DNA of 40,290 nucleotides, taken from NCBI GenBank assembly GCA_964561665.1, contig CAZLQA010000001.1, positions 1 to 40,290 on the forward strand, written 5' to 3'. The position numbers were made by a program, and so were the translations under genes. Below the pieces are notes generated by a model. The model was not told where the DNA came from and made no database searches. It saw only the letters and a list, made by a program, of their open reading frames with translations. Every line of letters starts with the position of its first letter. The first letter of the stretch is position 1. The stretch is from Candidatus Woesearchaeota archaeon. Its GTDB lineage: Archaea > Nanobdellota > Nanobdellia > Pacearchaeales > GW2011-AR1. This document shows positions 1-40,290 of this stretch, one piece after another.

Positions 1-1
1 C

Positions 2-1570
2 CCTTCCTCAGATTACGGCGATTTCGCGCTTCCCTGCTTTTTTCTTGCAAAGAAGCTAAGACTGCCTCCTCAAAAAATAGCCCTTGAGCTGAAAAATGAA
101 CTAACGGGAAAGTCAAAAATCTTTTCCTTCATCAGAGTCGACGGGGCTTATCTTAATTTTTTCATAAACAAGAAAGAGTTTGCGGAAAAAACAATAAAAA
201 GAATCCTAAAAGAGGGGGAAAATTACGGAAAAGAAAACATAGGAAAGGGAAAGAAAGTCCTGGTTGAGCATACAAGCATAAATCCAAATGCTTCCCCTCA
301 CGTCGGAAGGGCAAGAAATGCAATAATTGGAGACTCTTTGGTTAAAACTTTCAGATTCTTCAACTTCAAGCCTGAAGTTCATTATTATGTTAATGATGTT
401 TCAAAACAAATGGCAATGCTTGTGTTAGCCAATGCGGAAAACCTGAAATTTGAAGGATTATTAAAAAAGTACGCCGAGATGTCAAAAAAAGTGGAAAATT
501 CCAAGGAGACGGAAGAAAAAGTTTTTGAGATTCTTAACAAATTTGAATCAAATAATAAGAAAATTGCTGAGAAATTCAGGAAAATTACTAACATTGCAGT
601 TAAAGGGCAGAAAAAAATTCTTGCCAACTTGGGAATACACTATGATTTTTTTGATTATGAGTCAAAATACATGCATAAAACCGGAAAGATTATTGAAGAT
701 TTGAAAAAAACAAAAATGCTTTTCATGGATGAGAATGGAAGGTATGTCCTGGACCTGAAAGGCACTTCCGTTGAGGGAAAGATGAAATCGCCTGTCCTTG
801 TTCTAACGAGGAAGGATGGTACGGGGTTATATCCACTAAGGGATATTGTATACACCATAGAAAAAATCAAGAAATCAAAAGATAATCTTATTGTTCTTGG
901 AGAAGACCAAAAACTTTATTTCCAGCAAATCTCGGAAACATTAAAGATTTTAGGGTATAATTCTCCAAAAGCAGTTCATTATTCATTTATTCTACTGAAT
1001 GACGGCGGAAAATCAAAAAAGATGTCCACGAGAAAGGGGGACGTTGTTCTGCTTGAAGATTTCTTGACTGAAGCGGAAAAAAAATCAATGAAGAAAACAA
1101 AAAACAAGAAAATTGCAAGGGACGTAGGTATTGCGGCGGTGAAGTATTCTATTTTGAAAAATCACCCTAATAAAATGATAAGTTTTAACCTTGACGAAGC
1201 ACTGAACTTCGAGGGGGACACGGGGCCTTATCTTATGTACAGCTACGCAAGGGCATCAAGCATTTTAAGAAAGGCAAAAAATGGCTCTGGAAAAATTCCC
1301 GCGGAAAAAATAAGCGAAAAAGAATTTGAACTGATAAAAAAGCTTTCGCAGTTTCCGGAAATTATTTTAAGCTCTTACAAAACTCTTAATCCTTCCGCAA
1401 TTGCAAATTATTCCTACCAGCTCGCGCAGGTTTTCAATGAATTTTATCACGCAACAAAAGTCTTGGGTTCTGAAAACGAAAACTTCCTTCTGGCGCTGGT
1501 TCAGGCATTCAGAATTGTGCTTAAGAATTCCCTGAAACTTTTGGGAATTGAAGTTATTGAAAAAATGTAA
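2..1570 (+). CDS. argS: Arginyl-tRNA synthetase, 5' end runs off the window
   Basis: The frame of ORF 338..1570 stays open back to nt 2. The upstream translation ...KVLVEHTSINPNASPHVGRARNAIIGD carries a class-I HIGH-type motif. The C-terminal part (NYSYQLAQVFNEFYH) resembles the ArgRS anticodon-binding domain. Confidence 0.9.
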   Translation, partial: PSSDYGDFALPCFFLAKKLRLPPQKIALELKNELTGKSKIFSFIRVDGAYLNFFINKKEFAEKTIKRILKEGENYGKENIGKGKKVLVEHTSINPNASPHVGRARNAIIGDSLVKTFRFFNFKPEVHYYVNDVSKQMAMLVLANAENLKFEGLLKKYAEMSKKVENSKETEEKVFEILNKFESNNKKIAEKFRKITNIAVKGQKKILANLGIHYDFFDYESKYMHKTGKIIEDLKKTKMLFMDENGRYVLDLKGTSVEGKMKSPVLVLTRKDGTGLYPLRDIVYTIEKIKKSKDNLIVLGEDQKLYFQQISETLKILGYNSPKAVHYSFILLNDGGKSKKMSTRKGDVVLLEDFLTEAEKKSMKKTKNKKIARDVGIAAVKYSILKNHPNKMISFNLDEALNFEGDTGPYLMYSYARASSILRKAKNGSGKIPAEKISEKEFELIKKLSQFPEIILSSYKTLNPSAIANYSYQLAQVFNEFYHATKVLGSENENFLLALVQAFRIVLKNSLKLLGIEVIEKM

Positions 1571-1699
1571 GCGTATGAAATAAAAAATGTCTTGCTCGTT
1601 TTGTTTGTTTGCATTAAGTTAAACAATTAAAATTAAAAGTTGGCGATTAAATTTTTATTAAGTTACAGGATTTTTGTTAATTTTTAATTAAACCTCTAT

Positions 1700-1760
1700 C
1701 AAGGCAAGCGCAAATTGCAAGCGAGCCATTGGGCAAGCAGTTATCTTGTTAATAAACGCA
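1700..1760. repeat. Possible degenerate fragment of the dispersed repeat family
   Basis: caaggcaagcgcaaattgcaagcgagccatt resembles the ..aagcgaacgcagtgagccat core. The following ggcaagcagttatcttgttaa resembles the left-end aagcagtttctgtttaa. The match is weak and by eye. Confidence 0.3.
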
Positions 1761-1838
1761 AAAAGAAAAAACAAAACTTATTTAAATGGAATTTATATTA
1801 TATATTTGTTAGATTAATTAAATGAAAGGAGGTGAAAA

Positions 1839-1998
1839 ATGGCGAAAAGACAAAGTGGTATGGTGTTGAACCTTATTGCTTGGCTAACAGGGGTTTTCCG
1901 TTACCAATATCATAGCCCCGCGCGGTCCTCTTAAAGTTTTATGGGTTGTTGTCGTAACAACAATTGTCAGCGCAGTAATGGCTATCATCCAGAGATAA
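1839..1998 (+). pseudogene. Small membrane protein gene with an apparent +1 frameshift
   Basis: A strong SD (aaaggaggtgaaaaATG) is followed by MAKRQSGMVLNLIAWLTGV.., which stops at 1932-1934. The +1 frame is open from 1888 and encodes ..FSVTNIIAPRGPLKVLWVVVVTTIVSAVMAIIQR*, ending at 1998. The switch point would be the ggggtttt run at 1890-1897. Confidence 0.35.
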
Positions 1999-2028
1999 TT
2001 TTTTATTTATTTTTATTTTTTTATTTAT
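1999..2028. terminator. Oligo-T/oligo-A tract between convergent small genes (archaeal-type terminator)
   Basis: ttttttatttatttttatttttttattta lies directly after the stop at 1996-1998 and faces the 3' end of the minus-strand ORF 2084..2197. Confidence 0.4.
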
Positions 2029-2083
2029 GATTCTTTAGAATTTTTATGATTAATCTTCAGAGGAAGGGTTTTTTATTGGAAAA

Positions 2084-2197
2084 TTATTTTCTCTTCTTTA
2101 TGGTTTTTCTTCCATCACCAGTCAAAGCCTTTCTCATTTGCCCCCTGTTTGTTTTAGGAGAACTTCTTATGCCCCAAATTTTTTTCCTTTTTGCCAT
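2084..2197 (-). CDS. Very basic 37-aa ORF (MAKRKKIWGIRSSPKTNRGQMRKALTGDGRKTIKKRK), possibly a small ribosomal-type protein
   Basis: My own translation; the ORF is below the size cutoff of the ORF track. It is the last gene of the minus-strand TrmB / small-membrane-protein string. The composition resembles tiny ribosomal proteins, but I cannot assign a family. Confidence 0.3.
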   Translation of the reverse strand: MAKRKKIWGIRSSPKTNRGQMRKALTGDGRKTIKKRK

Positions 2198-2213
2198 TTT
2201 TTCTAACAAAATT

Positions 2214-2399
2214 TTAGTTATCTAACCACTTCCCAAATCTCACACTTAAAATTATTACTCCCATCATAAACATTGCAGTTCCTAAATAAGATAAAATGGT
2301 AAACTTAAAACTTATAGAAAAAGTTAGATAAATTCCAAATAGAACTGAAACAGCTCCAATAAAAGTTAGATAAAATCCTATTTTAGTCTGCTTTTTCAT
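2214..2399 (-). CDS. Small membrane protein, two predicted TM helices (61 aa from MKKQTKIGFYL..)
   Basis: Internal ATG of ORF 2214..2483. It lies 2 nt after the TrmB stop, and the upstream part of the tracked ORF overlaps the TrmB coding sequence. Confidence 0.5.
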   Translation of the reverse strand: MKKQTKIGFYLTFIGAVSVLFGIYLTFSISFKFTILSYLGTAMFMMGVIILSVRFGKWLDN

Positions 2400-2401
2400 T
2401 C

Positions 2402-3208
2402 TCACTTCACGCTTTTCATATCTTTCCACGCCATCTCGAAGAGCTGCTCCAATGCCGAGGCAAAAAATTCCGTGTTTATCCATACTCCTGTGTCATAGTT
2501 TGGATGGAACTTCTCGTCATCAAGAAGCATGAACATTATCTGGTTTGAATCCACTATCACAAATCTTGCCCTCATTTTTTCCATGTTCTTCACTTCGGCG
2601 ACTTTTTTCAAATCTCTTGCAACCTTTATATTGTTGCTGTCAATTGGCGCCGCAATTTTTATCTTCACACCTCTCTTCTTGCACTTTTCCATGCTAGGCA
2701 ACAAAGCCTCGAGTTTCCTGTTAAGCCCCTCTTTTGTCGTTATTATCGTGATTGTTTTCTCCGCAGTCCTTATCATCATGTCGATATGATTGTAAAGGTT
2801 CTGCCTTCCCCTCAGGCTTCCTGAAAGATCGGCGGGCTCGACAAATTTTATTCCCTCTGTGAACAAAGTGTTTAGCTCCTCCAAAACCTCGTCGCCTTTC
2901 ATTGTCTCAAGTCTTTTTGTCTTTTCCTGCGTTTCCTTTGCGAGGTTTCTCTTTACTCTTTCAATAACTTCCTCGGGCTTTAATGCAACAAATTTTATTG
3001 GCTTACCGAGTTTCATCACGATAAATCCCTTCTTGTCAAGCGATTCAAGAATATCGTATGTTCTGCTTCTTGGAACATCCGAAATGCTGCTTAATTCCCC
3101 CGCCGTTGATGTTCCGCGAGAAAGAAGAGCTGCCCACACTTTTACTTCATAAAGATTCAAATCAAAAATTTTTCTCAGCCTGCTCAGAAGTTCGTCTTTT
3201 ATTATCAT
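2402..3208 (-). CDS. TrmB-family transcriptional regulator
   Basis: The N-terminal winged HTH (LYEVKVWAALLSRGTSTAGELSSISDVPRSRTYDILESLDKKGFI) is typical of TrmB. The 268-aa length and C-terminal sensor-like domain also fit. Confidence 0.85.
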   Translation of the reverse strand: MIIKDELLSRLRKIFDLNLYEVKVWAALLSRGTSTAGELSSISDVPRSRTYDILESLDKKGFIVMKLGKPIKFVALKPEEVIERVKRNLAKETQEKTKRLETMKGDEVLEELNTLFTEGIKFVEPADLSGSLRGRQNLYNHIDMMIRTAEKTITIITTKEGLNRKLEALLPSMEKCKKRGVKIKIAAPIDSNNIKVARDLKKVAEVKNMEKMRARFVIVDSNQIMFMLLDDEKFHPNYDTGVWINTEFFASALEQLFEMAWKDMKSVK

Positions 3209-3331
3209 TTTATATGAATTTTTCTGCCATCTTTTCCTTTTAAATATTGTTATGATTCAAAAGTTCTTACAACTTATACAATTGAACTTTTTGACGATAA
3301 AAAGGTATGATTTGCAGGGCATTTTCTGACG

Positions 3332-6181
3332 CTACTTTACCACTAAAATCTCCCCTTTTTTGTCTTTTATCTGAAAGTCAGTTTTGTTTTTAAATCTTTC
3401 CTTGTCAGTTGTAACATCTTCGGAAATTATCTTGAATTTTTTCGAATTTGTCCTTTCTTTTATAAATTCTTCCTGTTTTTCCAGCATGTTTTTTAACCCA
3501 TTGTCAGTCGATATAATCAACTCTATCTTGTCCTTCTTGTGCAGCCCGAGTTTTTTTCTGAATTCCTGCACCTGCCTCAAAAGCTCGCGGGCATATCCCT
3601 CAGATTCAAGTTCAGGCGTTTGTGTTGTATCAAGTTCAATAATCATTCCACCCTCATTTTTATTTAATTTTAGCTCAATCTTTTTTACATTTAATTGCGA
3701 TTTTATTATCTCTTCTTCCTCTTTTTTTAGTTTATAATCTCCGCCTATAACAGTTGCTTTCGCCAAAGGCCACTTCAAGCCAACTTCCTTTTTTTCCCTC
3801 TCTCTTAAGCCTGCAGAGACTACATTCCTGATAACTTCCATTTTTTTCAAAAGTTTTCTGTCGGTATGTTTATCTTCAAAATCAGGAAAGCTTTCCAAAT
3901 GAACTGATTTTGTTTTTCCATTAAGAGTCTGGTAAATTTTTTCCGCGGTAAACGGAAGAATAGGTGCAACGGACTTTGAAAAGATTTCCAAAACATACCT
4001 CAAAGTTTCACGGGACAATTTTTCATCTTCAAATCTTTCCCTTCCAGTCCTTATGTACCATGTAGACAAATCATCTGCAAATTTTCTTATTTCCTCGCAG
4101 GATTTTATTGTGTTGTAATCTTTAAGGCAGGAACTAATTTCGCATCCGAACTCATTCAGTCTCGACAGCATCCACTTGTCCGTCAAATTTCTGCTTAATG
4201 GCTTTTTGGTTTTCTCCTTTTTTCCGATAGTTTCGTAAAACCTTAGCGAGTTATACAAAATCAAAATAATCTTTTTGTAAACTTCCCCCACCCCCTTGTC
4301 CGAAAAATTAAGGTCTTCTGAGTTCATCACCGAGCCCGACATGAGATAAAATCTCAGGGCATCCGCCCCGTATTTGTCAACAAGTATCATAGGATCTGTA
4401 AAATTATTCTTGCTTTTGCTCATTTTTTGCCCGTCTTCCGCAAGGACGGTTCCCGTTGTAACAACATTTTCGAAAGGAATGTCATCAAACAAAATTGCCG
4501 ACAAAACCATCATGTAGTAAAACCACGTCCTTACCTGTGCTATGTATTCCACGACAAAGTCTGCGGGAAAGTTTTTTTTGAATAGGCTCTCGCTTTCAAA
4601 AGGATAATGAAACTGCGCAAAAGTCATTGCTCCCGATTCAAACCAGCAATCCAGAACTTCCGAAACCCTCTTGAATTTTTTCCCGTCTTTCTCAAGAATG
4701 ATTTTATCAAGATAATCCTTGTGCAGGTCTATTTTACCCTTAAGATTTTTCGAGTATTTTTTTAGCTCTTCCACGCTCCCTATAATTATTTTCTCTCCGT
4801 CTTCGGAAGTCCACACGGGCATTGCGCTTGCCCAATATCTGTTTCGCGAAATGTTCCAGTCCGGCGCGGTTTCAATCGTGTATTTCACGCGCCCTTCCTT
4901 GAGGAAAGTAGGATACCATTTTATCTTTTCGTTCAGTTTCAAAAGTTTCGGCTTTATCTTTTGTATATCCACAAACCACGCGGGTATCGCCCTATAAATC
5001 AGCTTTGTGTCACAACGATAGCAAAATGGATATTCGTGCTCCGTATTTTTTACCAAAACAACTTTATTTTGCTTCCTTAGGAATTCTATAATATCCCTGT
5101 TTGAATCATGAACAAATTTTCCCTTAAAGTCCTTGGCTTCAGGAGTGAATCTTCCTTTTTCATCAACAGGCTGCACAAGGGGAATCCTGTAATTCTTGCA
5201 GACATTGTAGTCGTCTTCGCCAAAGGCAGGGGCAATGTGGACAATTCCCGTTCCCTCATCCGAATTTACAAAATTTCCGAGCAGAAACCTGAATGCATTT
5301 TCGGTATTTTTGAAGTAAGGAAACAAAGGCTCGTATTTTTTTCCTTCAAGTTTTCTTCCTTTTATTTTTTCTACAATCTCATACTCTTTTCTGTCCCTGA
5401 AAAAATTGTCAAGAACTTCCCTTGCCATGAGATAAACCTCCTTGCTTGACTTGTCTTTTACATAAATGTAGTCCAAATCAGGGTTCACTGCAAGGGCAAG
5501 ATTTGAAGGGAGAGTCCAAGGGGTTGTTGTCCACGCCAGGGCATAAGCATCCTCCTCTTTTAGCTTGAATTTGACAACGATGGAATTTTCCTTTATCATT
5601 CTGTACGAATTGTCCATTGCAATTTCCGCCTTCGCCAGAGGGGTGGAGCATCTCGGGCAGTACATCAAAACTTTCTCACCCTCGTAGATATATCCCTTTT
5701 CCCACAGCTTTTTGAATGCCCACCACACGGATTCAATGTAATCGTTGTCCATAGTCCTGTAAGATTCCTTCATGTCAACCCACCTCCCTATCCTGTCTAT
5801 AACATTTTCCCACGAGCCTGCATACTCCATGACGCAGTGCCTGCAGTAGTCATTGAATTTTTTCACGCCTATTTTTTCTATCTCGTCCTTAGAGTTTATT
5901 TTTAGCCCTTTTTCAGCGATGTTCTCTATGGGAAGTCCGTGGCAGTCCCACCCCCATATTCTTCTTACATATTTTCCGTTCATCGTCCAGAATCTCCCGA
6001 AGACATCCTTTGTGACGGAGCCGAGAATGTGCCCGTAATGCGGAAGTCCCGTCGCGAAGGGAGGGCCGTCATAAAAAATGTAAGGTTTCCCTTTTTTTGT
6101 TTTTTTAAGGGATTTTTCAAAAGTCCTGTCTTTTTTCCAGAATTTTAATATCTCTTTCTCCTCTTCGTTGACATCAGCCAT
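3332..6181 (-). CDS. ileS: Isoleucyl-tRNA synthetase
   Basis: 949 aa with HIGH region (PPFATGLPHYGHIL), KMSKS (KMSKSKNN) and an editing-domain-type TTTPWTLPSN motif. Confidence 0.95.
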   Translation of the reverse strand: MADVNEEEKEILKFWKKDRTFEKSLKKTKKGKPYIFYDGPPFATGLPHYGHILGSVTKDVFGRFWTMNGKYVRRIWGWDCHGLPIENIAEKGLKINSKDEIEKIGVKKFNDYCRHCVMEYAGSWENVIDRIGRWVDMKESYRTMDNDYIESVWWAFKKLWEKGYIYEGEKVLMYCPRCSTPLAKAEIAMDNSYRMIKENSIVVKFKLKEEDAYALAWTTTPWTLPSNLALAVNPDLDYIYVKDKSSKEVYLMAREVLDNFFRDRKEYEIVEKIKGRKLEGKKYEPLFPYFKNTENAFRFLLGNFVNSDEGTGIVHIAPAFGEDDYNVCKNYRIPLVQPVDEKGRFTPEAKDFKGKFVHDSNRDIIEFLRKQNKVVLVKNTEHEYPFCYRCDTKLIYRAIPAWFVDIQKIKPKLLKLNEKIKWYPTFLKEGRVKYTIETAPDWNISRNRYWASAMPVWTSEDGEKIIIGSVEELKKYSKNLKGKIDLHKDYLDKIILEKDGKKFKRVSEVLDCWFESGAMTFAQFHYPFESESLFKKNFPADFVVEYIAQVRTWFYYMMVLSAILFDDIPFENVVTTGTVLAEDGQKMSKSKNNFTDPMILVDKYGADALRFYLMSGSVMNSEDLNFSDKGVGEVYKKIILILYNSLRFYETIGKKEKTKKPLSRNLTDKWMLSRLNEFGCEISSCLKDYNTIKSCEEIRKFADDLSTWYIRTGRERFEDEKLSRETLRYVLEIFSKSVAPILPFTAEKIYQTLNGKTKSVHLESFPDFEDKHTDRKLLKKMEVIRNVVSAGLREREKKEVGLKWPLAKATVIGGDYKLKKEEEEIIKSQLNVKKIELKLNKNEGGMIIELDTTQTPELESEGYARELLRQVQEFRKKLGLHKKDKIELIISTDNGLKNMLEKQEEFIKERTNSKKFKIISEDVTTDKERFKNKTDFQIKDKKGEILVVK

Positions 6182-6230
6182 TTTATTATTTGCCTTTCAA
6201 CATTTTTAAAACATTATATTCCTGAAAACT

Positions 6231-6385
6231 GAGTCGACCTTGCTTGGAATTAATAGTTTAAATTTGTCCTCGCAAAGTCGCTCGGCTCATAATTTATGAA
6301 AAAATTAACAAAAAACCTGTTTTATGCTAACATTATTATCAATAAGCGAACGCAGTGAGCCTTTTGTATGACAAGCCTTGAAATC
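6231..6385 (+). repeat. Dispersed mosaic repeat, copy A
   Basis: It shares the exact 21-mer ggaattaatagtttaaatttg (6246-6266 = 14966-14986) and the exact 20-mer ataagcgaacgcagtgagcc (6342-6361 = 15119-15138) with copy B. The tail ttttgtatgacaag matches copy C. Confidence 0.8.
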
Positions 6386-6426
6386 AGAATTTATTCTCAA
6401 ATTTTCATCCAAAAACTTAAAAACCC

Positions 6427-6600
6427 ATGAATGCTGGAATTTTTATGTGTGTAGGATGTGTTTTAGGAGGAAAGAACCTTCACGGCAGTGAGGCATACAT
6501 AGATTATTCTCCAAGGGGTTATTCTTCAGGGGAAGGTGCTTCAAATTATGCCTCTTCTGGAAATGCTTCCAGCAGTTATTCCTCTCACGGCTATTCATAA
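6427..6600 (+). CDS. Speculative 57-aa Gly/Ser/Tyr-rich ORF (MNAGIFMCVGCVLGGKNLHGSEAYIDYSPRGYSSGEGASNYASSGNASSSYSSHGYS)
   Basis: My own translation. It is low-complexity, overlaps the convergent dph5 3' end by 10 nt, and has no recognisable family. Confidence 0.2.
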   Translation: MNAGIFMCVGCVLGGKNLHGSEAYIDYSPRGYSSGEGASNYASSGNASSSYSSHGYS

Positions 6601-7271
6601 TTTTTCAGGAATTCTTCTTCAAGAAAATGCAATTTTCCGGGAATGATAATGCAGAAAGGATTTTTTATTTCCATGTCTTTTAGTTCATTAATCTCCTTGT
6701 AAAATATCTTCTGATGTCTTGTGCCTAACGCCTGGCATAAGATGATTTTGCCTTTTGTGTCTTTCAATTTTTCCAATGCTTCCCCAAGAGTCATGCCGAT
6801 GTCAATAAGAAGAAGGGTGTGGGCATTTATTTTGTTATTCTCTTTCATAATCTCAAGAAAACTCGGAGCCTCATGCCTTGGAATGGATGCGATTTTCCCA
6901 AACTTGTAAATCTGCAATCCCGTCTCCGCAATGGCGTCCAGAACAGACGCGGAATAGATGACTTTGGCTCTTATTCCTGAGCTTTTAGCTTCCTGCAAAA
7001 CCGAAATATGCGTCGTGGCTGTAAGAGGCGAGCCGTAAACAAGCAGCGCAACATCGGTTTTTTTCGCCTCGTCAAGAAACTCCAGGCTTTCAACAGCCTC
7101 CCTCTCAAGAGGAATTATTTTTTTCCCTATGACTTCGCTTAGCTCTTTCAGGCTGTATGGAAATTCAACGGTGTAGTTCTCGAGATAAACTCTTTTGCAT
7201 TTCTTCGCGACGTCAAGCCCGTATTTTGAAATCCCGTCAACATTCAATCCCAGTCCTATTAAATACAACAT
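6591..7271 (-). CDS. dph5: Diphthine synthase
   Basis: The MLYLIGLGL.. N-terminus and tetrapyrrole-methylase fold motifs (LVYGSPLTATTH) match. It is an archaeal/eukaryotic EF-2 modification enzyme. Confidence 0.9.
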   Translation of the reverse strand: MLYLIGLGLNVDGISKYGLDVAKKCKRVYLENYTVEFPYSLKELSEVIGKKIIPLEREAVESLEFLDEAKKTDVALLVYGSPLTATTHISVLQEAKSSGIRAKVIYSASVLDAIAETGLQIYKFGKIASIPRHEAPSFLEIMKENNKINAHTLLLIDIGMTLGEALEKLKDTKGKIILCQALGTRHQKIFYKEINELKDMEIKNPFCIIIPGKLHFLEEEFLKNYE

Positions 7272-7316
7272 AAAAGAAAAAAATAATCCCAGTTTATAAA
7301 ATTTCTTGATGTCCTG

Positions 7317-7430
7317 TTTTTGTATTAATCATCTATTTCAAGTGATATTATCTGCAGTTTTTACATTAGAAATTTACATCAATATACGAACGACGAAGGA
7401 GTGAGCCATTTTGTATAATAAGTCAAAGCA
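7317..7430 (+). repeat. Dispersed mosaic repeat, copy C
   Basis: tttttgtattaatca..aagtgata.tatc.gc.gttttt matches copy D (9638-9683). The core aatatacgaacgacgaaggagtgagccat (7381-7409) is 28/29 identical to the reverse complement of 21944-21972 (copy F). Confidence 0.75.
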
Positions 7431-7580
7431 TTTCGGAAGTTTTTACACAAAACCATGAAAAGGGATAAGTATAAAAACTTTTGATGTTTGTTTTTTAATA
7501 AGAGGTGTGGTGTGTATGGCAAAAAAAAAGAAAGCAAAAAAGAAGAAATAACTATATTTTGAAACAAACTCTTTTTTATC

Positions 7581-7823
7581 TTATTTTTTCCTTTTCAAAC
7601 TTCTGCTTGTCACGATTGCCATGAAAAGAAAGCTAAACAGCAAAATGTCGTTTCTTAAAAAAAGTCCTGCCACTGCGCCGGCGAGACTCAGAACTATTAT
7701 TAACCTGAACCATTTCTGCCCCTGTTTTAGTTCCTCCTTGGTTGCTTTAGCAAGATAGTTCCCAAGAGGAAAAGCCAGAGCCAAAACAATTATCCCGATT
7801 ACAAATTTGTATATCTCAATCAT
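7581..7823 (-). CDS. Small membrane protein (80 aa, 2-3 TM)
   Basis: The only support is the hydrophobic ORF from the track. It lies divergent from pyrE. Confidence 0.5.
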   Translation of the reverse strand: MIEIYKFVIGIIVLALAFPLGNYLAKATKEELKQGQKWFRLIIVLSLAGAVAGLFLRNDILLFSFLFMAIVTSRSLKRKK

Positions 7824-7883
7824 AAGCCAAAATATGCTTTTGTGTTAATAAATTTATTTAAACCTTTGATTTATCAAGCAGAG

Positions 7884-8597
7884 ATGGATTATAATCAAAA
7901 AACTTTTGTGAGATTTCTTGCAGATTCAGGAGCATTGTTTTTTGAAAAGGGACTAAGGCTTGATGACGGAAGAGTTACGCCTTATTTTTTGGATATTGGA
8001 AAAGTTATGGGAAGCGGCTCCAAACTGGAAAAATTATCAGGAGAATATGCCAGAATGATAAGACAAAGAATTGAAGAAGGAACAGAAATCACTACGCTAT
8101 TTGGACCTGCCTATAAAGGAATTCCTCTTGCGACAGGCACATCTTTTGCTTTATCCAGTTACATGTGCATAGATGTTGGAGTTGTTTTCAACAGAAAAGA
8201 GGCAAAAAAACATGGTGAGAAGGGAATTTTTGTGGGAGATTTTCCTGAAGACGCCAGGGTATACTTGGTTGATGATGTTATGACTTCAGCAAGAACAAAA
8301 TTGAAATCAATTAAAATGATACAGGATTACGCCGCAAAAAGAAGAAGAAATGTTTCTGTTGTAGGAGTGGGAATTGCTTTTGACAGGCAGCAGGTTAACC
8401 TCAAAGGAGAAAACGCAATAGAAAGCTTCACAAAACAAACGGGAATTCCCGTCGATTCTATTGTCGGCGCGAGAGATGCAATGAAGTTTTTGTTTAAAAC
8501 AGAATCTCCTTTGATGATTAATGGCAGGGAACAAGCAATGAGCCCCCGCATTTACAGAGTTTTTCAGGGGTATATGGAAAAATACGGAACAAAATGA
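7884..8597 (+). CDS. pyrE: Orotate phosphoribosyltransferase
   Basis: It has a PRPP-binding motif (VYLVDDVMTSARTK) and the LFGPAYKGIPLAT motif. I prefer the ATG at 7884 (MDYNQKTF..) over the non-ATG start at 7842. The stop overlaps the pyrF ATG (ATGA). Confidence 0.85.
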   Translation: MDYNQKTFVRFLADSGALFFEKGLRLDDGRVTPYFLDIGKVMGSGSKLEKLSGEYARMIRQRIEEGTEITTLFGPAYKGIPLATGTSFALSSYMCIDVGVVFNRKEAKKHGEKGIFVGDFPEDARVYLVDDVMTSARTKLKSIKMIQDYAAKRRRNVSVVGVGIAFDRQQVNLKGENAIESFTKQTGIPVDSIVGARDAMKFLFKTESPLMINGREQAMSPRIYRVFQGYMEKYGTK

Positions 8598-9571
8598 CAA
8601 GAAATATTGTAGACAAGTTGTATGAAAGAATGGATGAAAAGAGAACTCCGTTATGCATAGGTTTGGACCCTGTTATGGGAGAATTGCCAATGCCCCTAAG
8701 AAAAAAAGTCGCTTTGCAATATGGCTCAAATTTCAGGGCTGCCGCGGAGGCGTTCAGAAGATTTAACTTCGCAATTATTGACGCCACCGCTGATTTGGTT
8801 CCTGCATTCAAGCCGCAAAGCGCTTTTTATGAAGCATATGGAAACGAGGGAATAAGGGCATTGGAAGACACCGCCAGATACATAAAAAGCAAAGGGGCAA
8901 TAGCCATTTTGGACGCGAAAAGAAATGATATAGGAAAAACATCAAAAGCTTACGCGGAAGCGCATCTTGGGCAAGTAATGCTGCCTGATGGAATCATGGT
9001 CAGAAGTCCAGATGATTTTGATTTTATGACGGTAAACGCTTATCTTGGAAGCGATGGCATAAAACCTTTTGTGGATGTCGCAAACAGGTATGGAAAAGGA
9101 ATCTTTATTCTGGCAAAAACTTCAAATAAAAGTTCTGGAGAATTGCAGGACCTTGAAGTCGGCGGAGGTTCGGAGGTTTACACAGAAATGACAAAACTAA
9201 TTGAGAGGTGGGGTAAAGAAAATATCGGCGAAAATGGCTATTCAAATATAGGGGCGGTTGTCGGGGCAACATATCCTGAAGAAGCCAAAAAATTAAGGGA
9301 AACATTCCAAAAAGTTCTATTTTTAATGCCAGGTTACGGAACCCAAGGAGCAAAAGCAGAGACGTTGGTTAATGGATTTGATTCTAACGGCAGAGGAGCC
9401 ATAATTAATTCAGGCAGCGGGATAACATATGCCTTTTCAGATGAGAGATTTGCAGAGAGAAATTCCCCGGAAAATTTTGCGGAGATTGCCAGAGCAGTAA
9501 CTATACAGTCCATTATGGATATAAACAGGGCGTTAAGCAATGCAGGAAAACTACCAAGCAGATGGAGATAA
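8594..9571 (+). CDS. pyrF: Orotidine-5'-phosphate decarboxylase (long, type-2 form)
   Basis: It has the CIGLDP, FKPQSAFYE and ILDAKRNDIGKTS motifs and is translationally coupled to pyrE. Confidence 0.9.
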   Translation: MTRNIVDKLYERMDEKRTPLCIGLDPVMGELPMPLRKKVALQYGSNFRAAAEAFRRFNFAIIDATADLVPAFKPQSAFYEAYGNEGIRALEDTARYIKSKGAIAILDAKRNDIGKTSKAYAEAHLGQVMLPDGIMVRSPDDFDFMTVNAYLGSDGIKPFVDVANRYGKGIFILAKTSNKSSGELQDLEVGGGSEVYTEMTKLIERWGKENIGENGYSNIGAVVGATYPEEAKKLRETFQKVLFLMPGYGTQGAKAETLVNGFDSNGRGAIINSGSGITYAFSDERFAERNSPENFAEIARAVTIQSIMDINRALSNAGKLPSRWR

Positions 9572-9637
9572 AACAACTTTACTTTAGCAAGTAGATTCTA
9601 TCTGGAAATCAGTCTGTTAATCAAAGGGTAACTTTAA

Positions 9638-9760
9638 TTTTTGTATTAATCAATTCCTTAAGTGATAATATCCGCGGTTTTTGTATTAACAACTTACATC
9701 AATTAGCGAACGAGTGAAAAGTTATTCAGTGCTTGGCGAAGCGTATGCCTAATCGCTTTT
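9638..9760 (+). repeat. Dispersed mosaic repeat, copy D
   Basis: The left part matches copy C. The core is ..acatcaattagcgaacgagtgaaa. The right part agttattcagtgcttggcgaagcgtatgcctaatcgctt matches the 53-bp tandem unit at 16670-16785. Confidence 0.8.
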
Positions 9761-9815
9761 GAACAAAGCCCTACAGCACAATAAATTTTAAAACCCGTTG
9801 AGATTTTTCTAATTC

Positions 9816-10658
9816 ATGTACAACAAATTCCTTATAGTTGCTAGCAAGAAAGACCCTGCAGGCGTGAACATAACAACGCAATTGAGCCAGTTCAGGAAAA
9901 ATCCGGTTATTCCCGATGCAAAGAAAGACGGAAAAGAGTTTGATTTCTATCTTGTTGAGGAAGAGATAATTTATACGGAAAACCTTAACATGGAAAAAAT
10001 AGGCAAGTATGATTTCGTAATTTTTGCCTCCAAGCACAGCTCTTCCGGCGAAGAAAAGAGAAAATCTCTTACAATTCATTCTCCCGGAAATTTCAGAAAC
10101 GCGCAGTTCGGGGGAGAAAAGGGAAAAGTTTGCAAAACCTCGGCAATGTTCCACAAACAGCTCTTTGAAAAACTGAATGAAACCGCAAAGAAGCATGATT
10201 TGAGAAATTATGACATAACCCTTGAAGTGACTCATCACGGCCCCTTGATTGACAAGCCGTGCCTGTTCATTGAAATAGGCCCCACAGAAACCGAATGGAA
10301 AAACAGAAGGGTGGGCTTTATTATGGCAGAGACAATTTACGAAACCATTTTTGGATTCAAGGAAAATCCATACAACGAAGTTGCGATAGCCATTGGAGGC
10401 CCGCATTACTGCCCAAACTTTAATAAAATTCAGGAAAATTCAAACCTTGCAATTTCGCACATCATTCCCCAGTATAATTTTCCGCTTACAGAGGAAATGG
10501 TTAAGGAAGCCGTGGAAAAAACTGAAGAGGAAATCGATTTGGCTGTTTTGGACTGGAAAGGACTCGGCAATTCGGAGCAGAGGAATGAAATTCTAAAAAT
10601 TCTAGACAGGTTATATATCAGGTATGAAAAGACGAGTGATGTCGGAAAGTCTAATTAA
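9816..10658 (+). CDS. dtdA: D-aminoacyl-tRNA deacylase, archaeal type (DTD2/DtdA)
   Basis: The IVASKKDPAGVNI, FASKHSS, EVTHHGP and IGGPHYCPNF motifs are characteristic of the archaeal tRNA_deacylase family. Confidence 0.85.
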   Translation: MYNKFLIVASKKDPAGVNITTQLSQFRKNPVIPDAKKDGKEFDFYLVEEEIIYTENLNMEKIGKYDFVIFASKHSSSGEEKRKSLTIHSPGNFRNAQFGGEKGKVCKTSAMFHKQLFEKLNETAKKHDLRNYDITLEVTHHGPLIDKPCLFIEIGPTETEWKNRRVGFIMAETIYETIFGFKENPYNEVAIAIGGPHYCPNFNKIQENSNLAISHIIPQYNFPLTEEMVKEAVEKTEEEIDLAVLDWKGLGNSEQRNEILKILDRLYIRYEKTSDVGKSN

Positions 10659-11331
10659 CAACTAACCCCCGCACAACCAACTCCTCAAAAAACAGCTTTT
10701 TTGAGTTTATCACCTTTGATTTATAGCCAAGTTTCTCGAAATTCACTTCTTTAGACAATGAGCTGGTTACAACAAATATTCTGCCGTTTTTGTTCAGGTA
10801 ATCCTTGGCATCTTTCAGGAATTTTATTGTTAATTCATTGCCTTTTTTTCCGCCTGTCGTGGCTATTTGCGAATCTTCTGGCTCTTTTTCATCCAAAGGC
10901 AGGTAAGGGGGATTAAAAATAATAATGTCAAATTTGCTTGGAAAAACTGCAATTCGCTCGCCTAAAGGCTCGCTAATTTGTCTCGCACTTTCGCGCTCGT
11001 TTTGATTTATTTGATAATCTCTCAACCTCATTAAGTTTTTTGTTATATTGGTTTGATGTGGGCAAAATCTAAAATTTTTAAACAAATCAGATTTTATACA
11101 ATTAAATCCCTTATCTTTGCAACATTTAACTGCATTTTCATTAATATCCGTTCCAAAAATATTCTCTTTTTTTACCCCAATGTTGAAGGCTGTCTGCAAC
11201 AAAATTCCCGAGCCAGAGCCGATTTCAAGAAGGTTAAGATTTGGATTTTTCTTCAGGATTTTAGGAATTTCTTTTTTAAGGGTTTCACTTAAAAGATAAG
11301 AATCTTCTGCAGGTTGATAGATTGAAATCAT
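10651..11331 (-). CDS. HemK/Mtq2-like SAM-dependent (glutamine-N5) methyltransferase carrying a ~45-aa internal insertion
   Basis: It has YQPAEDSYLLSE, GSGSGIL (motif I) and IIFNPPYLP (NPPY). I prefer the start at MISIYQP.. (11331), because the tracked N-terminus MNTVSLFKIKEIKQK lies in repeat copy H. Confidence 0.8.
   Translation of the reverse strand: MISIYQPAEDSYLLSETLKKEIPKILKKNPNLNLLEIGSGSGILLQTAFNIGVKKENIFGTDINENAVKCCKDKGFNCIKSDLFKNFRFCPHQTNITKNLMRLRDYQINQNERESARQISEPLGERIAVFPSKFDIIIFNPPYLPLDEKEPEDSQIATTGGKKGNELTIKFLKDAKDYLNKNGRIFVVTSSLSKEVNFEKLGYKSKVINSKKLFFEELVVRGLVVN
10936..11070 (+). repeat. Repeat-family-like sequence inserted in frame inside the Mtq2/HemK-like gene
   Basis: It encodes RFCPHQTNITKNLMRLRDYQINQNERESARQISEPLGERIAVFPS, between SDLFKNF and KFDIIIFNPPY. 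It shares ggctcgctaa (10966-10975 = 25277-25286) and ttttgatttatttgataatc / ctttgattcttgatgttaacc with the Trm5 insert. Confidence 0.5.
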
Positions 11332-11357
11332 TTTTTGTTTAATTTCTTTTATTTTAA

Positions 11358-11495
11358 AAAGGCTCACCGTGTTCACATATTGATTTAACTATTAATATAA
11401 AACTAACTTATTTTATGACTAATGCAGGATTTGTGCTATCATCTCATTAATTGCGAGAATTTATTCGAGCACATTTAAAGTAAGCCGAAGGCGAA
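11358..11495 (-). repeat. Dispersed mosaic repeat, copy H (inverted orientation, right end truncated at the cstA stop)
   Basis: aaggctcaccgtgttcacatatt.. matches copy F (atggctcactcc..gttcgtatatt). ..cattaattgcgag and aagccgaaggcgaaccatttta match F (gaagccgagataaggcgaaccaatttta). Confidence 0.7.
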
Positions 11496-11500
11496 CCATT

Positions 11501-13138
11501 TTATTTCCTATTTTTTCCCAAACTCTCAAAACCTTCCTTTGCAACCATCAATCCGAGAAGGAACATTCCTACAGAGATTATCGCAAGAACATAATTGCCT
11601 GAGAAGAAATAGCCTTCTGCTCTGAATGTCAAATACAAAAGCGCGCTCAGGGTGGTAACAAGGACAAAAAGCGCAGGTATGATTATAAATTTGACATTTA
11701 TTTTTTTTGAGATGAAAAATGCGGAAACAGTAATCATGGTTATCGCCGCTGTTAGCTGGTTTGACGTTCCAAACAAGCGCCAGAGAGTTTCATAAGAATT
11801 TGTAACTGCAAGAAGCCACGATGGAATTAAAATCATCAAAGTTATCAGGATTTTTCTTTTTTTTAGTTTTGGAATGAGGTTTTCAGCAATTATGAACCTT
11901 GATAGCCTTGTTGAAGTATCTACGGATGTTAAAATAAACTGATTAACCATGAATGCTCCAAGCAATCCCGCAATAGAAATTGTGATTAAAGGAATTCCTA
12001 AGTTTCCGACAATGTTTCCGTATCCCGAGGAGAAAAGAACAATCCATCCTTTTCCAAGTTCTGCCTGGAATCCTCCGACAATTTCAGAACCCCATTTCAA
12101 GCCCGCAACAGCCATGAGTGTTACAAGAATTGCAAGTGTTGCTTCTCCGAGCATTGAGCCATATCCCACAGGTTTAGCATCGGACTCTTTTGAAAGTTGC
12201 TTGCTTGTCGTGCCACTAGAGACAATTCCATGAAAACCTGAAACTGCGCCGCATGCAACTGTTATGAACAAAATTGGCCAAAGTGGAAAAACTGAATTTG
12301 AAATATACGCAGGGGCGTTGATTATCGGGTTTATAATTAGTATCCCCACAATTCCCAAAACAAGAATCAATGACATTTGTATTGCGCTAAGATAATCTCT
12401 TGGCCTCAAAAGAATCCAGACGGGAACTACCGAGGCTATTCCTGCATATCCCAGAATTGCGGTAATTGCCAGATTTTTTAAAAGAACATCGCTGATTGAA
12501 AACTGCGGGGGATTCATTACTCCAACCCACACTGAAAGAAAAATGATTATTATTGCAATTACCGAAGCTAATTTGTAATTCCATTTGTATTTTTCAACGC
12601 CCAAACCAAGAACGACTGCAACAAAAGTTATTGTCAATAAAGGTATTATCAAATCCGGCTTGTTTACAATGCTTTCTGCCGCTGAAACCGAGAAAACCGT
12701 GATGATTAAAATTAATGTTATAAGAATCATTACTCCAAACAGCAACCCTGATTTTGAGTTAAGGGATTTTTTTGCTATTGATGAAACACTTTCCGCCTTG
12801 CTTCTTACCGAAGCTATTAAAGATGTGAAATCGTGCATCGCACCTATTAGCACACTTCCCAAAGAAACCCAAAGAACAACGGGAAGCCATCCGAAATAAC
12901 TTACAGCAAGTATCGGTCCAATAATGGGTCCTGCGCCTGCTATTGAAGCAAAATGATGTCCTATGAGAAAAGGTTTGTTTGAAGGTGAAAAGTCAACATT
13001 ATCTCTTTTTGTAATGGCAGGAGTTTTATTTTTATCAGAAATTTTCAGCTGTTTTTCAATAAATCTCCCGTAAATTTTGTAGCCAAGAAAAAACCACACT
13101 GCAATTATCAGGACAATCCAGATTGAATTCATTTTCAC
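11501..13138 (-). CDS. cstA: Carbon starvation protein CstA family transporter
   Basis: This 545-aa polytopic membrane protein has an N-terminus (..GYKIYGRFIEK.. HHFASIAGAGPIIGP) typical of CstA. Confidence 0.9.
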   Translation of the reverse strand: MKMNSIWIVLIIAVWFFLGYKIYGRFIEKQLKISDKNKTPAITKRDNVDFSPSNKPFLIGHHFASIAGAGPIIGPILAVSYFGWLPVVLWVSLGSVLIGAMHDFTSLIASVRSKAESVSSIAKKSLNSKSGLLFGVMILITLILIITVFSVSAAESIVNKPDLIIPLLTITFVAVVLGLGVEKYKWNYKLASVIAIIIIFLSVWVGVMNPPQFSISDVLLKNLAITAILGYAGIASVVPVWILLRPRDYLSAIQMSLILVLGIVGILIINPIINAPAYISNSVFPLWPILFITVACGAVSGFHGIVSSGTTSKQLSKESDAKPVGYGSMLGEATLAILVTLMAVAGLKWGSEIVGGFQAELGKGWIVLFSSGYGNIVGNLGIPLITISIAGLLGAFMVNQFILTSVDTSTRLSRFIIAENLIPKLKKRKILITLMILIPSWLLAVTNSYETLWRLFGTSNQLTAAITMITVSAFFISKKINVKFIIIPALFVLVTTLSALLYLTFRAEGYFFSGNYVLAIISVGMFLLGLMVAKEGFESLGKNRK

Positions 13139-13172
13139 ATCCTGAAAATAAACATAAAAGAAATTTATAAAT

Positions 13173-13196
13173 TGAACGCCCCGACCAGGACTCGAA
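13173..13196 (-). repeat. Orphan duplicate of the tRNA-Ser 3' end (T-loop, 3' T-stem, 3' acceptor strand and 4 flanking nt)
   Basis: tgaacgccccgaccaggactcgaa is a 24/24 match to 13256-13279. No 5' tRNA half precedes it. Confidence 0.85.
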
Positions 13197-13259
13197 TGAA
13201 AGACACAAGTTTCTTTCTAGCTTCCTTTTCGTTTAAAACCGATTTATCGACTCCTTGAA

Positions 13260-13340
13260 CGCCCCGACCAGGACTCGAACCTGGATGCCCTTGCGGGCCA
13301 AGATTTCCAATCTTGTGCAATACCCTTATGCGATCGGGGC
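13260..13340 (-). tRNA. tRNA-Ser (anticodon GGA), class II with long variable arm
   Basis: Hand fold: acceptor GCCCCGA/UCGGGGC, anticodon stem CAAGA/UCUUG with loop UUGGAAA, variable arm GCCC-GCAA-GGGC, T arm CCAGG-UUCGAGU-CCUGG. CCA is not encoded. Confidence 0.85.
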
Positions 13341-13394
13341 TTGATATGCAATCCACAATAATTATCTTTAAAAATATTATACTTTCAGTTACAT

Positions 13395-13736
13395 ATGGCT
13401 GATTATTACATACACGAATATCCCTGCGGGCTAAAAAAATTAATCGGGGTTGAAAAAGATAATACCCAAACAGCAACGGTGGTTTATGCCGGAAGAAGAA
13501 ATGGGTTTATTAAAGACGGAAGAAGCAGGGAGATTATAGGAATTCAGGACCTTTCAAGAGAAGCCATTATTATCTCAGTAAAGATTAACGGCGGCGAAAA
13601 ACTCTTAATTTTCGATAAAAAAACAAGAACTCTTAGAAAACATCTGGGTTTAAATGAAGACTTAGGGAAATTGGAAGGAAGGCATGTTGAAGCCATTTTG
13701 CAGTATGGGGAACCTGTCGGAATAAGGGTAAACTGA
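13395..13736 (+). CDS. Hypothetical protein (113 aa)
   Basis: ORF from the track, with an A/T-rich box (tttaaaaatatta) about 20 nt upstream. I recognise no family. Confidence 0.5.
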   Translation: MADYYIHEYPCGLKKLIGVEKDNTQTATVVYAGRRNGFIKDGRSREIIGIQDLSREAIIISVKINGGEKLLIFDKKTRTLRKHLGLNEDLGKLEGRHVEAILQYGEPVGIRVN

Positions 13737-13787
13737 AAAAACATAAGCTTTGAGAAAATTTAAAAATCCCTTAATCCTTGTGTAAAT

Positions 13788-13991
13788 ATGAAAAAAAGGG
13801 GCGGCGAAAAGAAATATCTAAAAATTTCGGGGACAATTTTCCTTGTCGTGGGAGCATTGCATCTCATTAGGGTTTTAATGGGGTGGAACGTAATGATTGA
13901 AAACCAGATTGTTCCACTATGGCTTAGCGCCATTGCAGTTGTGGTTCTTGGACTCTTGGGAACAAAACTAGTCAAGATGGGTTGCGAGTAA
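13788..13991 (+). CDS. Small membrane protein (67 aa, 2 TM)
   Basis: The only support is the hydrophobic ORF from the track. Confidence 0.5.
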   Translation: MKKRGGEKKYLKISGTIFLVVGALHLIRVLMGWNVMIENQIVPLWLSAIAVVVLGLLGTKLVKMGCE

Positions 13992-14008
13992 AATTAAGAA
14001 ACCAATAG

Positions 14009-14137
14009 TTAAAGATATTCTAGAATTTTGATTTTTCCGCTTTTTATCAGCTTTGGCGAAAGCCCGTTCAGATAAGTTATTACAATTCTTCCCGTGGGCA
14101 TCTTAACCCTGCATTTGGTTTTATTCATAAGTATCAT
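14009..14137 (-). CDS. Speculative 42-aa ORF directly downstream of csp (MILMNKTKCRVKMPTGRIVITYLNGLSPKLIKSGKIKILEYL)
   Basis: My own translation. It starts 7 nt after the csp stop. It faintly resembles small beta-barrel ribosomal or S1-like proteins, but this is not assignable. Confidence 0.2.
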   Translation of the reverse strand: MILMNKTKCRVKMPTGRIVITYLNGLSPKLIKSGKIKILEYL

Positions 14138-14143
14138 TTGCGC

Positions 14144-14335
14144 TTAACCTTTCTTTACCTTGACAGCCTTCAAACCCCTGTCGCCCTTCTCAACTTCAAA
14201 GCTTACCTTGTCGCCCTTGTCTACATTAACGCCATCTTCAAGCCCGCTCTTATGGACGAAATATTCCTTGCCGTCTTCTCCGATTATAAAGCCAAATTCC
14301 TTAATCTCGTTGAAAAACTTTACGTTTCCTTTCAT
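14144..14335 (-). CDS. csp: Cold-shock domain protein (CspA family)
   Basis: MKGNVKFFNEIKEFGFI..DGKEYFVHKSGL contains the RNP1/RNP2-like motifs (KGFGFI / VFVH type) of bacterial-type CSD proteins. Confidence 0.9.
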   Translation of the reverse strand: MKGNVKFFNEIKEFGFIIGEDGKEYFVHKSGLEDGVNVDKGDKVSFEVEKGDRGLKAVKVKKG

Positions 14336-14442
14336 TTTGTTGTTTTGAAAAAATTTAACAAACGCAATTTTATTAGAATTCGTTAACTAATTCAATAGAA
14401 AGTATAGCAAAAAATCCTTTTTAAAGGTATGTTATATAAAAA

Positions 14443-14514
14443 CGCCCGTGCCGGGAATCGAACCCGGGTTTCCAGCGCGACAGGCTAGCGTCATAGCCGT
14501 TAGACCACACGAGC
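14443..14514 (-). tRNA. tRNA-Asp (anticodon GUC)
   Basis: Hand fold: acceptor GCUCGUG/CACGGGC, anticodon stem CUAGC/GCUGG with loop CUGUCGC, T arm CCGGG-UUCGAUU-CCCGG. Length is 72 nt. Confidence 0.9.
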
Positions 14515-14581
14515 ATAAAGTTAATTATTTTGATTTACTTTTAAAGGTTTCTGGCTTAAAAAATTTTTGAACTTGAAAAAA

Positions 14582-14854
14582 TTATTTTACCTTGATATCC
14601 AGCAACTTGTTGTAAATCACTGCAAAAAGCCATGTCAGAAATCCGCAAATTAAAAAACCCAAGACGGCAGAGAAAAACATTATTTTCACCACGCTCATTG
14701 TTGTGAATCCAACAACGCCGTAAACATTTGTCATAAGGTTGTTGTAATAAGGAAGATACTTCAAAACAAGAAACAGCTCAAAGAGTAAAACAGAAACCAC
14801 GCTTATGATTCCTCCCGTGATTCCGAATTTTATACGATTTAGCTTGTTTTCCAT
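14582..14854 (-). CDS. Small membrane protein (~90 aa, 3 TM)
   Basis: ORF 14582..14869. The ATG at 14854 (MENKLNRIKFG..) is preferred over the GTG at 14869. Confidence 0.5.
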   Translation of the reverse strand: MENKLNRIKFGITGGIISVVSVLLFELFLVLKYLPYYNNLMTNVYGVVGFTTMSVVKIMFFSAVLGFLICGFLTWLFAVIYNKLLDIKVK

Positions 14855-14910
14855 TTTTAAACAAACCACTCATCTTTTAAAAATGTTGATATTTTTAATG
14901 ACTTTTGTTT

Positions 14911-15185
14911 AAGAAGCAGTTTCTGTTTAAAGTGGTTTGCCTTATCTCTTCTCCCGACCCCGCTCGGAATTAATAGTTTAAATTTGCCATTCGCAAAGTC
15001 GCTCTACTCGCACCCGCACTCATTATTAACTAAAAATTGCCTCGTGCAAATGCTCGGCTCACAATTGATGAAAAATTAACTAATAGAAAAACAACTTTTA
15101 TATTAACAACCTTTACCGATAAGCGAACGCAGTGAGCCATCTCATTTAATAATTTAATAAAAATAAGTAAGTTCTAAACAAAGCC
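14911..15185 (+). repeat. Dispersed mosaic repeat, copy B (longest copy, contains an internal module duplication)
   Basis: It carries all the modules: left end aagcagtttctgtttaaagtggtttgcc, ggaattaatagtttaaatttg, tcgcaaagtcgctc / tcgtgcaaatgctcggctcacaattgatgaaaaattaac, ttttatattaacaa..ataagcgaacgcagtgagcc, and right end aaaataagtaagttctaaacaaagcc. Confidence 0.85.
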
Positions 15186-15230
15186 TATTCTAATGATTTT
15201 AAAATCATTAAAGCATCTCCCTTTCTCATT

Positions 15231-15332
15231 TCAAATCAATGTCCTTATTATTCCATATACCAATAATCCCAACGCAACAAAGCCTATAACCCACGCAATA
15301 ATTTGTAGCAGTTTTAAGGTGTGTTTTTTCAT
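15231..15332 (-). CDS. 33-aa single-TM ORF translationally coupled to serS (MKKHTLKLLQIIAWVIGFVALGLLVYGIIRTLI)
   Basis: My own translation. Its ATG overlaps the serS TGA as ATGA (15329-15332). Confidence 0.35.
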   Translation of the reverse strand: MKKHTLKLLQIIAWVIGFVALGLLVYGIIRTLI

Positions 15333-16615
15333 TTTCTTTTAATCTTCTCGGATTTTATAATTTTTTTCCCGCCCATGTATTTTTGCAAAACTTTCGGGAT
15401 TTTAACAGAGCCGTCTTTCTGCTGGTGATTTTCAAGGATTGCAACCAATGCCCTCGAAGTTGCAATCGCGGTGTTGTTCAGCGTGTGAGGAGTTATTCTC
15501 TGCCCTTTTATCCTCGTTGAAATCCCCAGCTTTCTTGCCTGGGCACCAGTAAGATTGCTGCACGAGCCGACTTCAAAATATTTCTTCTGCCTCGGACTCC
15601 ACGCCTCGACATCAATCTGCTCGTATTTTAAATCCCCCAAGTCTCCGGAGCATATTTTAAGAACCCTTATGGGAACCTCAAGATTTTTGAAAATCTCAAC
15701 GGTAATTTTTTTCATTTCCTCAAAAAACTTCTCCGACTCTTCAGGAAGACATATCACAATCATCTCTATTTTGTTGAATTGGTGCGTCCTGAACAGCCCC
15801 TTTTCATCAACTCCGTGGCTTCCTATTTCCTTCCTGAAGCACATGGAATAGCTCGTGTGTTTTATCGGGAGCTTTTTTTCATCCATTTCCTGGTTTGCAA
15901 ATCTCCCTATAAGCGAGTGCTCCGAAGTGCCTATGAGGGAAACATCGTCGTTTTTTATCCTGTAAATCATAATCTCCTGGTCATTCAGGTCGGTAACCTG
16001 GTTTATGATTTCATTCTTCAGCATCAGGGGAGTTTCAATGTACCTGAACCCTTTCTTAACCATAAAATCCCTTGCGTAGTTTATCAAAGCCATGTTAAGG
16101 AGCGCAAGCTCCCCCTCAAGATAATAAAATCCCGTGCCGGAAACTCTCGCAGAGGAATCAAAATCCGCCATGTTCAAGCCCTCCGCAATTTCGGCATGGC
16201 TCTTCACTGGAAAAGTTTTCTTTTTCGGCTTTCCGTAAACTTTCTCAACCTTGTTCCCCGAATCGTCCTTTCCTATGGGAACCCTTTTGGAAATTATATT
16301 AGGAATTTTGTAAATTCCAAACTTCAGTTTTTCATAAGCCTCTTTCTCCTTTTCCTGAATCTTCTCAAGTTTTTTTGGAATTTCCCTCGCTTTTTTAATC
16401 AAAAAATCAACAGGTTTCTTGTTTTTCTTTGCAAGGTTTATCTCCTCCGAAATCTTGTTTCTCTCGCTTCTTATGTTGTCTGATTTCAGTTTAAGTTCCC
16501 TCCACAAAGAATCAAGCTTCAGCACCTCGTCAACCATCTCCGGACTGCGGAATTTTTTCCTCAGCACCTCTTTGTAAACCTCGGGATTTTCCCTTAAATG
16601 TTTTATATCAATCAT
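15329..16615 (-). CDS. serS: Seryl-tRNA synthetase
   Basis: 428 aa with an N-terminal coiled-coil arm and class II motifs (..FRKEIGSHG.., GSCSNLTGAQARKL, ..LNNTAIATSRALVAILEN). Confidence 0.95.
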   Translation of the reverse strand: MIDIKHLRENPEVYKEVLRKKFRSPEMVDEVLKLDSLWRELKLKSDNIRSERNKISEEINLAKKNKKPVDFLIKKAREIPKKLEKIQEKEKEAYEKLKFGIYKIPNIISKRVPIGKDDSGNKVEKVYGKPKKKTFPVKSHAEIAEGLNMADFDSSARVSGTGFYYLEGELALLNMALINYARDFMVKKGFRYIETPLMLKNEIINQVTDLNDQEIMIYRIKNDDVSLIGTSEHSLIGRFANQEMDEKKLPIKHTSYSMCFRKEIGSHGVDEKGLFRTHQFNKIEMIVICLPEESEKFFEEMKKITVEIFKNLEVPIRVLKICSGDLGDLKYEQIDVEAWSPRQKKYFEVGSCSNLTGAQARKLGISTRIKGQRITPHTLNNTAIATSRALVAILENHQQKDGSVKIPKVLQKYMGGKKIIKSEKIKRK

Positions 16616-16639
16616 TCTTCAGCATAGAGAATCTTATAT

Positions 16640-16790
16640 TTAAATTTAATCAAGCCTCTCGCTGTCGTTCGCTTATTGGTGAAGTTCTAGTTATTCAGTG
16701 TCTGCCGAAGCGTATGGCTAATCGCTTATTGGTAAAATCCTAGTTATTCAGTGTCTGCCGAAGCGTATGGCTAATCGCTTAATGATATAA
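16640..16790. repeat. Dispersed mosaic repeat, copy E, including a 53-bp tandem array (2.2 units, 16670-16785)
   Basis: The unit cgcttattggt[g/a]aa[g/a]t[t/c]ctagttattcagtgtctgccgaagcgtatggctaat starts at 16670, 16723 and 16776. It is preceded by cctctcgctgtcgttcgcttatt, an inverted version of the ..gcgaacgacg..gagtgagcc core. Confidence 0.8.
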
Positions 16791-16811
16791 TTATCAACGC
16801 AAAAGATACAT

Positions 16812-18524
16812 CTATCCCCTTTCAATTTCGGGATGCCTTTTTCCCCTTGAGCTTATGTCTTCAAGAATCTTTATGTGTTTTTCCTTTTCTTTCCTGTAAT
16901 CATTCTCATTTGTCTCAAAATCGCCAATCATTTTCGCAACATATTCCCCTCCCAGGAAATAAGGAGTAAGAACATAGCTCGCCCCTTTCCTGTAAAGCTC
17001 AAACGCCTCTTTTACCTCGCTGGCCCTTACTATCACAATCGCGCTTTTGTTGACTTCCCTAACGGATTCTACAATAACCATATTCGTCTCAAAGTCGGGT
17101 ATTGTCGAGACAACAAGCTTCACTTTGTCAAGATTTAATTCATCAAGGAAATCGCTGTCATATGCATCCCCGTAAATTCCGGGTATTCCGAATCTTGAAA
17201 GAGAGGATATTGTATCCGGATTAAAATCAACAACCGCGTATTTCTTTTTTATTTTTTTCAATTCGCGGAGTATGCTGAATCCTATTCTGTTGTATCCGAA
17301 AAGAATCGCATCATATTTTTCTTTTGTTTTTTCGTCTTTCGTGATGCCTTTTTTTTCAAAAAGTGAAACAAATCCTTTTGTTTTTTTGTAAATTGCATTT
17401 GAATAAATTATCATATAAGTCGAGAGGAATATTGTTATTAATCCCGTAAGAGTTAAAATCGAGAGAATCTCTCCTGAGATAAGCCCCGTGGAAACCCCAA
17501 GTGCGGCAACAATCAGCGAAAACTCGGATATTTGGCTCAAAGTCGTCCCCACAAGAAAATTCGTTCTCTTCGTGTATCCAAACATCGCCGTCAGAGTCAT
17601 CAAAACCAGGGGCTTGAATGAAAGAGTTATCAGAGAAAAGACAACCGAATAAAAAATAATTGAGCTTACACTTGAAACAGGAACGTTGAACCCTAAAATT
17701 ATGAAGAAAATTATAAGAAAAAAATCCCTCAATGGCCTTATTTTAGAACTTATTTCCAATGAATACGGAGAAACGGACAGCGCCACTCCCGCAACCAACG
17801 CCCCGATTTCAATTGAAAATCCTATATAGCTGAACAACGCGGTGACTACAAAAGCCCATGTTATTGAAAATAGGAACAAAAGCTCCTGGGACTGGGCAAC
17901 TTTTTTTGTAACTTTTGGAAGTATGAAAAATCCTACAAGGAAAACCATCACAATCAATCCGGCGCCGCTCAAAATTTCCTTGACTGCAAGGCTGCCGAAG
18001 TTTCCGGCTCCATTCAGCGACGAAATAAACATCAAAACAATAATCGCAACCAAGTCCTCTATAATAAGTATTCCTATTGAAATTTTTCCGTAAAGGGAAT
18101 CAAGCTGTTTCTTGTCCGAGATGAGCTTCATGACAATGATTGTGCTGCTAAAAGTCAGCGCAATTCCTATGAAAGTGGAAGATACCTTGTCAAATCCAAG
18201 AAAGATTGACACGAAGAATCCGAGAAAAAAGGTAAGAGCCATTTGCCCGAGGCTTATAACCAGCGAAGGGGTTCCTATTTCCTTTATAACCTTTGGATTC
18301 AGATGCAAGCCCACCATGAAAAGCAAAAAGGCAATTCCAAATCTTGAAAAAATCTCTATAACTTCCTTAGAAGCTCCGGCGCTTATGATGAATGGGCTTA
18401 TTATAATTCCGGCAACTATGTACCCTATGACAAGAGGCTGATTGAAAAGTCTCACAAGGTATGACACTATAAATGCGGTGAAAAGTATCAGCCCAAGCTG
18501 GATGAATATGTTGTATTCCGTCAT
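16812..18524 (-). CDS. CPA2-family K+(Na+)/H+ antiporter with C-terminal RCK/TrkA-N domain (Kef-type)
   Basis: The 570-aa protein has a ~12-TM Na_H_exchanger-like N-terminal region, followed by AILFGYNRIGFSILREL (Rossmann GxGxxG-like) and an RCK domain. Confidence 0.85.
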   Translation of the reverse strand: MTEYNIFIQLGLILFTAFIVSYLVRLFNQPLVIGYIVAGIIISPFIISAGASKEVIEIFSRFGIAFLLFMVGLHLNPKVIKEIGTPSLVISLGQMALTFFLGFFVSIFLGFDKVSSTFIGIALTFSSTIIVMKLISDKKQLDSLYGKISIGILIIEDLVAIIVLMFISSLNGAGNFGSLAVKEILSGAGLIVMVFLVGFFILPKVTKKVAQSQELLFLFSITWAFVVTALFSYIGFSIEIGALVAGVALSVSPYSLEISSKIRPLRDFFLIIFFIILGFNVPVSSVSSIIFYSVVFSLITLSFKPLVLMTLTAMFGYTKRTNFLVGTTLSQISEFSLIVAALGVSTGLISGEILSILTLTGLITIFLSTYMIIYSNAIYKKTKGFVSLFEKKGITKDEKTKEKYDAILFGYNRIGFSILRELKKIKKKYAVVDFNPDTISSLSRFGIPGIYGDAYDSDFLDELNLDKVKLVVSTIPDFETNMVIVESVREVNKSAIVIVRASEVKEAFELYRKGASYVLTPYFLGGEYVAKMIGDFETNENDYRKEKEKHIKILEDISSRGKRHPEIERG

Positions 18525-18686
18525 TTTGCCTCTTTAAACGCAAAGCAAAGGCAACCATACTATAAAAAGTTTTTTTAAGAAAACTTTAAAAACGAATTTC
18601 CATAAAAGTAATTATGCCAAAAATGCCCGGACAGAGGTTATTGCATTTTTGGACATCCAAAAAACAAAAGAAAAAAAATTTTTAAG

Positions 18687-18995
18687 ATGCCAAAAGTAAG
18701 AATAAAACTAAACAGCACAAGCATAGAAATGCTAAACAGCATAACAGGTTCAATCATGGACATGGCTAAAAAATCGGGAATCGTCGTCCGAGGCCCCATC
18801 CCTCTTCCGACAAAAAGATTGAAAGTCACAACCCGAAAATCTCCCTGCGGGAGCGGGACGGCAACATTCGACAAGTTTGAGATGAGAATCCACAAGAGGC
18901 TCATTGACCTTCCTGCAAACGAAAAAATTCTTCACAACATCATGAGGTTGAAAATTCCGAAAAGCGTTAACATAAAAATCGAGGTAAAGGATTAG
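18687..18995 (+). CDS. rps10: Ribosomal protein uS10
   Basis: MPKVRIKLNSTS...GPIPLPTKRLKVTTRKSPCG.GT.TFDKFEMRIHKRLIDL is the canonical S10 signature. Confidence 0.9.
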   Translation: MPKVRIKLNSTSIEMLNSITGSIMDMAKKSGIVVRGPIPLPTKRLKVTTRKSPCGSGTATFDKFEMRIHKRLIDLPANEKILHNIMRLKIPKSVNIKIEVKD

Positions 18996-18998
18996 AAA

Positions 18999-19115
18999 AT
19001 GAAACGCTCCTCAAGAAGATGGAAAAAGCGATGGCAGATGCGATGGAAATGGCAAAGAAAACGTTTAAAGAAGGAAAAAAGAAAGAGAAAGCTCAGAAGA
19101 ACAAAAAGCAAATAA
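18999..19115 (+). CDS. rpl41e: Ribosomal protein eL41-like (38 aa, MKRSSRRWKKRWQMRWKWQRKRLKKEKRKRKLRRTKSK)
   Basis: My own translation. The extreme Arg/Lys/Trp composition and the KKRxxRxKxxRKRxxxxxR pattern resemble eL41. It starts 3 nt after the rps10 stop. Confidence 0.6.
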   Translation: MKRSSRRWKKRWQMRWKWQRKRLKKEKRKRKLRRTKSK

Positions 19116-19165
19116 TTCTGTTCTATCATAATAATTTATTTAAAGAAATGGGGGTTTTTCGGTGA

Positions 19166-19471
19166 ATGAGAGTAGATAAATATTCTGCTAAAGCAGTAAA
19201 AAGAGCTTTGATTGTTTATTTTGAAACATATCCCTTGATAAGAAATGCAAAAACCCCCGAGGAAATAAGAAAAGCGTTAAGCCAAAAAGATTATGGGATT
19301 TATACTGACGCAATGTATATACTAGATAATTCTCATTTAAAGGGAGAAGAAATAATCAAAATGCTTCTTGGAGGGGATTTAAGCAATAAAAGGCATGGGT
19401 TGATGGCAAAAACCCTTTCAAATCACCAAAACATAAGAATCACCATAGAAAGTATAGGGTTAAAAAAGTAA
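19166..19471 (+). CDS. Hypothetical protein (101 aa)
   Basis: ORF from the track. I recognise no family. Confidence 0.45.
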   Translation: MRVDKYSAKAVKRALIVYFETYPLIRNAKTPEEIRKALSQKDYGIYTDAMYILDNSHLKGEEIIKMLLGGDLSNKRHGLMAKTLSNHQNIRITIESIGLKK

Positions 19472-19532
19472 GAGGTAAAAAAGTCGCATTCATCATAACA
19501 ATCTTTATAAGTTTCCTTAAAAATATTATTTC

Positions 19533-20492
19533 ATGACGAGTGAAATTTGGACTGAAAAATACCGCCCGCAAAAATTTTCCGAGATGTTCGGGCAGGATGA
19601 AGTGATAAAAAGGGTTCACTCCCTCACAAATACGTTAAACATCCCCCATCTGCTTCTTGCAGGCCCCGCCGGAACGGGAAAGTCTACCCTTGCGCTGGTT
19701 ATTGTCAGGGAGCTGTACAGGGAAAGGTGGAAGGAAAACTTTCTTGAGCTTAATGCGAGCGATGAACGCGGGATTCAGGTTGTCAGGGAAAAGGTGAAAA
19801 CTTTCGCGAGGACAAAATCCCTCGGCAGTGTTCCCTTCAAGATAATTTTTATGGATGAGGCGGATGCCCTCACTCCTGAAGCCCAGCAGGCTCTAAGAAG
19901 AACCATGGAAAACTACTCCTCTACCTGCAGGTTCATTCTCTCGTGCAATTATTCAAGCAAGATAATAGACCCAATCCAATCGCGATGCATCCTTTTCAGG
20001 TTCAAGCTTTTGGAAAAAAAAGACGTGGAAAAGGTAATCAAGATAATTTCCGAGAAGGAAAAGCTGAACGTCAGTCCCGATGCGATGGAAATCATATACG
20101 AAGGCAGCGACGGGGACTGCAGAAAATGCATAAACATGCTGCAGTCAACGGCATCAATATCCCCTGTGATAACAAAAGAACTGGTGTCCACGATTCTTTC
20201 GGAAGCAAAGCCGCAGGACATAAGAACCGTGCTCGACTATGCAATATCAGGGGATTTTGAGAAGTCAAGGGAAAAGCTTTTCGACATAATGCTGAAGCAA
20301 AGCATATCTGGGCAGGAGATAATAAAATTCATCCAGAAAGAAATATGGAATCTCCCGGTGGAGCCAGAACTTAAAGTAAGGCTTACTGAAAAAACGGGCG
20401 AGGCGGAGTTCAGGATTATAGAGGGCTCTGACCCCTTTATTCAACTGCAGGCGCTGATTGCAAGTTTTGTTCTTGCAGGTTTGGGAAAATGA
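19533..20492 (+). CDS. rfcS: Replication factor C small subunit
   Basis: It has WTEKYRP (RFC box II), Walker A GPAGTGKST, DEAD-like FMDEADALT and the SRC motif (IQSRC). Confidence 0.95.
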   Translation: MTSEIWTEKYRPQKFSEMFGQDEVIKRVHSLTNTLNIPHLLLAGPAGTGKSTLALVIVRELYRERWKENFLELNASDERGIQVVREKVKTFARTKSLGSVPFKIIFMDEADALTPEAQQALRRTMENYSSTCRFILSCNYSSKIIDPIQSRCILFRFKLLEKKDVEKVIKIISEKEKLNVSPDAMEIIYEGSDGDCRKCINMLQSTASISPVITKELVSTILSEAKPQDIRTVLDYAISGDFEKSREKLFDIMLKQSISGQEIIKFIQKEIWNLPVEPELKVRLTEKTGEAEFRIIEGSDPFIQLQALIASFVLAGLGK

Positions 20493-20686
20493 AATTAAAA
20501 AGGAGGGCTGGTTATTGTGGAAAAACTTTCAGAACAATTCTGCGATTTCCCCGGGGGCAATTGGAAATCGCCGTTCAGTGCTTTGAATGGACTGGAAAGA
20601 AAGTTTGTGACTTTGTCGAGGTGCGTAAAAAAGTCACCGTTCAACAATTTGAGGAAGTTGAAAAGAAACCAGCGGGTTTCTTTTAA
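20489..20686 (+). CDS. Uncertain 65-aa ORF filling the rfcS-rfcL spacer
   Basis: Its ATG overlaps the rfcS TGA (ATGA), and its stop TAA abuts the rfcL ATG. A second frame is also open: GTG about 20516 to TGA 20688-20690, 57 aa, with aaggaggg upstream. The coding frame is therefore ambiguous. Confidence 0.3.
   Translation: MKLKRRAGYCGKTFRTILRFPRGQLEIAVQCFEWTGKKVCDFVEVRKKVTVQQFEEVEKKPAGFF
20542..20571 (+). other. Perfect 9-bp-stem hairpin inside the rfcS-rfcL spacer
   Basis: gcgatttcc - ccgggggcaatt - ggaaatcgc. Confidence 0.6.
20663..20684 (+). terminator. Terminator/attenuator-like hairpin plus T-run immediately upstream of the rfcL ATG
   Basis: aagaaacc-agcg-ggtttctt (8-bp stem, 4-nt loop) is followed by tt and then aaATG of rfcL. 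Confidence 0.4.
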
Positions 20687-21886
20687 ATGAACTGGACTGA
20701 AAAATACCGCCCTAAAATTTTTTCAGAAATTGTGGGGCAGGAAGAGGCAGTTGCAAAAGTTAAAAAATTCGTAGAGGATTTTCACTCCGGAAAATCCGCG
20801 AAAAGGAGGAAAAAAGCCCTTTTTCTTCATGGCTCACCCGGCACGGGAAAGACAACCATTGCATTTGCAGCTGCAAACGAGACAAACTCCGAGATTTTTG
20901 AATTGAACGCGAGCGATTTGAGAAATAAAATTAACCTGCAGGAAGTTTTAAGGCCCGCAGTTGAACAGCAGTCTCTCCTTAAAAAGAAAAAGATAATTTT
21001 AATCGATGAAGTTGACGGAATATCCGGTTTTTATGATAAGGGAGGTATTCTCGAGATTTTATCCCTTATAGAAGTTACTTCTTATCCAGTAATCATAACT
21101 GCAAACGACCCATGGGTTAAGAAGCTAAGCACTTTAAGAAAAAAAACAGAGATGATTAAGCTAAAGGAAATAAACTACAAAGTCATAAAGGATGTTCTCA
21201 TAGAAATTTTAAGAAAAGAAAATAAATTCCTTAACAATAATATCCTTACAGAAATCTCAATAAAGTCCCGCGGTGACTTGAGGGCTGCAATAAACGACTT
21301 GCAAAGGGAAGCCTCCCTGAAAAGCCTCGAAACCTCTCCCGTTTTGGATGAAAGGAACAAGGAAGGAGACATATTCAACGCGCTAAGAAGTGTATTCAAA
21401 GGAAAGCCAAGCAACGAAATTCTCGGGATTTTTGATTCGCTAAACATGGGAATTGACGAAGTGATGCTGTGGATTGAAAAGAACATTCCCTTGGAATATC
21501 ATGGAAAGGAATTGGAAAGGGCTTTCGATTTGCTGAGCAAGGCGGACGTTTTCAAGGGAAGAATATACAAGCAGCAATACTGGAGATTTTTGGTTTATGA
21601 AAACATATTTCTTAGTTATGGAATATCTTCCTCAAAAAATCCCTCGCGGGTTCCCCAGGGATTCACAAGCTACCAAAAACCCGACAGGATTCTTAAAATA
21701 TGGATAAATAATCAAAAAATCATCAGAAAAAAAGCAATCGCAGAAAAATACGCAAGATATGTTCACATAGGGAAAAAAAGAGCCGAGAGGGAATTCCCCA
21801 TGGTTGTGAAAATCCTGAAAAAGCCGGAAGTCCAGAAAGAAATAAAACTCAATGAAGAAGAGGTTGAGTATTTGAGGGAGATTTGA
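20687..21886 (+). CDS. rfcL: Replication factor C large subunit
   Basis: It has WTEKYRPK, Walker A GSPGTGKTT and Walker B ILIDEVDG. The 399-aa length and position directly after rfcS also fit. Confidence 0.9.
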   Translation: MNWTEKYRPKIFSEIVGQEEAVAKVKKFVEDFHSGKSAKRRKKALFLHGSPGTGKTTIAFAAANETNSEIFELNASDLRNKINLQEVLRPAVEQQSLLKKKKIILIDEVDGISGFYDKGGILEILSLIEVTSYPVIITANDPWVKKLSTLRKKTEMIKLKEINYKVIKDVLIEILRKENKFLNNNILTEISIKSRGDLRAAINDLQREASLKSLETSPVLDERNKEGDIFNALRSVFKGKPSNEILGIFDSLNMGIDEVMLWIEKNIPLEYHGKELERAFDLLSKADVFKGRIYKQQYWRFLVYENIFLSYGISSSKNPSRVPQGFTSYQKPDRILKIWINNQKIIRKKAIAEKYARYVHIGKKRAEREFPMVVKILKKPEVQKEIKLNEEEVEYLREI

Positions 21887-21897
21887 GAACAGCAATA

Positions 21898-22055
21898 TGG
21901 CTTTGTTAAAAAAATTCCAAATTGATTTGGTTTGTTAAAAAAAATGGCTCACTCCTCCGTCGTTCGTATATTAATAACAATTTTAATCCAAACCTAGTTA
22001 TTTTTTCATCAATTGTGAAGCCGAGATAAGGCGAACCAATTTTAAACAGAAACTC
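21898..22055 (-). repeat. Dispersed mosaic repeat, copy F (inverted orientation, both ends present)
   Basis: ggctttgttaaaaaaa.. is the inverted right end. atggctcactcctccgtcgttcgtatatt is the inverted core (28/29 to copy C). tagttattttttcatcaattgtgaagccgag is the inverse of ctcggctcacaattgatgaaaaattaacta. taaggcgaaccaattttaaacagaaac is the inverted left end of copy B. Confidence 0.8.
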
Positions 22056-22111
22056 TTATCAGACAAAATTACAATAATAAACTATTAAAACATCTCTCTC
22101 TATTCCCTATT

Positions 22112-22681
22112 ATGTCTTATGATATTCAGCTCGGAAGAAACAAGTCGGACAAGAAGCTGTTCGGGGAAAGGGGGTTTGTTTTCCTTGGAAAAAGCTATGT
22201 AAAAATGGGGCAGTATGATTCCCTGAGCAACAGGATTTTAATGGACATTTCAAGAAGCCACGTGGTTCTCGTCGCTGGAAAAAGAGGCTCCGGAAAATCA
22301 TACACCCTCGGCGTGATAGCGGAGGAGCTCTCAAATCTGGAAAAGGAAACAAGCCAAAACATCGCCTCTTTGTTTTTTGACACCATGGGAATTTATTGGA
22401 CGATGAAGTTCCAGAATGAAAAAGACAAGGACTTGCTTTACGAGTGGGGGCTGAAGCCAAAAACGCTGCCTGTAAAAATTTTCGTGCCTTTCGGGCATTA
22501 CCAGTCCTACGTTGAAAAAAGAATTCCCGTTGACGAGCCTTTTGCCCTAGATGTCACTGAATTAGAGGCGGAAGATTGGATTATAACTTTCGGATTGGAC
22601 ATGATTCATCCCGTATCTGTCTTGATTGAAAGAATAACAAGCCGCTTGAAAAAAGAGGGCAGATTTACAATAAGAGATTGA
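22112..22681 (+). CDS. HerA/DUF87-type P-loop ATPase, N-terminal segment (ends at an in-frame TGA)
   Basis: Walker A is present (VAGKRGSGKSYTLG). The ORF ends ..GRFTIRD-TGA at 22679-22681. Confidence 0.75.
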   Translation: MSYDIQLGRNKSDKKLFGERGFVFLGKSYVKMGQYDSLSNRILMDISRSHVVLVAGKRGSGKSYTLGVIAEELSNLEKETSQNIASLFFDTMGIYWTMKFQNEKDKDLLYEWGLKPKTLPVKIFVPFGHYQSYVEKRIPVDEPFALDVTELEAEDWIITFGLDMIHPVSVLIERITSRLKKEGRFTIRD

Positions 22682-22741
22682 ATAAAAAATATTGAAGATG
22701 ACGGAAAATCCTCCGTTGAAACAAAAAGCGCCGCCGCAGGA

Positions 22742-23422
22742 TTGTTTGAAGCCGCGGAAACGTGGGGAATTTTCTCGGAGAAGGCGGAGGAATCCACAAG
22801 AATAGAGGAGTTGGTTTCGGGAGGAAAAACAAGCGTTTTGGACTTGAGTGTTTACAATTCGATAGGGAGCTTCAACGTCCGCGCGCTCGTGATAAGCCTT
22901 GTCTCAAGAAAAATCTTCAACCAAAGAATGAATGCAAGAAAAAAAGAGGAAGTAAAGTCGGTTTCGGGCGGTTTTGATTTTTCTGCATCCTCTGAAAAAA
23001 AGGAAAGCCCACTCGTATGGATTTTTATCGACGAAGCCCATGAGTTTCTTCCTTTGAACGAAAAAACAGCCGCAACAGACGCGCTCGTGCAGTTGCTAAG
23101 AGAAGGAAGGCAGCCGGGAGTTTCAGTTGTTCTTGCAACGCAGCAGCCCGGGCAGATTCACAGGGACGTGATGACTCAGTCGGACATTGTAATCTCTCAC
23201 AGAGTCACAAGCCAGCAGGACCTGGAAGCCCTGAACCAGATAATGCAAAGTTATCTTATCGAAAACATAAAAAAATACATGGACGAACTCCCAGATATAA
23301 GAGGCTCTGCGATAATACTCGACGACAACTCGGAGAGGATTTACCCCGTGAAGATACGCCCGAGATTCACATGGCACGGGGGCGAGGCGCCTACCGCAAT
23401 AAACGCTGAAAAAAGGATTTAA
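22742..23422 (+). CDS. HerA/DUF87-type P-loop ATPase, C-terminal segment, in the same frame as 22112..22681
   Basis: The frame is open from 22682 (IKNIEDDGKSSVETKSAAAGLFEAAETWGIF..). Walker B is VWIFIDEAHEF, followed by ATQQPG and ISHRVTS motifs. There is no in-frame ATG or SD near the 5' end; the tracked start is a TTG. Confidence 0.75.
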   Translation: MFEAAETWGIFSEKAEESTRIEELVSGGKTSVLDLSVYNSIGSFNVRALVISLVSRKIFNQRMNARKKEEVKSVSGGFDFSASSEKKESPLVWIFIDEAHEFLPLNEKTAATDALVQLLREGRQPGVSVVLATQQPGQIHRDVMTQSDIVISHRVTSQQDLEALNQIMQSYLIENIKKYMDELPDIRGSAIILDDNSERIYPVKIRPRFTWHGGEAPTAINAEKRI

Positions 23423-23533
23423 TTTAAACTACTTTAAAGTAACTACAAACAGAAAGATTTATAAAGTTTGGGCATTTATGAATTCTATCTTAGCAATCAT
23501 AATATTGGTGATGAAAAGGAAGTAAAATAAAAA

Positions 23534-24019
23534 ATGAAAAACTTGATGAGAAAATTGGGTGTGGGCGCATTGATAACAGCAGGAGCCCTGTATTTGGGCG
23601 CGTGTGGCGACAATGACCATTCTTCAATGAGATTAAAGGGAAGAGATTATGTGGGAACTATAGAATTGGTAATCCAGGAAAAATTGCCTGATGGAAGGGA
23701 ATACAAGATTTTCAAATTAACTCCTGAAAACGTGCGCGAGCATCCTTATGCAATTGTTTCAATAGAAAATGGAGAGCAAAAAAGGTTTGTAACTCCCTAT
23801 GGAATAGGTCCTGTAAAAATAAAATGTGAACCTCAGGGAACTCAGATGGATTACAGTTGCAATTTTGATCCAGAAAACATTTTCATTAAAAGAGAAGATG
23901 CTCTTGGACGAGAAATAAAATTGTATTTGGATGAAAATAAAGGAAAAATAATGGGAATAAGCGATAGAATAACTAATGTTTTAAATACCTCTGCCCCACA
24001 TTTGTGGTTAAGTAAGTAA
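23534..24019 (+). CDS. Predicted secreted lipoprotein (161 aa)
   Basis: It has a signal peptide with a lipobox-like LYLGAC-GD (MKNLMRKLGVGALITAGALYLGACGDN). I recognise no family. Confidence 0.6.
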   Translation: MKNLMRKLGVGALITAGALYLGACGDNDHSSMRLKGRDYVGTIELVIQEKLPDGREYKIFKLTPENVREHPYAIVSIENGEQKRFVTPYGIGPVKIKCEPQGTQMDYSCNFDPENIFIKREDALGREIKLYLDENKGKIMGISDRITNVLNTSAPHLWLSK

Positions 24020-24027
24020 AATTAAAA

Positions 24028-24216
24028 ATGGCAAAAACATTGGGCAATATCGCGGGATTTCCTGAAAACAGCGAAAGAGAATCAAAAGACATCATAAACT
24101 ACCCGCCTGAAAATGAAAGCAAGGTTATGGGTAATCTTCTTATTTTATCAATGGCAGCAGGAGTATTTGGGATGGTAGCAAAGCTTTTATACAAAACAAC
24201 AGATTATCTTAATTAA
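24028..24216 (+). CDS. Small tail-anchored membrane protein (62 aa, one C-terminal TM)
   Basis: It has an acidic N-terminus followed by VMGNLLILSMAAGVFGMVAKLLY. It starts 8 nt after the lipoprotein gene. Confidence 0.5.
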   Translation: MAKTLGNIAGFPENSERESKDIINYPPENESKVMGNLLILSMAAGVFGMVAKLLYKTTDYLN

Positions 24217-24217
24217 A

Positions 24218-24508
24218 ATGAGATTAGAAGATATTAAACTGCCTGAAACGGCTACCGAAAAAGAACTTCTTGGGTTAGGAGCAATAAAAAAAGGAGATAT
24301 TTTCTTTTATGAAGACGGAATTAATGGGGTAACTGCAGGATGGAGAAGAGGAAGTGATGGCACTTATTACCTTTCCTATAAAGGAGTAGTTTCACAACCC
24401 AATCTAGAAAGTTCCGGAAGTCCAACAGGAAAGGAGATATATCCTCTAAGAAAACCTCCTGAATTCAAAGAAGACCAAAGGGAGCCAACAAAAAAACGCC
24501 CATTTTAA
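24218..24508 (+). CDS. Small soluble protein, paralog 1 of a tandem triplet (96 aa)
   Basis: IKLPETATEKELLGLGAIKKGDIFFYEDGINGVTAGWRR... There is a 1-nt gap to the previous gene. Confidence 0.55.
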   Translation: MRLEDIKLPETATEKELLGLGAIKKGDIFFYEDGINGVTAGWRRGSDGTYYLSYKGVVSQPNLESSGSPTGKEIYPLRKPPEFKEDQREPTKKRPF

Positions 24509-24509
24509 A

Positions 24510-24722
24510 ATGAACCTTGAAAAATCCTCAGAAGAAAGCATGGAAAAAGTTCCCAGAACAGCAACGGCAAGAGACCTTTTAAAATTAGGAGCAAGAATAA
24601 TAAATGTCTTAGGTGATAGAGCATATCAGGATTCTAAAACATACGCGATAGTTGTTTTTAAAAAAATTAAAGGTGGGGTTTACGAAAGGATTTTTGTCGG
24701 AACTCCAAGCCATCATGACTAA
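24510..24722 (+). CDS. Small soluble protein, paralog 2 of the tandem triplet (70 aa)
   Basis: KVPRTATARDLLKLGARIINVLGDRAYQDSKTYAIVVFKK... There is a 1-nt gap to paralog 1. Confidence 0.55.
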   Translation: MNLEKSSEESMEKVPRTATARDLLKLGARIINVLGDRAYQDSKTYAIVVFKKIKGGVYERIFVGTPSHHD

Positions 24723-24743
24723 TCATAAAATATTAAATCAAAA

Positions 24744-24995
24744 ATGAGCTCAAAAAGTTTGGAAAAAACAAGCAAATCTTCCAGAGTGGTTAAATTGCCT
24801 CAAATATCCACAGAAGAACAACTTCTTGGATTAGGCGCTGTAAGAGACGGTTACGGAATGAAATATGAAAATCCTGCTTTAGGTGTGATTGTATATTGGA
24901 GAAGATTATTAAATGAAAGAAATGAAAGTTTAGAAGCCACAAACTTATATGTATTTTCTCATCAAGAACCTATGAAAAAAAGCACTCTCCACTAA
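24744..24995 (+). CDS. Small soluble protein, paralog 3 of the tandem triplet (83 aa)
   Basis: VKLPQISTEEQLLGLGAVRDGYGMKYENPALGVIVYWRR... DNA-level similarity to paralog 1 is visible (caacttcttggattaggcgct vs gaacttcttgggttaggagca). Confidence 0.55.
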   Translation: MSSKSLEKTSKSSRVVKLPQISTEEQLLGLGAVRDGYGMKYENPALGVIVYWRRLLNERNESLEATNLYVFSHQEPMKKSTLH

Positions 24996-25889
24996 CTATA
25001 AAATCTTCAAGTCAACCCTTACCCTGAATTTGTAAGGCGCAATTTCACCCGCTTTTTTGAAATTAAGGATTTTAATTTTCTTTTTTGATTTTTTTGCTTC
25101 ATCAAGAATTCTTTCCCTAACAGAATCAATCTCGTCATCCTTTGCAAAATCATAGTAAAAAATCCTTGTCCCTTTTTTGCTTAAGAAAAAAGCCTCTTTA
25201 AGAAAACTTTCCTTCAACTGGGGACGGGGCATAACAATCACGTCGTATTTTTTTGGGATTTCCTGCAAGTTTAATCGGCTCGCTAACACTCGCCTATTTC
25301 TTTGATTCTTGATGTTAACCATCTGATTTGTTTTTTTATCAACATAATTCTTACCAATCTGCGAATGTGAATAAGCGGCTAATCTCTTAACACCTCCCTG
25401 AATCACCTGAACCTTATCCTCAACTTTATTCAGCTTAGAATTAAGCTTCGCATACCTGCCCGCTTCTCTATTAATCTCGATGCTTGTAACTTTCCCCGCA
25501 GGCGAATTTCTTGCAATGACAATTCCATAAGGATTTATACCCGAAAACATCACAAGCACGTTCTCGTTTCTTTTTATTTTTCCGGAGATTTCCGCCCTCT
25601 CGCTGCTTAACCTAGGGGAGAAGTATGTTGAATCCACATTAAACCTGAAAATGCATCCGTTTTCCCTGTAAAGAGCTTCTTTTGTCTTAACACCAAGAAT
25701 CCACCTCGTTTTCTGCTTTCTCAAACGTCCTTTAAATCGCGAGGTTTTCTCAAGAACTGTCCTTACAGACTTATACTGCCTAAGGATTTTTTCGGCTATT
25801 TTTTTCTTTTCATTTGCCTTTGATTCTCTTGGAAATTTTAAAATTGCAATATTTCCCATAATGTCAATTCCCGATGGTTTTTTGCCCAT
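24996..25889 (-). CDS. Trm5/Taw2-like (Met-10+) tRNA methyltransferase carrying a ~43-aa internal insertion
   Basis: It has IDIMGNIAILKF, FRFNVDSTYFSPRLSSER, VLVMFSGINPYGI (SAM motif I region) and DVIVMPRP (the NLP-type motif IV position). Confidence 0.8.
   Translation of the reverse strand: MGKKPSGIDIMGNIAILKFPRESKANEKKKIAEKILRQYKSVRTVLEKTSRFKGRLRKQKTRWILGVKTKEALYRENGCIFRFNVDSTYFSPRLSSERAEISGKIKRNENVLVMFSGINPYGIVIARNSPAGKVTSIEINREAGRYAKLNSKLNKVEDKVQVIQGGVKRLAAYSHSQIGKNYVDKKTNQMVNIKNQRNRRVLASRLNLQEIPKKYDVIVMPRPQLKESFLKEAFFLSKKGTRIFYYDFAKDDEIDSVRERILDEAKKSKKKIKILNFKKAGEIAPYKFRVRVDLKIL
25254..25382 (+). repeat. Repeat-family-like sequence inserted in frame inside the Trm5-like gene
   Basis: On the + strand, ..cggctcgctaacactcgcc..tttgattcttgatgttaacc..tgtttttttatcaacataattcttaccaatctgcgaatgtgaataagcgg aligns at roughly 70 percent by eye with copies A and B (ggctca..atttatgaaaaaattaac..tgttttatgctaacattattatcaataagcgaacgcagtgagcc). 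Confidence 0.55.
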
Positions 25890-25965
25890 AACAACAGGAA
25901 AGAAAAAAGGTTTTTATTTGTTGGGTTTTATATGAATTAAAGTAATAAATTATTTTTCAGGTTAC

Positions 25966-26072
25966 TGGAATTATTGGCACAGAACAATCGCATTCATTCA
26001 CAATCAATATTGCTGCTAATTTAATGAAAAAATTATTTAATTTTTATGCAATCTGCGAGTGAAACGAGCTGC
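25966..26072 (+). repeat. Dispersed mosaic repeat, copy I (short, diverged)
   Basis: tggaattattgg..caatcgcattcattcacaatc..gctaatttaatgaaaaaattattt..ttttatgcaatctgcgagtgaaacgagc parallels ggaattaatag..tcgcaaag..ggctcataatttatgaaaaaattaac..ttttatgctaac..aagcgaacgcagtgagc. Confidence 0.55.
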
Positions 26073-26110
26073 ATTTCTTAACAGCAAAAAACAAGATAAA
26101 ACTTTATAAA

Positions 26111-26896
26111 ATGCTATCTCTTGTTTTAAATATGAAAGAAAGAGGATTGGTATTAAGTCTTATTACTGCGATATTCGGAATATTTTCAATGAATTTTTCA
26201 AGCGCCGCGTCTTATGGAGTTCCCACATCATTCAGCGATGTTCTCAACAGCCTTGACCCATCGGCGGTGGTTCTTGGCTTTCTTTTGATAATATTTTTCG
26301 CATTTCTTAATTTTGTCTTCTCAAAGTTCTTCAGAGGCAATAAGGCAATTTCCGGGATTCTCGCATTCTCAATTTCATTTCTTGCAGTTTACGGAATAAA
26401 CTACTATGGTTTCGATTATGAATCCCTTTTCTTCAACATAGGATTGTCAAGCGACCTGTTGTATATGATAATGCCTTTCATTTTGCTCGGGGGAATAATC
26501 TTCTTCGGGGTAAAATATGGATTTGGAAGCGTTTTGTTTTTTACGGGGCTGACGCTTGTTGTGATAAGCTTCACAGACTTAGTTTACGAGCAGGGATTTG
26601 TTTTCATTATAGGCTTAATAATAGGAATAATTGGCGGATTTATGTGGATCAAAAAAAAAGATATAGGTAGTGATTATTCCAGAGATTATTCTTCTGATAG
26701 GGATTACAAACAGACAATCCCAAAAGACAATTATAAAAAAGAGTTAGAAGAAAGAAGAGATAAAGAGATTAGTCAGTACGACAAGGAATATAAAGAAGCG
26801 CTAAAAGAAAACGCCAGAAGAGACAATCAGTATAACAGACAATATGAAGAAGCATTAAAAGAAAATTCCAAAAGAGACAATATAAAGAAGCATTAA
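26111..26896 (+). CDS. Polytopic membrane protein with a charged Y/K/E/R/D-rich repetitive C-terminal tail, possibly truncated by a frameshift
   Basis: It has a signal-like N-terminus, about 5 TM segments, and then a ..QYDKEYKEALKENARRDNQYNRQYEEALKENSKRDN.. repeat. See the repeat feature 26838..26918. Confidence 0.6.
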   Translation: MLSLVLNMKERGLVLSLITAIFGIFSMNFSSAASYGVPTSFSDVLNSLDPSAVVLGFLLIIFFAFLNFVFSKFFRGNKAISGILAFSISFLAVYGINYYGFDYESLFFNIGLSSDLLYMIMPFILLGGIIFFGVKYGFGSVLFFTGLTLVVISFTDLVYEQGFVFIIGLIIGIIGGFMWIKKKDIGSDYSRDYSSDRDYKQTIPKDNYKKELEERRDKEISQYDKEYKEALKENARRDNQYNRQYEEALKENSKRDNIKKH

Positions 26897-26918
26897 AAGA
26901 AAATTCCAAAAGAGATAA
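26838..26918 (+). repeat. 38-nt direct tandem duplication at the 3' end of the membrane protein gene
   Basis: gacaatatgaagaagcattaaaagaaaattccaaaagagacaa (26838-26880) matches gacaatataaagaagcattaaaagaaaattccaaaagagataa (26876-26918). The 38-nt period is not a multiple of 3. Confidence 0.8.
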
Positions 26919-27012
26919 AGAGGCTGTTGAAAAATTAAAGAAACAGCAAGCAAAAGAAAAGAAAGATATGAAAAATGGTGGGCTGAAAAAGAAGGAAGAA
27001 ACTGATAAGTCC

Positions 27013-28053
27013 TCAAACCCAGTTCCCTAGCCCTTTCTGTTCCTGCTTTTCCTTTATACCCTTCAATTTCTCAAGTTGCTTTTCCACTCTCTCCAATGAA
27101 AAATCATGCTCTTCAACAAGAATTTTCTTTATTTTTTCCTCGTTTATTTTTGGAAACCTGAAATCCTCGCTTTTGACATCCGGTTTGTGGAACAATTCAA
27201 AGATTTCCTTCCAGTCAAACCTCTCGCTTTCAGGCAAGCTGAGAATCTGCTCCTCAACGCCCTTGAAAATCAAAACGGGCTGCTTGAATTTCTTCACTAT
27301 CTGAAGGGCTTTTTTCTGCCCTATTCCAGGGATCCCTCGGGGATTATAATCCGTACCGACGAGAATCCCCAAACAGATAAGCTGGTCAAGGTTTATCTCC
27401 AGAAGGTTTAGGACTTTTTCCAGTTCAATCATCTCTGGTTTTATCTCAACCCATCCGGAGTAAGTTTTTCTTCTTCTTGATAAAGTAAGATTTCTTACAA
27501 GTTTCGGCGCTCCAAAAAGAAGGGAATCGTAGTCCTGGCTCGCAGAGGCGTAAATTTCCTTTTTTATTCTTGCAAGATATGCCGCCTCCGCCTCTCCCTC
27601 TCCAGGAGCCTGAACGACGGCAATTCCCATTGCTTCCAAAAGTTCCTTGCTTTCGTTAATCATCTCGTCGTTCAGCCTTATCAGTTGCGAACCATAGCGC
27701 TTCATCATCCCTATATCTTCTTCGTCTTTTGCTTTCTCGTATCTTTCCTTTGCAACATCTCTCGACTCTTTCCTTGAAATGTGCGTTTTCCTTTTCTGCT
27801 CGGGAGGAATGCCGTCAAAGACATAAACAAGCTTCATCCCCTCCGAAAGCAAGTTTGTATTCCTGTAAAAAATTCCCGACAGGTGGGAAGTAATTCTTTT
27901 TTTCGAATCCATAAGAGGGGTTCCGTCCGGCTGTTTTATTGTCGAAAGAAACTGATACAGCGTGTTGAATGCGTCAACGCATACAATTTTCCCATTTAAT
28001 TCTGAAATCTCAAGTTCTCTTCTTGGAATTATCTCGCTTATGCTTAGTCCCAT
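27013..28053 (-). CDS. fen: Flap endonuclease 1
   Basis: 346 aa with XPG-N (CVDAFNTLYQFL), XPG-I (ASQDYDSLLFGAP) and H3TH (GTDYNP.GIPGIGQKKA) motifs. The C-terminal LGNWV resembles a PIP-like tail. Confidence 0.95.
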   Translation of the reverse strand: MGLSISEIIPRRELEISELNGKIVCVDAFNTLYQFLSTIKQPDGTPLMDSKKRITSHLSGIFYRNTNLLSEGMKLVYVFDGIPPEQKRKTHISRKESRDVAKERYEKAKDEEDIGMMKRYGSQLIRLNDEMINESKELLEAMGIAVVQAPGEGEAEAAYLARIKKEIYASASQDYDSLLFGAPKLVRNLTLSRRRKTYSGWVEIKPEMIELEKVLNLLEINLDQLICLGILVGTDYNPRGIPGIGQKKALQIVKKFKQPVLIFKGVEEQILSLPESERFDWKEIFELFHKPDVKSEDFRFPKINEEKIKKILVEEHDFSLERVEKQLEKLKGIKEKQEQKGLGNWV

Positions 28054-28098
28054 AAAAATAGATGTTATGGAAATATAAAAGATTATTTGTTATATGGA

Positions 28099-28575
28099 TT
28101 AATACGCTTCTCCGCTCCAGCGCTGATTTCGTGATTGTATTTCAGCATAAGCTTTGGGAAGTTTTTCTCCAAGCAAACAATCCATCTCTTTCTGGATATC
28201 TTCGAGATAGCTCCAAGCGGCACCCCTGGACATGTTTCTAAAGCCTTTCAAGACAGGATATCCCATATGCATAAGCTCTGAAAGCCTTTCTTTTATCTCT
28301 TTTATGTAAATTCTTTCACCTCTTTCCTGAGGAGCAAAAGGCATCAAGGCAACTCTTGCAATGATTTCCAACGCATTTAAATCATTTTCATAATCAACAG
28401 GTCTTGGTCTTCTTCCTGATTTTCTTTTTTTTCTTGCATCAAGGGGTGTCTCAGCTTGTAAAAAATATGCTTCAAAACCTCCTGCTCTTTTGAGAATAGC
28501 ATCTGCTAAAGCCATGCCTCTTCTCCCACCTGTTTCGTGAGTATCTTTATCAACGTCATAATTTATTCTTCCCAT
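28099..28575 (-). CDS. Hypothetical protein (158 aa), upstream of fen1 and divergent from polB
   Basis: ORF from the track. It has a basic linker (KKRKSGRRPRP). I recognise no family. Confidence 0.5.
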   Translation of the reverse strand: MGRINYDVDKDTHETGGRRGMALADAILKRAGGFEAYFLQAETPLDARKKRKSGRRPRPVDYENDLNALEIIARVALMPFAPQERGERIYIKEIKERLSELMHMGYPVLKGFRNMSRGAAWSYLEDIQKEMDCLLGEKLPKAYAEIQSRNQRWSGEAY

Positions 28576-28647
28576 AAATTAACCCTCAATTAGTGGTATA
28601 TAAAACTTGCGATTAGAAGATTTAAATAATTAAAAACTATTTCCATA

Positions 28648-31146
28648 ATGATGAAAACAGAATTCATTCCGATAGATTATGACTATTTTGATTTTGAAGG
28701 CAAAAATTTTGCAAGGGTAATAGGAAGAAACCCGCAAGGCAAAAGAATTTGCATTATTGACTCCTGCGATGTTTATTTTTGGGCAATTCTTAAAAACGGA
28801 TTAAGCGAGAGAAAAACAAAAAATCTGATTGAAAAAATCGAGAAAATAAAGCTCGACATAAAGGGGCGGAACACTATAGTCGAGAAAGTCGAGATTCACA
28901 AAAAGAATTTCCTAGGAAAACCCGTAAAAGCCCTGAAAATTTTCGCCACAAACTACAAGGACCTGCATGACATTGCGGACAAGCTCGGTTTTGAAGAGAT
29001 TGAGAAAAGAAGGGGCTACGATTTGGGATTCATAACTCATTACATAATCGAAAAAAAAATGGTTCCCATGCACTGGTATGAGATTGAAGGCGAAGTTTTG
29101 AGCAATTCCCAGGAATTCGGCGGAATTGACTCAGTTCTTGACGTTGACTTATGCATAAACCTCAAGGAGTTCAAAGAGATTGATGAAAAAAAGTTCGCTC
29201 CAAAAGTTCTCGCCTACGACATTGAAACCGATGAATTGGAAATTGGAAAAGGCGAGATTTTGATGATTTCTTTTGTATCTGAAGAATTTAAAAAAGTCAT
29301 AACATGGAAAAAACCGGCAAAAAAAATGGAGCACAAAATTCCCGTTGAATACGTGAAAAATGAGGAGGAAATGTTGAAAAAATTTGCGGAGTATGTGAAA
29401 AAAATCTCTCCTGATTTTCTTGTGGGGTATTTCTCGGACGGCTTTGACCTTCCGTACATCAAGGCGCGCGCGGACAAGCTTGAAATAAAAATTCCTCTGG
29501 GACTTGACGATTCCTCTCCAAAGTTTTCCAGGGGAGGATTTGCAGGAAGCATGACGGGGAAAATAAAAGGAATAGTCCATCTGGATATCCTGAAGTTCAT
29601 AAGAACGGCGTATTCTCAGTACATGCAGTCGGAAACCCTTTCATTGAATGAGGTTTCAAATGAATTTCTTGGGGAGGGAAAGAAAGATTTTGTTTTCCAG
29701 CACTCTTCAAAAATCTCCGACGAGAATTGGGAAAAGTATTTTGAATACAATCTCCATGATTCTGCGCTTGTCTTCAGGCTGTTTGAAAAAGTTTGGTACG
29801 ATATCATTGGATTCTCAAGGGTAATGCAGGAGCCTATTTTTGAAGTTTCAAGGAACGGCATGTCAAAAAATGTGGAATCATACATCCTTCACAATCTTGA
29901 CAAGTTCGGGGAAATCCCGGAGAAAAAGCCGACACACGGGGAAATAGCGGAGAGAAGATACATGGAAAAATATGAAGGGGCTTTTGTTTTCGAGCCTATT
30001 CCCGGAATATACGAAAACATAGCGGTTTTTGATTTTACAAGCAGTTACGGAAGCGTTATTGTGACTTATAATCTTTCAAAATCCACTTTTGTGGGGAAGA
30101 ATCTTAATAAAATTCAGGGAAAGAACACACATCATGTTGAAACAAACGGGGAAAATCTTTACTTCAGCAAGAAAGAGGGGTTTTTTCCTGAAATGCTTAA
30201 GGAAATAATAGAAAAAAGGAAAAAATACAAGCAGGAATTAAAAACCTCCTCGAGCGCAGATGACGCGATAAAAAAAGCAAGAAGCAATGCGTATAAACTT
30301 CTTGCAAATGCATCCTATGGTTACCAGGGATTCTTCGGGGCGAGGTACTATTGCAGGGAAGCCGCAGCCGCAACCGCGGGATTTGCAAAAAAGTCCATAC
30401 ATGATGCAATAAAAAACATTGATAAGGGAGGTTACAAAACAATTTATTCCGACACGGATAGCATTGCTTTTCTCCTCAGCGGAAAAACGGAAAAGCAAAC
30501 CGTTGAGTTCCTTGACAATCTTAATTCAAAGCTTCCGGGAATAATGGAACTTGAACTTGAAGGATTTTTTTCCAGAGGGTTGTGGGTGACAAAACGCTCG
30601 GGCAATCTGGGGGCAAAGAAAAAATACGCTTTAATAGACAAGGACAAAAGGATAAAAATCCGCGGATTCGAAACAGTAAGAAGGGACTGGTGCGCGCTTG
30701 CAAGAAAAGTCCAAAATACAGTCATAAAGCAGGTTTTGGAGGATGGAAACGGGGAAAAAGCGCTGAAATACGTAAAAGAAATAATAATAAAAATAAAAAA
30801 GAGGGAAATAGAAAAAAAGGATTTGATAATAAAAACCCAGCTAAAAAAGCCGCTTGAGGAATACAAGGCAATCTCGCCGCATGTGATTGCCGCAAGAAAA
30901 ATGCACGAAGCCAAGATTCCGATAAGTCAGGGAAATCTTGTTGAGTATTTTATAGCCGAATCCAAAGAGAAGAAAAAGCTCATAAGAGACAGGGTAAAGC
31001 TGCCTGACGAGAAAGGGGAATATGACATTGAGTATTATCTTGAGCACCAGATTCTTCCCGCAGTGGAAAACATATTTCAGGTGTTTAAAGTCAGTATAGA
31101 AGAAGTCATCGAAGGGAAAAAACAGACAAAGCTCGGGGATTTTTAA
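28648..31146 (+). CDS. polB: Family B DNA polymerase
   Basis: Exo I is AYDIETD and Exo II is FSDGFDLPYI. Pol A is DFTSSYGSVI, a variant of DFxSLYPSII. Pol B is KLLANASYGY and Pol C is YSDTDS. No intein is evident. Confidence 0.95.
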   Translation: MMKTEFIPIDYDYFDFEGKNFARVIGRNPQGKRICIIDSCDVYFWAILKNGLSERKTKNLIEKIEKIKLDIKGRNTIVEKVEIHKKNFLGKPVKALKIFATNYKDLHDIADKLGFEEIEKRRGYDLGFITHYIIEKKMVPMHWYEIEGEVLSNSQEFGGIDSVLDVDLCINLKEFKEIDEKKFAPKVLAYDIETDELEIGKGEILMISFVSEEFKKVITWKKPAKKMEHKIPVEYVKNEEEMLKKFAEYVKKISPDFLVGYFSDGFDLPYIKARADKLEIKIPLGLDDSSPKFSRGGFAGSMTGKIKGIVHLDILKFIRTAYSQYMQSETLSLNEVSNEFLGEGKKDFVFQHSSKISDENWEKYFEYNLHDSALVFRLFEKVWYDIIGFSRVMQEPIFEVSRNGMSKNVESYILHNLDKFGEIPEKKPTHGEIAERRYMEKYEGAFVFEPIPGIYENIAVFDFTSSYGSVIVTYNLSKSTFVGKNLNKIQGKNTHHVETNGENLYFSKKEGFFPEMLKEIIEKRKKYKQELKTSSSADDAIKKARSNAYKLLANASYGYQGFFGARYYCREAAAATAGFAKKSIHDAIKNIDKGGYKTIYSDTDSIAFLLSGKTEKQTVEFLDNLNSKLPGIMELELEGFFSRGLWVTKRSGNLGAKKKYALIDKDKRIKIRGFETVRRDWCALARKVQNTVIKQVLEDGNGEKALKYVKEIIIKIKKREIEKKDLIIKTQLKKPLEEYKAISPHVIAARKMHEAKIPISQGNLVEYFIAESKEKKKLIRDRVKLPDEKGEYDIEYYLEHQILPAVENIFQVFKVSIEEVIEGKKQTKLGDF

Positions 31147-31274
31147 TTTTTAATAATATATATTTTAATCTGCTCAAGAATATTTCTGTGTTAAGTTAAT
31201 GATGAAGAGTACAATCCAATTATCAGTTAGTTTTTTATTAAAAATAGTGACTTTAAACTAACATCTCCGTAGTT

Positions 31275-32030
31275 CTACTCCAAAAACAGCAAAGCCGCCA
31301 TAACCAAAACTCCCGCAAGGATGGATAAAAACTGGAGAAATGATTTTCCCAATCCTTTTTCCTTATGAAGTTCAGGAATCAAGTCGCTACCTGCAAGATA
31401 AATGAATCCTCCTGCAGAAACGGGAATTATGAAAAACTGGATGTTTTCAACATAACTGCTTGCTATCAGGGAAGTCACCGCCCCTATTATTATAAACATC
31501 GAAGATAGGTAATTGAAAAGAAGGGCTTTTGATTTTGAGAACCCGCCGTGCACCAATACGCCAAACCATCCCAACTCTTTTGGAATTGCGTGGAATAAAA
31601 TTGCCATTGTAATTGCAATGCCCACCGGAATGCTTACCAAAAAACTAGCTCCCAGAACCAAGCCATCCAAAAGATTATGAAAACCCCCCCCAATAAGGCT
31701 CATTATTGCCAGAGGATGAGTATGCTCTTTTTCGTATTCTATAATGTTATGGTGCCAATGAACAACTTTTTCAAGGATAAAAAACAAGACTATTCCGCCA
31801 ATTACCAAGGACGAAACAAAAAAATTCAGTCCGCCCTTTTCCCTGACTATTTCCGGAAGCAAATGAAAAAAAGCCCCTCCAAACAGCGCTCCCGCCGAAA
31901 AACTCACAAAGTAAATAAGGGTTTTTTTCAATTTCTCAAACTTAAAAGGAACCAGAATTATTCCTATAAGCGCTATGAGGCTCAAAAGAAAAGCGCTTGC
32001 TAACGTATAAATCCAAACCTGATAAGCCAT
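31275..32030 (-). CDS. ZIP-family metal (zinc) transporter
   Basis: The 251-aa protein has about 8 TM segments, a His-rich loop (WHHNIIEYEKEHTHP) and a HNLLDG / HAIPKELG ZIP signature. Confidence 0.85.
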   Translation of the reverse strand: MAYQVWIYTLASAFLLSLIALIGIILVPFKFEKLKKTLIYFVSFSAGALFGGAFFHLLPEIVREKGGLNFFVSSLVIGGIVLFFILEKVVHWHHNIIEYEKEHTHPLAIMSLIGGGFHNLLDGLVLGASFLVSIPVGIAITMAILFHAIPKELGWFGVLVHGGFSKSKALLFNYLSSMFIIIGAVTSLIASSYVENIQFFIIPVSAGGFIYLAGSDLIPELHKEKGLGKSFLQFLSILAGVLVMAALLFLE

Positions 32031-32067
32031 TTATTGCTTAAATAAAATAACTTTATAAACATTTTTT

Positions 32068-32109
32068 GGGCTTTATTGGAAAATTAGTTAAAGTTTTTTC
32101 GCGAACCAT
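32068..32109. repeat. Possible short fragment of the repeat family upstream of the Nop2/Sun gene
   Basis: gggctttattggaaaattagttaaag resembles cgcttattggtaaaatcctagttattc (the 53-bp unit). cgcgaaccat resembles ggcgaaccat in copies F and H. The match is weak. Confidence 0.3.
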
Positions 32110-32113
32110 AATA

Positions 32114-33232
32114 ATGAAGCACAAAATTGAGCTAAAACCTGCTTTTGCAGAAAGAATGGAATCCCTTCTCGGGAAAAAAGGTTTTGAAGAGTATATCTTA
32201 TTTCTGGAAAAACCGTTGATGAAATCAATCCGCGCAAACACCCTGAAAATATCCGTAAATGAGCTCAAAAAAAGGCTTGAAAAAAAATCCTGGGTTTTAA
32301 AGCAGCCTTTCAGAAAATTCCCTGAGGTGATGATTGTTGAAGGGAAAATTGCCGGTAAAAACAAAGAGGATAATGATGATAATTATAAAGGCAACGTTGT
32401 AAAAAATTTCCATAAGTTAGTTAATGCAAATAAAGATGGGGGCGAACGAAGTGAACTTTTGGGAGGGAATAATCGAGCGAAGCAAGGCAAAATAATAGAC
32501 TTGGAACCCGGAGAACTTGGAAGAAGCCTGGAGCATCTTCTCGGATACTATTATGTTCAGGACATTTCAAGCATGCTCCCTGTTATGGCACTAAACCCCG
32601 CGAAAAACGAATCGGTGGTTGACTTATGCGCCTCTCCCGGAAGCAAGACAACCCAAATCTCAGCCATGATGAACAACCTTGGAGTTTTAATAGCAAACGA
32701 CGTGAAACTTGAAAGAATAAAAATACTCGCTTCAAATCTTGAGCGCTGCGGAGCCTCAAATGTGATAATGACAAAAAACTACGGGGATGTTTTGTGCAAA
32801 AGAATGAGGAGGATAGGATTCCAAGCAGACAAAATACTTATTGACGCCCCGTGTTCCGGAGAAGGAACGATAAGAACATCCACTATGACTGCAAAGATGT
32901 GGAACGCAAACAGAATTTACAGCCTGTCGGTGATACAAAAAAATCTTCTTGCGGGAGCCGTGGAAATCCTGAAAAAAAACGGCGAGATAATTTACTCAAC
33001 ATGCACCCACACTCCGGAGGAAAACGAGGAAGTCGTAGATTGTATATTAAATAATTTTAAGAATATAAAAGTTGAAAAGCCTTTGCTCCCAAAAGAACTA
33101 AAGGCAAATCCGGGAGTTTTGGAATGGCAGGGGAAATCTTATTTAAAAGAAGTAAAAAAATGCGTGAGAATATACCCCCAAGACAACAACACCGAGGGTT
33201 TTTTCATAGCAAAACTGAGGAAAATAGGATGA
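32114..33232 (+). CDS. NOL1/NOP2/Sun-family RNA cytosine-C5 methyltransferase carrying a ~50-aa internal insertion
   Basis: It has IRANTLKIS, HLLGYYYVQDISSMLP, DLCASPGSKTT, IDAPCSGEGT and YSTCT motifs. I prefer the start MKHKIELKP.. at 32114. The stop overlaps the next ATG (ATGA). Confidence 0.85.
   Translation: MKHKIELKPAFAERMESLLGKKGFEEYILFLEKPLMKSIRANTLKISVNELKKRLEKKSWVLKQPFRKFPEVMIVEGKIAGKNKEDNDDNYKGNVVKNFHKLVNANKDGGERSELLGGNNRAKQGKIIDLEPGELGRSLEHLLGYYYVQDISSMLPVMALNPAKNESVVDLCASPGSKTTQISAMMNNLGVLIANDVKLERIKILASNLERCGASNVIMTKNYGDVLCKRMRRIGFQADKILIDAPCSGEGTIRTSTMTAKMWNANRIYSLSVIQKNLLAGAVEILKKNGEIIYSTCTHTPEENEEVVDCILNNFKNIKVEKPLLPKELKANPGVLEWQGKSYLKEVKKCVRIYPQDNNTEGFFIAKLRKIG
32351..32503 (+). 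repeat. Repeat-family-like sequence inserted in frame inside the Nop2/Sun gene
   Basis: The exact 13-mer gcgaacgaagtga (32442-32454) equals 40007-40019 of copy G. About 35 nt downstream it is followed by gcgaagc, as in copy D (gcgaacgagtgaaa..30 nt..gcgaagc). The segment encodes GKNKEDNDDNYKGNVVKNFHKLVNANKDGGERSELLGGNNRAKQGKIID. Confidence 0.5.
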
Positions 33233-33963
33233 CTAAGAAAAAAGTAATTATATGTGATATTGATGGGACACTTGCATACACAGATACAGAAGTAACAGAC
33301 GAAATACTGAACGTTATAAAAAAACTCCAAAAAAAATATCTTTTTGTGACTATGGGGAACGGAACATTCACTCATCTCCATAACCAGTTCGTCAAAAAAT
33401 ATAAAGAAAAAAACGACAAAGAGATTTATGTTTACTCGCTTGGAGGGATGGAATGCTACAAAGTTGCTGATGAAGGGATAATAAAAATTTATTCAAATGA
33501 CCTTTCCGAAGACGAAAAAAGAAAACTTGTAAATACAATAAGCGACTTCATAAGAAAGTATAAAATAACACCGGACACTTATGATCAAATAGAAGACAGG
33601 GGAAGCATGGTTGTATTTTCAATTCTTGGGAGGAAAGCAAATAAGGAGCTTAAATACAACTTTGACCCAGACAGAAAAAAAAGAGAAAAGTTCATAGAAG
33701 AATTCTTTAGCAAAAAGCTTCCGGAATTTGAAATGAAAATCGGAGGGACTACAACTATTGATTTTACAAGAAAAGGTTTTACAAAAGCATTCGGAGTAAA
33801 AAAAATAAAAGAAATGTTTAATCATGATTTCAAAGAAATGATTTACTTTGGAGATAATTTACAGGAAGGCGGAAACGACCATGCCGTAAAGAAACTAATA
33901 GAGGCAGTTGAAGTTAAAAATCCGGAAGATACTTTAATAAAATTAAAAGAATTGCTAAACTAA
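33229..33963 (+). CDS. HAD-superfamily hydrolase (IIB / phosphomannomutase- or Cof-like)
   Basis: It has the MTKKKVIICDIDGTLAYTD (DxDGT) nucleophile motif and a C-terminal FGDNLQEGGNDH motif. The start overlaps the Nop2/Sun stop. Confidence 0.75.
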   Translation: MTKKKVIICDIDGTLAYTDTEVTDEILNVIKKLQKKYLFVTMGNGTFTHLHNQFVKKYKEKNDKEIYVYSLGGMECYKVADEGIIKIYSNDLSEDEKRKLVNTISDFIRKYKITPDTYDQIEDRGSMVVFSILGRKANKELKYNFDPDRKKREKFIEEFFSKKLPEFEMKIGGTTTIDFTRKGFTKAFGVKKIKEMFNHDFKEMIYFGDNLQEGGNDHAVKKLIEAVEVKNPEDTLIKLKELLN

Positions 33964-33973
33964 GGAAAACAGG

Positions 33974-34207
33974 ATGAGAAAAATTTCATTAATCCCGAGG
34001 ATAATGCTGATATTGGCAGGGTTTATTCTCCTTGCGTCCACAATTTTTTGGTATGTTCAAATGATTCTTGCAAAGGATTTGGGGGCGCTTTTTGTGATGA
34101 TTGTCTTTTTTGCATACTCTTTTGCGGGACTGATTATTTTTGCGGTGATTGTTGCAGTTTATTATTTGATTAAATTTATAATGATTAAATTCAGAAGAAG
34201 AAAATGA
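33974..34207 (+). CDS. Small membrane protein (77 aa, 2 TM)
   Basis: Hydrophobic ORF from the track. Its stop overlaps the next ATG (ATGA). Confidence 0.5.
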   Translation: MRKISLIPRIMLILAGFILLASTIFWYVQMILAKDLGALFVMIVFFAYSFAGLIIFAVIVAVYYLIKFIMIKFRRRK

Positions 34208-34632
34208 AAATAGTGATAAATTCGGGATATTTTGACCCATTGCACGTGGGGCATATTGAATGCATGGAGCTCTCAAAAAAGCTTGGGGACAAGCTTATAA
34301 TAATATTAAACAATGATTTTCAATGCAATCTAAAAAAAGGAAAGGCATTCATGCCGCAAAATGAAAGAAAGAAAATCCTGGAAGCATTGAAACATATCGA
34401 TGAAGTCTTTGTTTCAATAGATAAGGACAAAAGCGTTTGTGAATCAATAAAAGTTTTGGCTAAAAAATACAAAGGGAATGAAATAATTTTTGCGAAGGGT
34501 GGAGACAGGTTCTCTTCAGAGATTCCAGAGGCAAAAATCTGCAGAGAATATGGAATAAAAATAGTTGACAGATTGGGAAAGAAAATTCAGTCTTCTTCCA
34601 ACTTAACGGGATTAAAGGGAAAAAATGAATGA
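34204..34632 (+). CDS. Cytidylyltransferase-family nucleotidyltransferase (RibL / RfaE-domain-II-like)
   Basis: It has GYFDPLHVGHIE ((H/T)xGH motif), is 142 aa long and ends with a ..SSSNL.. ISxT-like motif. Confidence 0.75.
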   Translation: MKIVINSGYFDPLHVGHIECMELSKKLGDKLIIILNNDFQCNLKKGKAFMPQNERKKILEALKHIDEVFVSIDKDKSVCESIKVLAKKYKGNEIIFAKGGDRFSSEIPEAKICREYGIKIVDRLGKKIQSSSNLTGLKGKNE

Positions 34633-35113
34633 AAAATTTATTCCCTTGAAGATTCTTAATGAAAAAGGGAAAAAAGAAATCCTGAAAGGATTAAATGAAC
34701 AGTTCGGAGTGTTATCAATTCCAGGCGAGATTTTCACAAAAGGCAGGGAAAAGCTTTTTCTTTTCACGGGAAATTTCTCCATAGACATGATAAAAAAAAT
34801 AGAGGAAATTACGGTGGTGGAAAGAATAGGAATATACCTTGCAAAAATTGACGAATCCACGGGAAAATTAAGGCTGAGCATCGAGGGTTCGCAGATTCTC
34901 GGAAGCCAAATCGCAAAAAATATCTTTGAGATATCAAGTGAAGCACAGGCTGAAGAATGGATGAAGGGGCGTGAATTGAATATAAAGTCGGGAAAAAAGG
35001 ATTTTCTGATTATGAAGTACAATGATGACTTTCTCGGGACGGGAAAGGCATCGGAGGAAAAAATAAGCAATTTCATTCCAAAGAACCGGAGGCTGAGGGA
35101 AAAAAGCATTTGA
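34625..35113 (+). CDS. Putative PUA/Nip7-like RNA-binding protein
   Basis: The C-terminal DFLIMKYNDDFLGTGKASEEKISNFIPKNRRLRE resembles the PUA-type end of Nip7/UPF0113-like proteins. This assignment is from memory of the family pattern only. Confidence 0.5.
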   Translation: MNEKFIPLKILNEKGKKEILKGLNEQFGVLSIPGEIFTKGREKLFLFTGNFSIDMIKKIEEITVVERIGIYLAKIDESTGKLRLSIEGSQILGSQIAKNIFEISSEAQAEEWMKGRELNIKSGKKDFLIMKYNDDFLGTGKASEEKISNFIPKNRRLREKSI

Positions 35114-35158
35114 TAGATTTACAAACAAACTTAAAAACCGATTTTTTCTCCTTAAAAA

Positions 35159-36043
35159 ATGAAACTTAACAAACAAAAAATCCTCGAGGCGGGAAAAATT
35201 CTCTCTCAGGTAAGGGATTATGCAAAAAAAATAGCAAAGAAAGGAGTTCTATTGGTTGAAATCGCGGACAAAATGGAAGAGAAAATGGCTGAATTGGGAG
35301 GCAAGCCGGCATTTCCAACTTGCCTGAGCATAAATGAAATTGCCGCCCATTACACCCCAAGCCATGACGACAAAGAAACGGCAAAGGGACTGCTGAAAAT
35401 TGATTTTGGCGTTCATGTGGACGGATGGATTGCGGACTCGGCTTTTTCAATTGATTTTGAAAACAGCGAAGAAAACAGGAAGCTGATAAAAGCATCGGAG
35501 GATTCCCTTGAAAGCGCGATTAAAACAATAAGGGAAAGCGTAAAAATAAGGGAAGTGGGAAAAGCGATAAATGAAAAAATCTCTTCATATGGATTCTCGC
35601 CGATAATAAACCTCTTCGGGCACAGTGTGGAACACTGGGCTTTGCATGCAGGAATCTCGATACCCAATTTTGACAACGGAGACAACGAAAAAATAAAAAA
35701 CGGGCTGTATGCGATAGAGCCTTTCGCAACTTCAGGAAACGGAAAAGTTTATGACGGAAAGCCCTCCGGAATTTACATTATCTCGGAGGAAAAGAACGTA
35801 AGAAGCCAGACAGCGAGGGAAGTTCTTCAGTTCATAAAAAAAGAATACAAAACACTTCCTTTCTGCTCGAGATGGATTGTAAAGCATCTTGGAGCAAAAG
35901 CGATGATAGGAATGAAACAGCTTGAAGAAAACGGGAACATATACTCTTATCCCTCTCTTGTCGAGTCTTCAAGAAAAAACGTCGCCCAGTCAGAGCACAC
36001 AATGATTGTCGAGGGAAACAATGTTATTGTAACGACGAGATAA
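35159..36043 (+). CDS. map: Methionine aminopeptidase, type 2 (archaeal)
   Basis: The 294-aa protein has AAHYTP, DFGVHVDGWIADSAF, GHSV and the EHT metal ligands. Confidence 0.9.
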   Translation: MKLNKQKILEAGKILSQVRDYAKKIAKKGVLLVEIADKMEEKMAELGGKPAFPTCLSINEIAAHYTPSHDDKETAKGLLKIDFGVHVDGWIADSAFSIDFENSEENRKLIKASEDSLESAIKTIRESVKIREVGKAINEKISSYGFSPIINLFGHSVEHWALHAGISIPNFDNGDNEKIKNGLYAIEPFATSGNGKVYDGKPSGIYIISEEKNVRSQTAREVLQFIKKEYKTLPFCSRWIVKHLGAKAMIGMKQLEENGNIYSYPSLVESSRKNVAQSEHTMIVEGNNVIVTTR

Positions 36044-36052
36044 TTAAATCTT

Positions 36053-36358
36053 CTAACCCTGTTTATGATTATACCCACACTCAAATAACTCATTGCATTC
36101 TCTTCCTAAAAAAGGCTTATGATTTGGGCAAACTCCGTGGCTAAGCCTTGGAAGCCCGTTTATATTTGGTACTTCATAAGCCCTAACCAATAAATCATAA
36201 GCTTTAGGATTTTCACTTCTGTTAAACCAGTAAGGCTCGCCTAACCCTTCCGTTAATCTTATCCCGTTAGGAGAATACATACAAAGGCAGAGTCTCTTTG
36301 AAAGGTCCGAACCTTTAGCTAAAGTTTGTTTCAAAGAATCTTCAACATTTTTTTCCAT
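36053..36358 (-). CDS. Hypothetical Cys/His-containing protein (101 aa)
   Basis: ORF from the track, with its own A/T box (atatttataaat) in the 65-nt spacer after cdc48. I recognise no family. Confidence 0.45.
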   Translation of the reverse strand: MEKNVEDSLKQTLAKGSDLSKRLCLCMYSPNGIRLTEGLGEPYWFNRSENPKAYDLLVRAYEVPNINGLPRLSHGVCPNHKPFLGRECNELFECGYNHKQG

Positions 36359-36423
36359 AAAGACACCACAAAAAGAATATTTATAAATCTTTCTAATATG
36401 TAACTACTTCAAAATAGTGATAT

Positions 36424-38724
36424 TTACCCTAGATAGCTATTTCCTGTTGGAAGTGCCGCCTTTGTGGATTTAAGGAAATTATCCTCTATCTTCTTGTAAA
36501 CTTCTATTGTCGGCTTGCTTACACTTGGCTTTATCTTTTTCAAGGCTTCCTCAAAATGCTTTTTCTTTACCTGCTTTGATTCCATGTCTTCTCTCAAAGA
36601 AAGCATTGCAGCCTCTCTTGTCAAAGCCTCCAAATCAGCACCAGTGTATCCCTGTGTTTTTTTGGCTAAATCACTCAGGCTAACATCTTTTGTAATAGGC
36701 ATTTTTTTCGTGTGAATCTTCAAAACCTGCAGTCTTCCCTCTTCTTCAGGCGCATTGACTAAAAGTATCTTATCAAATCTTCCCGGCCTCAAAAGCGCAG
36801 GGTCAAGCATATCAGGCCTGTTTGTGGCTCCTATAATCATGACATTTTTCAAGTCTTCCAATCCATCCATCTCTGCCAAAAGCTGATTCAAAACTCTTTC
36901 AGTGACTCTTGTTCCTGCGTCCGCCCCTCTCCTTCCTGCAAGAGCGTCAATTTCATCAAAGAAAACTATGCACGGCGCAACTTGTCTGGCTCTCTCAAAA
37001 ATCTTTCTCATGCCCTCTTCTGATTTTCCGACCCACATGCTCAGAAGACTTGGGCCCTTCACCTGTATGAAATTCGCCCCAGACTCTTTTGCAGCAGCCT
37101 TTGCGAGAAGCGTTTTTCCCGTTCCCGGAGGTCCATAAAGAAGGACCCCTTTTGGAGGTTTTATTCCCATTCTCTCAAAACTCTCTGCATGATTCATAGG
37201 CCATTCTATCACTTCCCTAAGCTCCTGCTTTACACTGTCAATTCCTCCGACATCACCCCAATCCACGTTAGGCGTTTCAACAAGAACCTCGCGCATTGCC
37301 GAGGGACGGACATTTCTCAGGGCATCCGTGAAATCACTTTTTTTTACAATAAGCTTCTCAAGAATCTCAATAGGAATCTGCTCTTCCTTGTCAAGATTCA
37401 TCTCGGGAAGATATTTTCTAAGGACATTCATTGCAGCTTCCTTTGTCAAAGCCTCCAAGTCCGCCCCAACGAATCCGTGGGTGACGTCCGCAATCTCTTT
37501 CAGGTTGACATCTTTTGCAAGAGGCATTCCCCTCGTGTGGATTTTAAGAATGGAAATTCTCCCCTCCTTGTCGGGAACATTGATTGCAATTTCCCTGTCA
37601 AATCTCCCGGGTCTTCTCAACGCAGGGTCAAGCGAATTTACCCTGTTTGTGGCTCCGATAACAATTACCTTTCCTCTTGACTTCATCCCGTCCATCATCG
37701 TCAGAATCTGCGAAACAACACGCCTTTCAACTTCGCCCATGGTTTCCTCCCTCTTCGGAGCGATTGCGTCAATTTCGTCTATGAAAACTATTGTCGGCGC
37801 CGTTTTCTCCGCCTCGTCAAAAATGTCCCTTATTTTTTTCTCGGATTCCCCGTAATATTTTGACATGATTTCAGGCCCGTTAAGAAGTATGAAATTCGCG
37901 TCGGATTCATTTGCAACCGCTTTCGCCAAAAGCGTTTTTCCAGTTCCAGGAGGGCCATAAAGAAGAACTCCTTTTGGCGCCTTTATTCCAAGCTTGTCAA
38001 AAATCTCCGGATGCTTCAGGGGAATCTCAACCATTTCCCTTATTTTTTTTATTTCTTCCCTCAATCCTCCGATGTCTTCATAGTTAATCTCGGGAATTTT
38101 CTCGTCGGTTATTTCCACTGCCTTTGGATTCAGAGTAACCTCCGTGTTCTCGGTTATTATCACGGGCTGGTTTGGCGAGGAGCTTACGACAAGGAATTTT
38201 ATCTGCGCAATCGCGCCTCCAAGATTTCCTATGCCCATGCCAAAAAAGTCCCCGAATATGTCATTCAGTTCCCCAAACTCCTCGGACATCAATTCCTTTC
38301 TTCTCTGGACGCCTCCGAGAACAACAACGTCTCCTTTTGTTACGGCTCTTCCAAGCAATCCTCTTTTAAGATTGTCGGGGTCTCCCTGCACCATAACATT
38401 TTTCTGCGCGGGGGCTATCATGATTTTTTTGGCTTCCTTCATTTCCGTCTTTGAAATTGAAACAACATCTCCTATTCCCGCCTTCGCATTCCTTCTTATA
38501 ATTCCGTCAATCCTTATTATTCCCTCTCCAACATCCGCAGGATACGCCCTGTCCGCAATCGCGACGGTTTCCCTTCCGCCTTTTATCATAATCACGTCCC
38601 CCCTTCTTATTCCGATGTCCTTCATAACCTCGTAATCCATTCTTGCAATTCCTTTATGGACATCGTCCTGCAACGCCTCCATTACCTTAAGCTGTACTTT
38701 TTTTTCCGCCATTTTAGTAATCAC
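36424..38724 (-). CDS. cdc48: CDC48/VCP-like AAA+ ATPase (two AAA domains)
   Basis: It has an N-domain (..[24 protein letters not shown]), two Walker A motifs ([13 protein letters not shown] twice), two Walker B motifs (IVFIDEIDA / IVFFDEIDA) and SRH regions. Confidence 0.95.
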
Positions 38725-38947
38725 CCCTATTTCTGTCTAATTTACCTGCTAACTCCATTGTTTGTTCAACATTTCCTCTATAACACGCAGGGTGTGCCGG
38801 AAATACACCATCAATAAGAAAAAGATAATTTTCTATATTGTCTCTTGTCAGTCCTTCTATAGGTTCATTGCATGAAACACAAAACACCAAATTTTTTCTT
38901 TTTAATTTCGATATTCTCCCAGCCAAATCAATTATTTTTTCAGTCAT
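38714..38947 (-). CDS. Hypothetical small Cys-containing protein (77 aa)
   Basis: ORF from the track. It overlaps the upstream gene by 4 nt (ATGA) and the cdc48 start by 11 nt. It carries CVSC ... HPAC. Confidence 0.45.
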   Translation of the reverse strand: MTEKIIDLAGRISKLKRKNLVFCVSCNEPIEGLTRDNIENYLFLIDGVFPAHPACYRGNVEQTMELAGKLDRNRGDY

Positions 38948-39444
38948 TTTTCCTCCCTGCTTTTGTATATTTTGCTTTGATTCCTCTCAGGATGCGCCGA
39001 GTCATAAAATTGCCTTGAATGAAACACCGGCTTGTTGTTCTTCACAACCCTTATTTCTTTTGCCTTTATTATTCTTGCGCTTTTTTTGTCTCCTTCATTC
39101 CCAAAATTCAGCGAGAGCCTTCCCATTTCCTCGAAGCAAAGGTTCACCATCTTGTCAAATTCATTGAAGGTTTTTTTCTGCCCGTCCATGAAAGAAACAA
39201 TCTCTTTTGGAATTGACACGGCATAGCTGTTTCCCACGAGCCTCATTTTCACGCTGAAATGCTTGTTCTTTAGATTGATGAATTTGTTGTAATTTTCAAT
39301 GTCCAGAGGATGCAGAATTTTTTCGTTGCATTTTTTGCACATCATGGCCCTGAGCAAAAATCCGTCTTTCAGAATGTTCGCCTTATGCATTTCATTATTG
39401 CATTTCCCGCACAAAATCCTGTTGTCAAATATATCATGTGTCAT
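38944..39444 (-). CDS. Zinc-ribbon plus AbrB/SpoVT-like DNA-binding protein
   Basis: CGKCN..17 aa..CKKCN forms a zinc ribbon. It is followed by KMRLVGNSYAVSIPKEIVSFM, a typical AbrB/MazE swapped-hairpin motif. Confidence 0.6.
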   Translation of the reverse strand: MTHDIFDNRILCGKCNNEMHKANILKDGFLLRAMMCKKCNEKILHPLDIENYNKFINLKNKHFSVKMRLVGNSYAVSIPKEIVSFMDGQKKTFNEFDKMVNLCFEEMGRLSLNFGNEGDKKSARIIKAKEIRVVKNNKPVFHSRQFYDSAHPERNQSKIYKSREEK

Positions 39445-39462
39445 TTTATCAGGTGAAAGGAA

Positions 39463-39493
39463 GTGTATAAAATATACACTCTTTAGTATACAC
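39463..39493. promoter_or_regulatory. Palindromic candidate operator between the A/T box and the start of the zinc-ribbon/AbrB gene
   Basis: GTGTATA-aaa-TATACAC is a perfect palindrome at 39463-39479, with a third half-site GTATACAC at 39486-39493. An A/T-rich tttataaatat box lies at about 39508-39518. Confidence 0.4.
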
Positions 39494-39645
39494 AGAATAA
39501 TGTATATTTATAAATATTTCTATTTTGTGCTTTGCATCGAATAAACTAAATCATCAAAAAGATGAAACAGCATTTCCACTCATTTTGCCAATAAAAGAAT
39601 CTGAGAAAAAACTTTCAAAATATTAGATGCATAAATTTTCAAGAA

Positions 39646-39801
39646 TTAATCCCTGTCTTCAATGTTCCTAAGGATTCCACCCATTTCCCTTGTAACATGC
39701 TTCATGGCTTCCTCGCCCGAAGCGTTCTTGTTTTTTTCCATGTAGCTTATTGCAGAAGTCGCGCCCGCAATCACTGCCCTTTTCATCTCTTCTTTTGACA
39801 T
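39646..39801 (-). CDS. Small 51-aa ORF (MSKEEMKRAVIAGATSAISYMEKNKNASGEEAMKHVTREMGGILRNIEDRD)
   Basis: My own translation; the ORF is below the track cutoff. Its composition is non-biased and helical-looking. I cannot assign a family. Confidence 0.4.
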   Translation of the reverse strand: MSKEEMKRAVIAGATSAISYMEKNKNASGEEAMKHVTREMGGILRNIEDRD

Positions 39802-39868
39802 GGAACTTTTTGTCCATTATAATTTAAAAACATTTGTATCTTTTTCAGGATATAACAGGATTTGTTTT

Positions 39869-40063
39869 AACAAGCAGTTTCTTTTTGAAATGTCTCGCCT
39901 CTCGGCTTCGCAATTAATGAAAGAATTAACTAACTAAAAACCAACTTGTCTTGTACTAACATTTAAAGGAAAGGTTAAGCGAAGGAAACCTTGGTGTCCT
40001 CGCTATGCGAACGAAGTGAGCATTTTTCAACAATCAAAAATAAGTATTTTCTAAACAGGACTG
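39869..40063 (+). repeat. Dispersed mosaic repeat, copy G (both ends present)
   Basis: The left end is aacaagcagtttctttttgaaatg. It also carries ctcggcttcgcaattaatgaaagaattaactaac, the core tatgcgaacgaagtgagca, and the right end aaaaataagtattttctaaacaggactg. The right end reverse-complemented (cagtcctgtttagaaaat) resembles the left end (cagtttctttttgaaatg). Confidence 0.8.
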
Positions 40064-40106
40064 ACGCAACAAATCACTTTAAAAATCCTTTTCGCTTTTT
40101 CATTTT

Positions 40107-40290
40107 ATGAAACTAAAAGAGGCATGGAGAAAGTTCTGGTTTATGGTATGGAAGGACGACTCGCTAAAAGGATGGCTATTCTCAATAGTTTTCTTATTTG
40201 TTTTCATAAAGTTCATCTTTTTCCCTTTTCTAAGCCTGCTTACGGGAACGGCGCTTCCACTTGCAATTGTGGAATCGTGCAGTATGTATC
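40107..40290 (+). CDS. Signal peptidase I (S26 family), 3' end runs off the window
   Basis: An N-terminal TM anchor is followed by ..PLAIVESCSMYP-type box B with the catalytic Ser (SM motif). The window ends at ..ESCSMY. Confidence 0.6.
   Translation, partial: MKLKEAWRKFWFMVWKDDSLKGWLFSIVFLFVFIKFIFFPFLSLLTGTALPLAIVESCSMY

What the first reader, a model, noticed from the sequence alone, without database searches (positions are those of the whole stretch)
10936..11070. Second in-frame repeat-like insertion, in the Mtq2/HemK-like methyltransferase, encoding a peptide homologous to the Trm5 insert
About 45 residues (RFCPHQTNITKNLMRLRDYQINQNERESARQISEPLGERIAVFPS) are intercalated between SDLFKNF and KFDIIIFNPPY. 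This is the same structural loop, just before the motif-IV strand of the Rossmann-fold MTase, as in the Trm5-like gene. The DNA shares an exact 10-mer (ggctcgctaa) and collinear blocks with the Trm5 insert. The two inserts are read in the same relative frame, giving related peptides (..INQ-NERESARQISEPL vs ..VNIKNQRN-RRVLASRL). GC-rich tcgc/cgctcg motifs typical of the intergenic repeats occur here in an otherwise AT-rich gene.
Basis: partly seen in the sequence, partly recalled or inferred. Interest (0 to 1): 0.75.

Follow-up and report, generated by a model that had tools for sequence, protein, structure and literature searches.

The report
In-frame insert in archaeal Mtq2 methyltransferase
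A small archaeal (Pacearchaeota) protein methyltransferase gene carries a real, translated 45-codon insertion in a surface loop; relatives carry pieces of mobile intergenic repeat DNA in this same loop, but this copy cannot be firmly matched to any repeat.

Summary
Window 10936-11070 (minus strand) is a 135-nt, in-frame, stop-free insertion in an otherwise intact Mtq2/HemK2-family methyltransferase. It lies between motif III (SDLF) and strand beta4/motif IV (NPPY). 108 of 119 homologues have 12-15 residues there; this protein has 55. The insert is DNA-identical in every strain variant recovered, from at least 27 contigs in several sources. It occupies the same topological loop as the insert in the window's Trm5-like gene.

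The claimed homology to the Trm5 insert and to the intergenic repeats fails the direct tests (pairwise alignment with shuffles, nhmmer with repeat profiles, a peptide search of 1.84 billion proteins). Only weak signals remain, at p about 0.001-0.05: shared CG-rich words, one exact 10-mer, and a low-quality match to a profile of other Trm5 inserts.

Comparative data still support the gist. In other Pacearchaeota this loop in both Mtq2 and Trm5 holds short GC-rich elements. Some are clearly homologous to this window's intergenic repeats. One 36-nt hairpin is 35/36 identical between an Mtq2 and a Trm5 gene.

Best reading (about 0.55): a decayed, translated, tolerated repeat-derived insertion, analogous to Rickettsia palindromic elements. 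Main rival (about 0.3): an unrelated lineage-specific loop expansion.

The parts
10651..11331 (-). Mtq2/HemK2-family protein (release factor glutamine) methyltransferase gene, 226 aa from the ATG at 11331. Gene callers extend it to the GTG at 11376 (241 aa).
   Evidence: TIGR00537 111 bits, above the cutoff of 87. Pfam MTS/Eco57I. 1405 homologues, mostly 180-186 aa. AF2 core pLDDT >90. Foldseek top hits are N6AMT1/Mtq2.
10936..11070 (-). The insert: 135 nt = 45 codons, in frame, no stop codon. Encodes RFCPHQTNITKNLMRLRDYQINQNERESARQISEPLGERIAVFPS.
   Evidence: Absent from 108/119 homologues. DNA-identical in all strain variants. No similar peptide among 1.84e9 representative proteins. pLDDT 52-65, predicted helix at residues 93-114 followed by coil.
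10945..11000 (-). CG-rich 3' half of the insert, with four GCGAG (coding strand) / CTCGC-type words spaced about 12-13 nt apart. Contains TTAGCGAGCC, the 10-mer shared with the Trm5 insert.
   Evidence: It is the only place in the window with >=3 CTCGC/GCGAG words in 60 nt. The 10-mer is unique to the two inserts. CG-word sharing with the repeats has p about 0.01. TRF finds no tandem repeat.
11001..11070 (-). A-rich 5' half of the insert; encodes most of the predicted helix.
   Evidence: Sequence and AF2 secondary structure. This part carries the weak hit of the type C Trm5-insert DNA profile (11056-10986, E=1.9, low posterior).
11080..11091 (-). Motif III codons (SDLF), at the end of strand beta3, immediately upstream of the insert.
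   Evidence: Invariant S81/L83/F84 in alignments A2 and A4.
10903..10914 (-). Motif IV codons (NPPY), the catalytic motif, intact. It is preceded by beta4 (KFDIIIF), which starts right after the insert.
   Evidence: Invariant N140, P141, P142, Y143. Aligned to N6AMT1 NPPY.
11206..11226 (-). Motif I codons (EIGSGSG), the SAM-binding loop, intact.
   Evidence: Invariant E36, G38, G40, G42.
11342..11413 (-). Copy of intergenic repeat module Y, directly upstream of and overlapping the annotated 5' extension of the gene. Contains a TATA-like TTTATATTAA about 62-71 nt upstream of the ATG at 11331.
   Evidence: nhmmer Y profile E=1.7e-11.
10770..10859 (-). A 90-nt tract that differs at 25 positions between strain variants; the rest of the gene is identical. 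Probably a recombination tract.
   Evidence: L139, L140 and L141 against the window.
25254..25379 (-). Comparison object: the 42-codon insert in the Trm5-like gene (24996-25889), in the same motif III to beta4 loop. It has imperfect terminal inverted repeats.
   Evidence: PDB alignment gap: query residues 163-209 against chain residues 252-256. RNA fold z=-1.74. Y profile E=0.38 on the + strand. It belongs to a widespread Trm5 insert family (protein profile 11.4 bits).
6235..6377 (+). Reference copy of the intergenic X-Y repeat element. Other copies: 7317-7456, 9638-9775, 14903-15190, 16660-16790, 21894-22093(-), 39860-40057.
   Evidence: Self-BLAST E from 1e-5 to 1e-16. Alignment A1. nhmmer profiles.

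Best explanation
The segment is a lineage-specific, in-frame and translated insertion in the beta3-beta4 loop (motif III to motif IV) of a functional Mtq2/HemK2 methyltransferase of a Pacearchaeota (DPANN) archaeon. It most likely began as a copy of the short GC-rich, partly palindromic repeat DNA that populates intergenic regions of these genomes. It landed just 5' of the AAATTTGAY (Lys-Phe-Asp) codons that open strand beta4, happened to keep the reading frame open, and was retained because this loop tolerates extra residues. It has since decayed beyond secure recognition. The protein is made with a polar helix-plus-linker excrescence on an intact Rossmann core.

Shown: the insertion is real, fixed in the population, in frame, and sits in the same loop as the Trm5 insert. 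The catalytic motifs and the fold are intact. Relatives carry demonstrably repeat-derived or shared elements at exactly this site in both MTase families.

Inferred: the repeat origin of this particular copy, its translation, and its neutrality.
For: Anatomy and fixation.

The loop is a recurrent landing site. 11 of 119 Mtq2 homologues have inserts there, in scattered lineages whose nearest relatives lack them. P0010 and P0018, which carry the module, are 97-98% identical outside the loop to P0023, which lacks it. More than half of the 120 closest Trm5 homologues carry inserts of 10-60 aa at the equivalent site.

Those inserts are repeat DNA. The P0029 Mtq2 insert is 45% GC in a gene that is otherwise 22% GC. 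It shares an exact 17-mer with window repeat X (blastn-short E=2.9e-4) and aligns to X copies with nhmmer E=1.2e-4 and 0.036. The left end of the P0147 Trm5 insert is hit by the Y profile at E=0.001. The P0201 Trm5 insert contains the X core.

One module crosses gene families. GGAGGGGTTAGTGTAAGGGGAA[A/C]CTTGGTGCCCCTC is 35/36 identical between an Mtq2 gene (P0073) and a Trm5 gene (P0232). By eye, a diverged copy lies nested in the intergenic repeat at window 39975-40012; a search for the module's 18-nt core allowing 4 substitutions did not detect it.

Weak direct signals for this insert: CG-word sharing with the repeats at p about 0.01 with CpG-matched controls; a unique CTCGC cluster; a shared 10-mer with the Trm5 insert; a DNA profile of three foreign Trm5 inserts ranks it third in the window, and 4/1000 shuffles and 1/1000 genomic windows score as well; Smith-Waterman against the P0147 insert, p about 0.013.

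Translation is favoured because all inserts seen are multiples of three and stop-free in AT-rich genomes. By my estimate, about 5% of random 45-codon stretches at this composition would be open in a given frame.
Against: No alignment-based test links this insert to any repeat copy, to the Trm5 insert, or to the P0029/P0078 inserts. A protein profile of 38 Trm5 inserts scores it at 0 bits. No other copy was found in about 58 kb of this genome, and no similar peptide among 1.84e9 proteins. The insert has no significant hairpin or terminal inverted repeat (fold z=-0.71), and its GC content is barely raised. The profile hit that is nominally significant is A-rich with low posterior probabilities. 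About ten tests were run, so p about 0.01 is fragile. No transposase, target-site duplication or donor copy was identified.
Confidence: 0.55

Rival explanations
1. This is a lineage-specific loop expansion unrelated to the repeat family or to the Trm5 insert. Random DNA was captured, or the loop grew by local duplication or slippage, in a loop that tolerates length change. The resemblance to the repeats would then be compositional only.
For: All direct homology tests are negative. The peptide is an orphan. The 3' half has an internal 12-13-nt periodicity of GCGAG words, which suggests local duplication. There are no terminal inverted repeats. Loop length is intrinsically variable in both MTase families.
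Against: TRF finds no tandem repeat. The CG words it is built from are those of the repeats more often than in CpG-matched controls. Every other insert at this site that could be traced is repeat-derived or a shared element. The exact 10-mer is confined to the two inserts.
Confidence: 0.3
2. Whatever its origin, the insert is kept because it is useful. It sits in the beta3-beta4 loop that in eukaryotic Mtq2 forms much of the Trm112 interface and contributes to SAM binding. It could replace or modify a Trm112-type partner, or shield the hydrophobic patch that Trm112 normally covers.
For: The Mtq2-Trm112 structure paper states that the beta3-beta4 loop is largely involved in the Trm112 interaction and in SAM binding (PMC3152332). 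The insert is invariant across strain variants while another part of the gene is mosaic.
Against: The strain variants are nearly clonal, so invariance carries no information on selection. Confidence in the model of the insert is low (pLDDT 52-65). Inserts at this site are heterogeneous in sequence and length and are absent from about 90% of Mtq2 homologues. Trm5, which to my knowledge does not use Trm112, has them too. The presence of Trm112 in this genome was not examined.
Confidence: 0.1
3. The segment is removed after transcription or translation, either as an archaeal bulge-helix-bulge intron in the mRNA (as in crenarchaeal cbf5) or as a mini-intein. The mature protein would then lack it.
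For: DPANN archaea have many unusual tRNA introns (own knowledge). The flanks AGATTTTGC and GCAAATTTGA can pair.
Against: A scan for hBHBh' motifs at both boundaries gives one A/T-only candidate against 0.84 expected by chance for Mtq2, and none for Trm5. All inserts seen at this site are 3n long and stop-free, which an excised RNA would not need. 45 residues lacking a nucleophile and the terminal HN are incompatible with an intein (sequence).
Confidence: 0.03
4. The insert is an assembly artefact or the gene is a decaying pseudogene.
For: None beyond the oddity of the insert.
Against: The same 241-aa product occurs in 8 sequence variants on at least 27 contigs from NCBI, ENA, JGI and Logan assemblies of different samples. 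The insert DNA is identical in the five independent contigs whose gene DNA was compared (L001, L139, L140, L141; L145 also carries it). The ORF is intact and motifs I, III and IV are intact.
Confidence: 0.02

Closest known systems
Rickettsia palindromic elements (RPEs; Ogata et al. 2000 and 2002, as summarised in the MITE review PMC10969869)
   Same: Short (about 100-150 bp) repeat DNA found both between genes and inside protein-coding genes. Copies are inserted in frame without stops, are translated as extra surface segments compatible with the fold, and occur in a reduced genome (for the description of RPEs).
   Different: RPE copies are recognisably similar to each other and encode a conserved peptide; this insert has no detectable sibling. 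The host is an archaeon (DPANN). Insertions are concentrated in one loop of two Rossmann MTase families rather than spread over unrelated genes, though only these two families were examined. No palindromic structure is detectable in this copy.
Prokaryotic MITEs / REP-type hairpin elements (non-autonomous mobile repeats)
   Same: The window's X-Y-Z repeats and the 36-nt type A module are short, GC-rich relative to the genome, partly palindromic and multi-copy. They show nesting (type A apparently sits inside a Y copy at 39975-40012) and copy-number change between strains. All four type A copies inspected follow T[TC]AAA (read by eye from the sequences), which is reminiscent of IS200/IS605-type target choice (own knowledge).
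   Different: No transposase, terminal inverted repeat/target-site duplication pair or transposition event was identified. The target-site pattern rests on four copies. Membership of the Mtq2 insert itself is unproven.
Mtq2/HemK2 (N6AMT1)-Trm112 holoenzyme
   Same: The host protein has the family's sequence signature, NPPY motif and fold.
   Different: It carries a 45-residue insertion in the beta3-beta4 loop, which in the E. cuniculi complex contacts Trm112 and SAM (PMC3152332). Whether a Trm112 partner exists or can still bind here is unknown.
Archaeal bulge-helix-bulge introns in protein genes (cbf5 of Crenarchaeota)
   Same: An intervening sequence in an archaeal gene for a translation-related enzyme.
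   Different: No BHB motif above chance. The insert is in frame and open like all its counterparts, which argues for translation rather than splicing.

Membership tests
Mtq2/HemK2 protein methyltransferase (TIGR00537 hemK_rel_arch) | Profile score above the curated cutoff | tested here: met
   111.1 bits against a cutoff of 87. The match is split into two stretches by the insert.
Mtq2/HemK2 protein methyltransferase (TIGR00537 hemK_rel_arch) | Catalytic NPPY motif IV and GxGxG motif I in a class I Rossmann fold | tested here: met
   NPPY at residues 140-143 and EIGSGSG at 36-42 are invariant in the alignments. AF2 core pLDDT >90. Foldseek top hits are N6AMT1/HEMK2 and Mtq2, probability 1.00.
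Mtq2/HemK2 protein methyltransferase (TIGR00537 hemK_rel_arch) | Methylates the GGQ glutamine of aRF1/eRF1; works with Trm112 | not testable with these tools
   Needs biochemistry. Trm112 was not searched for because only about 58 kb of the genome was accessible.
RPE-like / MITE-derived in-frame repeat insertion | Significant sequence similarity to other copies of a multi-copy element in the same genome | tested here: not met
   Repeat profiles X, Y and Z give no hit (E>100). The best Smith-Waterman score to a repeat sits at the 32% level of the null. No other copy in about 58 kb. Only word-level enrichment, p about 0.01.
RPE-like / MITE-derived in-frame repeat insertion | Palindromic structure or terminal inverted repeats | tested here: not met
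   RNA fold z=-0.71, with 47/200 shuffles as stable. For comparison, the Trm5 insert gives z=-1.74 with paired termini.
RPE-like / MITE-derived in-frame repeat insertion | Keeps the host reading frame open and sits at a surface site compatible with the fold | tested here: met
   135 nt, no stop. The model places it as a helix plus coil outside an intact core.
RPE-like / MITE-derived in-frame repeat insertion | The same element family is found in frame in other genes or orthologues | tested here: inconclusive
   True for the inserts of relatives (P0029 and P0078 for the X type; P0073, P0232 and P0147 for type A). For this insert there is only a weak, A-rich match to a profile of Trm5 inserts.
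Trm5-insert family of Pacearchaeota (type C: LS..P..K.VN..VRSL.IN.KNR.SDNERAIP) | Match to a profile of the inserts (protein or DNA) | tested here: inconclusive
   Protein profile: 0.0 bits, and 1143/2000 shuffles score as well. DNA profile: 2.6-2.8 bits, reached by 4/1000 shuffles and 1/1000 genomic windows, but with a poor alignment. The window's own Trm5 insert scores 11.4 bits on the protein profile.
Archaeal BHB intron | hBHBh' motif spanning the two boundaries | tested here: not met
   One A/T-only strict candidate against 0.84 expected by chance; relaxed motifs 20 against 17.6 expected.
Intein | N-terminal Cys/Ser, C-terminal His-Asn followed by Cys/Ser/Thr, and at least about 130 residues | tested here: not met
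   45 residues, starts with Arg-Phe, ends with Pro-Ser followed by Lys.

The most novel reading that the evidence does not exclude
Pacearchaeota (DPANN) may harbour an archaeal counterpart of the Rickettsia palindromic elements. These would be families of very short (about 36-150 nt) GC-rich hairpin or palindromic mobile repeats that live between genes. They would repeatedly enter, in frame and immediately 5' of the Lys-Phe-Asp codons of strand beta4, the beta3-beta4 loop of translation-related Rossmann methyltransferases (Mtq2 and Trm5). That loop is the one that binds Trm112 in Mtq2. The same module would move between the two gene families, possibly by an IS200/IS605- or REP-like single-strand mechanism that targets T[TC]AAA. 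The window's Mtq2 insert would be a decayed member, and the elements would be a continuing source of new protein segments in these reduced genomes.
Probability: 0.35. Interest if true: 0.75.

Novelty: new variant of a known kind. Interest (0 to 1): 0.55.

Why it matters
If the repeat origin holds, this would extend 'selfish DNA inside protein-coding genes', a phenomenon best known from Rickettsia, to ultrasmall DPANN archaea. It would also show an unusual concentration on one structural loop shared by two different methyltransferases of the translation apparatus.

That would give a concrete system for three questions: how mobile DNA creates new protein segments, how much insertion a Rossmann fold tolerates at the Trm112-binding loop, and whether these elements choose their target by DNA sequence or are merely filtered by selection.

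For annotation, such inserts split profile matches: TIGR00537, Pfam TRM5-TYW2_MTfase and the NCBIfam Trm5b model each match in two stretches here. The annotated start of this gene (GTG 11376) also appears to be extended into a repeat copy.

If the origin does not hold, this is an ordinary lineage-specific indel in a variable loop.

Tried and rejected
1. blastn-short of both inserts against the window gave only chance-level 9-13-mers.
2. Pairwise DNA and peptide alignment of the two inserts with shuffles was not significant.
3. nhmmer with profiles of repeat modules X, Y and Z (5-7 window copies) found no hit in the Mtq2 insert. The Trm5 insert scored only E=0.38.
4. nhmmer with each insert, or with a two-sequence profile, against the window, about 18 kb of extra genome and related loci found no further copy.
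5. The word-indexed protein search with the insert peptide returned nothing, not even the protein itself, so that tool is uninformative for a 51-aa query. Exhaustive phmmer against 1.84e9 representatives gave 0 hits.
6. The genome-contig scan with the GC-rich 17-mer GCCGAGCGACTTTGCGA returned only chance matches in high-GC bacteria.
7. The metagenome scan with GAGCGACTTTGCGAN{8,18}TAAACT gave one true relative (L136) among 16 stretches.
8. A protein profile of 38 Trm5 inserts scored the Mtq2 insert at 0 bits. My by-eye match (R.L..IN..NER..IP.KFD) is therefore not supported.
9. Strain variants offered no dN/dS information because the insert is DNA-identical in all of them.
10. Tandem Repeats Finder found nothing in the insert.
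11. Rfam at gathering threshold found only two tRNAs in the window, so the repeats are not a described RNA family.
12. BHB-intron and intein readings were rejected (sequence).
13. A 26-nt identity between two Trm5 inserts (P0141 and P0147) was considered as evidence of recent mobility. It was rejected because orthologous host regions share exact runs of 17-28 nt too.
14. The RsmB/F-type MTase in the window shows no comparable insert (one Pfam stretch, 213 residues against 199 model positions).
Full report
CONTEXT. The window (about 38% GC) carries archaeal informational genes: RFC subunits (named from L001), FEN1, DtdA-type deacylase, TrmB, and Arg/Ser tRNA synthetases, with the Ile synthetase also identified from L001. 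The named closest homologues of its proteins are from Candidatus Pacearchaeota / Nanoarchaeia, which are DPANN archaea. Independent contigs from several assemblies match it at 99.9%.

- The ORF 10651..11376(-) encodes an Mtq2/HemK2-type methyltransferase. TIGR00537 scores 111 bits against a cutoff of 87. The AlphaFold model has a core pLDDT above 90. Its best structural matches are human N6AMT1/HEMK2-TRMT112 and E. cuniculi Mtq2.
- Homologues begin at the ATG at 11331, so the true product is probably 226 aa. The 15-codon extension to the GTG at 11376 runs into a copy of intergenic repeat module Y (11342-11413, nhmmer E=1.7e-11).
- Among 119 homologues, the distance from SDLF (motif III) to NPPY (motif IV) is 12-15 residues in 108 proteins. 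It is 55 here. The extra 43-45 residues are encoded by 10936-11070, in frame and without stops.
- Alignments to solved structures show that this insert and the 42-codon insert of the window's Trm5-like gene (25254-25379) occupy the same topological position, between beta3/motif III and beta4/motif IV.
- The insert is not an artefact. Eight protein variants from at least 27 contigs (NCBI, ENA, JGI, Logan) all carry it. At the DNA level it is identical in the independent contigs compared.
- The only divergence in the gene is a 90-nt tract (10770-10859) with 25 differences, most simply a recombination tract.

ARE THE CLAIMED SIMILARITIES MORE THAN CHANCE? Mostly not, by direct tests.
- The exact 10-mer GGCTCGCTAA occurs only at 10967 and 25277. 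Against the whole window, 10-mers of this kind have E of about 4. Sharing one between these two specific 130-nt segments has, by my estimate, a chance of about 1%.
- Local DNA alignment of the two inserts is matched by 40% of shuffles with strict gap costs and by 5% with loose ones. The peptide alignment is matched by 81% of shuffles.
- nhmmer with either insert does not find the other.
- Profiles built from the window's repeat modules X, Y and Z find all intergenic copies (E from 1e-11 to 1e-21) but nothing in the Mtq2 insert. They find only E=0.38 in the Trm5 insert.
- The best Smith-Waterman score of the Mtq2 insert to any repeat copy is reached by 32% of random 135-nt windows.
- The peptide has no relative among 1.84 billion representative proteins.
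- No second copy exists in the roughly 58 kb of this genome that I could reach.
- Weak signals do survive. CG-containing 6- and 7-mers are shared with the repeats more than in CpG-matched control windows (p about 0.01-0.04). The window's only cluster of three CTCGC words lies in the insert.

WHAT THE RELATIVES SHOW. This changes the picture.

(a) Other Mtq2 homologues have different inserts at exactly this site.
- P0029 has +50 aa and P0078 has +27 aa (the same element with an internal deletion; Smith-Waterman 40 against a null of 11). Eight proteins have an 11-aa module of the form GGVSVRGNLVPL.
- The carriers are phylogenetically scattered and their nearest relatives lack inserts. P0010 and P0018 (with the module) are 97-98% identical outside the loop to P0023 (without it).

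(b) The P0029 insert is 45% GC in a gene that is otherwise 22% GC.
- It contains GCCGAGCGACTTTGCGA, an exact 17-mer of window repeat X (blastn-short E=2.9e-4).
- It aligns to X copies at 14945-15006 and 6236-6287 with nhmmer E=1.2e-4 and 0.036.
- So the repeat family of this window's intergenic regions does sit in frame in this loop in another Pacearchaeote.

(c) Trm5 homologues are even more striking.
- The equivalent segment ranges from 26 to 87 residues, and more than half of the 120 closest homologues carry inserts.
- The inserts show recurring motifs: GGVSVRGNLVPL, SDNERAIP, VRSL.IN.
- The left end of the P0147 insert is hit by the Y profile (E=0.001). P0201 contains the X core.

(d) The 36-nt module GGAGGGGTTAGTGTAAGGGGAA[A/C]CTTGGTGCCCCTC is 35/36 identical between an Mtq2 gene (P0073) and a Trm5 gene (P0232), from separately assembled contigs of different samples.
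- By eye, a diverged copy is nested in the intergenic Y copy at window 39975-40012; it shows as an insertion relative to the other Y copies in alignment A1. A search for the module's 18-nt core allowing four substitutions did not detect it.
- All four copies I inspected follow T[TC]AAA.

(e) The repeats are dynamic. Just outside the window, the 53-nt Z unit is present twice in one strain and once in another.

DOES THE WINDOW'S MTQ2 INSERT BELONG TO THESE ELEMENTS? I built a DNA profile from three foreign Trm5 inserts (P0141, P0201, P0147) as a test specified in advance.
- The Mtq2 insert is the third-best hit in the window, on the coding strand (11056-10986, E=1.9).
- Only 4/1000 dinucleotide shuffles and 1/1000 genomic windows score as well.
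- Smith-Waterman against the P0147 insert gives p of about 0.013.
- However, the alignment is A-rich with low posterior probabilities.
- A protein profile of 38 Trm5 inserts gives 0 bits. The window's own Trm5 insert scores 11.4 bits on that profile.
- About ten tests were run in total. I therefore treat membership as plausible but unproven.

MECHANISM. Every insert seen at this site (11 in Mtq2, more than 60 in Trm5) is a multiple of three and stop-free in AT-rich genomes. By my estimate, a random 45-codon stretch would be open only about 5% of the time. This argues that the inserts are translated and filtered by selection for an open frame.
- A scan for bulge-helix-bulge intron motifs at both boundaries is at chance level. 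The segment cannot be an intein.
- The model predicts a long helix (residues 93-114) followed by coil, at low confidence (pLDDT 52-65), projecting from an intact core.
- The beta3-beta4 loop is not an arbitrary site. [quoted passage not shown] The insert may therefore affect partner binding. This could not be tested here.

COMPARISON WITH KNOWN SYSTEMS. The closest analogue is the Rickettsia palindromic element. These are short repeats inserted in frame into many genes and translated as surface additions (review PMC10969869).
- This case resembles RPEs in being in frame and surface-tolerated, in the co-occurrence with intergenic repeats, and in the reduced host genome.
- It fails the defining tests of detectable similarity to sibling copies and of palindromic structure.
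- I therefore do not file this insert as a member. I propose that it arose and works like one.
- Two literature searches found no description of such elements in Pacearchaeota. That is absence of evidence only.

VERDICT. The insertion is real and fixed. The specific homology claims are not supported by direct statistics. The general interpretation, repeat-like DNA captured in frame in the same loop of two MTases, is made plausible by strong evidence from relatives and by weak evidence in the insert itself.
- Confidence in a repeat origin for this copy: about 0.55.
- Unrelated loop expansion: about 0.3.
- Primarily adaptive module: about 0.1.
- Removal after transcription or translation (splicing): about 0.03; assembly artefact or pseudogene: about 0.02.
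- Novelty: new variant of a known kind. Interest: 0.55.

Noticed in passing
window 6235-6377, 7317-7456, 9638-9775, 11342-11413(-), 14903-15190, 16660-16790, 21894-22093(-), 39860-40057: A modular intergenic repeat family made of X (..TCGCAAAGTCGCTCGGCTCA..), Y (TTTATATTAAC..ATCAATAAGCGAACGCAGTGAGCC) and Z (a 53-nt unit, two tandem copies at 16669-16774). There are about 10 copies in 58 kb and no Rfam match. One relative was found in a metagenome contig (L136). Y carries a TATA-like box and sometimes sits upstream of genes (Mtq2, DtdA), so it may supply promoters.
   Followed up: partly
L142 8474-8591 vs L143 (just beyond the right end of the window): The copy number of the 53-nt Z unit differs between strains of the same population: two copies against one, with the flanks otherwise identical. 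The repeats are currently unstable or active.
   Followed up: yes
window 39975-40012; L148 (P0073), L149 (P0232), L150 (P0147): A 36-nt GC-rich hairpin module (GGAGGGGTTAGTGTAAGGGGAACCTTGGTGCCCCTC, encoding GGVSVRGNLVPL) is nearly identical in an Mtq2 gene and in Trm5 genes of other Pacearchaeota. By eye, a diverged copy is nested inside a Y repeat in this window. All four copies follow T[TC]AAA, which hints at a sequence-specific insertion mechanism.
   Followed up: partly
window 10770-10859 (inside the Mtq2 gene): Strain variants (L139-L141) are identical to the window across the gene except for 25 substitutions packed into 90 nt. This looks like a short homologous-recombination tract from a diverged lineage.
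   Followed up: partly
window 24996-25889 (Trm5-like gene) and homologues P0128-P0247: The motif III to beta4 segment of Pacearchaeota Trm5 is hypervariable (26-87 residues) and more than half of homologues carry inserts. P0195 has three tandem copies of the 12-aa module. The window's Trm5 insert has imperfect terminal inverted repeats (fold z=-1.74).
   Followed up: partly
window 11332-11376: Gene callers start the Mtq2 gene at the GTG at 11376 (241 aa). All homologues start at the position of the ATG at 11331. The extra 15 codons overlap the Y repeat copy and are probably not translated.
   Followed up: partly
window 24220-24995: Three tandem small ORFs share a 61-nt repeat (24234, 24544, 24790; 62-74% identity) and encode related short proteins (..LPETATEKELLGLGA..). 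This looks like a small paralogous gene cluster of unknown function next to the Trm5 gene.
   Followed up: no
L144 (strain variant, region beyond the right end of the window): In one strain contig the topoisomerase I gene (767 aa elsewhere) is called as 555 + 220 aa and the MFS transporter (400 aa) as 91 + 309 aa. These are possible frameshifts or assembly errors.
   Followed up: no
L149 3618-6041 and L153 4031-6454 (other Pacearchaeota, next to their Trm5 genes): The HerA/DUF87-type ATPase gene next to Trm5 carries an intein with a LAGLIDADG domain in these relatives. The window's counterpart region was not checked.
   Followed up: no

Follow-up and report, generated by a model that had tools for sequence, protein, structure and literature searches.

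A lineage-specific family of MITE-like intergenic repeats with inverted-repeat ends in a Woesearchaeota genome

Eight intergenic copies (A, B, C, D, E, F, G, and I) in the window, by which we mean the entire 40,290-nt stretch of Candidatus Woesearchaeota DNA analysed here, from a small groundwater archaeon, are confirmed as members of one repeat family that is about 180 bp long, non-coding, MITE-like, bounded by inverted repeats, and lineage-specific. We consider it probable that these are non-autonomous MITEs bounded by terminal inverted repeats (TIRs), which expanded in one Pacearchaeota/Woesearchaeota-type DPANN sub-lineage and are now mostly fossil. A first-pass annotation of this DNA had described a MITE-like, non-coding family interspersed in both orientations, and the inverted ends of the copies and their insertion relative to syntenic relatives bear this description out.

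Sensitive blastn of the window against itself recovered several intergenic pairs (G against inverted B at E = 6e-16, E against A at 6e-13, and C against B at 9e-11, with further pairs at E-values up to 1e-5), and an iterated nhmmer profile detected A, B, C, D, E, G, and I at E = 8e-10 to 5e-29. The by-eye alignments of the first-pass annotation are therefore significant in a proper self-comparison (self-BLAST down to 6e-16; profile E = 1e-9 to 1e-29). Its exact 21-mer shared by the copies at 6231 and 14911 (GGAATTAATAGTTTAAATTTG) and a 28/29 inverted match between those at 7317 and 21898 are likewise present, where shuffled controls reach at most 11 exact bases, and the core pattern CGAACG-N(1-7)-AGTGAGCCWTYT occurs four times against 0.00 occurrences expected from shuffles. 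The profile had no match in 1.07 Mb of unrelated viral contigs and none in ~124 kb of related family-free genomes. We also compared the window with two further assemblies (L001 and L002), which align to it without gaps and with 7 mismatches over copies A-G or A-F; the copies are thus not an assembly artefact. Chance resemblance in AT-rich DNA, or an artefact of assembly, has in its favour the low GC of the spacers and nothing further, and given E-values down to 1e-29, negative controls totalling 1.2 Mb with 0 matches, and three assemblies from different runs that agree without gaps at the copies, we regard this reading as already refuted and accord it virtually no credence.

Eight of the nine copies that had been counted by eye are real (those starting at 6231, 7317, 9638, 11358, 14911, 16640, 21898, and 39869). 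The ninth, placed near 25966 and here termed H, is marginal, being a highly diverged right-half fragment at 26008-26075 on the plus strand (window nhmmer E = 0.57) with a blastn match (E = 6e-9) to L123:9499-9585, a segment that adjoins a family copy there. Two weaker fragments had also been proposed: the profile locates the one at about 1700-1760 as a marginal remnant at 1679-1756 on the minus strand (E = 0.19; 28-nt inverted match, 86%, to copy A), and the one at 32068-32109 is without profile support.

The focal copy, E, had been delimited at 14911-15185; it is real, and the profile sets its boundaries at 14902-15185 on the minus strand, where it forms a composite full-length copy (nhmmer E = 5e-29 and 1e-7). 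From 15185 it begins with the left-end TIR GGCTTTGTTTAG on the minus strand and proceeds through profile positions 1-146 (15185-15033), then ~46-58 nt of the "tcgcaaagtcgctc" module duplicated internally, and profile positions 115-174 (14975-14902) to a degenerate right end, CTTAAACAAAAG, with its terminus at 14902. Two overlapping blastn matches relate E to copy A (6246-6391, minus strand; profile 15-160; nhmmer E = 5e-27), which has exact 20- and 21-mers in common with E, is situated between a methylase stop codon and the IleRS start, and has eroded outer TIRs. Copy B (7317-7456, minus strand; nhmmer E = 7.5e-17) consists of a left half (profile 1-98, 7350-7454) fused to a module at 7317-7349 that is found only in B and C, and shows 79-80% blastn identity to G and C. 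Copy C (9577-9770, minus strand; nhmmer E = 8e-10) joins profile positions 51-173 (9577-9717) to a single F-type unit (9720-9770), which has the opposite relative orientation and ends in the TIR-like GAACAAAGCC, and is 83-90% identical to F in blastn.

Copy D (11351-11482, plus strand; nhmmer E = 9e-14) is core only (profile 42-152) and overlaps the predicted GTG start of a methyltransferase gene at 10651-11376. Copy G (21899-22072, plus strand; nhmmer E = 7e-27) is near full-length (profile 1-172), has a degenerate right end, and lies between the RFC-large stop codon and a conserved HerA promoter-proximal box, AACTATTAAAAC. The HerA gene contains an in-frame TGA at 22679, for which we rejected recoding since at that position L001 encodes Leu and contains a scaffold gap, indicating an assembly or strain difference. 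Copy I (39856-40063, minus strand; nhmmer E = 4e-27) is full-length (profile 2-177) and carries an extra 43-nt sub-module (39961-40003) that is also present in rRNA-operon spacers of L124. Copy F (16640-16806, plus strand) comprises a core fragment, CCTCTCGCTGTCGTTCGCTTATTGG, two tandem 53-nt units (16669-16721 and 16722-16774; 94% identical over their whole length), and a partial third, all without TIRs, and stands where each of the six relatives examined has a ~220-aa membrane-protein gene. Homologous multi-unit copies occur at L117, L127, L123, L124, L119, and L118. A CRISPR array was rejected as an explanation of F because its units abut with no spacers and are alike throughout.

The full element is ~178 bp (profile consensus 178 nt; individual copies 105-360 nt), which is within the small size of MITEs (<~600 bp), and both the consensus and the copies are non-coding. 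Full-length copies have sharp termini, all at the same TIR of ~11-16 bp with the consensus GGCT(T/C)TGTTTA(G/A)AA. The pair GGCTTTGTTTA...TAAACAAAGCC is present in J, L126, L118, L119, and E, a variant (CTGTTTAAAAT/ATTTTAAACAG) bounds the L099 copy, and numerous copies have one eroded end; at least four genomes have full-length copies in which an 11-nt TIR is accompanied by the subterminal repeats ACTTATTAAACAAA and TTTTAAACAG. The first-pass annotation was thus right that the ends are inverted, but the "cagtttctgtttaaa" it took for a terminus repeats the same motif at a subterminal position, interior to the true ends. Between the ends lie a highly conserved 24-nt core block (GGCTCACT-CGTTCGC-TATTGG), an inner inverted repeat (GGCTCAC...GTGAGCC), and an optional internal unit of 53/54 nt that is bracketed by TCGCTTATTGG and occurs in tandem, 0-3 per copy. 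The mosaic layout seen by eye stands with one correction: the supposed module "agttattcagtg...cgaagcgtatggctaatcgctt" is this tandem unit and not an independent piece. Unit number is polymorphic between near-identical strains, with one unit in L255 and two in L254 (99.7-99.99% identical). No conserved ORF exists in the family, any frame being broken by 53-nt and 1-7-nt indels; a short core ORF from ATGGCTCAC was rejected, as copy A has no ATG and the indels are not multiples of three.

At three sites the comparison with relatives is direct. The gene pair flanking copy B (an 80-aa gene and a methylase) is 1 nt apart in L132 vs 309 nt here; the distance from the SerRS stop to the next ATG, that of a 90-aa gene, at site E is 2 nt in L134 vs 459 nt here; and RFC-large and HerA at site G are separated by 38 nt in L134 vs 225 nt here, the HerA promoter-proximal box being kept beyond the element. 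Because the orthologous sites of B, E, and G are empty in syntenic relatives, these copies are insertions. The filled sites B and E hold an additional 50-170 nt of non-family DNA, so they are not clean single insertions. As is typical of MITEs, the family is dispersed and multi-copy, and relatives lack it at orthologous sites: the 40 kb window has 8 copies, with others on the same scaffold and >25 in other genomes. Relatives with SerRS 76-81% identical have 0 copies and 0 core blocks in ~124 kb, compared with 21 core blocks over 138 kb of DNA that carries the family. Subfamilies are common to genomes whose genes show no nucleotide-level similarity. When we scanned a genome collection with the core pattern, only L099, a Woesearchaeota MAG, was a true match among those listed, and most were chance; three matches in the Bacteroidota MAG KLAP56 belong to an unrelated repeat sharing merely the searched 18-mer, and Ga0208375 loci were unusable as empty sites, having no synteny with the window.

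Copies within a genome are only 56-77% identical, some being nearer to copies in other genomes, and no presence/absence polymorphism of copies was found between the two strains L254 and L255. Both observations speak against the recent mobility that the first-pass annotation had suggested; the family is an old, mostly fossil MITE family, and the age of its copies means that no transposition event is caught in the act. We infer that the family spread by transposition. Copy E has a candidate target-site duplication on the plus strand, TATTTTTAATGA at 14890-14901 on the left and TATTCTAATGA at 15186-15196 on the right, both directly adjoining the element ends; the best 8-mer match between its flanks is 7/8, a score reached in 3% of mismatched flank pairs. 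The flanks of L126 show an 8/8 duplication (TATTCACT), and those of the other 11 two-ended copies score 3-6/8, so that duplications are visible in only 2 of the 13; a permutation test over all 13 was marginally significant (p = 0.028). These flanks weakly suggest a target duplication of 8 bp.

We also considered whether the repeats were spread by recombination, gene conversion, or intergenic duplication, their inverted ends being incidental palindromy. Weak target duplications, the mosaic and composite copies, non-family DNA at the filled sites, the lack of any transposase found, and an internal unit that clearly changes through slippage or recombination would all fit such a history. We nevertheless judge it decidedly unlikely, given that copies are found at unlinked sites, in every gene context, across numerous contigs from several genomes, that full-length termini are sharp and at the same TIR, that L126 has a perfect 8-bp flanking duplication, and that subfamilies are shared by genomes lacking nucleotide-level gene similarity.

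The first-pass annotation saw no transposase in the window, and none was found in about 190 kb of family-bearing DNA either. No transposase Pfam domain was found in ~60 kb of the annotated source genome and no multi-copy ORF in ~150 kb of family-bearing DNA. At loci carrying the family, 16 ORFs have the size of an IS6 transposase (195-265 aa); each is either a housekeeping gene or without a Pfam match, and no DDE domain occurs among them. Viral contigs and phage records yielded neither a transposase nor a source of the family, and a viral or phage origin was rejected as nothing in them matched. An autonomous partner, for which the annotation had advised a search, was found neither there nor, as an element with the same TIRs, in the ~190 kb of family-bearing DNA, which comprises parts of genomes.

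The TIRs themselves point to a possible partner. The consensus TIR of IS6/IS26 elements (GGTTCTGTTGCAAA) has GG tips, G7, and a cTGTt motif; archaeal IS6 members are without G10, target-site duplications are 8 bp, and IS6-derived MITEs exist (PMC6807381, PMC7986276). The family TIR, GGCT(T/C)TGTTTAGAA, shows GG, G7, and TGTT in nearly all intact ends, with C5 of cTGTT in L099 and L124:949, and like archaeal IS6 members it is without G10; ~9-10 of 14 consensus positions match, a likeness that was recognised post hoc. IS6/IS26-derived MITEs, from an IS family that includes the archaeal IS6-like ISH14, ISH17, and ISH29, are also short, non-coding, and TIR-bounded, and the weakly supported flanking duplications of ~8 bp in the best-preserved family copies would agree with them. 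The GG tips, G7, and (c)TGTT make an IS6-like transposase the most plausible partner. The family differs from IS6 elements in that their cointegrate movement would require a resolution step for a MITE, and in that no IS6-like transposase was found for it in about 190 kb. If the link holds, it extends IS6-type elements to Pacearchaeota/Woesearchaeota.

Taken as MITEs, the copies would derive from an ancestral unit of ~178 bp consisting, in order, of a TIR, the subterminal repeats, the core block, and the second TIR, with the subterminal repeats as likely transposase-binding sites. A DDE transposase supplied in trans, most plausibly IS6-like and either encoded elsewhere or lost, would cut at the TIRs, and the element would integrate in the AT-rich stretch that follows a stop codon and precedes the next promoter, with a probable duplication of ~8 bp of target. 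The mosaic structure of present copies could then have arisen in three ways: first, through expansion and contraction of the internal 53/54-nt unit by slippage or unequal recombination; second, through truncations and internal duplications; and lastly, through adjacent or nested copies and recombination between copies.

The first-pass annotation had also proposed a conserved hairpin or small RNA, and a related reading is that the copies are small structured ncRNA genes or cis-regulatory RNA elements. Their intergenic location, the inner inverted repeat, and the L099 copy, which folds at z = -2.8, are compatible with this. RNAalifold on 12 core sequences predicted 0 base pairs, however, five of six copies gave folding z-scores from -1.8 to +2 for either strand, variation in the inner repeat's right arm is not accompanied by compensatory change, Rfam gave no match at gathering thresholds or even at E<=1, and the truncation points of copies are arbitrary; we therefore hold a structured RNA to be very improbable. 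The proposed hairpin AAGCG-N10-CGCTT is merely part of the 53/54-nt unit and shows no covariation, and a C/D-box or k-turn ("TGATGA...GTGA") was rejected because its GA dinucleotides vary between copies.

The claim that long spacers owe their length to this family largely holds: six of the eight non-tRNA spacers >200 nt have clear copies and the other two weak fragments only. In total 1445 nt of the window (3.6%) belong to the family, a density of roughly 200 copies per Mb. None of the strong copies is intragenic. Intergenic contexts include 5 convergent and 5 divergent arrangements in addition to tandem ones, where 7 copies have the same orientation as the neighbouring genes and 3 the opposite, and there is no orientation bias relative to transcription over the copies with gene contexts scored (an initial 6/8 disappeared once more copies were added). 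This distribution tells against any strand-specific promoter or terminator role; a function as promoter/terminator cassettes had been suggested from the letters. TATA-like boxes stand just downstream of the elements at filled sites B, E, and G; such strings are expected at ~30% GC. Family modules also adjoin tRNA and 23S processing stems in an rRNA operon.

One feature would be unusual if selection acted only on transposase binding at the ends, namely that conservation is higher in the core block than at the termini. A reading that accommodates this, and is itself compatible with a MITE origin, is that the host has recruited or domesticated the repeats in cis, in the manner of REP/BIME, ERIC, or BOX elements, with the core block as a putative site for a chromatin or regulatory protein and the elements as cassettes of insulator, terminator, or promoter type by which ancestral operons would have been divided. 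In its favour, the core is the best-conserved part across genomes as the TIRs and the remainder decay, old copies are still kept in a very compact genome, the genes that flank all three filled sites are within 1-38 nt of each other in relatives, TATA-like boxes stand just downstream of the elements, and modules sit beside the rRNA-operon processing stems. Close relatives with the same genes, however, do without the elements, orientation is unbiased, truncations are of every possible kind (F and D are without most modules), and TATA-like strings need no special cause at this base composition, so we consider domestication unlikely. We think it quite unlikely, too, that the 24-nt core is a host-co-opted putative protein site that makes the elements portable transcription-unit boundaries, breaking operons, seeding rRNA-operon spacers, and occasionally forming peptide loops, or that the family is mobilised by a not-yet-recognised type of transposase.

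The peptide loop in question is a possible core-only copy at 25273-25376 on the plus strand, which lies in frame as 34 codons within a TYW2/Trm5-like methyltransferase gene (24996-25889, minus strand) and is the single candidate for an in-frame genic insertion of the family. Its significance is moderate (nhmmer 10.6 bits, E = 0.005; 0 of 3000 shuffles above 6.3 bits). It corresponds exactly to a 34-aa gap vs the L134 ortholog, at a position that is a ~4-residue loop in solved Trm5a/b structures, and other lineages have unrelated inserts in the same loop. A 94%-identical TYW2 relative (P0122) was set aside as uninformative, being identical across the insert and on a short, apparently chimeric contig.

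DPANN archaea are usually called extremely streamlined, with few mobile elements; here 3.6% of 40 kb is element-derived, as are most long spacers, and sister genomes that share this gene order lack the family. Spacer length in such genomes can accordingly be a recent historical accident and not necessarily regulatory design. An automated census gives "a Woesearchaea genome" at 105 MITEs per Mb and DPANN "cMITEs", so that DPANN genomes rich in MITEs have been reported before; in the part of that census concerned with them the Woesearchaeal elements come without anatomy and may be the same family (PMC11602168). The family described here provides a concrete, anatomically defined case for such MITE-rich Woesearchaeota, and its profile can be used as a lineage marker, as a flag for assembly or binning breakpoints, and as a probe for the missing transposase.

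Compared with known systems, the element is an old and ordinary kind of selfish DNA and not a new system. REP/BIME sequences (REPIN-RAYT) are 20-40-nt hairpins mobilised by RAYT, an IS200/IS605-type TnpA; the family resembles them in its mosaic of short intergenic motifs in both orientations and differs in its TIRs, its ~180 bp length, and its lack of a conserved hairpin, and among the copies the inner repeat is not maintained, no consensus hairpin emerges, and no gene that is multi-copy or flanked in the manner of a RAYT was seen. Rickettsia palindromic elements (RPE) are selfish repeats of ~100-150 bp with long palindromes in a reduced genome. The single in-frame candidate at a protein surface loop, in a reduced symbiont-type genome, recalls RPE, which are set apart by this being the only intragenic candidate and by the absence of a conserved hairpin in the family. 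The Sulfolobus MITEs SM1-SM4 are, like the family, archaeal, non-autonomous, and intergenic, but only in Sulfolobus are there identified partner ISs and near-identical copies.

Correia elements (NEMIS) of Neisseria are dense, intergenic TIR elements of ~100-160 bp, often placed between a stop codon and the promoter that follows, and occur as full-length and internally deleted variants. Their TIRs are 26 bp long, they duplicate TA and contain IHF sites, and many of their copies are near-identical. The family matches them in size, density, placement, and deleted variants, and differs in its TIR of ~11-16 bp, its probable 8 bp duplication, and its highly diverged copies. BOX elements of Streptococcus pneumoniae, for which we know of no transposase, are dense and intergenic with the layout boxA-boxB(n)-boxC; stable RNA structures and effects on the expression of neighbouring genes have been reported for them. 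Their host is bacterial and no stable RNA structure was seen in the family, whose likeness to them is one of architecture, not sequence: a left module, 0 to several internal units of about 45-54 nt, and a right module, with outer modules that are partly complementary and a number of internal units that differs between strains.

The kinship between intergenic spacers claimed by the first-pass annotation was recovered when the window was compared with itself by sensitive blastn: copy G matched copy B in inverted orientation (79% over 97 nt, E=6e-16), the focal copy E (14902-15185) matched copy A (75% over 120 nt, E=6e-13), and copy C matched copy B (E=9e-11), with further pairs G-E, I-G, F-C and D-A and a second E-A match that reflects an internal duplication within E. 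Both matches cited in that annotation, the exact 21-mer and the inverted one of 28/29, are present; in shuffled sequences no exact match exceeded 11 bases. For the core pattern, the window has four occurrences where shuffles predict 0.00. With E-values from 8e-10 to 5e-29, an iterated nhmmer profile that started from full-length copies detected A, B, C, D, E (two segments), G and I; it had zero matches in unrelated viral contigs totalling 1.07 Mb. Among the weaker candidates, copy H (E=0.57) and 1679-1756 (E=0.19) are marginal, and 32068-32109 has no support. Of the window, 3.6% (1445 nt) belongs to the family, and of the eight non-tRNA spacers above 200 nt, six contain clear copies, largely in keeping with the proposal that long spacers owe their length to them. 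Two other assemblies matching the window (L001 and L002) agree with it across the copies with zero gaps, and the copies are therefore not an assembly artefact. Further repeats in the window, internal to coding genes, are unrelated to the family: those formed by the two AAA domains of Cdc48 (37052-37218 and 37874-38040), and three 61-nt repeats at 24234-24850 across small ORFs (24218-24995).

A consensus of 178 nt was derived by aligning full-length copies G, I and J of this organism with those of L099, a Woesearchaeota MAG, and of loci L126, L122, L119 and L118; it reads GGCTTTGTTTAGAAAATCC...CTTGACTTATTAAACAAAA(T)GGCTCACT(1-7 nt)CGTTCGC(T/A)TATTG(G/A)T...GTTAAT.CAAAAC...TTAGTTAATTTTTTCATCAATTGTGAGCCGA...GGCGAACCAATTTTAAACAGAAATTACTTGTTAAACAAAGCC. 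The ends form an 11-nt inverted repeat (GGCTTTGTTTA / TAAACAAAGCC), and a subterminal motif, TTAAACA(A/G), occurs once and inverted on the left, twice and direct on the right; the sequence cagtttctgtttaaa, previously taken for a terminus, is one of these subterminal repeats and not the element end. Many copies have a common layout, in which profile positions 1-84 are followed by a variable number of 53/54-nt units (beginning TCGCTTATTGG and ending GC(G/T)TAA) and then by positions 60-178. This succession of left module, repeated unit and right module accounts for the 'agttattcagtg...cgaagcgtatggctaatcgctt' module and for copy F, which consists of a core fragment and two tandem 53-nt units. Other sources of mosaicism are the duplication in E, truncation of A, B, C and D, an alternative right module common to B and C, and an extra 43-nt sub-module in I (39961-40003). 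Copy J, a full-length copy ~0.8 kb past the window's right end (L255:8472-8707, L254:8418-8707), contains its internal 54-nt unit once in scaffold_331 (L255) and twice in scaffold_125 (L254), which comes from a different sample; the 20 kb that flank it are nevertheless 99.7-99.99% identical between the two. The number of units is thus changing at present, with slippage or unequal recombination the presumed cause.

The window (GC ~38%) is archaeal, encoding the small and large RFC subunits, a family-B DNA polymerase, Cdc48, TrmB, DtdA and several aminoacyl-tRNA synthetases; its proteins also occur on groundwater metagenome scaffolds (Rifle, PRJNA268031), and the nearest named homologues of its SerRS are from Candidatus Pacearchaeota and Nanoarchaeota. 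As relatives we used the genomic contexts of SerRS homologues 76-81% identical to that of the window. Profile and core searches found zero copies and zero core blocks in ~124 kb of eight related genomes (the family-free set being L128, L130, L132, L133/L134/L135, L136/L137 and later L256 and L257), compared with 21 core blocks in 138 kb of family-bearing DNA. The family is lineage-specific, and its copies are insertions. Gene order is conserved enough for three clean comparisons of filled and empty sites. At site B, between an 80-aa gene and a methylase, L132 has 1 nt (stop TAA, C, ATG) and the window 309 nt with B; at site E, between the SerRS stop and the ATG of a 90-aa gene, the marine relative L134 has 2 nt and the window 459 nt with a 33-aa ORF and E; at site G, between RFC-large and HerA, L134 has 38 nt and the window 225 nt, with G placed between the RFC-large stop codon and a conserved AACTATTAAAAC box before HerA. 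The hydrophobic 33-aa ORF (MKKHTLKLLQIIAWVIGFVALGLLVYGIIRTLI, ~15221-15322, minus strand), directly after SerRS and missing from the gene map, is kept in L132 (75% nucleotide identity) and absent in L134. At the F site (16616-16811), a conserved ~220-aa membrane-protein gene that adjoins SerRS in six of six relatives examined is absent, and nothing but the TIR-less copy F separates the Na/H exchanger from SerRS, suggestive of an element-associated deletion. Separately, HerA has an in-frame TGA (22679-22681, codon 190; Ile in the relative). Assembly L001 of the same organism has Leu at this codon, followed within a few codons by a scaffold gap (N run), so that a difference between assemblies or strains is the most likely cause of the TGA, not recoding.

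A stringent core pattern, scanned against metagenomes, retrieved 12 loci, of which seven lie on large contigs, dense in copies, of the single metagenome Ga0208375. At the nucleotide level the genes of these contigs are not similar to the window. The contigs are archaeal, with an rRNA operon, RNase P RNA and genes for L11, Rpb7 and eIF2-alpha. Loci of the Bacteroidota MAG KLAP56 (L011:393-411, L076:7103-7121, L080:7316-7334) were rejected as members, given that their similarity is not convincing outside a common 18-mer, ATGGCTCACTGCGTTCGC; they represent an unrelated bacterial repeat family, and the 18-mer they have in common with the archaeal core block is probably a coincidence brought up by the pattern search. 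Copies within the window's genome are only 56-77% identical to one another. The recent mobility previously suggested is not supported: a recent burst is not evident, and the two sampled strains have no presence/absence difference. The closest pairs are intergenomic (J, for instance, shares 84-89% identity with copies in L124, L119 and L118), and the subfamilies are therefore older than the genome split or were transferred between genomes.

The family is not an RNA or strand-specific signal. The conserved hairpin and small RNA envisaged earlier are not supported: RNAalifold predicted zero base pairs across twelve core sequences, minimum free energy z-scores were unremarkable (for five of the six copies, -1.8 to +2 whichever strand was folded), and Rfam matched two tRNAs in the window (gathering thresholds or E<=1) and no other family, even at E<=1. 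In the inner inverted repeat, the left arm GGCTCAC is nearly invariant and the right arm GTGAGCC varies with no compensatory changes. Ten copies lie in tandem contexts, five in convergent and five in divergent ones; of the tandem copies, seven are oriented with transcription and three against it. The core block, GGCTCACT-CGTTCGC-TATTGG, is the best-conserved segment across all genomes, and its recruitment by the host for some function, which would be compatible with a MITE origin, appears improbable to us.

The family fits a MITE, in line with the MITE-like nature that the first-pass annotation had proposed: its elements are small and non-coding, bear TIRs accompanied by subterminal repeats, are scattered through intergenic DNA in either orientation, and are missing from orthologous sites in relatives. 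Flanking 8-mers of 13 two-ended copies match modestly in excess of mismatched pairs (mean 5.31 vs 4.78; permutation p=0.028). Both flanks of L126 read TATTCACT, a perfect match, and E is bordered at each end, with no gap, by TATT(T/C)TAATGA-type repeats. The TIR GGCT(T/C)TGTTTA has the hallmark positions of IS6/IS26-family ends, whose consensus is GGTTCTGTTGCAAA, with GG tips, G7 and cTGTt; archaeal IS6-family ends keep GG and G7 and do not have G10, and the IS6 family makes 8-bp target duplications and has known MITE derivatives (PMC6807381, PMC7986276). This resemblance of the ends is a lead to an IS6-like origin and not proof, since no transposase turned up: not in the 60 kb of this genome with annotation, not as an ORF repeated across ~150 kb, and not among 16 ORFs of matching size. 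Nothing was found in viral and phage collections. The best reading, and one that we consider fairly probable, would be an old MITE family derived from an IS6-like element, with its partner elsewhere or extinct.

The profile also matches within a TYW2/Trm5-like gene (25273-25376; gene 24996-25889, minus strand). This match to the family core (10.6 bits, exceeded by 0/3000 shuffles) coincides exactly with a 34-aa in-frame insert relative to the marine L134 ortholog, at what is a ~4-residue loop in solved Trm5a/b structures. An RPE-like origin of the insert is possible but not established, because other Pacearchaeota, whose genomes are without the family, have unrelated 35-40 aa inserts at the same loop. 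Family modules also occur in an archaeal rRNA operon (L124:1-5300), as fragments in the 16S-23S spacer (949-991) and as a copy directly after 23S (4906-5262); the 43-nt sub-module of I recurs there at 87-93% identity, immediately preceding the spacer tRNA and the processing stem of the 23S. With 3299 nt aligned to a model of 2987 nt, the 23S may contain insertions. A second interspersed element of ~130 nt lies immediately before the RFC-large ATG (20561-20690), where the marine relative has 9 nt between RFC-small and RFC-large. It recurs at L127:2637-2768 and L119:10953-11085, being 88-94% identical before S3Ae-like and Spt5-like genes on Ga0208375 contigs, and as partial tandem copies after 16S rRNA (L124:485-540 and 613-668); it has two hairpins (GTGACTTT..AAAGTCAC, and GAAACC-agcg-GGTTTC then TTTT) and no Rfam match.

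The entry of 'a Woesearchaea genome' among the archaea of highest MITE density (105 per Mb) in a 2024 census (PMC11602168) means that the MITE-rich phenomenon is already recorded, at census level; in the literature compared, which included the main text of the census, we found no account of this family's anatomy. The closest analogue in architecture is the pneumococcal BOX element (A-B(n)-C), IS6-type MITEs are closest in ends and duplication, and Correia elements and Rickettsia RPEs are closest in genomic ecology.

Follow-up and report, generated by a model that had tools for sequence, protein, structure and literature searches.

The five small genes g1 to g5 of the analysed window (the whole stretch of 40,290 nt, from a Candidatus Woesearchaeota archaeon) occupy a hypervariable slot between the gene for a HerA-like ATPase and trm5 (the herA|trm5 slot), and on balance they probably constitute a lineage-specific, dispensable accessory cassette with a fast turnover. 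Their host is a tiny DPANN archaeon of the Pacearchaeota/Woesearchaeota type living in groundwater, and the cassette may be divided into two halves, i.e., an envelope pair (an exported g1 and a single-span g2) and three cytoplasmic paralogs (g3 to g5), which would have arisen by tandem duplication of a small domain, here termed LGA. In g3, this domain would have replaced the cysteine-rich domain of CPY-B, an older resident of the slot, of which the basic tail was kept. The LGA proteins probably act by protein-protein binding, with the R-x-F tail as their likeliest partner, and the slot would turn over as genes are gained, lost, duplicated and perhaps exchanged among related lineages. Such a turnover would be expected of genes involved in the envelope, in host interaction or in conflicts, rather than of ATPase subunits. 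No description of the locus was found in the literature on DPANN, HerA and Pacearchaeota.

Organisation of the Cassette

The features of the locus are listed in Table 1. As the sequence-only reading had it, the five ORFs form a tight cluster on a single strand, with intergenic gaps of 8, 1, 1 and 21 nt, while 0 nt separate the end of g5 from the stop codon of trm5, the conserved right boundary of the slot, which is convergent with the cassette. Both junctions between g2, g3 and g4 read TAA-A-ATG (1-nt gap). The five genes probably make up one expression unit, within which g2, g3 and g4 would be translationally coupled through these junctions.

Table 1. Features of the herA|trm5 slot and its boundaries in the window.
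Feature	Position	Strand	Description
HerA-like ATPase gene	22112-23422	+	HerA/FtsK superfamily, 436 codons; conserved left boundary of the slot
A/T box TTTATAAA	23458-23465	.	named in the sequence-only reading; upstream of the g1 ATG
A/T-rich TAAAATAA	23523-23530		would fit a leaderless start at g1 Met5 (23546)
g1	23534-24019	+	161 aa; exported, Sec-type signal peptide, lipobox-like L-G-A-C (predicted)
g1 Cys24 of L-G-A-C	23603-23605	+
g2	24028-24216	+	62 aa; acidic N-terminal part, single TM segment
g2 TM segment	24124-24189	+	about residues 33-54
g3	24218-24508	+	96 aa; chimera, LGA domain (about residues 1-58) plus C-terminal tail
61-nt motif-coding segment, reference copy	24234-24294	+	encodes K-L-P-x-T-A-T-E-x-E-L-L-G-L-G-A
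g3 C-terminal tail	24437-24505	+	residues 74-96, ends KKRPF
g4	24510-24722	+	70 aa; LGA paralog, "g4 type"
61-nt motif-coding segment, other copies	24544-24604 and 24790-24850	+	from repeat search
g5	24744-24995	+	83 aa; LGA paralog, archetype of the family, ends ...STLH
trm5 (Trm5/TYW2-family tRNA methyltransferase)	24996-25889	-	Pfam TRM5-TYW2_MTfase, E 1.7e-32

The box tttataaa, which had been proposed as the cluster's own promoter element, is present, but its role as promoter of g1 to g5 is doubtful because it lies 76 nt before the ATG, whereas most genes of the window have a TATA-like box at -29 +/-3 from their ATG, as in leaderless mRNAs. A scan for sigma-70 promoters and intrinsic terminators, with models that are not applicable to archaea, returned matches at or below shuffle expectation, and an Rfam scan of the window yielded two tRNAs only above threshold. 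A SAM-III match inside g1 (24 bits for a threshold of 45) was taken as chance.

The N-terminus of g1, MKNLMRKLGVGALITAGALYLGAC, displays a basic n-region and a hydrophobic core (KD17 1.76) followed by L-G-A-C, the whole start reading MKNLMRK-LGVGALITAGALY-LGAC. A lipobox-like motif, as announced by the sequence-only reading, is there, with Leu at -3, Ala at -1 and Cys at +1 fitting the consensus and Gly at -2 falling outside the strict set [LVI][ASTVI][GAS]C, and g1 is probably an exported, lipid-anchored protein. A search among 5.8 billion proteins retrieved only g1 itself; its sole homolog is the positionally equivalent protein of locus L018, a weak match (E 5e-4) in which two cysteines are aligned. 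The single-sequence AF2 model of g1 (pLDDT 32) is unusable. As to g2, it bears the expected C-terminal membrane feature, a single hydrophobic segment (KD17 2.04) in the absence of an N-terminal signal. An N-out/C-in topology appears equally possible, its N-terminal part being acidic and lysines lying C-terminal of the segment. Neither Pfam, NCBIfam nor our comparison searches returned homologs of g2. That g1 and g2 are coding is deduced from ORF length, codon usage and features of their sequences; there is essentially no comparative support for either gene, which also speaks against the favoured reading.

Small single-TM proteins are encoded at analogous positions in relatives (92 aa in L017, 65 aa in L020/L031), and L017 has a TAT-signal secreted trypsin-like protease at the position of g1. 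An exported protein, a small TM protein and a small soluble protein recur together in the window, in L017 and in L020/L031, which hints at a functional module rather than at random cargo.

A Variable Slot behind a Core ATPase Gene

The 436-aa ATPase upstream of g1 matches DUF87, HerA_C and Zot of Pfam over its two halves and HerA chains of the PDB (E 1e-9), while its best PADLOC matches, all partial, are mad8 (E 6.6e-22) and HerA models. With NCBIfam, HerA-type models match partially and far below their cut-offs, the scores being 40 bits for NF040819 (cut-off 970), 28 for NF040937 (cut-off 800) and 29.4 for CedD (cut-off 600, C-terminal half only); the weak matches to CedD, VirB4, TraD and TrwB models are partial P-loop matches. 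No HAS-barrel domain was detected by Pfam or NCBIfam, about 45 residues preceding the Walker A motif, and no TM-domain family was reported by Pfam. Likewise, none of the 30 ORFs of the window that were scanned encodes a NurA, Mre11 or Rad50 domain. In the window, the gene is interrupted by an in-frame TGA (22679-22681), where four sibling contigs (L001, L002, L003 and L010) read TTA (Leu) and encode the ATPase intact, with all 436 aa. Recoding of this stop codon was rejected, the TGA being a single SNP relative to the TTA of the siblings. The sibling contigs (L001 to L010) are 99.7-100% identical to the window and hence without comparative power.

At least 582 species genomes encode the ATPase, with 70-79% identity, and its alignments with relatives (72-79% identity) are free of indels. 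Its usual linkage is upstream, to the gene for the large subunit of RFC (RFC-large), which it follows by 23-67 nt in at least 13 loci. In 69 of the approximately 80 species loci, it is convergent with trm5, and the slot between the two genes measures -6 to 2677 nt, with a median of 371. Across these 69 species, 14 slots are empty, the ATPase abutting trm5, 20 contain CPY, an uncharacterised protein with four conserved cysteines, and 3 contain LGA; other cargo includes ACP-like, nucleotidyltransferase, GNAT, HAD and toxin-antitoxin-like genes. Flanking the slot, we found neither an integrase nor a tRNA gene, and no repeats or other sign of mobility. Whether the latter is empty or filled with CPY, LGA or unrelated genes, the identity and the length of the ATPase are unchanged: it is a core gene, independent of the slot cargo, and what it does in replication or repair probably matters more than what the cassette does.

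These observations do not support the link between the small genes and a HerA-type motor (be it Ced-like, devoted to DNA transfer or part of a surface machine) that the sequence-only reading had entertained as a speculation, given the breadth of the ATPase distribution, its RFC linkage, the empty slots, the rarity of LGA and the unrelated genes found elsewhere. CPY usually starts 25-70 nt after the stop codon of the ATPase and is always on the same strand. This spacing also looks like an operonic partnership, contrary to the favoured reading; two further observations going against that reading are that the cassette is always on the ATPase strand and that the exported/TM/soluble trio recurs.

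The LGA Family and the Chimeric Origin of g3

That g3, g4 and g5 are paralogs with a common motif, as recognised by the sequence-only reading, is confirmed by BLASTP (g3/g5: E 9e-12, 49% identity over 39 aa; g3/g4: 4e-5; g4/g5: 1e-4), and their similarity is indeed visible in the DNA, the 61-nt motif-coding segment of g3 being 74% identical to that of g5 and 62% to that of g4. None of the three has a hydrophobic segment. We define LGA proteins as those of 55-96 aa that start with M-x-L-E, are encoded in the herA|trm5 slot and carry the motif [LF]-P-x-x-[ST]-T-x-E-x-L-[LI]-x-[LI]-G-A, followed by a beta-rich segment with a conserved Tyr and a conserved Trp/Phe. All three paralogs show these features and match the family profile (E 6e-21, 9e-22 and 5e-30 for g3, g4 and g5, respectively).

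Word-indexed homology searches with the paralogs and g1 returned only the queries or near-identical proteins. Searching 1.84 billion representatives exhaustively with HMMER recovered about 11 true LGA homologs, all distant (P0009 and P0013, two repeat proteins, were discarded as false positives), and a new search with a 13-member alignment added one member; the family has about 14 known members. A metagenome scan for further loci delivered one short contig, and LGA was not found in IMG/VR. All members with a genomic context lie between the upstream 436-aa HerA-like ATPase and the tail-to-tail trm5, in DPANN archaea of the Pacearchaeota/Woesearchaeota type. Among them, g4 has an ortholog in L018 (47% identity, E 1.6e-16) and g5 has orthologs in L011, L012, L016, L017 and L018 (39-58% identity, E 1e-7 to 1e-23). 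In L012 and L018, the LGA genes come after CPY, without an exported protein nearby.

From the AF2 model of g5 (pLDDT 75, core 80-91), LGA would be a new small alpha/beta family with a predicted beta-alpha-beta4 fold. Foldseek searches of PDB and BFVD with this model gave no match better than E 0.19, the matches to CdiI and RelE having TM-scores of 0.35-0.38 (E above 2). PDB profile searches with LGA and with CPY matched nothing, and neither g1 to g5 nor CPY have a match in Pfam, NCBIfam, PADLOC or PHROGs, so the five proteins are, as was first thought, not assignable to a described family. An AAA_lid_7 match to g4 (E 0.007, below cut-off) was attributed to chance. The net charge of the g5-type proteins varies (pI 4.7-9.3).

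The tail of g3 has another origin than the rest of the protein. Over 23 aa, it shares 48% identity with the tail of CPY-B from L016 (E 6e-5 in a full pairwise comparison of the two proteins). In the slot, g3 sits where CPY-B does, and an identical 1-nt TAAAATG junction joins it to the following gene. Both proteins end with R-x-F-COOH, the other conserved C-terminal end being [ST]-x-H-COOH. In the tail, Arg is encoded by CGC in the window and by AGA/AGG elsewhere, which indicates conservation at the protein level. By these sequence comparisons, g3 is a chimera in which an LGA domain is fused to the C-terminal tail of CPY-B. The hypothesis that LGA is a CPY devoid of cysteines was rejected, because the match between the two profiles is confined to the tail contributed by g3, the families being otherwise unrelated. 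A profile-profile comparison of CPY and g1 revealed no relation either.

Evolutionary Rates and Coding Status

LGA and CPY evolve with pN/pS values of 0.5-0.9 (approaching 1 in some pairs), versus below 0.2 for HerA. In the sibling contigs, the population SNPs of the cassette are all in g3 (G19E, P69S and Q60*), and the g4 counterpart of the L012 species is a pseudogene (CAA to TAA, stop lost). In g5, synonymous differences are fewer than expected from the flanks (13 observed vs 27.1 expected; 6 vs 18.9), and no simulation out of 20,000 was as low as the observation. This low synonymous divergence could reflect a constraint at the DNA or RNA level, e.g., where g5 and the convergent trm5 transcript overlap, and not a recent exchange.

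The annotated frame has the best codon-usage log-likelihood for all five ORFs, with ratios of 0.229 for g1, 0.389 for g2 and 0.037 for g5, the lowest of the five, whose atypical codon usage falls below the range of the other genes of the window. An ORF of 161 codons, such as g1, has a probability of about 2e-5 per start to arise by chance at 38% GC. For the LGA genes, coding conservation is borne out by free synonymous variation: in 10 of them, the invariant Thr, Gly, Ala and Pro residues use all synonymous codons, and ORFs of 55-88 codons remain open in AT-rich DNA across about 14 diverged sequences.

Alternative Interpretations

HerA-family motors usually pair with an adjacently encoded partner, such as NurA, Sir2 or DUF4297, and this habit lends some appeal to the idea that the HerA-like hexameric ATPase uses the small proteins as accessory or adaptor subunits. 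The docking protein would ancestrally have been CPY, and would be LGA in the clade of the window; binding to the motor, possibly via the conserved R-x-F-COOH and [ST]-x-H-COOH ends, would modulate or target DNA translocation, and g1 and g2 would anchor a portion of the complex at the membrane. In agreement with it, the genes are co-stranded with the ATPase and immediately downstream of it in every case, CPY recurs at short distance from its stop codon, the C-terminal motifs are conserved, with the tail retained in the g3 chimera, and tight translational coupling is typical of complexes. We nevertheless hold this arrangement to be possible but unlikely. The ATPase keeps its sequence and its fixed length whatever the slot holds, while LGA is limited to 3 of the 69 species; the high pN/pS values and the pseudogenisation of the small genes are unlike what is seen in parts of a core motor under such strong constraint; g5-type proteins differ in their net charge; and the RFC linkage points to a cytoplasmic context of DNA replication, which is a poor fit with a lipoprotein and a TM partner. 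A bolder version, in which CPY and LGA are interchangeable, fast-evolving partners of a universally conserved RFC-linked DPANN motor, docking by the same C-terminal peptides and swapped by slot recombination, with g1 and g2 as the envelope link, seems quite unlikely to us; viruses or hosts, for example, may drive the swapping. As for a Ced-like or conjugation-like DNA transfer, where the HerA/VirB4-type ATPase would power a channel of small membrane proteins, it is scarcely credible and, for this cluster, largely refuted: the ATPase does have the exported g1 and the small TM protein g2 as neighbours, but its matches to CedD (29 bits), VirB4, TraD and TrwB are of the weak, partial kind described above, the cassette has neither a polytopic CedA- or VirB6-like protein nor a relaxase, and the ATPase stands beside RFC in hundreds of genomes devoid of g1-g5-type neighbours.

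An exported protein with an array of small, fast-evolving paralogs behind it also evokes an effector-immunity-like conflict module, with g1 as the exported effector, g2 as a membrane helper and g3 to g5 as immunity or neutralising proteins. The patchy distribution, the duplication, the chimera, the pseudogenes and nonsense alleles, the possible signs of lateral exchange in g5 (codon usage and synonymous deficit), the toxin-antitoxin-like genes of other slots and the secreted protease of L017 are all compatible with the hint at conflict systems given by the sequence-only reading. A conflict role in the wider sense is conceivable, but Pfam, NCBIfam, PADLOC and PHROGs revealed no toxin, nuclease or pore-forming domain and no known immunity domain in g1 to g5, the LGA fold matches no immunity protein significantly and the LGA genes of L012 and L018 have no exported protein nearby, which makes such a module very unlikely. 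Finally, the ORFs might be non-functional, g1 and g2 being chance or decaying frames and g3 to g5 relics heading for loss. The near lack of homologs of g1 and g2 (one weak match for g1), pN/pS values near 1 in some pairs, the disrupted alleles and the codon usage of g5 would fit, yet this is highly improbable given the open and synonymously variable LGA frames, the confident core of the AF2 model, the preference for the annotated frame in all five ORFs, the low chance probability of g1 and the well-formed signal peptide, lipobox and TM segment.

Comparison with Known Systems and Significance

The herA|trm5 slot resembles the flexible slots found between core genes, which likewise have two conserved flanks and species-specific cargo (including ORFans, toxin-antitoxin-like genes and small enzymes that evolve fast and show atypical codons), some of them being empty. 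It differs from these by its tiny size (0-2.7 kb), the absence of any detected mobility signature and the recurrence of CPY in 20 of 69 slots, always on the ATPase strand. HerA-partner operons (HerA-NurA of DNA end resection, the anti-phage HerA-Sir2 and HerA-DUF4297, and MADS with mad8) also associate an ATPase with co-oriented downstream genes, but the ATPase of the window lies below every equivalog cut-off and lacks a HAS barrel, and the locus features no nuclease, Sir2 or DUF4297 partner, its downstream genes being unconserved. In contrast to the HerA-NurA pair, it lies between RFC-large on the upstream side and five ORFans, then trm5, on the other and, in contrast to anti-phage HerA islands, it is an RFC-linked core gene in conserved synteny rather than a sporadic one.

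The Ced DNA-import system of Crenarchaeota consists of CedA, CedA1, CedA2 and CedB. Although it too has a HerA-like ATPase adjoining small membrane proteins, the comparison drawn by the sequence-only reading fails: the cassette has no polytopic membrane protein of the CedA type, most of its proteins are soluble (beside one single-span and one signal-peptide protein), and the ATPase, far below the CedD and HerA equivalog cut-offs, is not a member of CedB/CedD and occurs in most genomes without g1-g5-type neighbours. Polymorphic toxin loci share with the cassette an exported protein followed by tandem diversifying cytoplasmic paralogs, chimeras by domain replacement and a patchy distribution; in the cassette, however, neither toxin nor immunity domains can be recognised, the LGA model lacks a significant structural match and LGA is also found without an adjacent exported protein.

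The locus adds two undescribed small-protein families, LGA and CPY, to those of DPANN archaea, and the herA|trm5 slot offers a compact example of a variable slot in a streamlined genome, where duplication, domain replacement and pseudogenisation can be traced. It also draws attention to an unstudied 436-aa ATPase, a core gene tightly linked to RFC across Pacearchaeota and Woesearchaeota. If the small proteins are not partners of this motor, g1 to g5 are ordinary lineage-specific ORFans. If, instead, they are exchangeable partners, they would represent an undescribed modular HerA system of archaeal episymbionts, and the locus would offer a way to study how a core machine is diversified in reduced symbiotic archaea.

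Five small ORFs and a new protein family

The five small ORFs lying between the HerA-like ATPase gene and trm5 (g1 to g5) are co-oriented and separated by gaps of 8, 1, 1 and 21 nt, as the sequence-only reading had accurately described, and the annotated frame scores best for all of them under a codon model derived from the remaining genes of the window, g5 having the lowest score (0.037 vs. a range of 0.146–0.499). The lipobox-type start that had been noticed in g1 (a basic n-region, then a hydrophobic core, then L-G-A-C) and the single TM-like segment of g2 (hydrophobic at about residues 33–54) are both present, while hydropathy, looked at for all five proteins, revealed no hydrophobic segment in g3–g5. 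These three are indeed paralogs (BLASTP E values: g3/g5, 9e-12; g3/g4, 4e-5; g4/g5, 1e-4), with a similarity still visible in the DNA of a 61-nt motif-coding segment (74% identity for g3 vs. g5 and 62% for g3 vs. g4). A conserved context, TAAAATGAnnTTAGAA, is found at the starts of the paralogous genes, both in the window and at junctions in five loci of related species (L011, L012, L016, L017, L018), and mostly overlaps the preceding stop as TAA-A-ATG; it is probably a signal for translational coupling or re-initiation.

None of g1–g5 matched Pfam, NCBIfam, PADLOC or PHROGs, and for the paralogs and g1, word-indexed searching through 5.8 billion proteins yielded nothing beyond self or near-identical sequences. 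When the three-paralog profile was run exhaustively with HMMER against 1.84 billion cluster representatives, about 11 genuine distant homologs (55–88 aa) were recovered; two further matches were rejected as false positives, being repeat proteins. This is a new small-protein family, here named LGA, whose members share an M-x-L-E start (which the TAAAATGAnnTTAGAA context may partly explain), the motif [LF]-P-x-x-[ST]-T-x-E-x-L-[LI]-x-[LI]-G-A and a beta-rich segment in which one Tyr never varies and a Trp or Phe is found, g5-type members ending in [ST]-x-H. An AlphaFold2 model computed from a 14-member alignment (mean pLDDT 75, core 80–91) predicts the order strand, short helix, four strands. 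Since Foldseek with this model reached at best an E value of 0.19 against PDB and BFVD, and a PDB profile search was negative, the claim that the paralogs belong to no known family holds at the structural level too.

Coordinates of the features discussed (W, window; L, other contigs)
Feature	Contig	Positions	Strand	Remark
ORF-like spacer	W	20489–20686		65 codons
Element similar to spacer	L012	7603–7800
HerA-like ATPase gene	W	22112–23422		436 codons in siblings
In-frame TGA	W	22679–22681		codon 190
herA|trm5 slot	W	23423–24995
tttataaa box	W	23458–23465
Mini-ORF MNSILAIIILVMKRK	W	23478–23525		15 codons
g1	W	23534–24019	+	161 aa
Candidate g1 start Met5	W	23546
g2	W	24028–24216	+	62 aa
TAAAATGAnnTTAGAA contexts	W	24216–24220, 24506–24512
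g3	W	24218–24508	+	96 aa
g4	W	24510–24722	+	70 aa
g5	W	24744–24995	+	83 aa
g5-type gene	L012	10001–10243
g5-type gene	L016	4235–4486
g5-type gene	L017	3300–3515
g4-type pseudogene	L012	9770–9990		same in L013, L014, L015, L019
CPY genes (among others)	L013	1731–2021, 2029–2328
CPY gene	L016	3568–4224
CPY gene	L017	2987–3298
CPY gene	L018	438–1064
CPY gene	L020	3883–4155
CPY gene	L032	5472–5729
CPY gene	L097	8349–8621
Genes with box at -29 ± 3 (examples)	W	6591–7271, 11501–13138, 15329–16615, 28099–28575, 28648–31146, 31275–32030
g3 Q60* variant	L007	1–1632
Family-B DNA polymerase	W	28648–31146		832 aa
Split polymerase	L002	13908–16426		135 + 707 aa

The CPY family and the chimeric g3

In relatives, the LGA genes are preceded by a second uncharacterised family, CPY, which is absent from the window and occurs as two tandem paralogs (A and B) of about 90–120 aa. 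Cys48, Cys55-Pro-Tyr and Cys80 are invariant in its alignment, a fourth Cys lying in an N-terminal C-E-M motif (C-E-M...L-C-x6-C-P-Y...C-x-[ST]-x-G-L), and the protein may bind a metal; no match was found in Pfam, PADLOC, PHROGs or PDB. CPY-B ends in a basic tail with R-x-F-COOH. While the N-terminal domain of g3 is LGA, nearest to the g5 type, its 23 C-terminal residues (IYPLRKPPEFKEDQREPTKKRPF) can be aligned to the CPY-B tail of L016 (IIQLREHPEFKVDTATSLRKRSF) at 48% identity (pairwise E 6e-5). In gene order, g3 takes the place of CPY-B, down to the conserved TTT-TAA-A-ATG junction with the LGA gene that follows. Profile–profile comparison showed no similarity between CPY and LGA besides the tail. 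Judged from these alignments, g3 is a chimera, in which an LGA domain has been joined to a CPY-B tail by domain swap.

The tail Arg codon is CGC in the window and AGA or AGG elsewhere, so conservation acts at the protein level. The R-x-F tail is found in 6/6 loci where an LGA gene follows and is absent from CPY proteins without an LGA neighbour; together with the chimera, this suggests that tail and LGA are functionally connected, most simply, it would seem, by binding.

Evolutionary dynamics of the cassette

The invariant Thr, Gly, Ala and Pro of the LGA alignment use all synonymous codons, which indicates that these genes are still coding, as the sequence-only reading had assumed. Between the window and L012, the genes for RFC-L, RFC-S, S10, HerA and Trm5 are synonymously saturated (pS 0.79–0.87; pN 0.10–0.26), while g5 orthologs show pN of 0.24–0.34 and pS of only 0.37–0.48. 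When differing codons were counted at identical residues, which controls for amino-acid composition, and compared with the expectation from the flanks, 13 were observed vs. 27.1 expected for L012, 6 vs. 18.9 for L016 (0/20,000 simulations as low in both cases) and 7 vs. 12.9 for L017 (P = 0.004). The same kind of comparison gave no significant synonymous deficit for CPY genes. Amino-acid divergence among g5 types is high despite few synonymous differences, a pattern that would fit either a gene younger than its flanks, through recent lateral exchange between related lineages, or nucleotide-level constraint. The net charge of g5-type proteins is not conserved (pI 4.7 to 9.3).

The g4-type gene of the marine L012 species is a pseudogene: within the conserved motif a CAA codon (Gln) has become TAA, and the original stop is gone, though its protein is otherwise 83% identical to that of the intact L018 gene; further assemblies of this species show ORF calls correspondingly truncated to 40 aa. 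In the Rifle population, every cassette SNP falls in g3 (G19E, P69S, Q60* and one synonymous). The Q60* variant also has a trm5 that the gene calls divide into two parts (78 + 216 aa).

A core ATPase next to a variable slot

The genes of the window mark it as core archaeal chromosome (ArgRS, IleRS, SerRS, S10, RFC small and large subunits, Trm5, FEN1, PolB, Cdc48); none of the ORFs scanned proved to be a mobility gene, and the closest tRNAs lie about 9 kb off. Identical or near-identical contigs originate in Rifle groundwater metagenomes. The polymerase is a single ORF in the window and several siblings; its division in the 105-kb sibling contig L002 points to an assembly error or to a variant with a frameshift or nonsense mutation.

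The HerA-like ATPase is a core gene: a scan in which each GTDB species was represented by one genome gave at least 582 relatives (their labels being Pacearchaeota, Woesearchaeota or Nanoarchaeota), the best 80 at 70–79% identity, and four relatives align across all 436 columns with zero indels. Its in-frame TGA in the window is TTA (Leu) in four near-identical siblings of the same aquifer population (L001, L002, L003, L010), which carry an intact 436-aa gene; stop-codon recoding was rejected on these grounds, and the TGA is a strain-level nonsense allele or assembly error. The gene starts 23–67 nt past the RFC large-subunit gene in at least 13 loci (L016, L020, L040, L041, L053, L060, L065, L069–L071, L076, L080, L093), an operon-like arrangement that suggests a replication or repair role; in the window, where the region ahead of the ATPase gene spans 20687–22111, the spacer is 225 nt. 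Immediately before RFC-large, the window has an ORF-like spacer that contains a two-fold repeat (..EIAVQCFE.. / ..VTVQQFEE..). It is weakly similar (E 6e-4) to an element that immediately precedes the HerA-like gene in L012, and may encode a small protein or represent conserved non-coding DNA.

Of about 80 species genomes examined, 69 have ATPase and trm5 as convergent neighbours, with a gap of -6 to 2677 nt (median 371; 1573 in the window). This slot is empty (60 nt or less) in 14/69 species, holds a CPY-like gene in 20/69, always on the ATPase strand and often 25–70 nt past the ATPase stop, and an LGA gene in 3/69; the remaining slots carry unrelated cargo (ACP-like, nucleotidyltransferase/HEPN-like, GNAT, HAD, MaoC-like and RelE-like genes). 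Across L012–L098 and the window, it is compact, variable and devoid of visible mobility genes.

Transcription signals

Most window genes have a TTTAWAWA-type box whose first base lies 29 ± 3 nt ahead of the ATG (upstream regions of about 26 genes), which implies predominantly leaderless mRNAs. The tttataaa box proposed as the operon's own does exist, but its role as promoter is doubtful, as it lies 76 nt upstream of the g1 ATG, making g1 an exception. Another site may serve as the promoter, Met5 may be the start of g1 (with TAAAATAA before it at -23), or the cassette may be read through from the ATPase gene. A putative hydrophobic mini-ORF (MNSILAIIILVMKRK) starts 20 nt past the box, between ATPase and g1.

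Possible role of the cassette

The sequence-only reading had speculated on a link to the HerA motor. All LGA homologs with usable context do lie downstream of the 436-aa ATPase and tail-to-tail (0 nt) with trm5, but the reverse does not hold, most ATPase genes having no LGA neighbour. Moreover, ATPase sequence conservation is independent of what follows the gene, which argues against g1–g5 being required parts of its machine; that they are accessory subunits of the motor is unlikely. The independence of the ATPase also speaks against the Ced-like DNA transfer likewise evoked, which is hardly credible, the CedD model scoring 29 bits on the ATPase vs. a cut-off of 600, and no polytopic membrane protein being found among g1–g5. 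That the ORFs are non-functional is quite improbable, and an effector–immunity module seems only slightly less so.

On balance, we favour with moderate confidence an accessory cassette whose role lies in the envelope, in host interaction or in conflict. No homolog of g2 was detectable, and g1 weakly matched a single protein, the one that occupies the corresponding place in L018 (E 5e-4; 137 aa aligned at 21% identity, with two Cys in register). At the g1/g2 position, L017 has a TAT-signal trypsin-like protease and a 92-aa TM protein, L020 and L031 a 65-aa TM protein and a TAT-signal 130-aa protein; by analogy rather than homology, this recurrence of exported, membrane and small soluble proteins is the best argument for a functional module. 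The cassette would combine two envelope proteins (g1, g2) with three LGA paralogs of the cytoplasm, one a domain-swap chimera; lodged in a variable slot flanked by core genes on both sides, it would be dispensable and turn over fast. Two by-products are of greater consequence: the CPY family, and the core HerA-like ATPase linked to RFC in Pacearchaeota/Woesearchaeota.

Follow-up and report, generated by a model that had tools for sequence, protein, structure and literature searches.

Selfish repeats that colonise essential genes in frame are a textbook curiosity, documented almost solely in Rickettsia and a handful of other bacteria. Rickettsia palindromic elements (RPEs; Ogata et al. 2000, via PMC10969869) are non-coding palindromic repeats of only about 100-150 bp, present in multiple copies; they lie in intergenic DNA as well as in frame inside unrelated housekeeping genes, where they add a peptide segment while the host ORF stays open, and they are absent from some orthologues. 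They resemble in this an element, itself with imperfect inverted ends, that we describe here from a 40,290-nt stretch of archaeal DNA, the whole of which we refer to as the window. ERIC, BOX, the Coxiella QMITE and cyanobacterial MITEs are, like the window element, small and non-autonomous with inverted ends, mostly intergenic and sometimes translated within a host protein (PMC10969869, PMC5896051, PMC3184786). For bacterial MITEs, TIRs, target-site duplications and a partner IS are often defined, whereas for the window element we found neither a target-site duplication nor a partner transposase.

Transposase-free mobile repeats of about 110-500 bp are also described from archaea, namely the MITEs, small mobile repeats and PATEs of Sulfolobus, Halobacterium and Haloquadratum; for some of these it is not known how they are mobilised, and their preference for certain targets is strong (PMC3119063). 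The passages searched in that source place them in intergenic DNA or within other mobile elements and mention no in-frame copy that is translated within a conserved enzyme. They have no evident sequence similarity to the window element. In the literature searched, in-frame MITE or RPE insertions come from bacteria only, with none for Pacearchaeota or DPANN, which agrees with the view of the initial annotation that the phenomenon had not been described for archaea of this type.

The likeness to RPEs is claimed in mode of action alone, with no evident sequence relationship. Moreover, the host is a DPANN archaeon and not an alphaproteobacterium, the family occupies one loop of one enzyme clade-wide, in either orientation and much decayed, and it has 2-3 host genes so far, compared with the 44 insertions in R. 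conorii (PMC10969869).

A tRNA methyltransferase and its extra segment

The gene at 24996-25889 on the minus strand is predicted to encode a 297-residue tRNA methyltransferase of the Trm5/Tyw2 family, an assignment on which profiles and modelled fold agree. Pfam profiles find the TRM5-TYW2 methyltransferase domain and the TYW2 N-terminal domain (PF02475, 1.7e-32; PF25133, 1.9e-9; both better than the curated cut-offs), and phmmer against the PDB returns Trm5b and Trm5a. The AlphaFold2 model (mean pLDDT 92.9) retains the Trm5 fold (TMq about 0.76), with a 43-residue insert as an added helix/hairpin unit, and Foldseek matches it to Trm5a, Trm5b and aTrm5 (5HJI, 5WT1, 5YAC and 2ZZN at E<=1e-21, TMq 0.72-0.77). 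With these enzymes and Taw2 (3A25) the protein has D2, the D3 (Rossmann) domain and the SAM-binding motifs in common, but it lacks the N-terminal D1 domain and carries the insert. At the place of motif IV the sequence is VIVMPRP, against IIMNLPK in Trm5b, so that MPRP, which is kept in all orthologues, stands in place of NLPK; in motif III the window protein has Gly where most orthologues have Asp. For the catalytic face of the Rossmann fold we assume the textbook topology.

The insert, LAAYSHSQIGKNYVDKKTNQMVNIKNQRNRRVLASRLNLQEIP, spans 43 in-frame codons on the minus strand at 25254-25382 and corresponds exactly to residues 170-212 (nt 25382-25254). It connects the helix after motif III (..QG[DG]VK[KR]..) to the motif-IV strand (YDVIVMPRP), normally a short connection, and has no counterpart in solved Trm5 structures. 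When the protein is aligned to P. abyssi Trm5b (5YAC), residues 5-163 and 209-296 match positions 97-252 and 256-344 of the chain and about 42 residues remain unmatched. Of 118 close homologues, 54 have at most 15 aa at this site, 14 have 16-25 aa and 50 have 26 aa or more. The initial annotation had reported about 43 extra residues between a conserved acidic strand and that of motif IV, in a frame kept free of stops, and both statements are borne out: the frame is open without a stop in the window, in 80 of 80 genome loci and in 120 of 120 database homologues among the matches listed. It had also held that an insert carried by all orthologues would speak against a repeat origin; instead, 46% of the close orthologues (n=118) lack one and about half have one.

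The insert site is very labile, and elements occur there in both orientations: forward in L026 and L170, and reverse in the window, L041, L071, L003 and L168. Note that only about 10 to 20 of some 64 inserts (from the 118 homologues; six loci at the DNA level) still show recognisable element ends. Most orthologous inserts are K/N/S-rich with no detectable repeat similarity, and those without recognisable ends could have other origins.

The repeat family between genes

Eight intergenic copies of a repeat family lie in the window (nhmmer E about 1e-13 to 1e-26). Four are full length: copy A (6242-6373, plus strand; repeat finding D11, D15 and I2; nhmmer E=4e-24; E=0.0031 with an HMM of foreign inserts, that is, Trm5 inserts from other genomes), copy B (15015-15149, plus), copy C (21934-22060, minus) and copy D (39871-40032, plus), the last with an extra internal hairpin module, GGTTAAGCGAAGGAAACC. 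Partial tandem 5' modules adjoin copy B at 14914-15010. Three copies comprise the 3' part, namely E (7336-7418, plus), F (9654-9730, plus) and G (11355-11435, minus); copy F is directly followed by a 53-nt unit that also occurs in tandem at 16669-16774. Repeat finding and nhmmer both support copies B to G, with further support from the foreign-insert HMM for B, C, E and F, from a 3'-module HMM for G and from a match to the L026 locus for D. Copy H (25983-26083, plus; nhmmer E=7e-13, foreign-insert HMM E=0.011) is partial and located upstream of Trm5, about 95 nt from the start codon.

The element measures about 125-160 nt, and its inverted ends are short and imperfect. Its left module reads AATTTG(Y)CCTCGC...GCTC(GGCTCAC)AATTGATGA and its conserved right-end core ATCAAT-NN-GCGAACG-N-AGTGAGCC; the ends can be written GGCTCAC..TTCGC / AATTTGCCTCGC, with the palindromic pairs GGCTCAC...GTGAGCC (7 bp) and AATTTGC.CTC.C...GCGAGGCAAT. 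Flanks are A/T-rich, with AAATT on the left and a T-run plus TAAC on the right, and a TTAAC-like flank recurs; in many copies variable hairpins adjoin the 3' module. Intergenic copies on about 20 low-GC metagenome contigs indicate that the family is widespread. None was found with the 3'-module HMM within 10 kb on either side of Trm5 in 80 other genomes, and a poorly aligned 5'-module HMM matched only the window's own copies.

The element is small and non-coding, the longest open frames across the intergenic copies being at most 147 nt. There is no transposase domain in the 20 window ORFs, the genes flanked by the two copies on contig L160 are ordinary and include no autonomous partner, no viral contig matched the element, and no autonomous IS with matching inverted ends turned up within the roughly 2 Mb examined. 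Likewise, no target-site duplication was found, no empty/filled pair being close enough to define one, and comparison with IS200/IS605-derived PATEs revealed no TnpA or TnpB. The hypothesis of a structured RNA gene was rejected: no copy has an Rfam match at gathering score or at E<=1, RNAalifold gives a consensus of -1.2 kcal/mol with four predicted pairs and no compensatory change, and folding energies are about those of shuffled sequences (z -1.0 to +0.8).

Kinship of coding and intergenic copies

The initial annotation held that the DNA of the insert aligns along its length with copies A and B. By semi-global alignment, judged against 1798 control segments, copy A gives p=0.0056 and copy B p=0.14; copies H and C give p=0.0033 and 0.031, and the sum 0.0067. 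The check that it had proposed, nhmmer with a profile of intergenic copies, did not yield a significant match: run with --max, such profiles give E=0.16 (eight copies), 1.6 and 6.7 (the last from A and B only), and the profile of the four full-length copies finds nothing in the insert. A blastn search of the insert against the window returns only poly-T words. Taken by itself, then, the window insert's similarity to the intergenic copies is weak, and its predicted membership of the family rests on transitive homology, that is, on inserts at the same site in other genomes.

These foreign inserts match the intergenic copies far more closely. When an HMM of the window's intergenic copies was run against 80 orthologous loci (1.25 Mb), each of its three best matches lay at the insert position of Trm5, with E=5.1e-5 in L071, 0.003 in L041 and 0.019 in L043. 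A 3'-module HMM built from 20 intergenic copies finds the Trm5 inserts of L071 (1e-6), L041 (6.8e-6), L168 (1.7e-5) and L003 (2.8e-4); that of L167 is found, at 1.2e-6, only with the full7 HMM, which contains foreign Trm5 inserts. By blastn, the L071 insert matches an intergenic copy over 36 nt at 92% identity (E=1.8e-9), and the L026 insert matches copy D at 20 of 20 nt (E=2.9e-7, blastn-short against a database of copies). The search also works in reverse: with an HMM built from the inserts of L071 and L041, nine of the 11 best window matches are the eight intergenic copies and the window insert, in one orientation.

Between foreign Trm5 inserts and intergenic copies, DNA homology reaches E=1e-6 to 1.8e-9, and the window insert becomes significant only via a family HMM, built from four intergenic copies and three foreign Trm5 inserts with the window insert left out. 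That HMM picks out the putative right-end (3') module inside the insert, TTTTTTTATCAACATAATTCTTACCAATCTGCGAATGTGAATAAGCGGC, at 25332-25393 on the plus strand (E=5e-4, against 0.032 with the foreign-insert HMM and 0.16 with the intergenic-only one). The element's forward orientation is that of the plus strand, antisense to the gene, as the initial annotation had it. At the peptide level, the window insert has SHSQIG/SLRSQID and NLQE[IV]P in common with foreign inserts. When the window was searched by tblastn with insert peptides from orthologues, the matches were only marginal (E 0.03-0.09), copy H receiving two and copy F one. Motifs recur among the orthologous inserts, GSLRSQID, AHSRSQIN and YSHSQIG on the N side and SDNERA and SERSERA on the C side. 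This recurrence is explained by the element ends themselves, which have only one or two frames without a stop, encoding GSLRSLID or AHCVRLL on the left and SISERSE on the right.

Trm5 is not the only host. On metagenome contig L094, an Elp3 gene carries the element ends in frame, exactly at segments that are extra relative to PDB 5L7J. Within the window, a 53-codon insert (32342-32500, plus) in the NOL1/NOP2/Sun (RsmB/F) gene at 32114-33232, hereafter NSUN, is probably a second in-frame remnant. The NSUN protein has about 50 extra residues relative to PDB 1IXK, the insert is absent from 22 of 35 syntenic orthologues, and it contains the repeat core GCGAACGAAGTGAAC at 32442, a 15-mer found only here and in copies A, B and D. 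Its overall similarity to the repeats is weak (p about 0.03-0.05), and the orthologous site holds hypervariable inserts with little repeat signal. When 443,000 aa of long ORFs were scanned for element-end peptides, the only hosts were Trm5, NSUN, Elp3 and an ORF of L099, which suggests that coding insertions are not rampant near Trm5 loci; a match in L135 is likely due to chance.

Origin of the insert

We consider it very likely, from these sequence comparisons, that the 43 extra residues represent a decayed and translated copy of a small candidate mobile (MITE-like) repeat, non-coding in itself and of the same family as the intergenic copies. As in RPEs, there is a multi-copy family in the same genome, an in-frame coding copy absent from some orthologues, and DNA homology to the intergenic copies. 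The suggestion of the initial annotation that a repeat-family member sits in frame inside Trm5, RPE-like, is thus supported, albeit through the orthologous inserts, whose homology suggests that the window insert is an old, translated and decaying copy, antisense to the gene. On this account, an element would have transposed into the permissive helix-to-strand connection of the Rossmann fold, and an in-frame, stop-free copy would have been kept, presumably because it leaves the enzyme intact. Copies would since have been passed on and, many times over, mutated, shortened or lost; the window's own would be an old one, which the L002/P0008 lineage also has. With both orientations present at one loop, there would have been two or more independent insertions or else an inversion in situ.

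Might the insert be no repeat at all, and simply a lineage-specific, fast-evolving, low-complexity loop expansion whose likeness to the repeats is compositional or due to chance? The non-significant intergenic-only searches would fit such a loop, as would the many K/N/S-rich orthologous inserts and the hypervariable NSUN site. However, chance would not be expected to place the top three matches in 1.25 Mb in a single Trm5 loop, to give foreign inserts their match to the intergenic copies, or to let the reciprocal search recover eight of eight intergenic copies; the window insert's own homology to the foreign inserts, in shared peptide motifs and with the family HMM, points the same way. We therefore regard the loop-expansion reading as largely refuted and very improbable. 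Removal of the segment from RNA or protein, as a bulge-helix-bulge (BHB) intron or mini-intein, so that the mature enzyme lacks it, is less probable still, to the point of being hardly credible. BHB introns exist in archaeal mRNAs, the insert ends can pair in mRNA sense, and the neighbouring HerA-like gene has an intein in some relatives. Yet splicing would not require the open frame that is seen at every locus and in every listed homologue, and for an intein, rejected here, 43 aa is far too short (at least 130 aa being needed) and the Cys/Ser/Thr...His-Asn junction residues are missing.

A nucleic-acid motif with a function of its own, for instance a site bound by a conserved protein or a piece of a small RNA, is a somewhat better, though still unlikely, candidate. 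Selection would maintain it as nucleotide sequence, recombination or gene conversion would spread it, and the Trm5 loop would harbour one instance and be no transposon insertion site. The core GCGAAC..AGTGAGC is invariant among copies from very different contigs; the insert ends of L041 and L071 are identical at 27 of 29 and 24 of 24 nt, although their host genes are only 72% identical (54% at third positions); and five of the eight window copies lie, by our reading of the map, upstream of a gene in the same relative orientation. Against such a motif stand the three unrelated ORFs that contain it, the two orientations in which it occurs at the Trm5 loop, the lack of any Rfam match, and the absence of conserved structure, covariation or folding stability beyond that of shuffled sequences.

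Returning to the reading of the insert as a translated repeat copy, we tentatively raise a broader possibility, for which the odds are somewhat short of even: that DPANN archaea of the Pacearchaeota type harbour a widespread selfish palindromic family, RPE-like, which repeatedly enters the same permissive loops of Trm5, of an NSUN-type m5C methyltransferase and of Elp3, in either orientation, and is translated there as raw material for new, possibly folded segments. That the element ends are preserved as nucleotide sequence even in coding DNA hints at target-specific insertion or at gene conversion from genomic copies. Such colonisation in ultra-small DPANN archaea would carry the phenomenon into a second domain of life and, if true, would give archaea their first example of this kind of protein evolution. 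The repeat family defined here, with its sharply conserved ends, is new. Element insertions would explain part of the length variation and of the "unalignable" insertions in conserved DPANN proteins, and would serve as a warning to annotators and structure predictors that such segments may be element-derived. The insert states of the Trm5 loop (empty, fresh, decayed, shortened) would then form a dated series in which the origin of new protein sequence from non-coding DNA may be traced.

The extra segment of the Trm5-like protein

The ORF at 24996..25889 (-) encodes a 297-aa protein with a TRM5/TYW2 methyltransferase domain (1.7e-32) and a TYW2 N-terminal domain. When the protein is aligned to P. 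abyssi Trm5b (5YAC), residues 5-163 map to chain positions 97-252 and residues 209-296 to 256-344, leaving ~42 residues unmatched; comparison with Trm5a agrees. The initial annotation had described about 43 extra residues at 25254-25382, between the conserved acidic strand and the motif-IV strand, and this in-frame segment is confirmed: the nucleotides are exactly codons 170-212, preceded by ..VQVIQGGVKR (motif III and a short helix) and followed by KKYDVIVMPRP (motif-IV strand). At the motif-III residue itself (25374-25391, codons 165-168 region), most orthologues have Asp or Asn (QGD[IV]KK), whereas the window protein (QGGVKR) and a few orthologues have Gly.

AlphaFold2 (106 homologues) yields a model with a mean pLDDT of 92.9 and a TMq of 0.73-0.77 to Trm5a, Trm5b and aTrm5, where the insert is predicted to form a helix (167-175), a hairpin (180-184 / 190-193), a second helix (199-205) and a strand (208-211) at pLDDT 85-93. 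In Rossmann-fold topology, helix-to-strand connections face away from the SAM and substrate pocket. Since the insert lies in such a connection, it is probably a tolerated surface addition.

The intergenic repeat family and its setting

Repeat search, inspection and MAFFT alignment place eight intergenic copies in the window (nhmmer E 1e-13 to 1e-26). Four are full length, namely A (6242-6373, +), B (15015-15149, +), C (21934-22060, -) and D (39871-40032, +), and four partial: E (7336-7418, +), F (9654-9730, +), G (11355-11435, -) and H (25983-26083, +). The unit consists of a 5' module (AATTTGYCCTCGC..GCTCGGCTCACAATTGATGAAAAA), a variable, A/T-rich middle, and a 3' module that is sharply conserved (ATCAAT-NN-GCGAACG-N-AGTGAGCC) and runs into a T-rich flank; its short inverted ends are GGCTCAC / GTGAGCC. 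Rfam gives no match to the copies, even at E<=1; they show neither conserved RNA structure nor covariation, and fold no more stably than shuffled sequences.

Five of the eight copies (A, B, C, E and H) precede a gene, placed so that the reverse-complemented element is co-directional with it and has its 5' module closest to the start codon; this might point to a preference in insertion or to a promoter-proximal role. Copy H precedes the Trm5 start codon by ~95 nt so that, counting the insert, this gene would have two elements, both on the + strand. A 53-nt unit (TCGCTTATTGGT...GCCGAAGCGTATGGCTAA) that occurs twice in tandem at 16669-16774, behind antisense 3'-module-like sequence (CGTTCGCTTATTGGT), and a third time at 9700-9752, directly after copy F, may be a further module of the same system.

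The window, at 33-46% G+C, has genes with archaeal housekeeping functions; among them are class I and II aminoacyl-tRNA synthetases, Cdc48, family B DNA polymerase, FEN1, RFC subunits and two tRNAs. Its proteins have their closest relatives in MAGs labelled Pacearchaeota, Nanoarchaeota or Woesearchaeota, i.e. DPANN archaea. The 3' end of the Trm5 gene adjoins a paralogous cluster (24218-24995) of three tandem small ORFs, 24218-24508, 24510-24722 and 24744-24995 (96, 70 and 83 aa), with a common N-terminal motif, LP..T..ELLGLGA. The HerA/DUF87-like ATPase next to Trm5 is split into two ORFs, 22112-22681 (189 aa) and 22742-23422 (226 aa), and is a single gene in syntenic relatives (437-438 aa in L168 and L169; 806 aa with an intein in L167 and L170); the split may stem from a frameshift or mark a pseudogene or disrupted site. 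Two adjacent paralogues of the RFC-type AAA+ clamp loader (19533-20492 / 20687-21886) share a 53-nt stretch of 81% identity in the WTEKYRP motif region. At 23852-23942 (+), the Rfam model of the SAM-III (SMK box) riboswitch matches weakly, with 24 bits where the gathering score is 45 (E=0.23), most likely by chance.

Origin and history of the Trm5 insert

Does the insert belong to the repeat family, as the initial annotation proposed? Taken literally, an nhmmer search of 25254-25382 with intergenic-only HMMs, on which that proposal had been staked, speaks against it: with --max, E is 0.16 (eight copies), 1.6 and, for A+B, 6.7, with no match for the four full copies, and blastn of the insert against the window finds none. 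A single pre-specified semi-global alignment test against a null of 1798 other window segments yields p=0.0056 for copy A, 0.0033 for H, 0.031 for C, 0.14 for B and 0.0067 for the sum, which is suggestive, not decisive.

It is the orthologues, rather than the window insert alone, that decide in favour of a repeat origin. Of 118 close homologues (54-65% identity), 54 have <=15 residues at the insert site, 14 have 16-25 and 50 have >=26 (up to 71); the inserts vary extremely in sequence. When 80 orthologous loci totalling 1.25 Mb, taken from species-representative genomes, were searched with an HMM of window intergenic copies only, the best three matches all fell at the insert site of Trm5 orthologues (L071, E=5.1e-5; L041, 0.003; L043, 0.019). 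An HMM of the 3' module from 20 intergenic copies (window and metagenome) likewise matches the inserts of L071 (1e-6), L041 (6.8e-6), L003 (2.8e-4) and L168 (1.7e-5), and the L071 insert aligns to an intergenic metagenome copy over 36 nt at 92% identity (blastn-short, E=1.8e-9). Reciprocally, an HMM of the L071 and L041 inserts was run against the window: nine of its 11 best matches are the window insert and all eight intergenic copies, in a single orientation and over the same HMM segment throughout; the four lowest-ranked have E of 0.06-2.1. Finally, a combined HMM of four intergenic copies and three Trm5 inserts from other genomes, with the window insert excluded, matches 25332-25393 (+) at E=5e-4, on the strand opposite to the gene, as claimed; note that the L167 insert is significant (1.2e-6) only with this HMM, which contains Trm5 inserts. 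Together, the orthologue, reciprocal and combined-HMM matches make the window insert a diverged member of a lineage of inserts whose homology to the intergenic repeats is demonstrable. Family membership, which direct search of the window copy does not establish, stands by way of its orthologues, and a repeat-derived, antisense, in-frame insert is supported; the window copy looks like an old, decayed element, recognisable only via better-preserved orthologues.

The reading frame is open in all 80 genome loci. On a neighbour-joining tree of 119 proteins, itself weak, presence and absence of the insert change ~30 times (28-34 on bootstrap trees; 39 with the trait shuffled), so that the site is very labile. 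The C-terminal half of the window insert (..NLQE[IV]P) is shared with L002/P0008, which makes it older than that split. In L041 and L071, 27/29 and 24/24 nt are identical at the insert ends, in host genes that are 72% identical (54% at third positions), a pattern that points to constraint at the nucleotide level, to gene conversion or to a more recent acquisition. Orientation also differs: the 3' module is antisense and on the N side in the window gene, L041, L071, L003 and L168; the L026 insert equals copy D over 20/20 nt in sense orientation (E=2.9e-7), and that of L170 runs from a sense 5' module, which matches three independent intergenic copies at 13/13 nt, to the sense-frame right end. 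That one loop holds both orientations implies that elements inserted there independently at least twice or that one inverted in situ. At a different site, just ahead of the motif-III strand, the L053 orthologue (match at 3-788) has an extra short insertion (..LKDAPSGVPQRGKVE..).

Recurring peptide motifs in the inserts are explained as translations of open element-end frames. Translated by hand, the left end GGCTCACTGCGTTCGCTTATTGAT is open solely as GSLRSLID or AHCVRLL and the right end ATCAATAAGCGAACGCAGTGAGCC solely as SISERSE; orthologous inserts have GSLRSQID, AHSRSQIN and AHLCSQIN on the N side (YSHSQIG, one codon shorter, in the window) and SDNERA and KSDERSERA on the C side. Only stop-free frames survive, as expected if selection on the host ORF filtered element copies.

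Probable copies in other genes, and novelty

Scanning metagenomes for the 3' core yielded 86 loci; on ~20 low-GC contigs the match continues past the search seed. Most copies on these contigs lie in short open frames, i.e. intergenic DNA, and one contig has two copies. Two copies from the scan are inside Trm5 orthologues, and one is in a 587-aa Elp3 ORF (a radical SAM/GNAT tRNA-modification enzyme) on the low-GC contig L094 (1980-3740, minus strand). Compared with PDB 5L7J, this Elp3 has two in-frame extra segments (2232-2498 and 2619-2711): one reads NLGSLRSQIDG..., the element left-end frame, and one is bounded by inverted ends AATTTGCGCTCAC...GCGAGGCAAT. In a 360-aa ORF without Pfam match (L099, 1-1080, minus strand), a low-complexity linker contains KSISERSEPP (780-818), the sense-frame translation of the element right end.

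In the window, the NOL1/NOP2/Sun (RsmB/F) methyltransferase gene (32114-33232) has a hypervariable 53-codon insert (32342-32500, +) that is missing in 22 of 35 syntenic orthologues. It contains a repeat-core 15-mer, GCGAACGAAGTGAAC, found elsewhere solely in copies A, B and D and translated here in the only open right-end frame (..GERSEL..). Because global similarity to the repeats is weak (p about 0.03-0.05), we regard it as only probably a second in-frame element remnant.

No transposase was found among 20 window ORFs, no target-site duplication was definable, and no intergenic copies occur within +/-10 kb of Trm5 in 80 other genomes; mobility is thus deduced from the distribution of copies rather than seen. 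Viral contigs gave no repeat match.

In-frame MITE fusions and Rickettsia palindromic elements (RPEs) are described for bacteria in a 2024 review, which lists archaeal MITEs only from Sulfolobus, Halobacterium, Haloquadratum and a few others (PMC10969869). Haloquadratum MITEs, PATEs and small mobile repeats are described as intergenic or nested within other elements (PMC3119063). The claim that nothing of this kind had been described in such archaea agrees with the literature searched, in which no paper joined Pacearchaeota and MITEs and a DPANN-focused search found nothing relevant. The Trm5 insert resembles RPEs in being an in-frame selfish repeat; unlike known repeats of this sort, one loop is here repeatedly occupied, in both orientations and clade-wide. 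Within the literature searched, RPE-like in-frame repeats would be new for this lineage and domain.

Follow-up and report, generated by a model that had tools for sequence, protein, structure and literature searches.

In the window analysed here, a stretch of 40,290 nucleotides from a Candidatus Woesearchaeota archaeon, a short repeat is dispersed between the genes, and a gene for an RNA m5C methyltransferase of the Nop2/Sun family carries 51 additional in-frame codons that share a short, rare motif with that repeat. The question raised by this locus is whether the additional codons are a copy of the repeat and, if they are, when and how such a copy came to lie within a coding sequence.

Host gene and position of the insert

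The host open reading frame spans positions 32066–33232, with ATG 32114 as the probable start, giving a protein of 372 amino acids. The protein matches PF17125 (the RsmF-type N-terminal domain) and PF01189 (the catalytic domain), and the catalytic motifs IL(I)DAPCSGEG and YSTCTH do not vary across the alignment; the presence of PF01189 with the DAPCSG and TC(T/S) cysteine motifs, together with PF17125, places it in the RsmB/RsmF/Nop2–Sun group. The nearest solved structures are 1IXK, 2FRX and 3A4T (E values of 1e-42 to 1e-48). The two-domain architecture and the catalytic motifs are shared with P. horikoshii PH1374 (1IXK), M. jannaschii Trm4 (3A4T) and E. coli RsmF/YebU (2FRX), whereas these three proteins have about three residues at the position at which the host protein has its 51-residue insert. 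The gene and the insert are located as follows.

32114–33232, + strand: Nop2/Sun (RsmF/Trm4) family RNA m5C methyltransferase gene (open reading frame, Pfam, PDB relatives and AlphaFold2)
32348–32500, + strand: in-frame insert of 51 codons (I79–D129) in the linker between the N-terminal and catalytic domains (alignment to insert-less homologues)

The 153 nt of the insert were bounded against insert-less homologues from Pacearchaeota (..PEIMIIES-E-LEPGEL..). The insert-less homologues have two residues at this site, and not the 10–15 that the original prediction had assumed for archaeal homologues; the coordinates proposed there, 32351–32503, are correct in extent and differ by a shift of one codon, no more than the uncertainty in placing the boundary. 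Measured between the matches to the N-terminal and catalytic domains, the gap is three residues in PH1374 and 57 in the query. In the AlphaFold2 model of the host protein (pLDDT 88.7), residues 84–122 of the insert have a pLDDT below 50 and no secondary structure, with values above 90 for the remaining protein, and the insert is predicted from this model to be a disordered inter-domain loop at a position that the protein fold tolerates. Three features are distinguished within it.

32417–32425, + strand: AT-rich box TTAGTTAAT, 25 nt upstream of the hexamer pair (likeness judged by eye)
32442–32456, + strand: hexamer pair GCGAAC-GAA-GTGAAC (GYGARC-N3-GYGARC), the conserved arm of the element (motif scan)
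32457–32483, + strand: TTTT, GGGAGGG, AATAAT and a second CG island, CGAGCGAAGC, which encodes ..LGGNNRAK.. (DNA-level conservation with the orthologues L087 and L088)

The second CG island uses the rare arginine codon CGA, and all of the CGA arginine codons in the Nop2 genes of the window, L087 and L088 fall inside the insert.

Distribution of the insert among homologues

Inserts at the same site occur in about 68% of 120 homologues of 52–60% identity, corresponding to about two thirds of the homologues from Pacearchaeota; the insert is missing in 38 of the 120 and is hypervariable in the others. This distribution contradicts a fresh, genome-specific insertion. The insert peptide is too short as a query and gave no matches in the protein databases. 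The occurrence of open inserts throughout the family also bears on the explanation that the segment is an untranslated intervening sequence (a bulge–helix–bulge intron or an intein-like segment) that is removed from the RNA or the protein. Although DNA-level conservation beyond the requirements of the peptide, as described below, would be consistent with this explanation, more than 80 homologues have inserts of 5–80 codons that remain free of stops and in frame despite an A+T content of about 65%, and the loci checked contained no frame-disrupted homologue of the kind that an intron would predict. Moreover, 51 residues are far too few for an intein, and no helix is predicted around the boundaries at the level of the family, so that an intervening sequence is highly improbable.

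The repeat between the genes

The element constitutes a multicopy dispersed DNA family, with at least eight intergenic copies in the 40 kb (nhmmer E values of 1e-25 to 7e-10) and additional copies just outside the window. The copies referred to below are the following.

6266–6371, + strand: copy A, core at 6346–6360 (nhmmer, 83 bits; motif match)
7341–7418, + strand: copy B, the core of which has a 6-nt expansion (nhmmer, 40 bits; B-like homologue in L007)
9660–9752, + strand: copy C and the C/F module (profile; module conserved in L170)
11354–11471, − strand: copy D (nhmmer, 58 bits; motif at 11362–11376)
15039–15149, + strand: copy E, extended copy from 14903 (nhmmer, 77 bits; motif match)
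21935–22033, − strand: copy G (nhmmer, 56 bits)
39898–40033, + strand: copy H, with an exact 13-mer (nhmmer, 60 bits; H-like homologue in L087)

Copy D lies directly upstream of the methyltransferase gene at 10651–11376. The start of this gene, GTG 11376, is probably mis-called inside the repeat copy, and ATG 11331 is the likelier start. A TATA-like box, at about 26 nt, is also present in the intergenic copies and by eye resembles the AT-rich box of the insert.

For the comparison between species, loci were sampled around the Nop2 gene, and Trm5 belongs to the same neighbourhood, a choice of loci that carries no information on the possible methyltransferase bias raised in the original prediction. 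With the full-length family profile, other species yielded no copy at E < 0.01; this result is misleading, because more sensitive pairwise scans found homologous intergenic modules in L007, L024, L087, L154 and L170. Intergenic copies were absent from 21 kb of L175 and from 9 kb of L009. The proposal that the element can stay open in both orientations is not compatible with the intergenic copies, which have stop codons in almost every frame.

The hexamer-pair core

The core of the element consists of two GYGARC hexamers spaced by 3 nt. The peptide on which the prediction of an in-frame, repeat-related insertion in the Nop2 gene was based is present, the insertion is real, and its DNA shares this invariant core. 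As had been noted, an exact 13-mer, GCGAACGAAGTGA, is common to the insert (32442–32454) and an intergenic copy (copy H, 40007–40019). The sequence GCGAAGC is likewise found downstream of the core (32477), but its spacing of 35 nt is only similar, and not equal, to the intergenic spacing of 30 nt (9706/9736). Taken alone, the 13-mer is weak, with a blastn E value of about 0.1–0.4 (insert against the window; a 13/19-nt match only), and a word of at least 13 nt in common with the repeat set is found in 2.3% of 153-nt windows.

For the complete pair, GYGARC-N3-GYGARC, five sites were counted in the window, where dinucleotide shuffles predict 0.03. This is about 170 times the expectation, and the five sites are four intergenic repeat cores and the Nop2 insert, the sole site that is not intergenic. 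Exact matches in other DPANN loci, about 780 kb in total, were confined to four Nop2 inserts, an intergenic site in L024 and sites outside long open reading frames in L025 and L154, with none in ordinary coding sequence. With at most one mismatch, it is present in six of 13 Nop2 inserts, against a background of 0.0115 per kb. A core-only profile scores the Nop2 insert at 9.4 bits, a value reached by none of 400 composition-matched (dinucleotide) shuffles, and places eight of 16 pre-defined insert segments above the level met by 2% of shuffles.

These counts have to be weighed against the possibility that a disordered linker simply expanded in this lineage, by slippage that generated AT-rich, N/K-rich low-complexity sequence; the likeness to the repeat core would then be a coincidence arising from a 9-nt tandem duplication. 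In inserts of the SERSEL type the hexamer pair does coincide with a visible 9-nt tandem duplication (AGTGAACGA followed by AGTGAACTT), which is a possible slippage product, the region is disordered, and single GCGARC hexamers show no enrichment (26 against 18.7 expected). However, the excess of the pair motif, the insert as its only non-intergenic site in the window and the failure of composition-matched shuffles to yield it all argue against coincidence, and the motif recurs in orthologous inserts that are free of the duplication (L091, L174, L175 and L009), including in a second reading frame.

Comparison of the insert with the full-length element

Beyond the core, the insert in the window is not recognizable as the element. 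The full-length family profile aligns to it with E = 1.4 over 19 nt only, pairwise alignment to the element gives z = 0.8, and in a control with natural coding sequences 23% score at least as high as the window Nop2 copy, which is no outlier; only the L009 Trm5 insert and L170 stand out. The 5′ two thirds of the insert have no similarity to the element, and a profile of the 5′ part of the family gave nothing usable with nhmmer against the upstream region of the insert. No significant alignment was obtained to the inserts of L174, L175 or Trm5, a profile of the in-CDS copies from L175 Nop2 and L009 Trm5 does not recover the window Nop2 copy, and a profile of the insert core detected no further copy anywhere searched. 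The lack of an extended alignment, which the original prediction had itself listed as an outcome that would count against it, was thus the outcome for the copy in the window; both this and the lack of further copies of the insert core are as expected for linker expansion. The window copy matches the element only through a core of 15–19 nt, and its assignment therefore rests on orthology.

Nucleotide conservation in orthologous inserts

The motif is exact in the Nop2 inserts of L087, L088, L089, L091 and L174 and has one mismatch in those of L175 and L009, and it lies on the sense strand in eight of eight species. The hexamer pair is kept at the DNA level in at least eight species and in two reading frames, although its flanks are hypervariable: the translation of the 15-mer GTGAGCAAAGCGAAC is G-E-Q-S-E in L174 but V-S-K-A-N in L091. 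For the peptides GEQSEP and NEQSEP, the underlying codons were predicted beforehand, and the predicted codons were found. At identical residues, codons are identical in 13 of 14 cases in the core and in 80 of 169 elsewhere (p = 7.6e-4). Between the window and L087, codon identity is 18/22 across the insert, compared with 84/176 (about 48%) in the rest of the gene, and the figures for L171 and L172 are 23/28 and 129/240. The window insert is strongly homologous to those of L087 and L088 (z of about 20). What links the group comprising the window, L087, L088 and L089 to the group comprising L174, L175 and L091 is an identical site of insertion, together with the rare motif and a single weak alignment (L088 with L174, z = 3.0).

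A recent transposition of the genome's own intergenic repeat in the sense orientation, which the original prediction implied, would explain the exact 13-mer shared with copy H of the same genome, as well as the GC before GAACGAAGTGA, which is specific to the window and makes the insert more like the local repeat copies than its orthologues are. However, orthologues with only 58–61% protein identity outside the insert also contain it, with a core that is about 90% identical at the DNA level, and the 5′ two thirds of the insert are unlike the element; we give a recent origin scarcely any credence. Gene conversion from the local copies is a conceivable source of the 13-mer that is specific to the window, on a comparison of just two genomes.

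Conservation of nucleotides in two frames, with the motif always in the sense orientation, would also be expected of a host nucleic-acid signal (an operator, a promoter internal to the gene, or an RNA site recognized by a factor or by the methyltransferase itself) recruited into an existing loop, with the intergenic copies being further sites of one regulon rather than a mobile element. The AT-rich box about 25 nt upstream and the T-run after the motif recur in the same arrangement in the intergenic copies, the 9-bp period of the direct hexamer repeat is reminiscent of a protein-binding site, and copies D, H, B and C lie just upstream of genes in the sense orientation. Against this, copies A, E and G point into convergent genes, neither a consensus RNA fold nor an Rfam match was obtained, no regulator was identified and, as shown in the following section, the entire 110-nt body, and not only the site, is common to the Nop2 and Trm5 inserts. 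A host signal as the origin of the segment is therefore considered unlikely.

The element in Trm5 and in a possible third gene

Two further genes in the window contain inserts that are relevant to the identity of the element.

25254–25386, − strand: in-frame element copy in the Trm5/TYW2 gene at 24996–25889 (profile, E = 3.6e-5)
10939–11076, − strand: insert in the methyltransferase gene at 10651–11376, possible third copy (about 45 extra residues from Pfam coordinates)

The insert in the window Trm5 gene comprises about 40 codons and has an orthologue in L009 (z = 13), which in turn aligns with intergenic copy G over 56 nt with about 79% identity. The L175 Nop2 insert aligns end to end with the L009 Trm5 insert over 108 columns (score 36.5, shuffle null 15.3 ± 2.4, z = 8.9) and also aligns with the window Trm5 insert (z = 5.3). 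The profile built from the L175 Nop2 and L009 Trm5 copies alone is the one that detects the window Trm5 insert with the E value listed above, and it gives copy G 9.2 bits. At the peptide level, AHS[HR]SQINKK is common to Nop2 P0045 and Trm5 P0140 (BLASTP E = 7e-6), and a profile–profile comparison (hhalign) of the insert-peptide alignments was negative. Judged by these alignments, the same element is present in two unrelated genes, Nop2 (in L175) and Trm5. For the window Nop2 copy, identity with the Trm5 element would follow indirectly, through orthology and the motif. The relation of the insert to the dispersed repeat, as originally suggested, is in this way supported by orthologues that carry the DNA motif and by the homology of about 108 nt between the L175 copy and the Trm5 insert. 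The earlier candidate reading that the insert is unrelated to the repeat (L087 seemed to be without the family) was dropped after the motif and cross-gene results. Linker expansion likewise does not account for L175, where the insert at this site can be shown to be the element that also occupies Trm5, and we regard such an expansion as distinctly unlikely.

The L175 Nop2, L009 Trm5 and window Trm5 copies have one common orientation relative to their coding strands. The contrast that had been drawn between a sense copy in Nop2 and antisense copies in the other genes does not hold for these well preserved copies: the ends of the element are inverted, and the contrast is apparent because the window Nop2 copy kept the other arm. 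The insert at 10939–11076 contains two GCGAGC hexamers, at 10956 and 10968, but has no profile match and gives z = 2.5 against the L009 Trm5 insert; it is a possible, unproven third copy.

Nature of the element

The ends of the element carry inverted hexamer-pair modules (GGCTCAC...GTGAGCC), and the 5′ half of the L175 copy aligns with the reverse complement of its 3′ half with a score of 8; no clear long terminal inverted repeat was found. RNAalifold predicted no pairs in a consensus RNA structure of the family on either strand. A hairpin seen by eye in inserts of the GEQF type was rejected, with one compensatory change against two disruptive changes. Permissive Rfam scans of copy E and the insert returned only noise with E above 1, and searches for tRNA, C/D-box sRNA and 5S-like candidates gave nothing near threshold, the window holding just two tRNAs. 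With regard to mobility, no target-site duplications were noticed by eye around the copies, those in coding sequences being too diverged for such a test, and no transposase partner was found in the roughly 43 kb of this genome that the analysis covered. A scan of viral contigs (IMG/VR) gave a single chance-level match in a GCGA-rich array. No literature on such elements in DPANN or Pacearchaeota was found.

Discussion

Taken together, the 153-nt segment is best explained, with a probability of roughly two in three, as an in-frame copy, old and in part decayed, of a palindromic repeat found widely in Pacearchaeota. Such an element would be about 110–130 nt in length, with an AT-rich interior and ends formed by GYGARC hexamer pairs in inverted orientation, and its copies would lie between genes and, in one orientation and frame, within coding sequences. 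Insertion into Nop2 and Trm5 by transposition or recombination may have occurred in the ancestor of a large Pacearchaeota clade, with survival limited to insertions that preserved the frame and landed in loops where these essential genes tolerate them. The insert peptide would then be a translated passenger that evolves almost freely. The persistence of the hexamer-pair arm could be due to a role as a sequence-specific protein-binding site, namely the terminal site of the element, possibly co-opted as an operator-like site beside the AT-rich box; alternatively, the arm could have been homogenized repeatedly by gene conversion or by re-insertion from other copies. Of the two, we favour a binding site; the hexamer pair in GCGAACGAAGTGAAC may be such a site, and the TrmB-family regulator at 2402–3208 is one candidate for the protein that binds it.

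A more far-reaching reading, in which the element is a living counterpart of the Rickettsia palindromic elements (RPEs), its hexamer-pair ends are protein-binding sites maintained by selection even within coding sequences, in frames that differ between species, and the Nop2 and Trm5 linkers are dual-use DNA, is speculative, and we think it doubtful. Were it true, RNA-modification enzymes would be coupled in their expression, through these linkers, to the intergenic copies as a set. To our knowledge, repeat elements that colonize essential genes in frame are so far known from Rickettsia bacteria; if this also holds for DPANN archaea, such colonization would arise independently in small, AT-rich, reduced genomes. 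An origin from an element would explain inserts in two Pacearchaeota proteins that otherwise resemble low-complexity noise and that alter the lengths of homologous proteins between species, and the 15-nt hexamer-pair pattern provides a handle for a census of the element, for dating its insertions and for finding a binding protein.

Among known systems, AT-rich genomes such as that of Plasmodium falciparum contain Asn/Lys-rich low-complexity protein inserts, which the present inserts resemble in being hypervariable, rich in N, K, D and S, disordered, located between conserved blocks and length-polymorphic among relatives, but from which the present insert differs in having a conserved CG-containing island that is shared with intergenic repeats and with the insert of another gene. 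The element resembles miniature elements of the MITE type in its length of about 100–150 nt, AT-rich interior, inverted similar ends and many non-coding, intergenic copies. Unlike MITEs, it has no detected target-site duplication or autonomous partner with matching ends, it ends in imperfect hexamer-pair modules rather than a clean terminal inverted repeat, and its modules are conserved across distant species, which would be unusual for a purely selfish MITE.

The closest parallel is with RPEs, repeat families of about 150 bp that lie in frame in many unrelated genes (PMC10969869). The present host is an archaeon (DPANN/Pacearchaeota), with two proven host genes and a doubtful third compared with dozens in Rickettsia, and its inserts are far more decayed and variable in length; the hexamer-pair arm is kept as DNA even across frames, and no palindromic fold has been demonstrated here. 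The relation is accordingly drawn as an analogy and not as membership of the RPE families. In both systems a short multicopy element occurs between genes and inside open reading frames, where the frame is kept and a peptide is added, the same element-derived DNA and peptide appear in unrelated proteins (here Nop2 and Trm5), the insertions occupy surface or disordered positions, and copies at orthologous sites are shared between species.

The insert in the RNA m5C methyltransferase gene

The window belongs to a Pacearchaeota-type DPANN archaeon; its sequence has repeatedly been assembled out of Rifle-type groundwater metagenomes, and an identical copy of its Nop2-type protein is found on 18 contigs, the longest of which is 105,867 bp. 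The gene and its insert are as follows.

32114-33232, + strand, RNA m5C methyltransferase gene, 372 aa, with an RsmF-type N-terminal domain and an RsmB/F catalytic domain
32348-32500, + strand, insert (extra residues I79-D129), from alignment with 120 homologues

The nearest solved structures are those of P. horikoshii PH1374, E. coli RsmF/YebU and M. jannaschii Trm4. Alignment of the 120 homologues (52-60% identity) showed that the original prediction had described and placed the insert accurately to within one codon, and that the site, flanked by ..PEVMIVEGK and LEPGELGRSLEHLLGYYY, is hypervariable, with no extra residues in 38 of the 120 and 5-80 in the remainder; the open reading frame is kept through the insert in >80 homologues. 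In the AlphaFold2 model the pLDDT is above 90 throughout except for residues 84-122, where it falls below 50 and secondary structure is lacking, so the insert is predicted to be a disordered loop joining two folded domains.

The dispersed repeat family

Sequence comparison shows a real dispersed repeat family in the window, with further copies directly past its end.

Intergenic repeat copies in the window
6266-6371, + strand, repeat copy
7341-7418, + strand, repeat copy
9660-9752, + strand, repeat copy
11354-11471, - strand, repeat copy D
15039-15149, + strand, repeat copy
16669-16774, repeat copy
21935-22033, - strand, repeat copy G
39898-40033, + strand, repeat copy H

The copies are built of a 5' arm (..CTCGGCTCAC AATTGATGA..), an interior that is AT-rich and includes a TATA-like box, and a 3' core (..ATCAATAA GCGAAC NNN GTGAGCC) with a T-run after it. 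No Rfam match was found for the family, it is not a tRNA, and no consensus RNA fold was predicted for either strand. Stop codons occur in nearly all frames of the copies, which are not generally stop-poor, contrary to the earlier suggestion that the element stays open in both orientations. Homologous modules are present in intergenic DNA of other Pacearchaeota (loci L007, L024, L087, L154 and L170), and the family is therefore old and widespread. The core or body of the element was located in other DPANN at L024 7732-7751 (-) and L007 ~9757-9865, both intergenic, and at L154 1471-1485 and L025 2872-2886 (a contig labelled Iainarchaeum), both outside long ORFs; the element, or its motif, is therefore far older than the window genome.

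A module apart from the element, TTATTCAGTG.CT.G.CGAAGCGTATG.CTAATCGCTT, occurs at 16669-16774 and 9700-9752 of the window and at L170 16207-16245. In the window it lies in two tandem copies of 53 nt ahead of the SerRS gene, and it is kept upstream of CDC48 in another species; its 3-bp stem has GCC/GGC, GGC/GCC and CGC/GCG variants, which could be covariation. In L087 (16951-17266), a tRNA-Lys(CTT) gene (intron ~50 nt) that runs off the contig and escapes ARAGORN has its first 18 nt including the leader (AAATGGCTCCGTAGCTCA) duplicated in an adjoining H-like repeat copy. A GCGAAG/GCGAGC tandem array beside a terminase gene (L173 8760-8900, an IMG/VR contig) matches the repeat core exactly over a 20-mer; this is at chance level given the collection size, and the array was rejected as a relative. 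Two further pairs of internal DNA repeats are accounted for by paralogous coding sequence: 19548-19600/20693-20745 (N-terminal ends of the small and large RFC subunits) and 37052-37218/37874-38040 (the two AAA domains of CDC48). The window has a HerA-like gene in two pieces (22112-22681 and 22742-23422), which is one 436-aa ORF in L002 (23-1333) from the same population, and an undivided PolB gene, which is split in L001 (6515-9033); these splits are strain variants or assembly errors.

The hexamer pair and its conservation

The 13-mer common to the insert and the repeat is by itself weak evidence of kinship: a >=13-mer from the repeat set occurs in 2.3% of 153-nt windows, blastn gave E ~0.1-0.4, the full-length family profile gave E=1.4 with only 19 nt aligned, and pairwise alignment gave z=0.8. 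The common piece is the invariant core of the family, two GYGARC hexamers 3 nt apart. GYGARC-N3-GYGARC was observed five times in the window (0.03 expected), in four intergenic cores and in the Nop2 insert; lone hexamers are not enriched there, so it is their pairing that matters. With a core-only profile the insert scored 9.4 bits, rank 2 in ~1.86 Mb of DPANN sequence on both strands, a score attained by 0/400 dinucleotide shuffles.

The insertion is ancient and common to the orthologues, and is neither a recent event nor specific to this genome. The Nop2 proteins of L087, L088 and L089 are 58-61% identical to that of the window (insert excluded), and their insert cores are near-identical to it in DNA (z ~20). 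At identical residues, codons are identical at 13/14 positions in the insert core versus 80/169 elsewhere in the gene (p=7.6e-4), and the genes of the window, L087 and L088 have the rare Arg codon CGA nowhere but in the insert. Excess synonymous conservation is also seen in the independent pair L171/L172 (23/28 versus 129/240). The hexamer pair, on the coding strand in every case, is exact in the Nop2 inserts of L087, L088, L089, L091 and L174 and has one mismatch in those of L175 and L009; the remaining exact matches in ~780 kb of DPANN loci are in L024 (intergenic), L025 and L154 (outside long ORFs), with none in ordinary coding sequence. In L174 the identical 15-mer GTGAGCAAAGCGAAC is read as G-E-Q-S-E, and in L091 as V-S-K-A-N, so this arm is conserved as DNA, across two reading frames, and not as peptide. 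The codons GGY GAR CAR AGY GAR CCN, foretold for GEQSEP (protein P0005) and NEQSEP (P0045), were confirmed in both (2/2).

The same element in the Trm5 gene

The Nop2 insert of L175 (P0045) is well preserved; it starts with ATGGCTCAC TCACATTCGCAG ATTAATAA.., the reverse complement of the 3' core of the repeat, and ends with ..ATGAGC AAA GCGAAC C. Its alignment with an in-frame insert in the unrelated Trm5/TYW2 gene of another species, L009, extends over 108 columns (score 36.5, shuffle null 15.3 +/- 2.4, z=8.9, 0/300 shuffles), and the L175 insert also matches the Trm5 insert of the window (z=5.3); the three copies have identical orientation relative to the coding strand (3/3). A profile of the L175 Nop2 and L009 Trm5 copies only recovers the window Trm5 insert (25329-25386, -; E=3.6e-5) and weakly matches intergenic copy G, on the strand expected under inverted orientation; copy G and the antisense strand of the L009 Trm5 insert align with ~79% identity along 56 nt (z=6.0). 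Trm5 homologues, like Nop2, carry a hypervariable insert at one site in more than half of 120, and the two families have the peptides AHS[HR]SQINKK (BLASTP E=7e-6), RAG.R.G and SD[NS]ER in common. Because these copies align and share peptides, one element lies in frame within Nop2 and Trm5, two unrelated genes.

In the window Trm5/TYW2 gene (24996-25889, -), the in-frame copy spans ~25254-25386 and is common to L009; L087, L013, L015, L016 and L098 lack the insert, and L008 has a short one. In the L013 orthologue a different insert, of 22 residues (GFGKVGRQSRTSKNFHESKMSR), lies close to the N-terminus (~4400-4520).

The original prediction counted a third gene.

10651-11376, - strand, NPPY-type methyltransferase gene, candidate third copy (insert 10939-11076, ~45 extra residues)

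The cross-gene alignments bear out Nop2 and Trm5, but this insert, with two GCGAGC hexamers 12 nt apart, was recovered by none of the profiles used and is only a possible in-CDS copy. The loci compared were sampled around the Nop2 gene, and a bias of the element towards methyltransferase genes is at most conjectural. The called GTG start of this gene (11376) falls within copy D, and ATG 11331 is the likelier start.

Assignment of the window copy

The Nop2 copy of the window itself appears decayed: neither L174 nor L175 nor any of the Trm5 inserts aligns with it significantly, and the in-CDS profile misses it. Its assignment to the element draws on the fact that orthologous genes have their inserts at the identical site, on the rare hexamer pair at the equivalent place together with the GGGNGGGAATAA stretch common with L174, and on one weak bridging alignment (L088-L174, z=3.0). 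In the SERSEL-type inserts the motif coincides with a 9-nt tandem duplication, such as slippage could yield. The contrast previously drawn between sense and antisense copies is explained by the inverted ends of the element, since the window Nop2 copy kept one arm and the window Trm5 copy the other. No target-site duplication was noticed by eye around the copies, no transposase partner was found in the ~43 kb of this genome covered, and intergenic copies are absent from the stretches of L175 (21 kb) and L009 (9 kb) that were covered.

Discussion

The central idea of a repeat-derived in-frame insertion is supported by the hexamer-pair statistics, the orthologue DNA and the Nop2-Trm5 alignment, the last of which shows homology between element copies in different genes. 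An ancestor may have acquired the element in its genes via transposition or recombination, and only insertions that preserved the frame, in tolerant loops of essential genes, would have survived. The passenger peptide would then drift freely, with the hexamer pair retained either as a protein-binding site or via homogenisation with other copies. Neutral decay after one ancient insertion would leave unexplained the ~75% identity between the L175 Nop2 and L009 Trm5 copies, well above the identity between the Nop2 inserts of the window and L175, which are orthologous; the closer cross-gene likeness points to continuing constraint or turnover.

Rickettsia palindromic elements (RPEs) and in-frame MITEs are known from bacteria. 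The occurrence of one element in frame in unrelated genes, here Nop2 and Trm5, is the defining behaviour of RPEs (PMC10969869). No report of such elements was found in the literature on DPANN archaea. By analogy, the behaviour of the present element is that of RPEs and in-frame MITEs.
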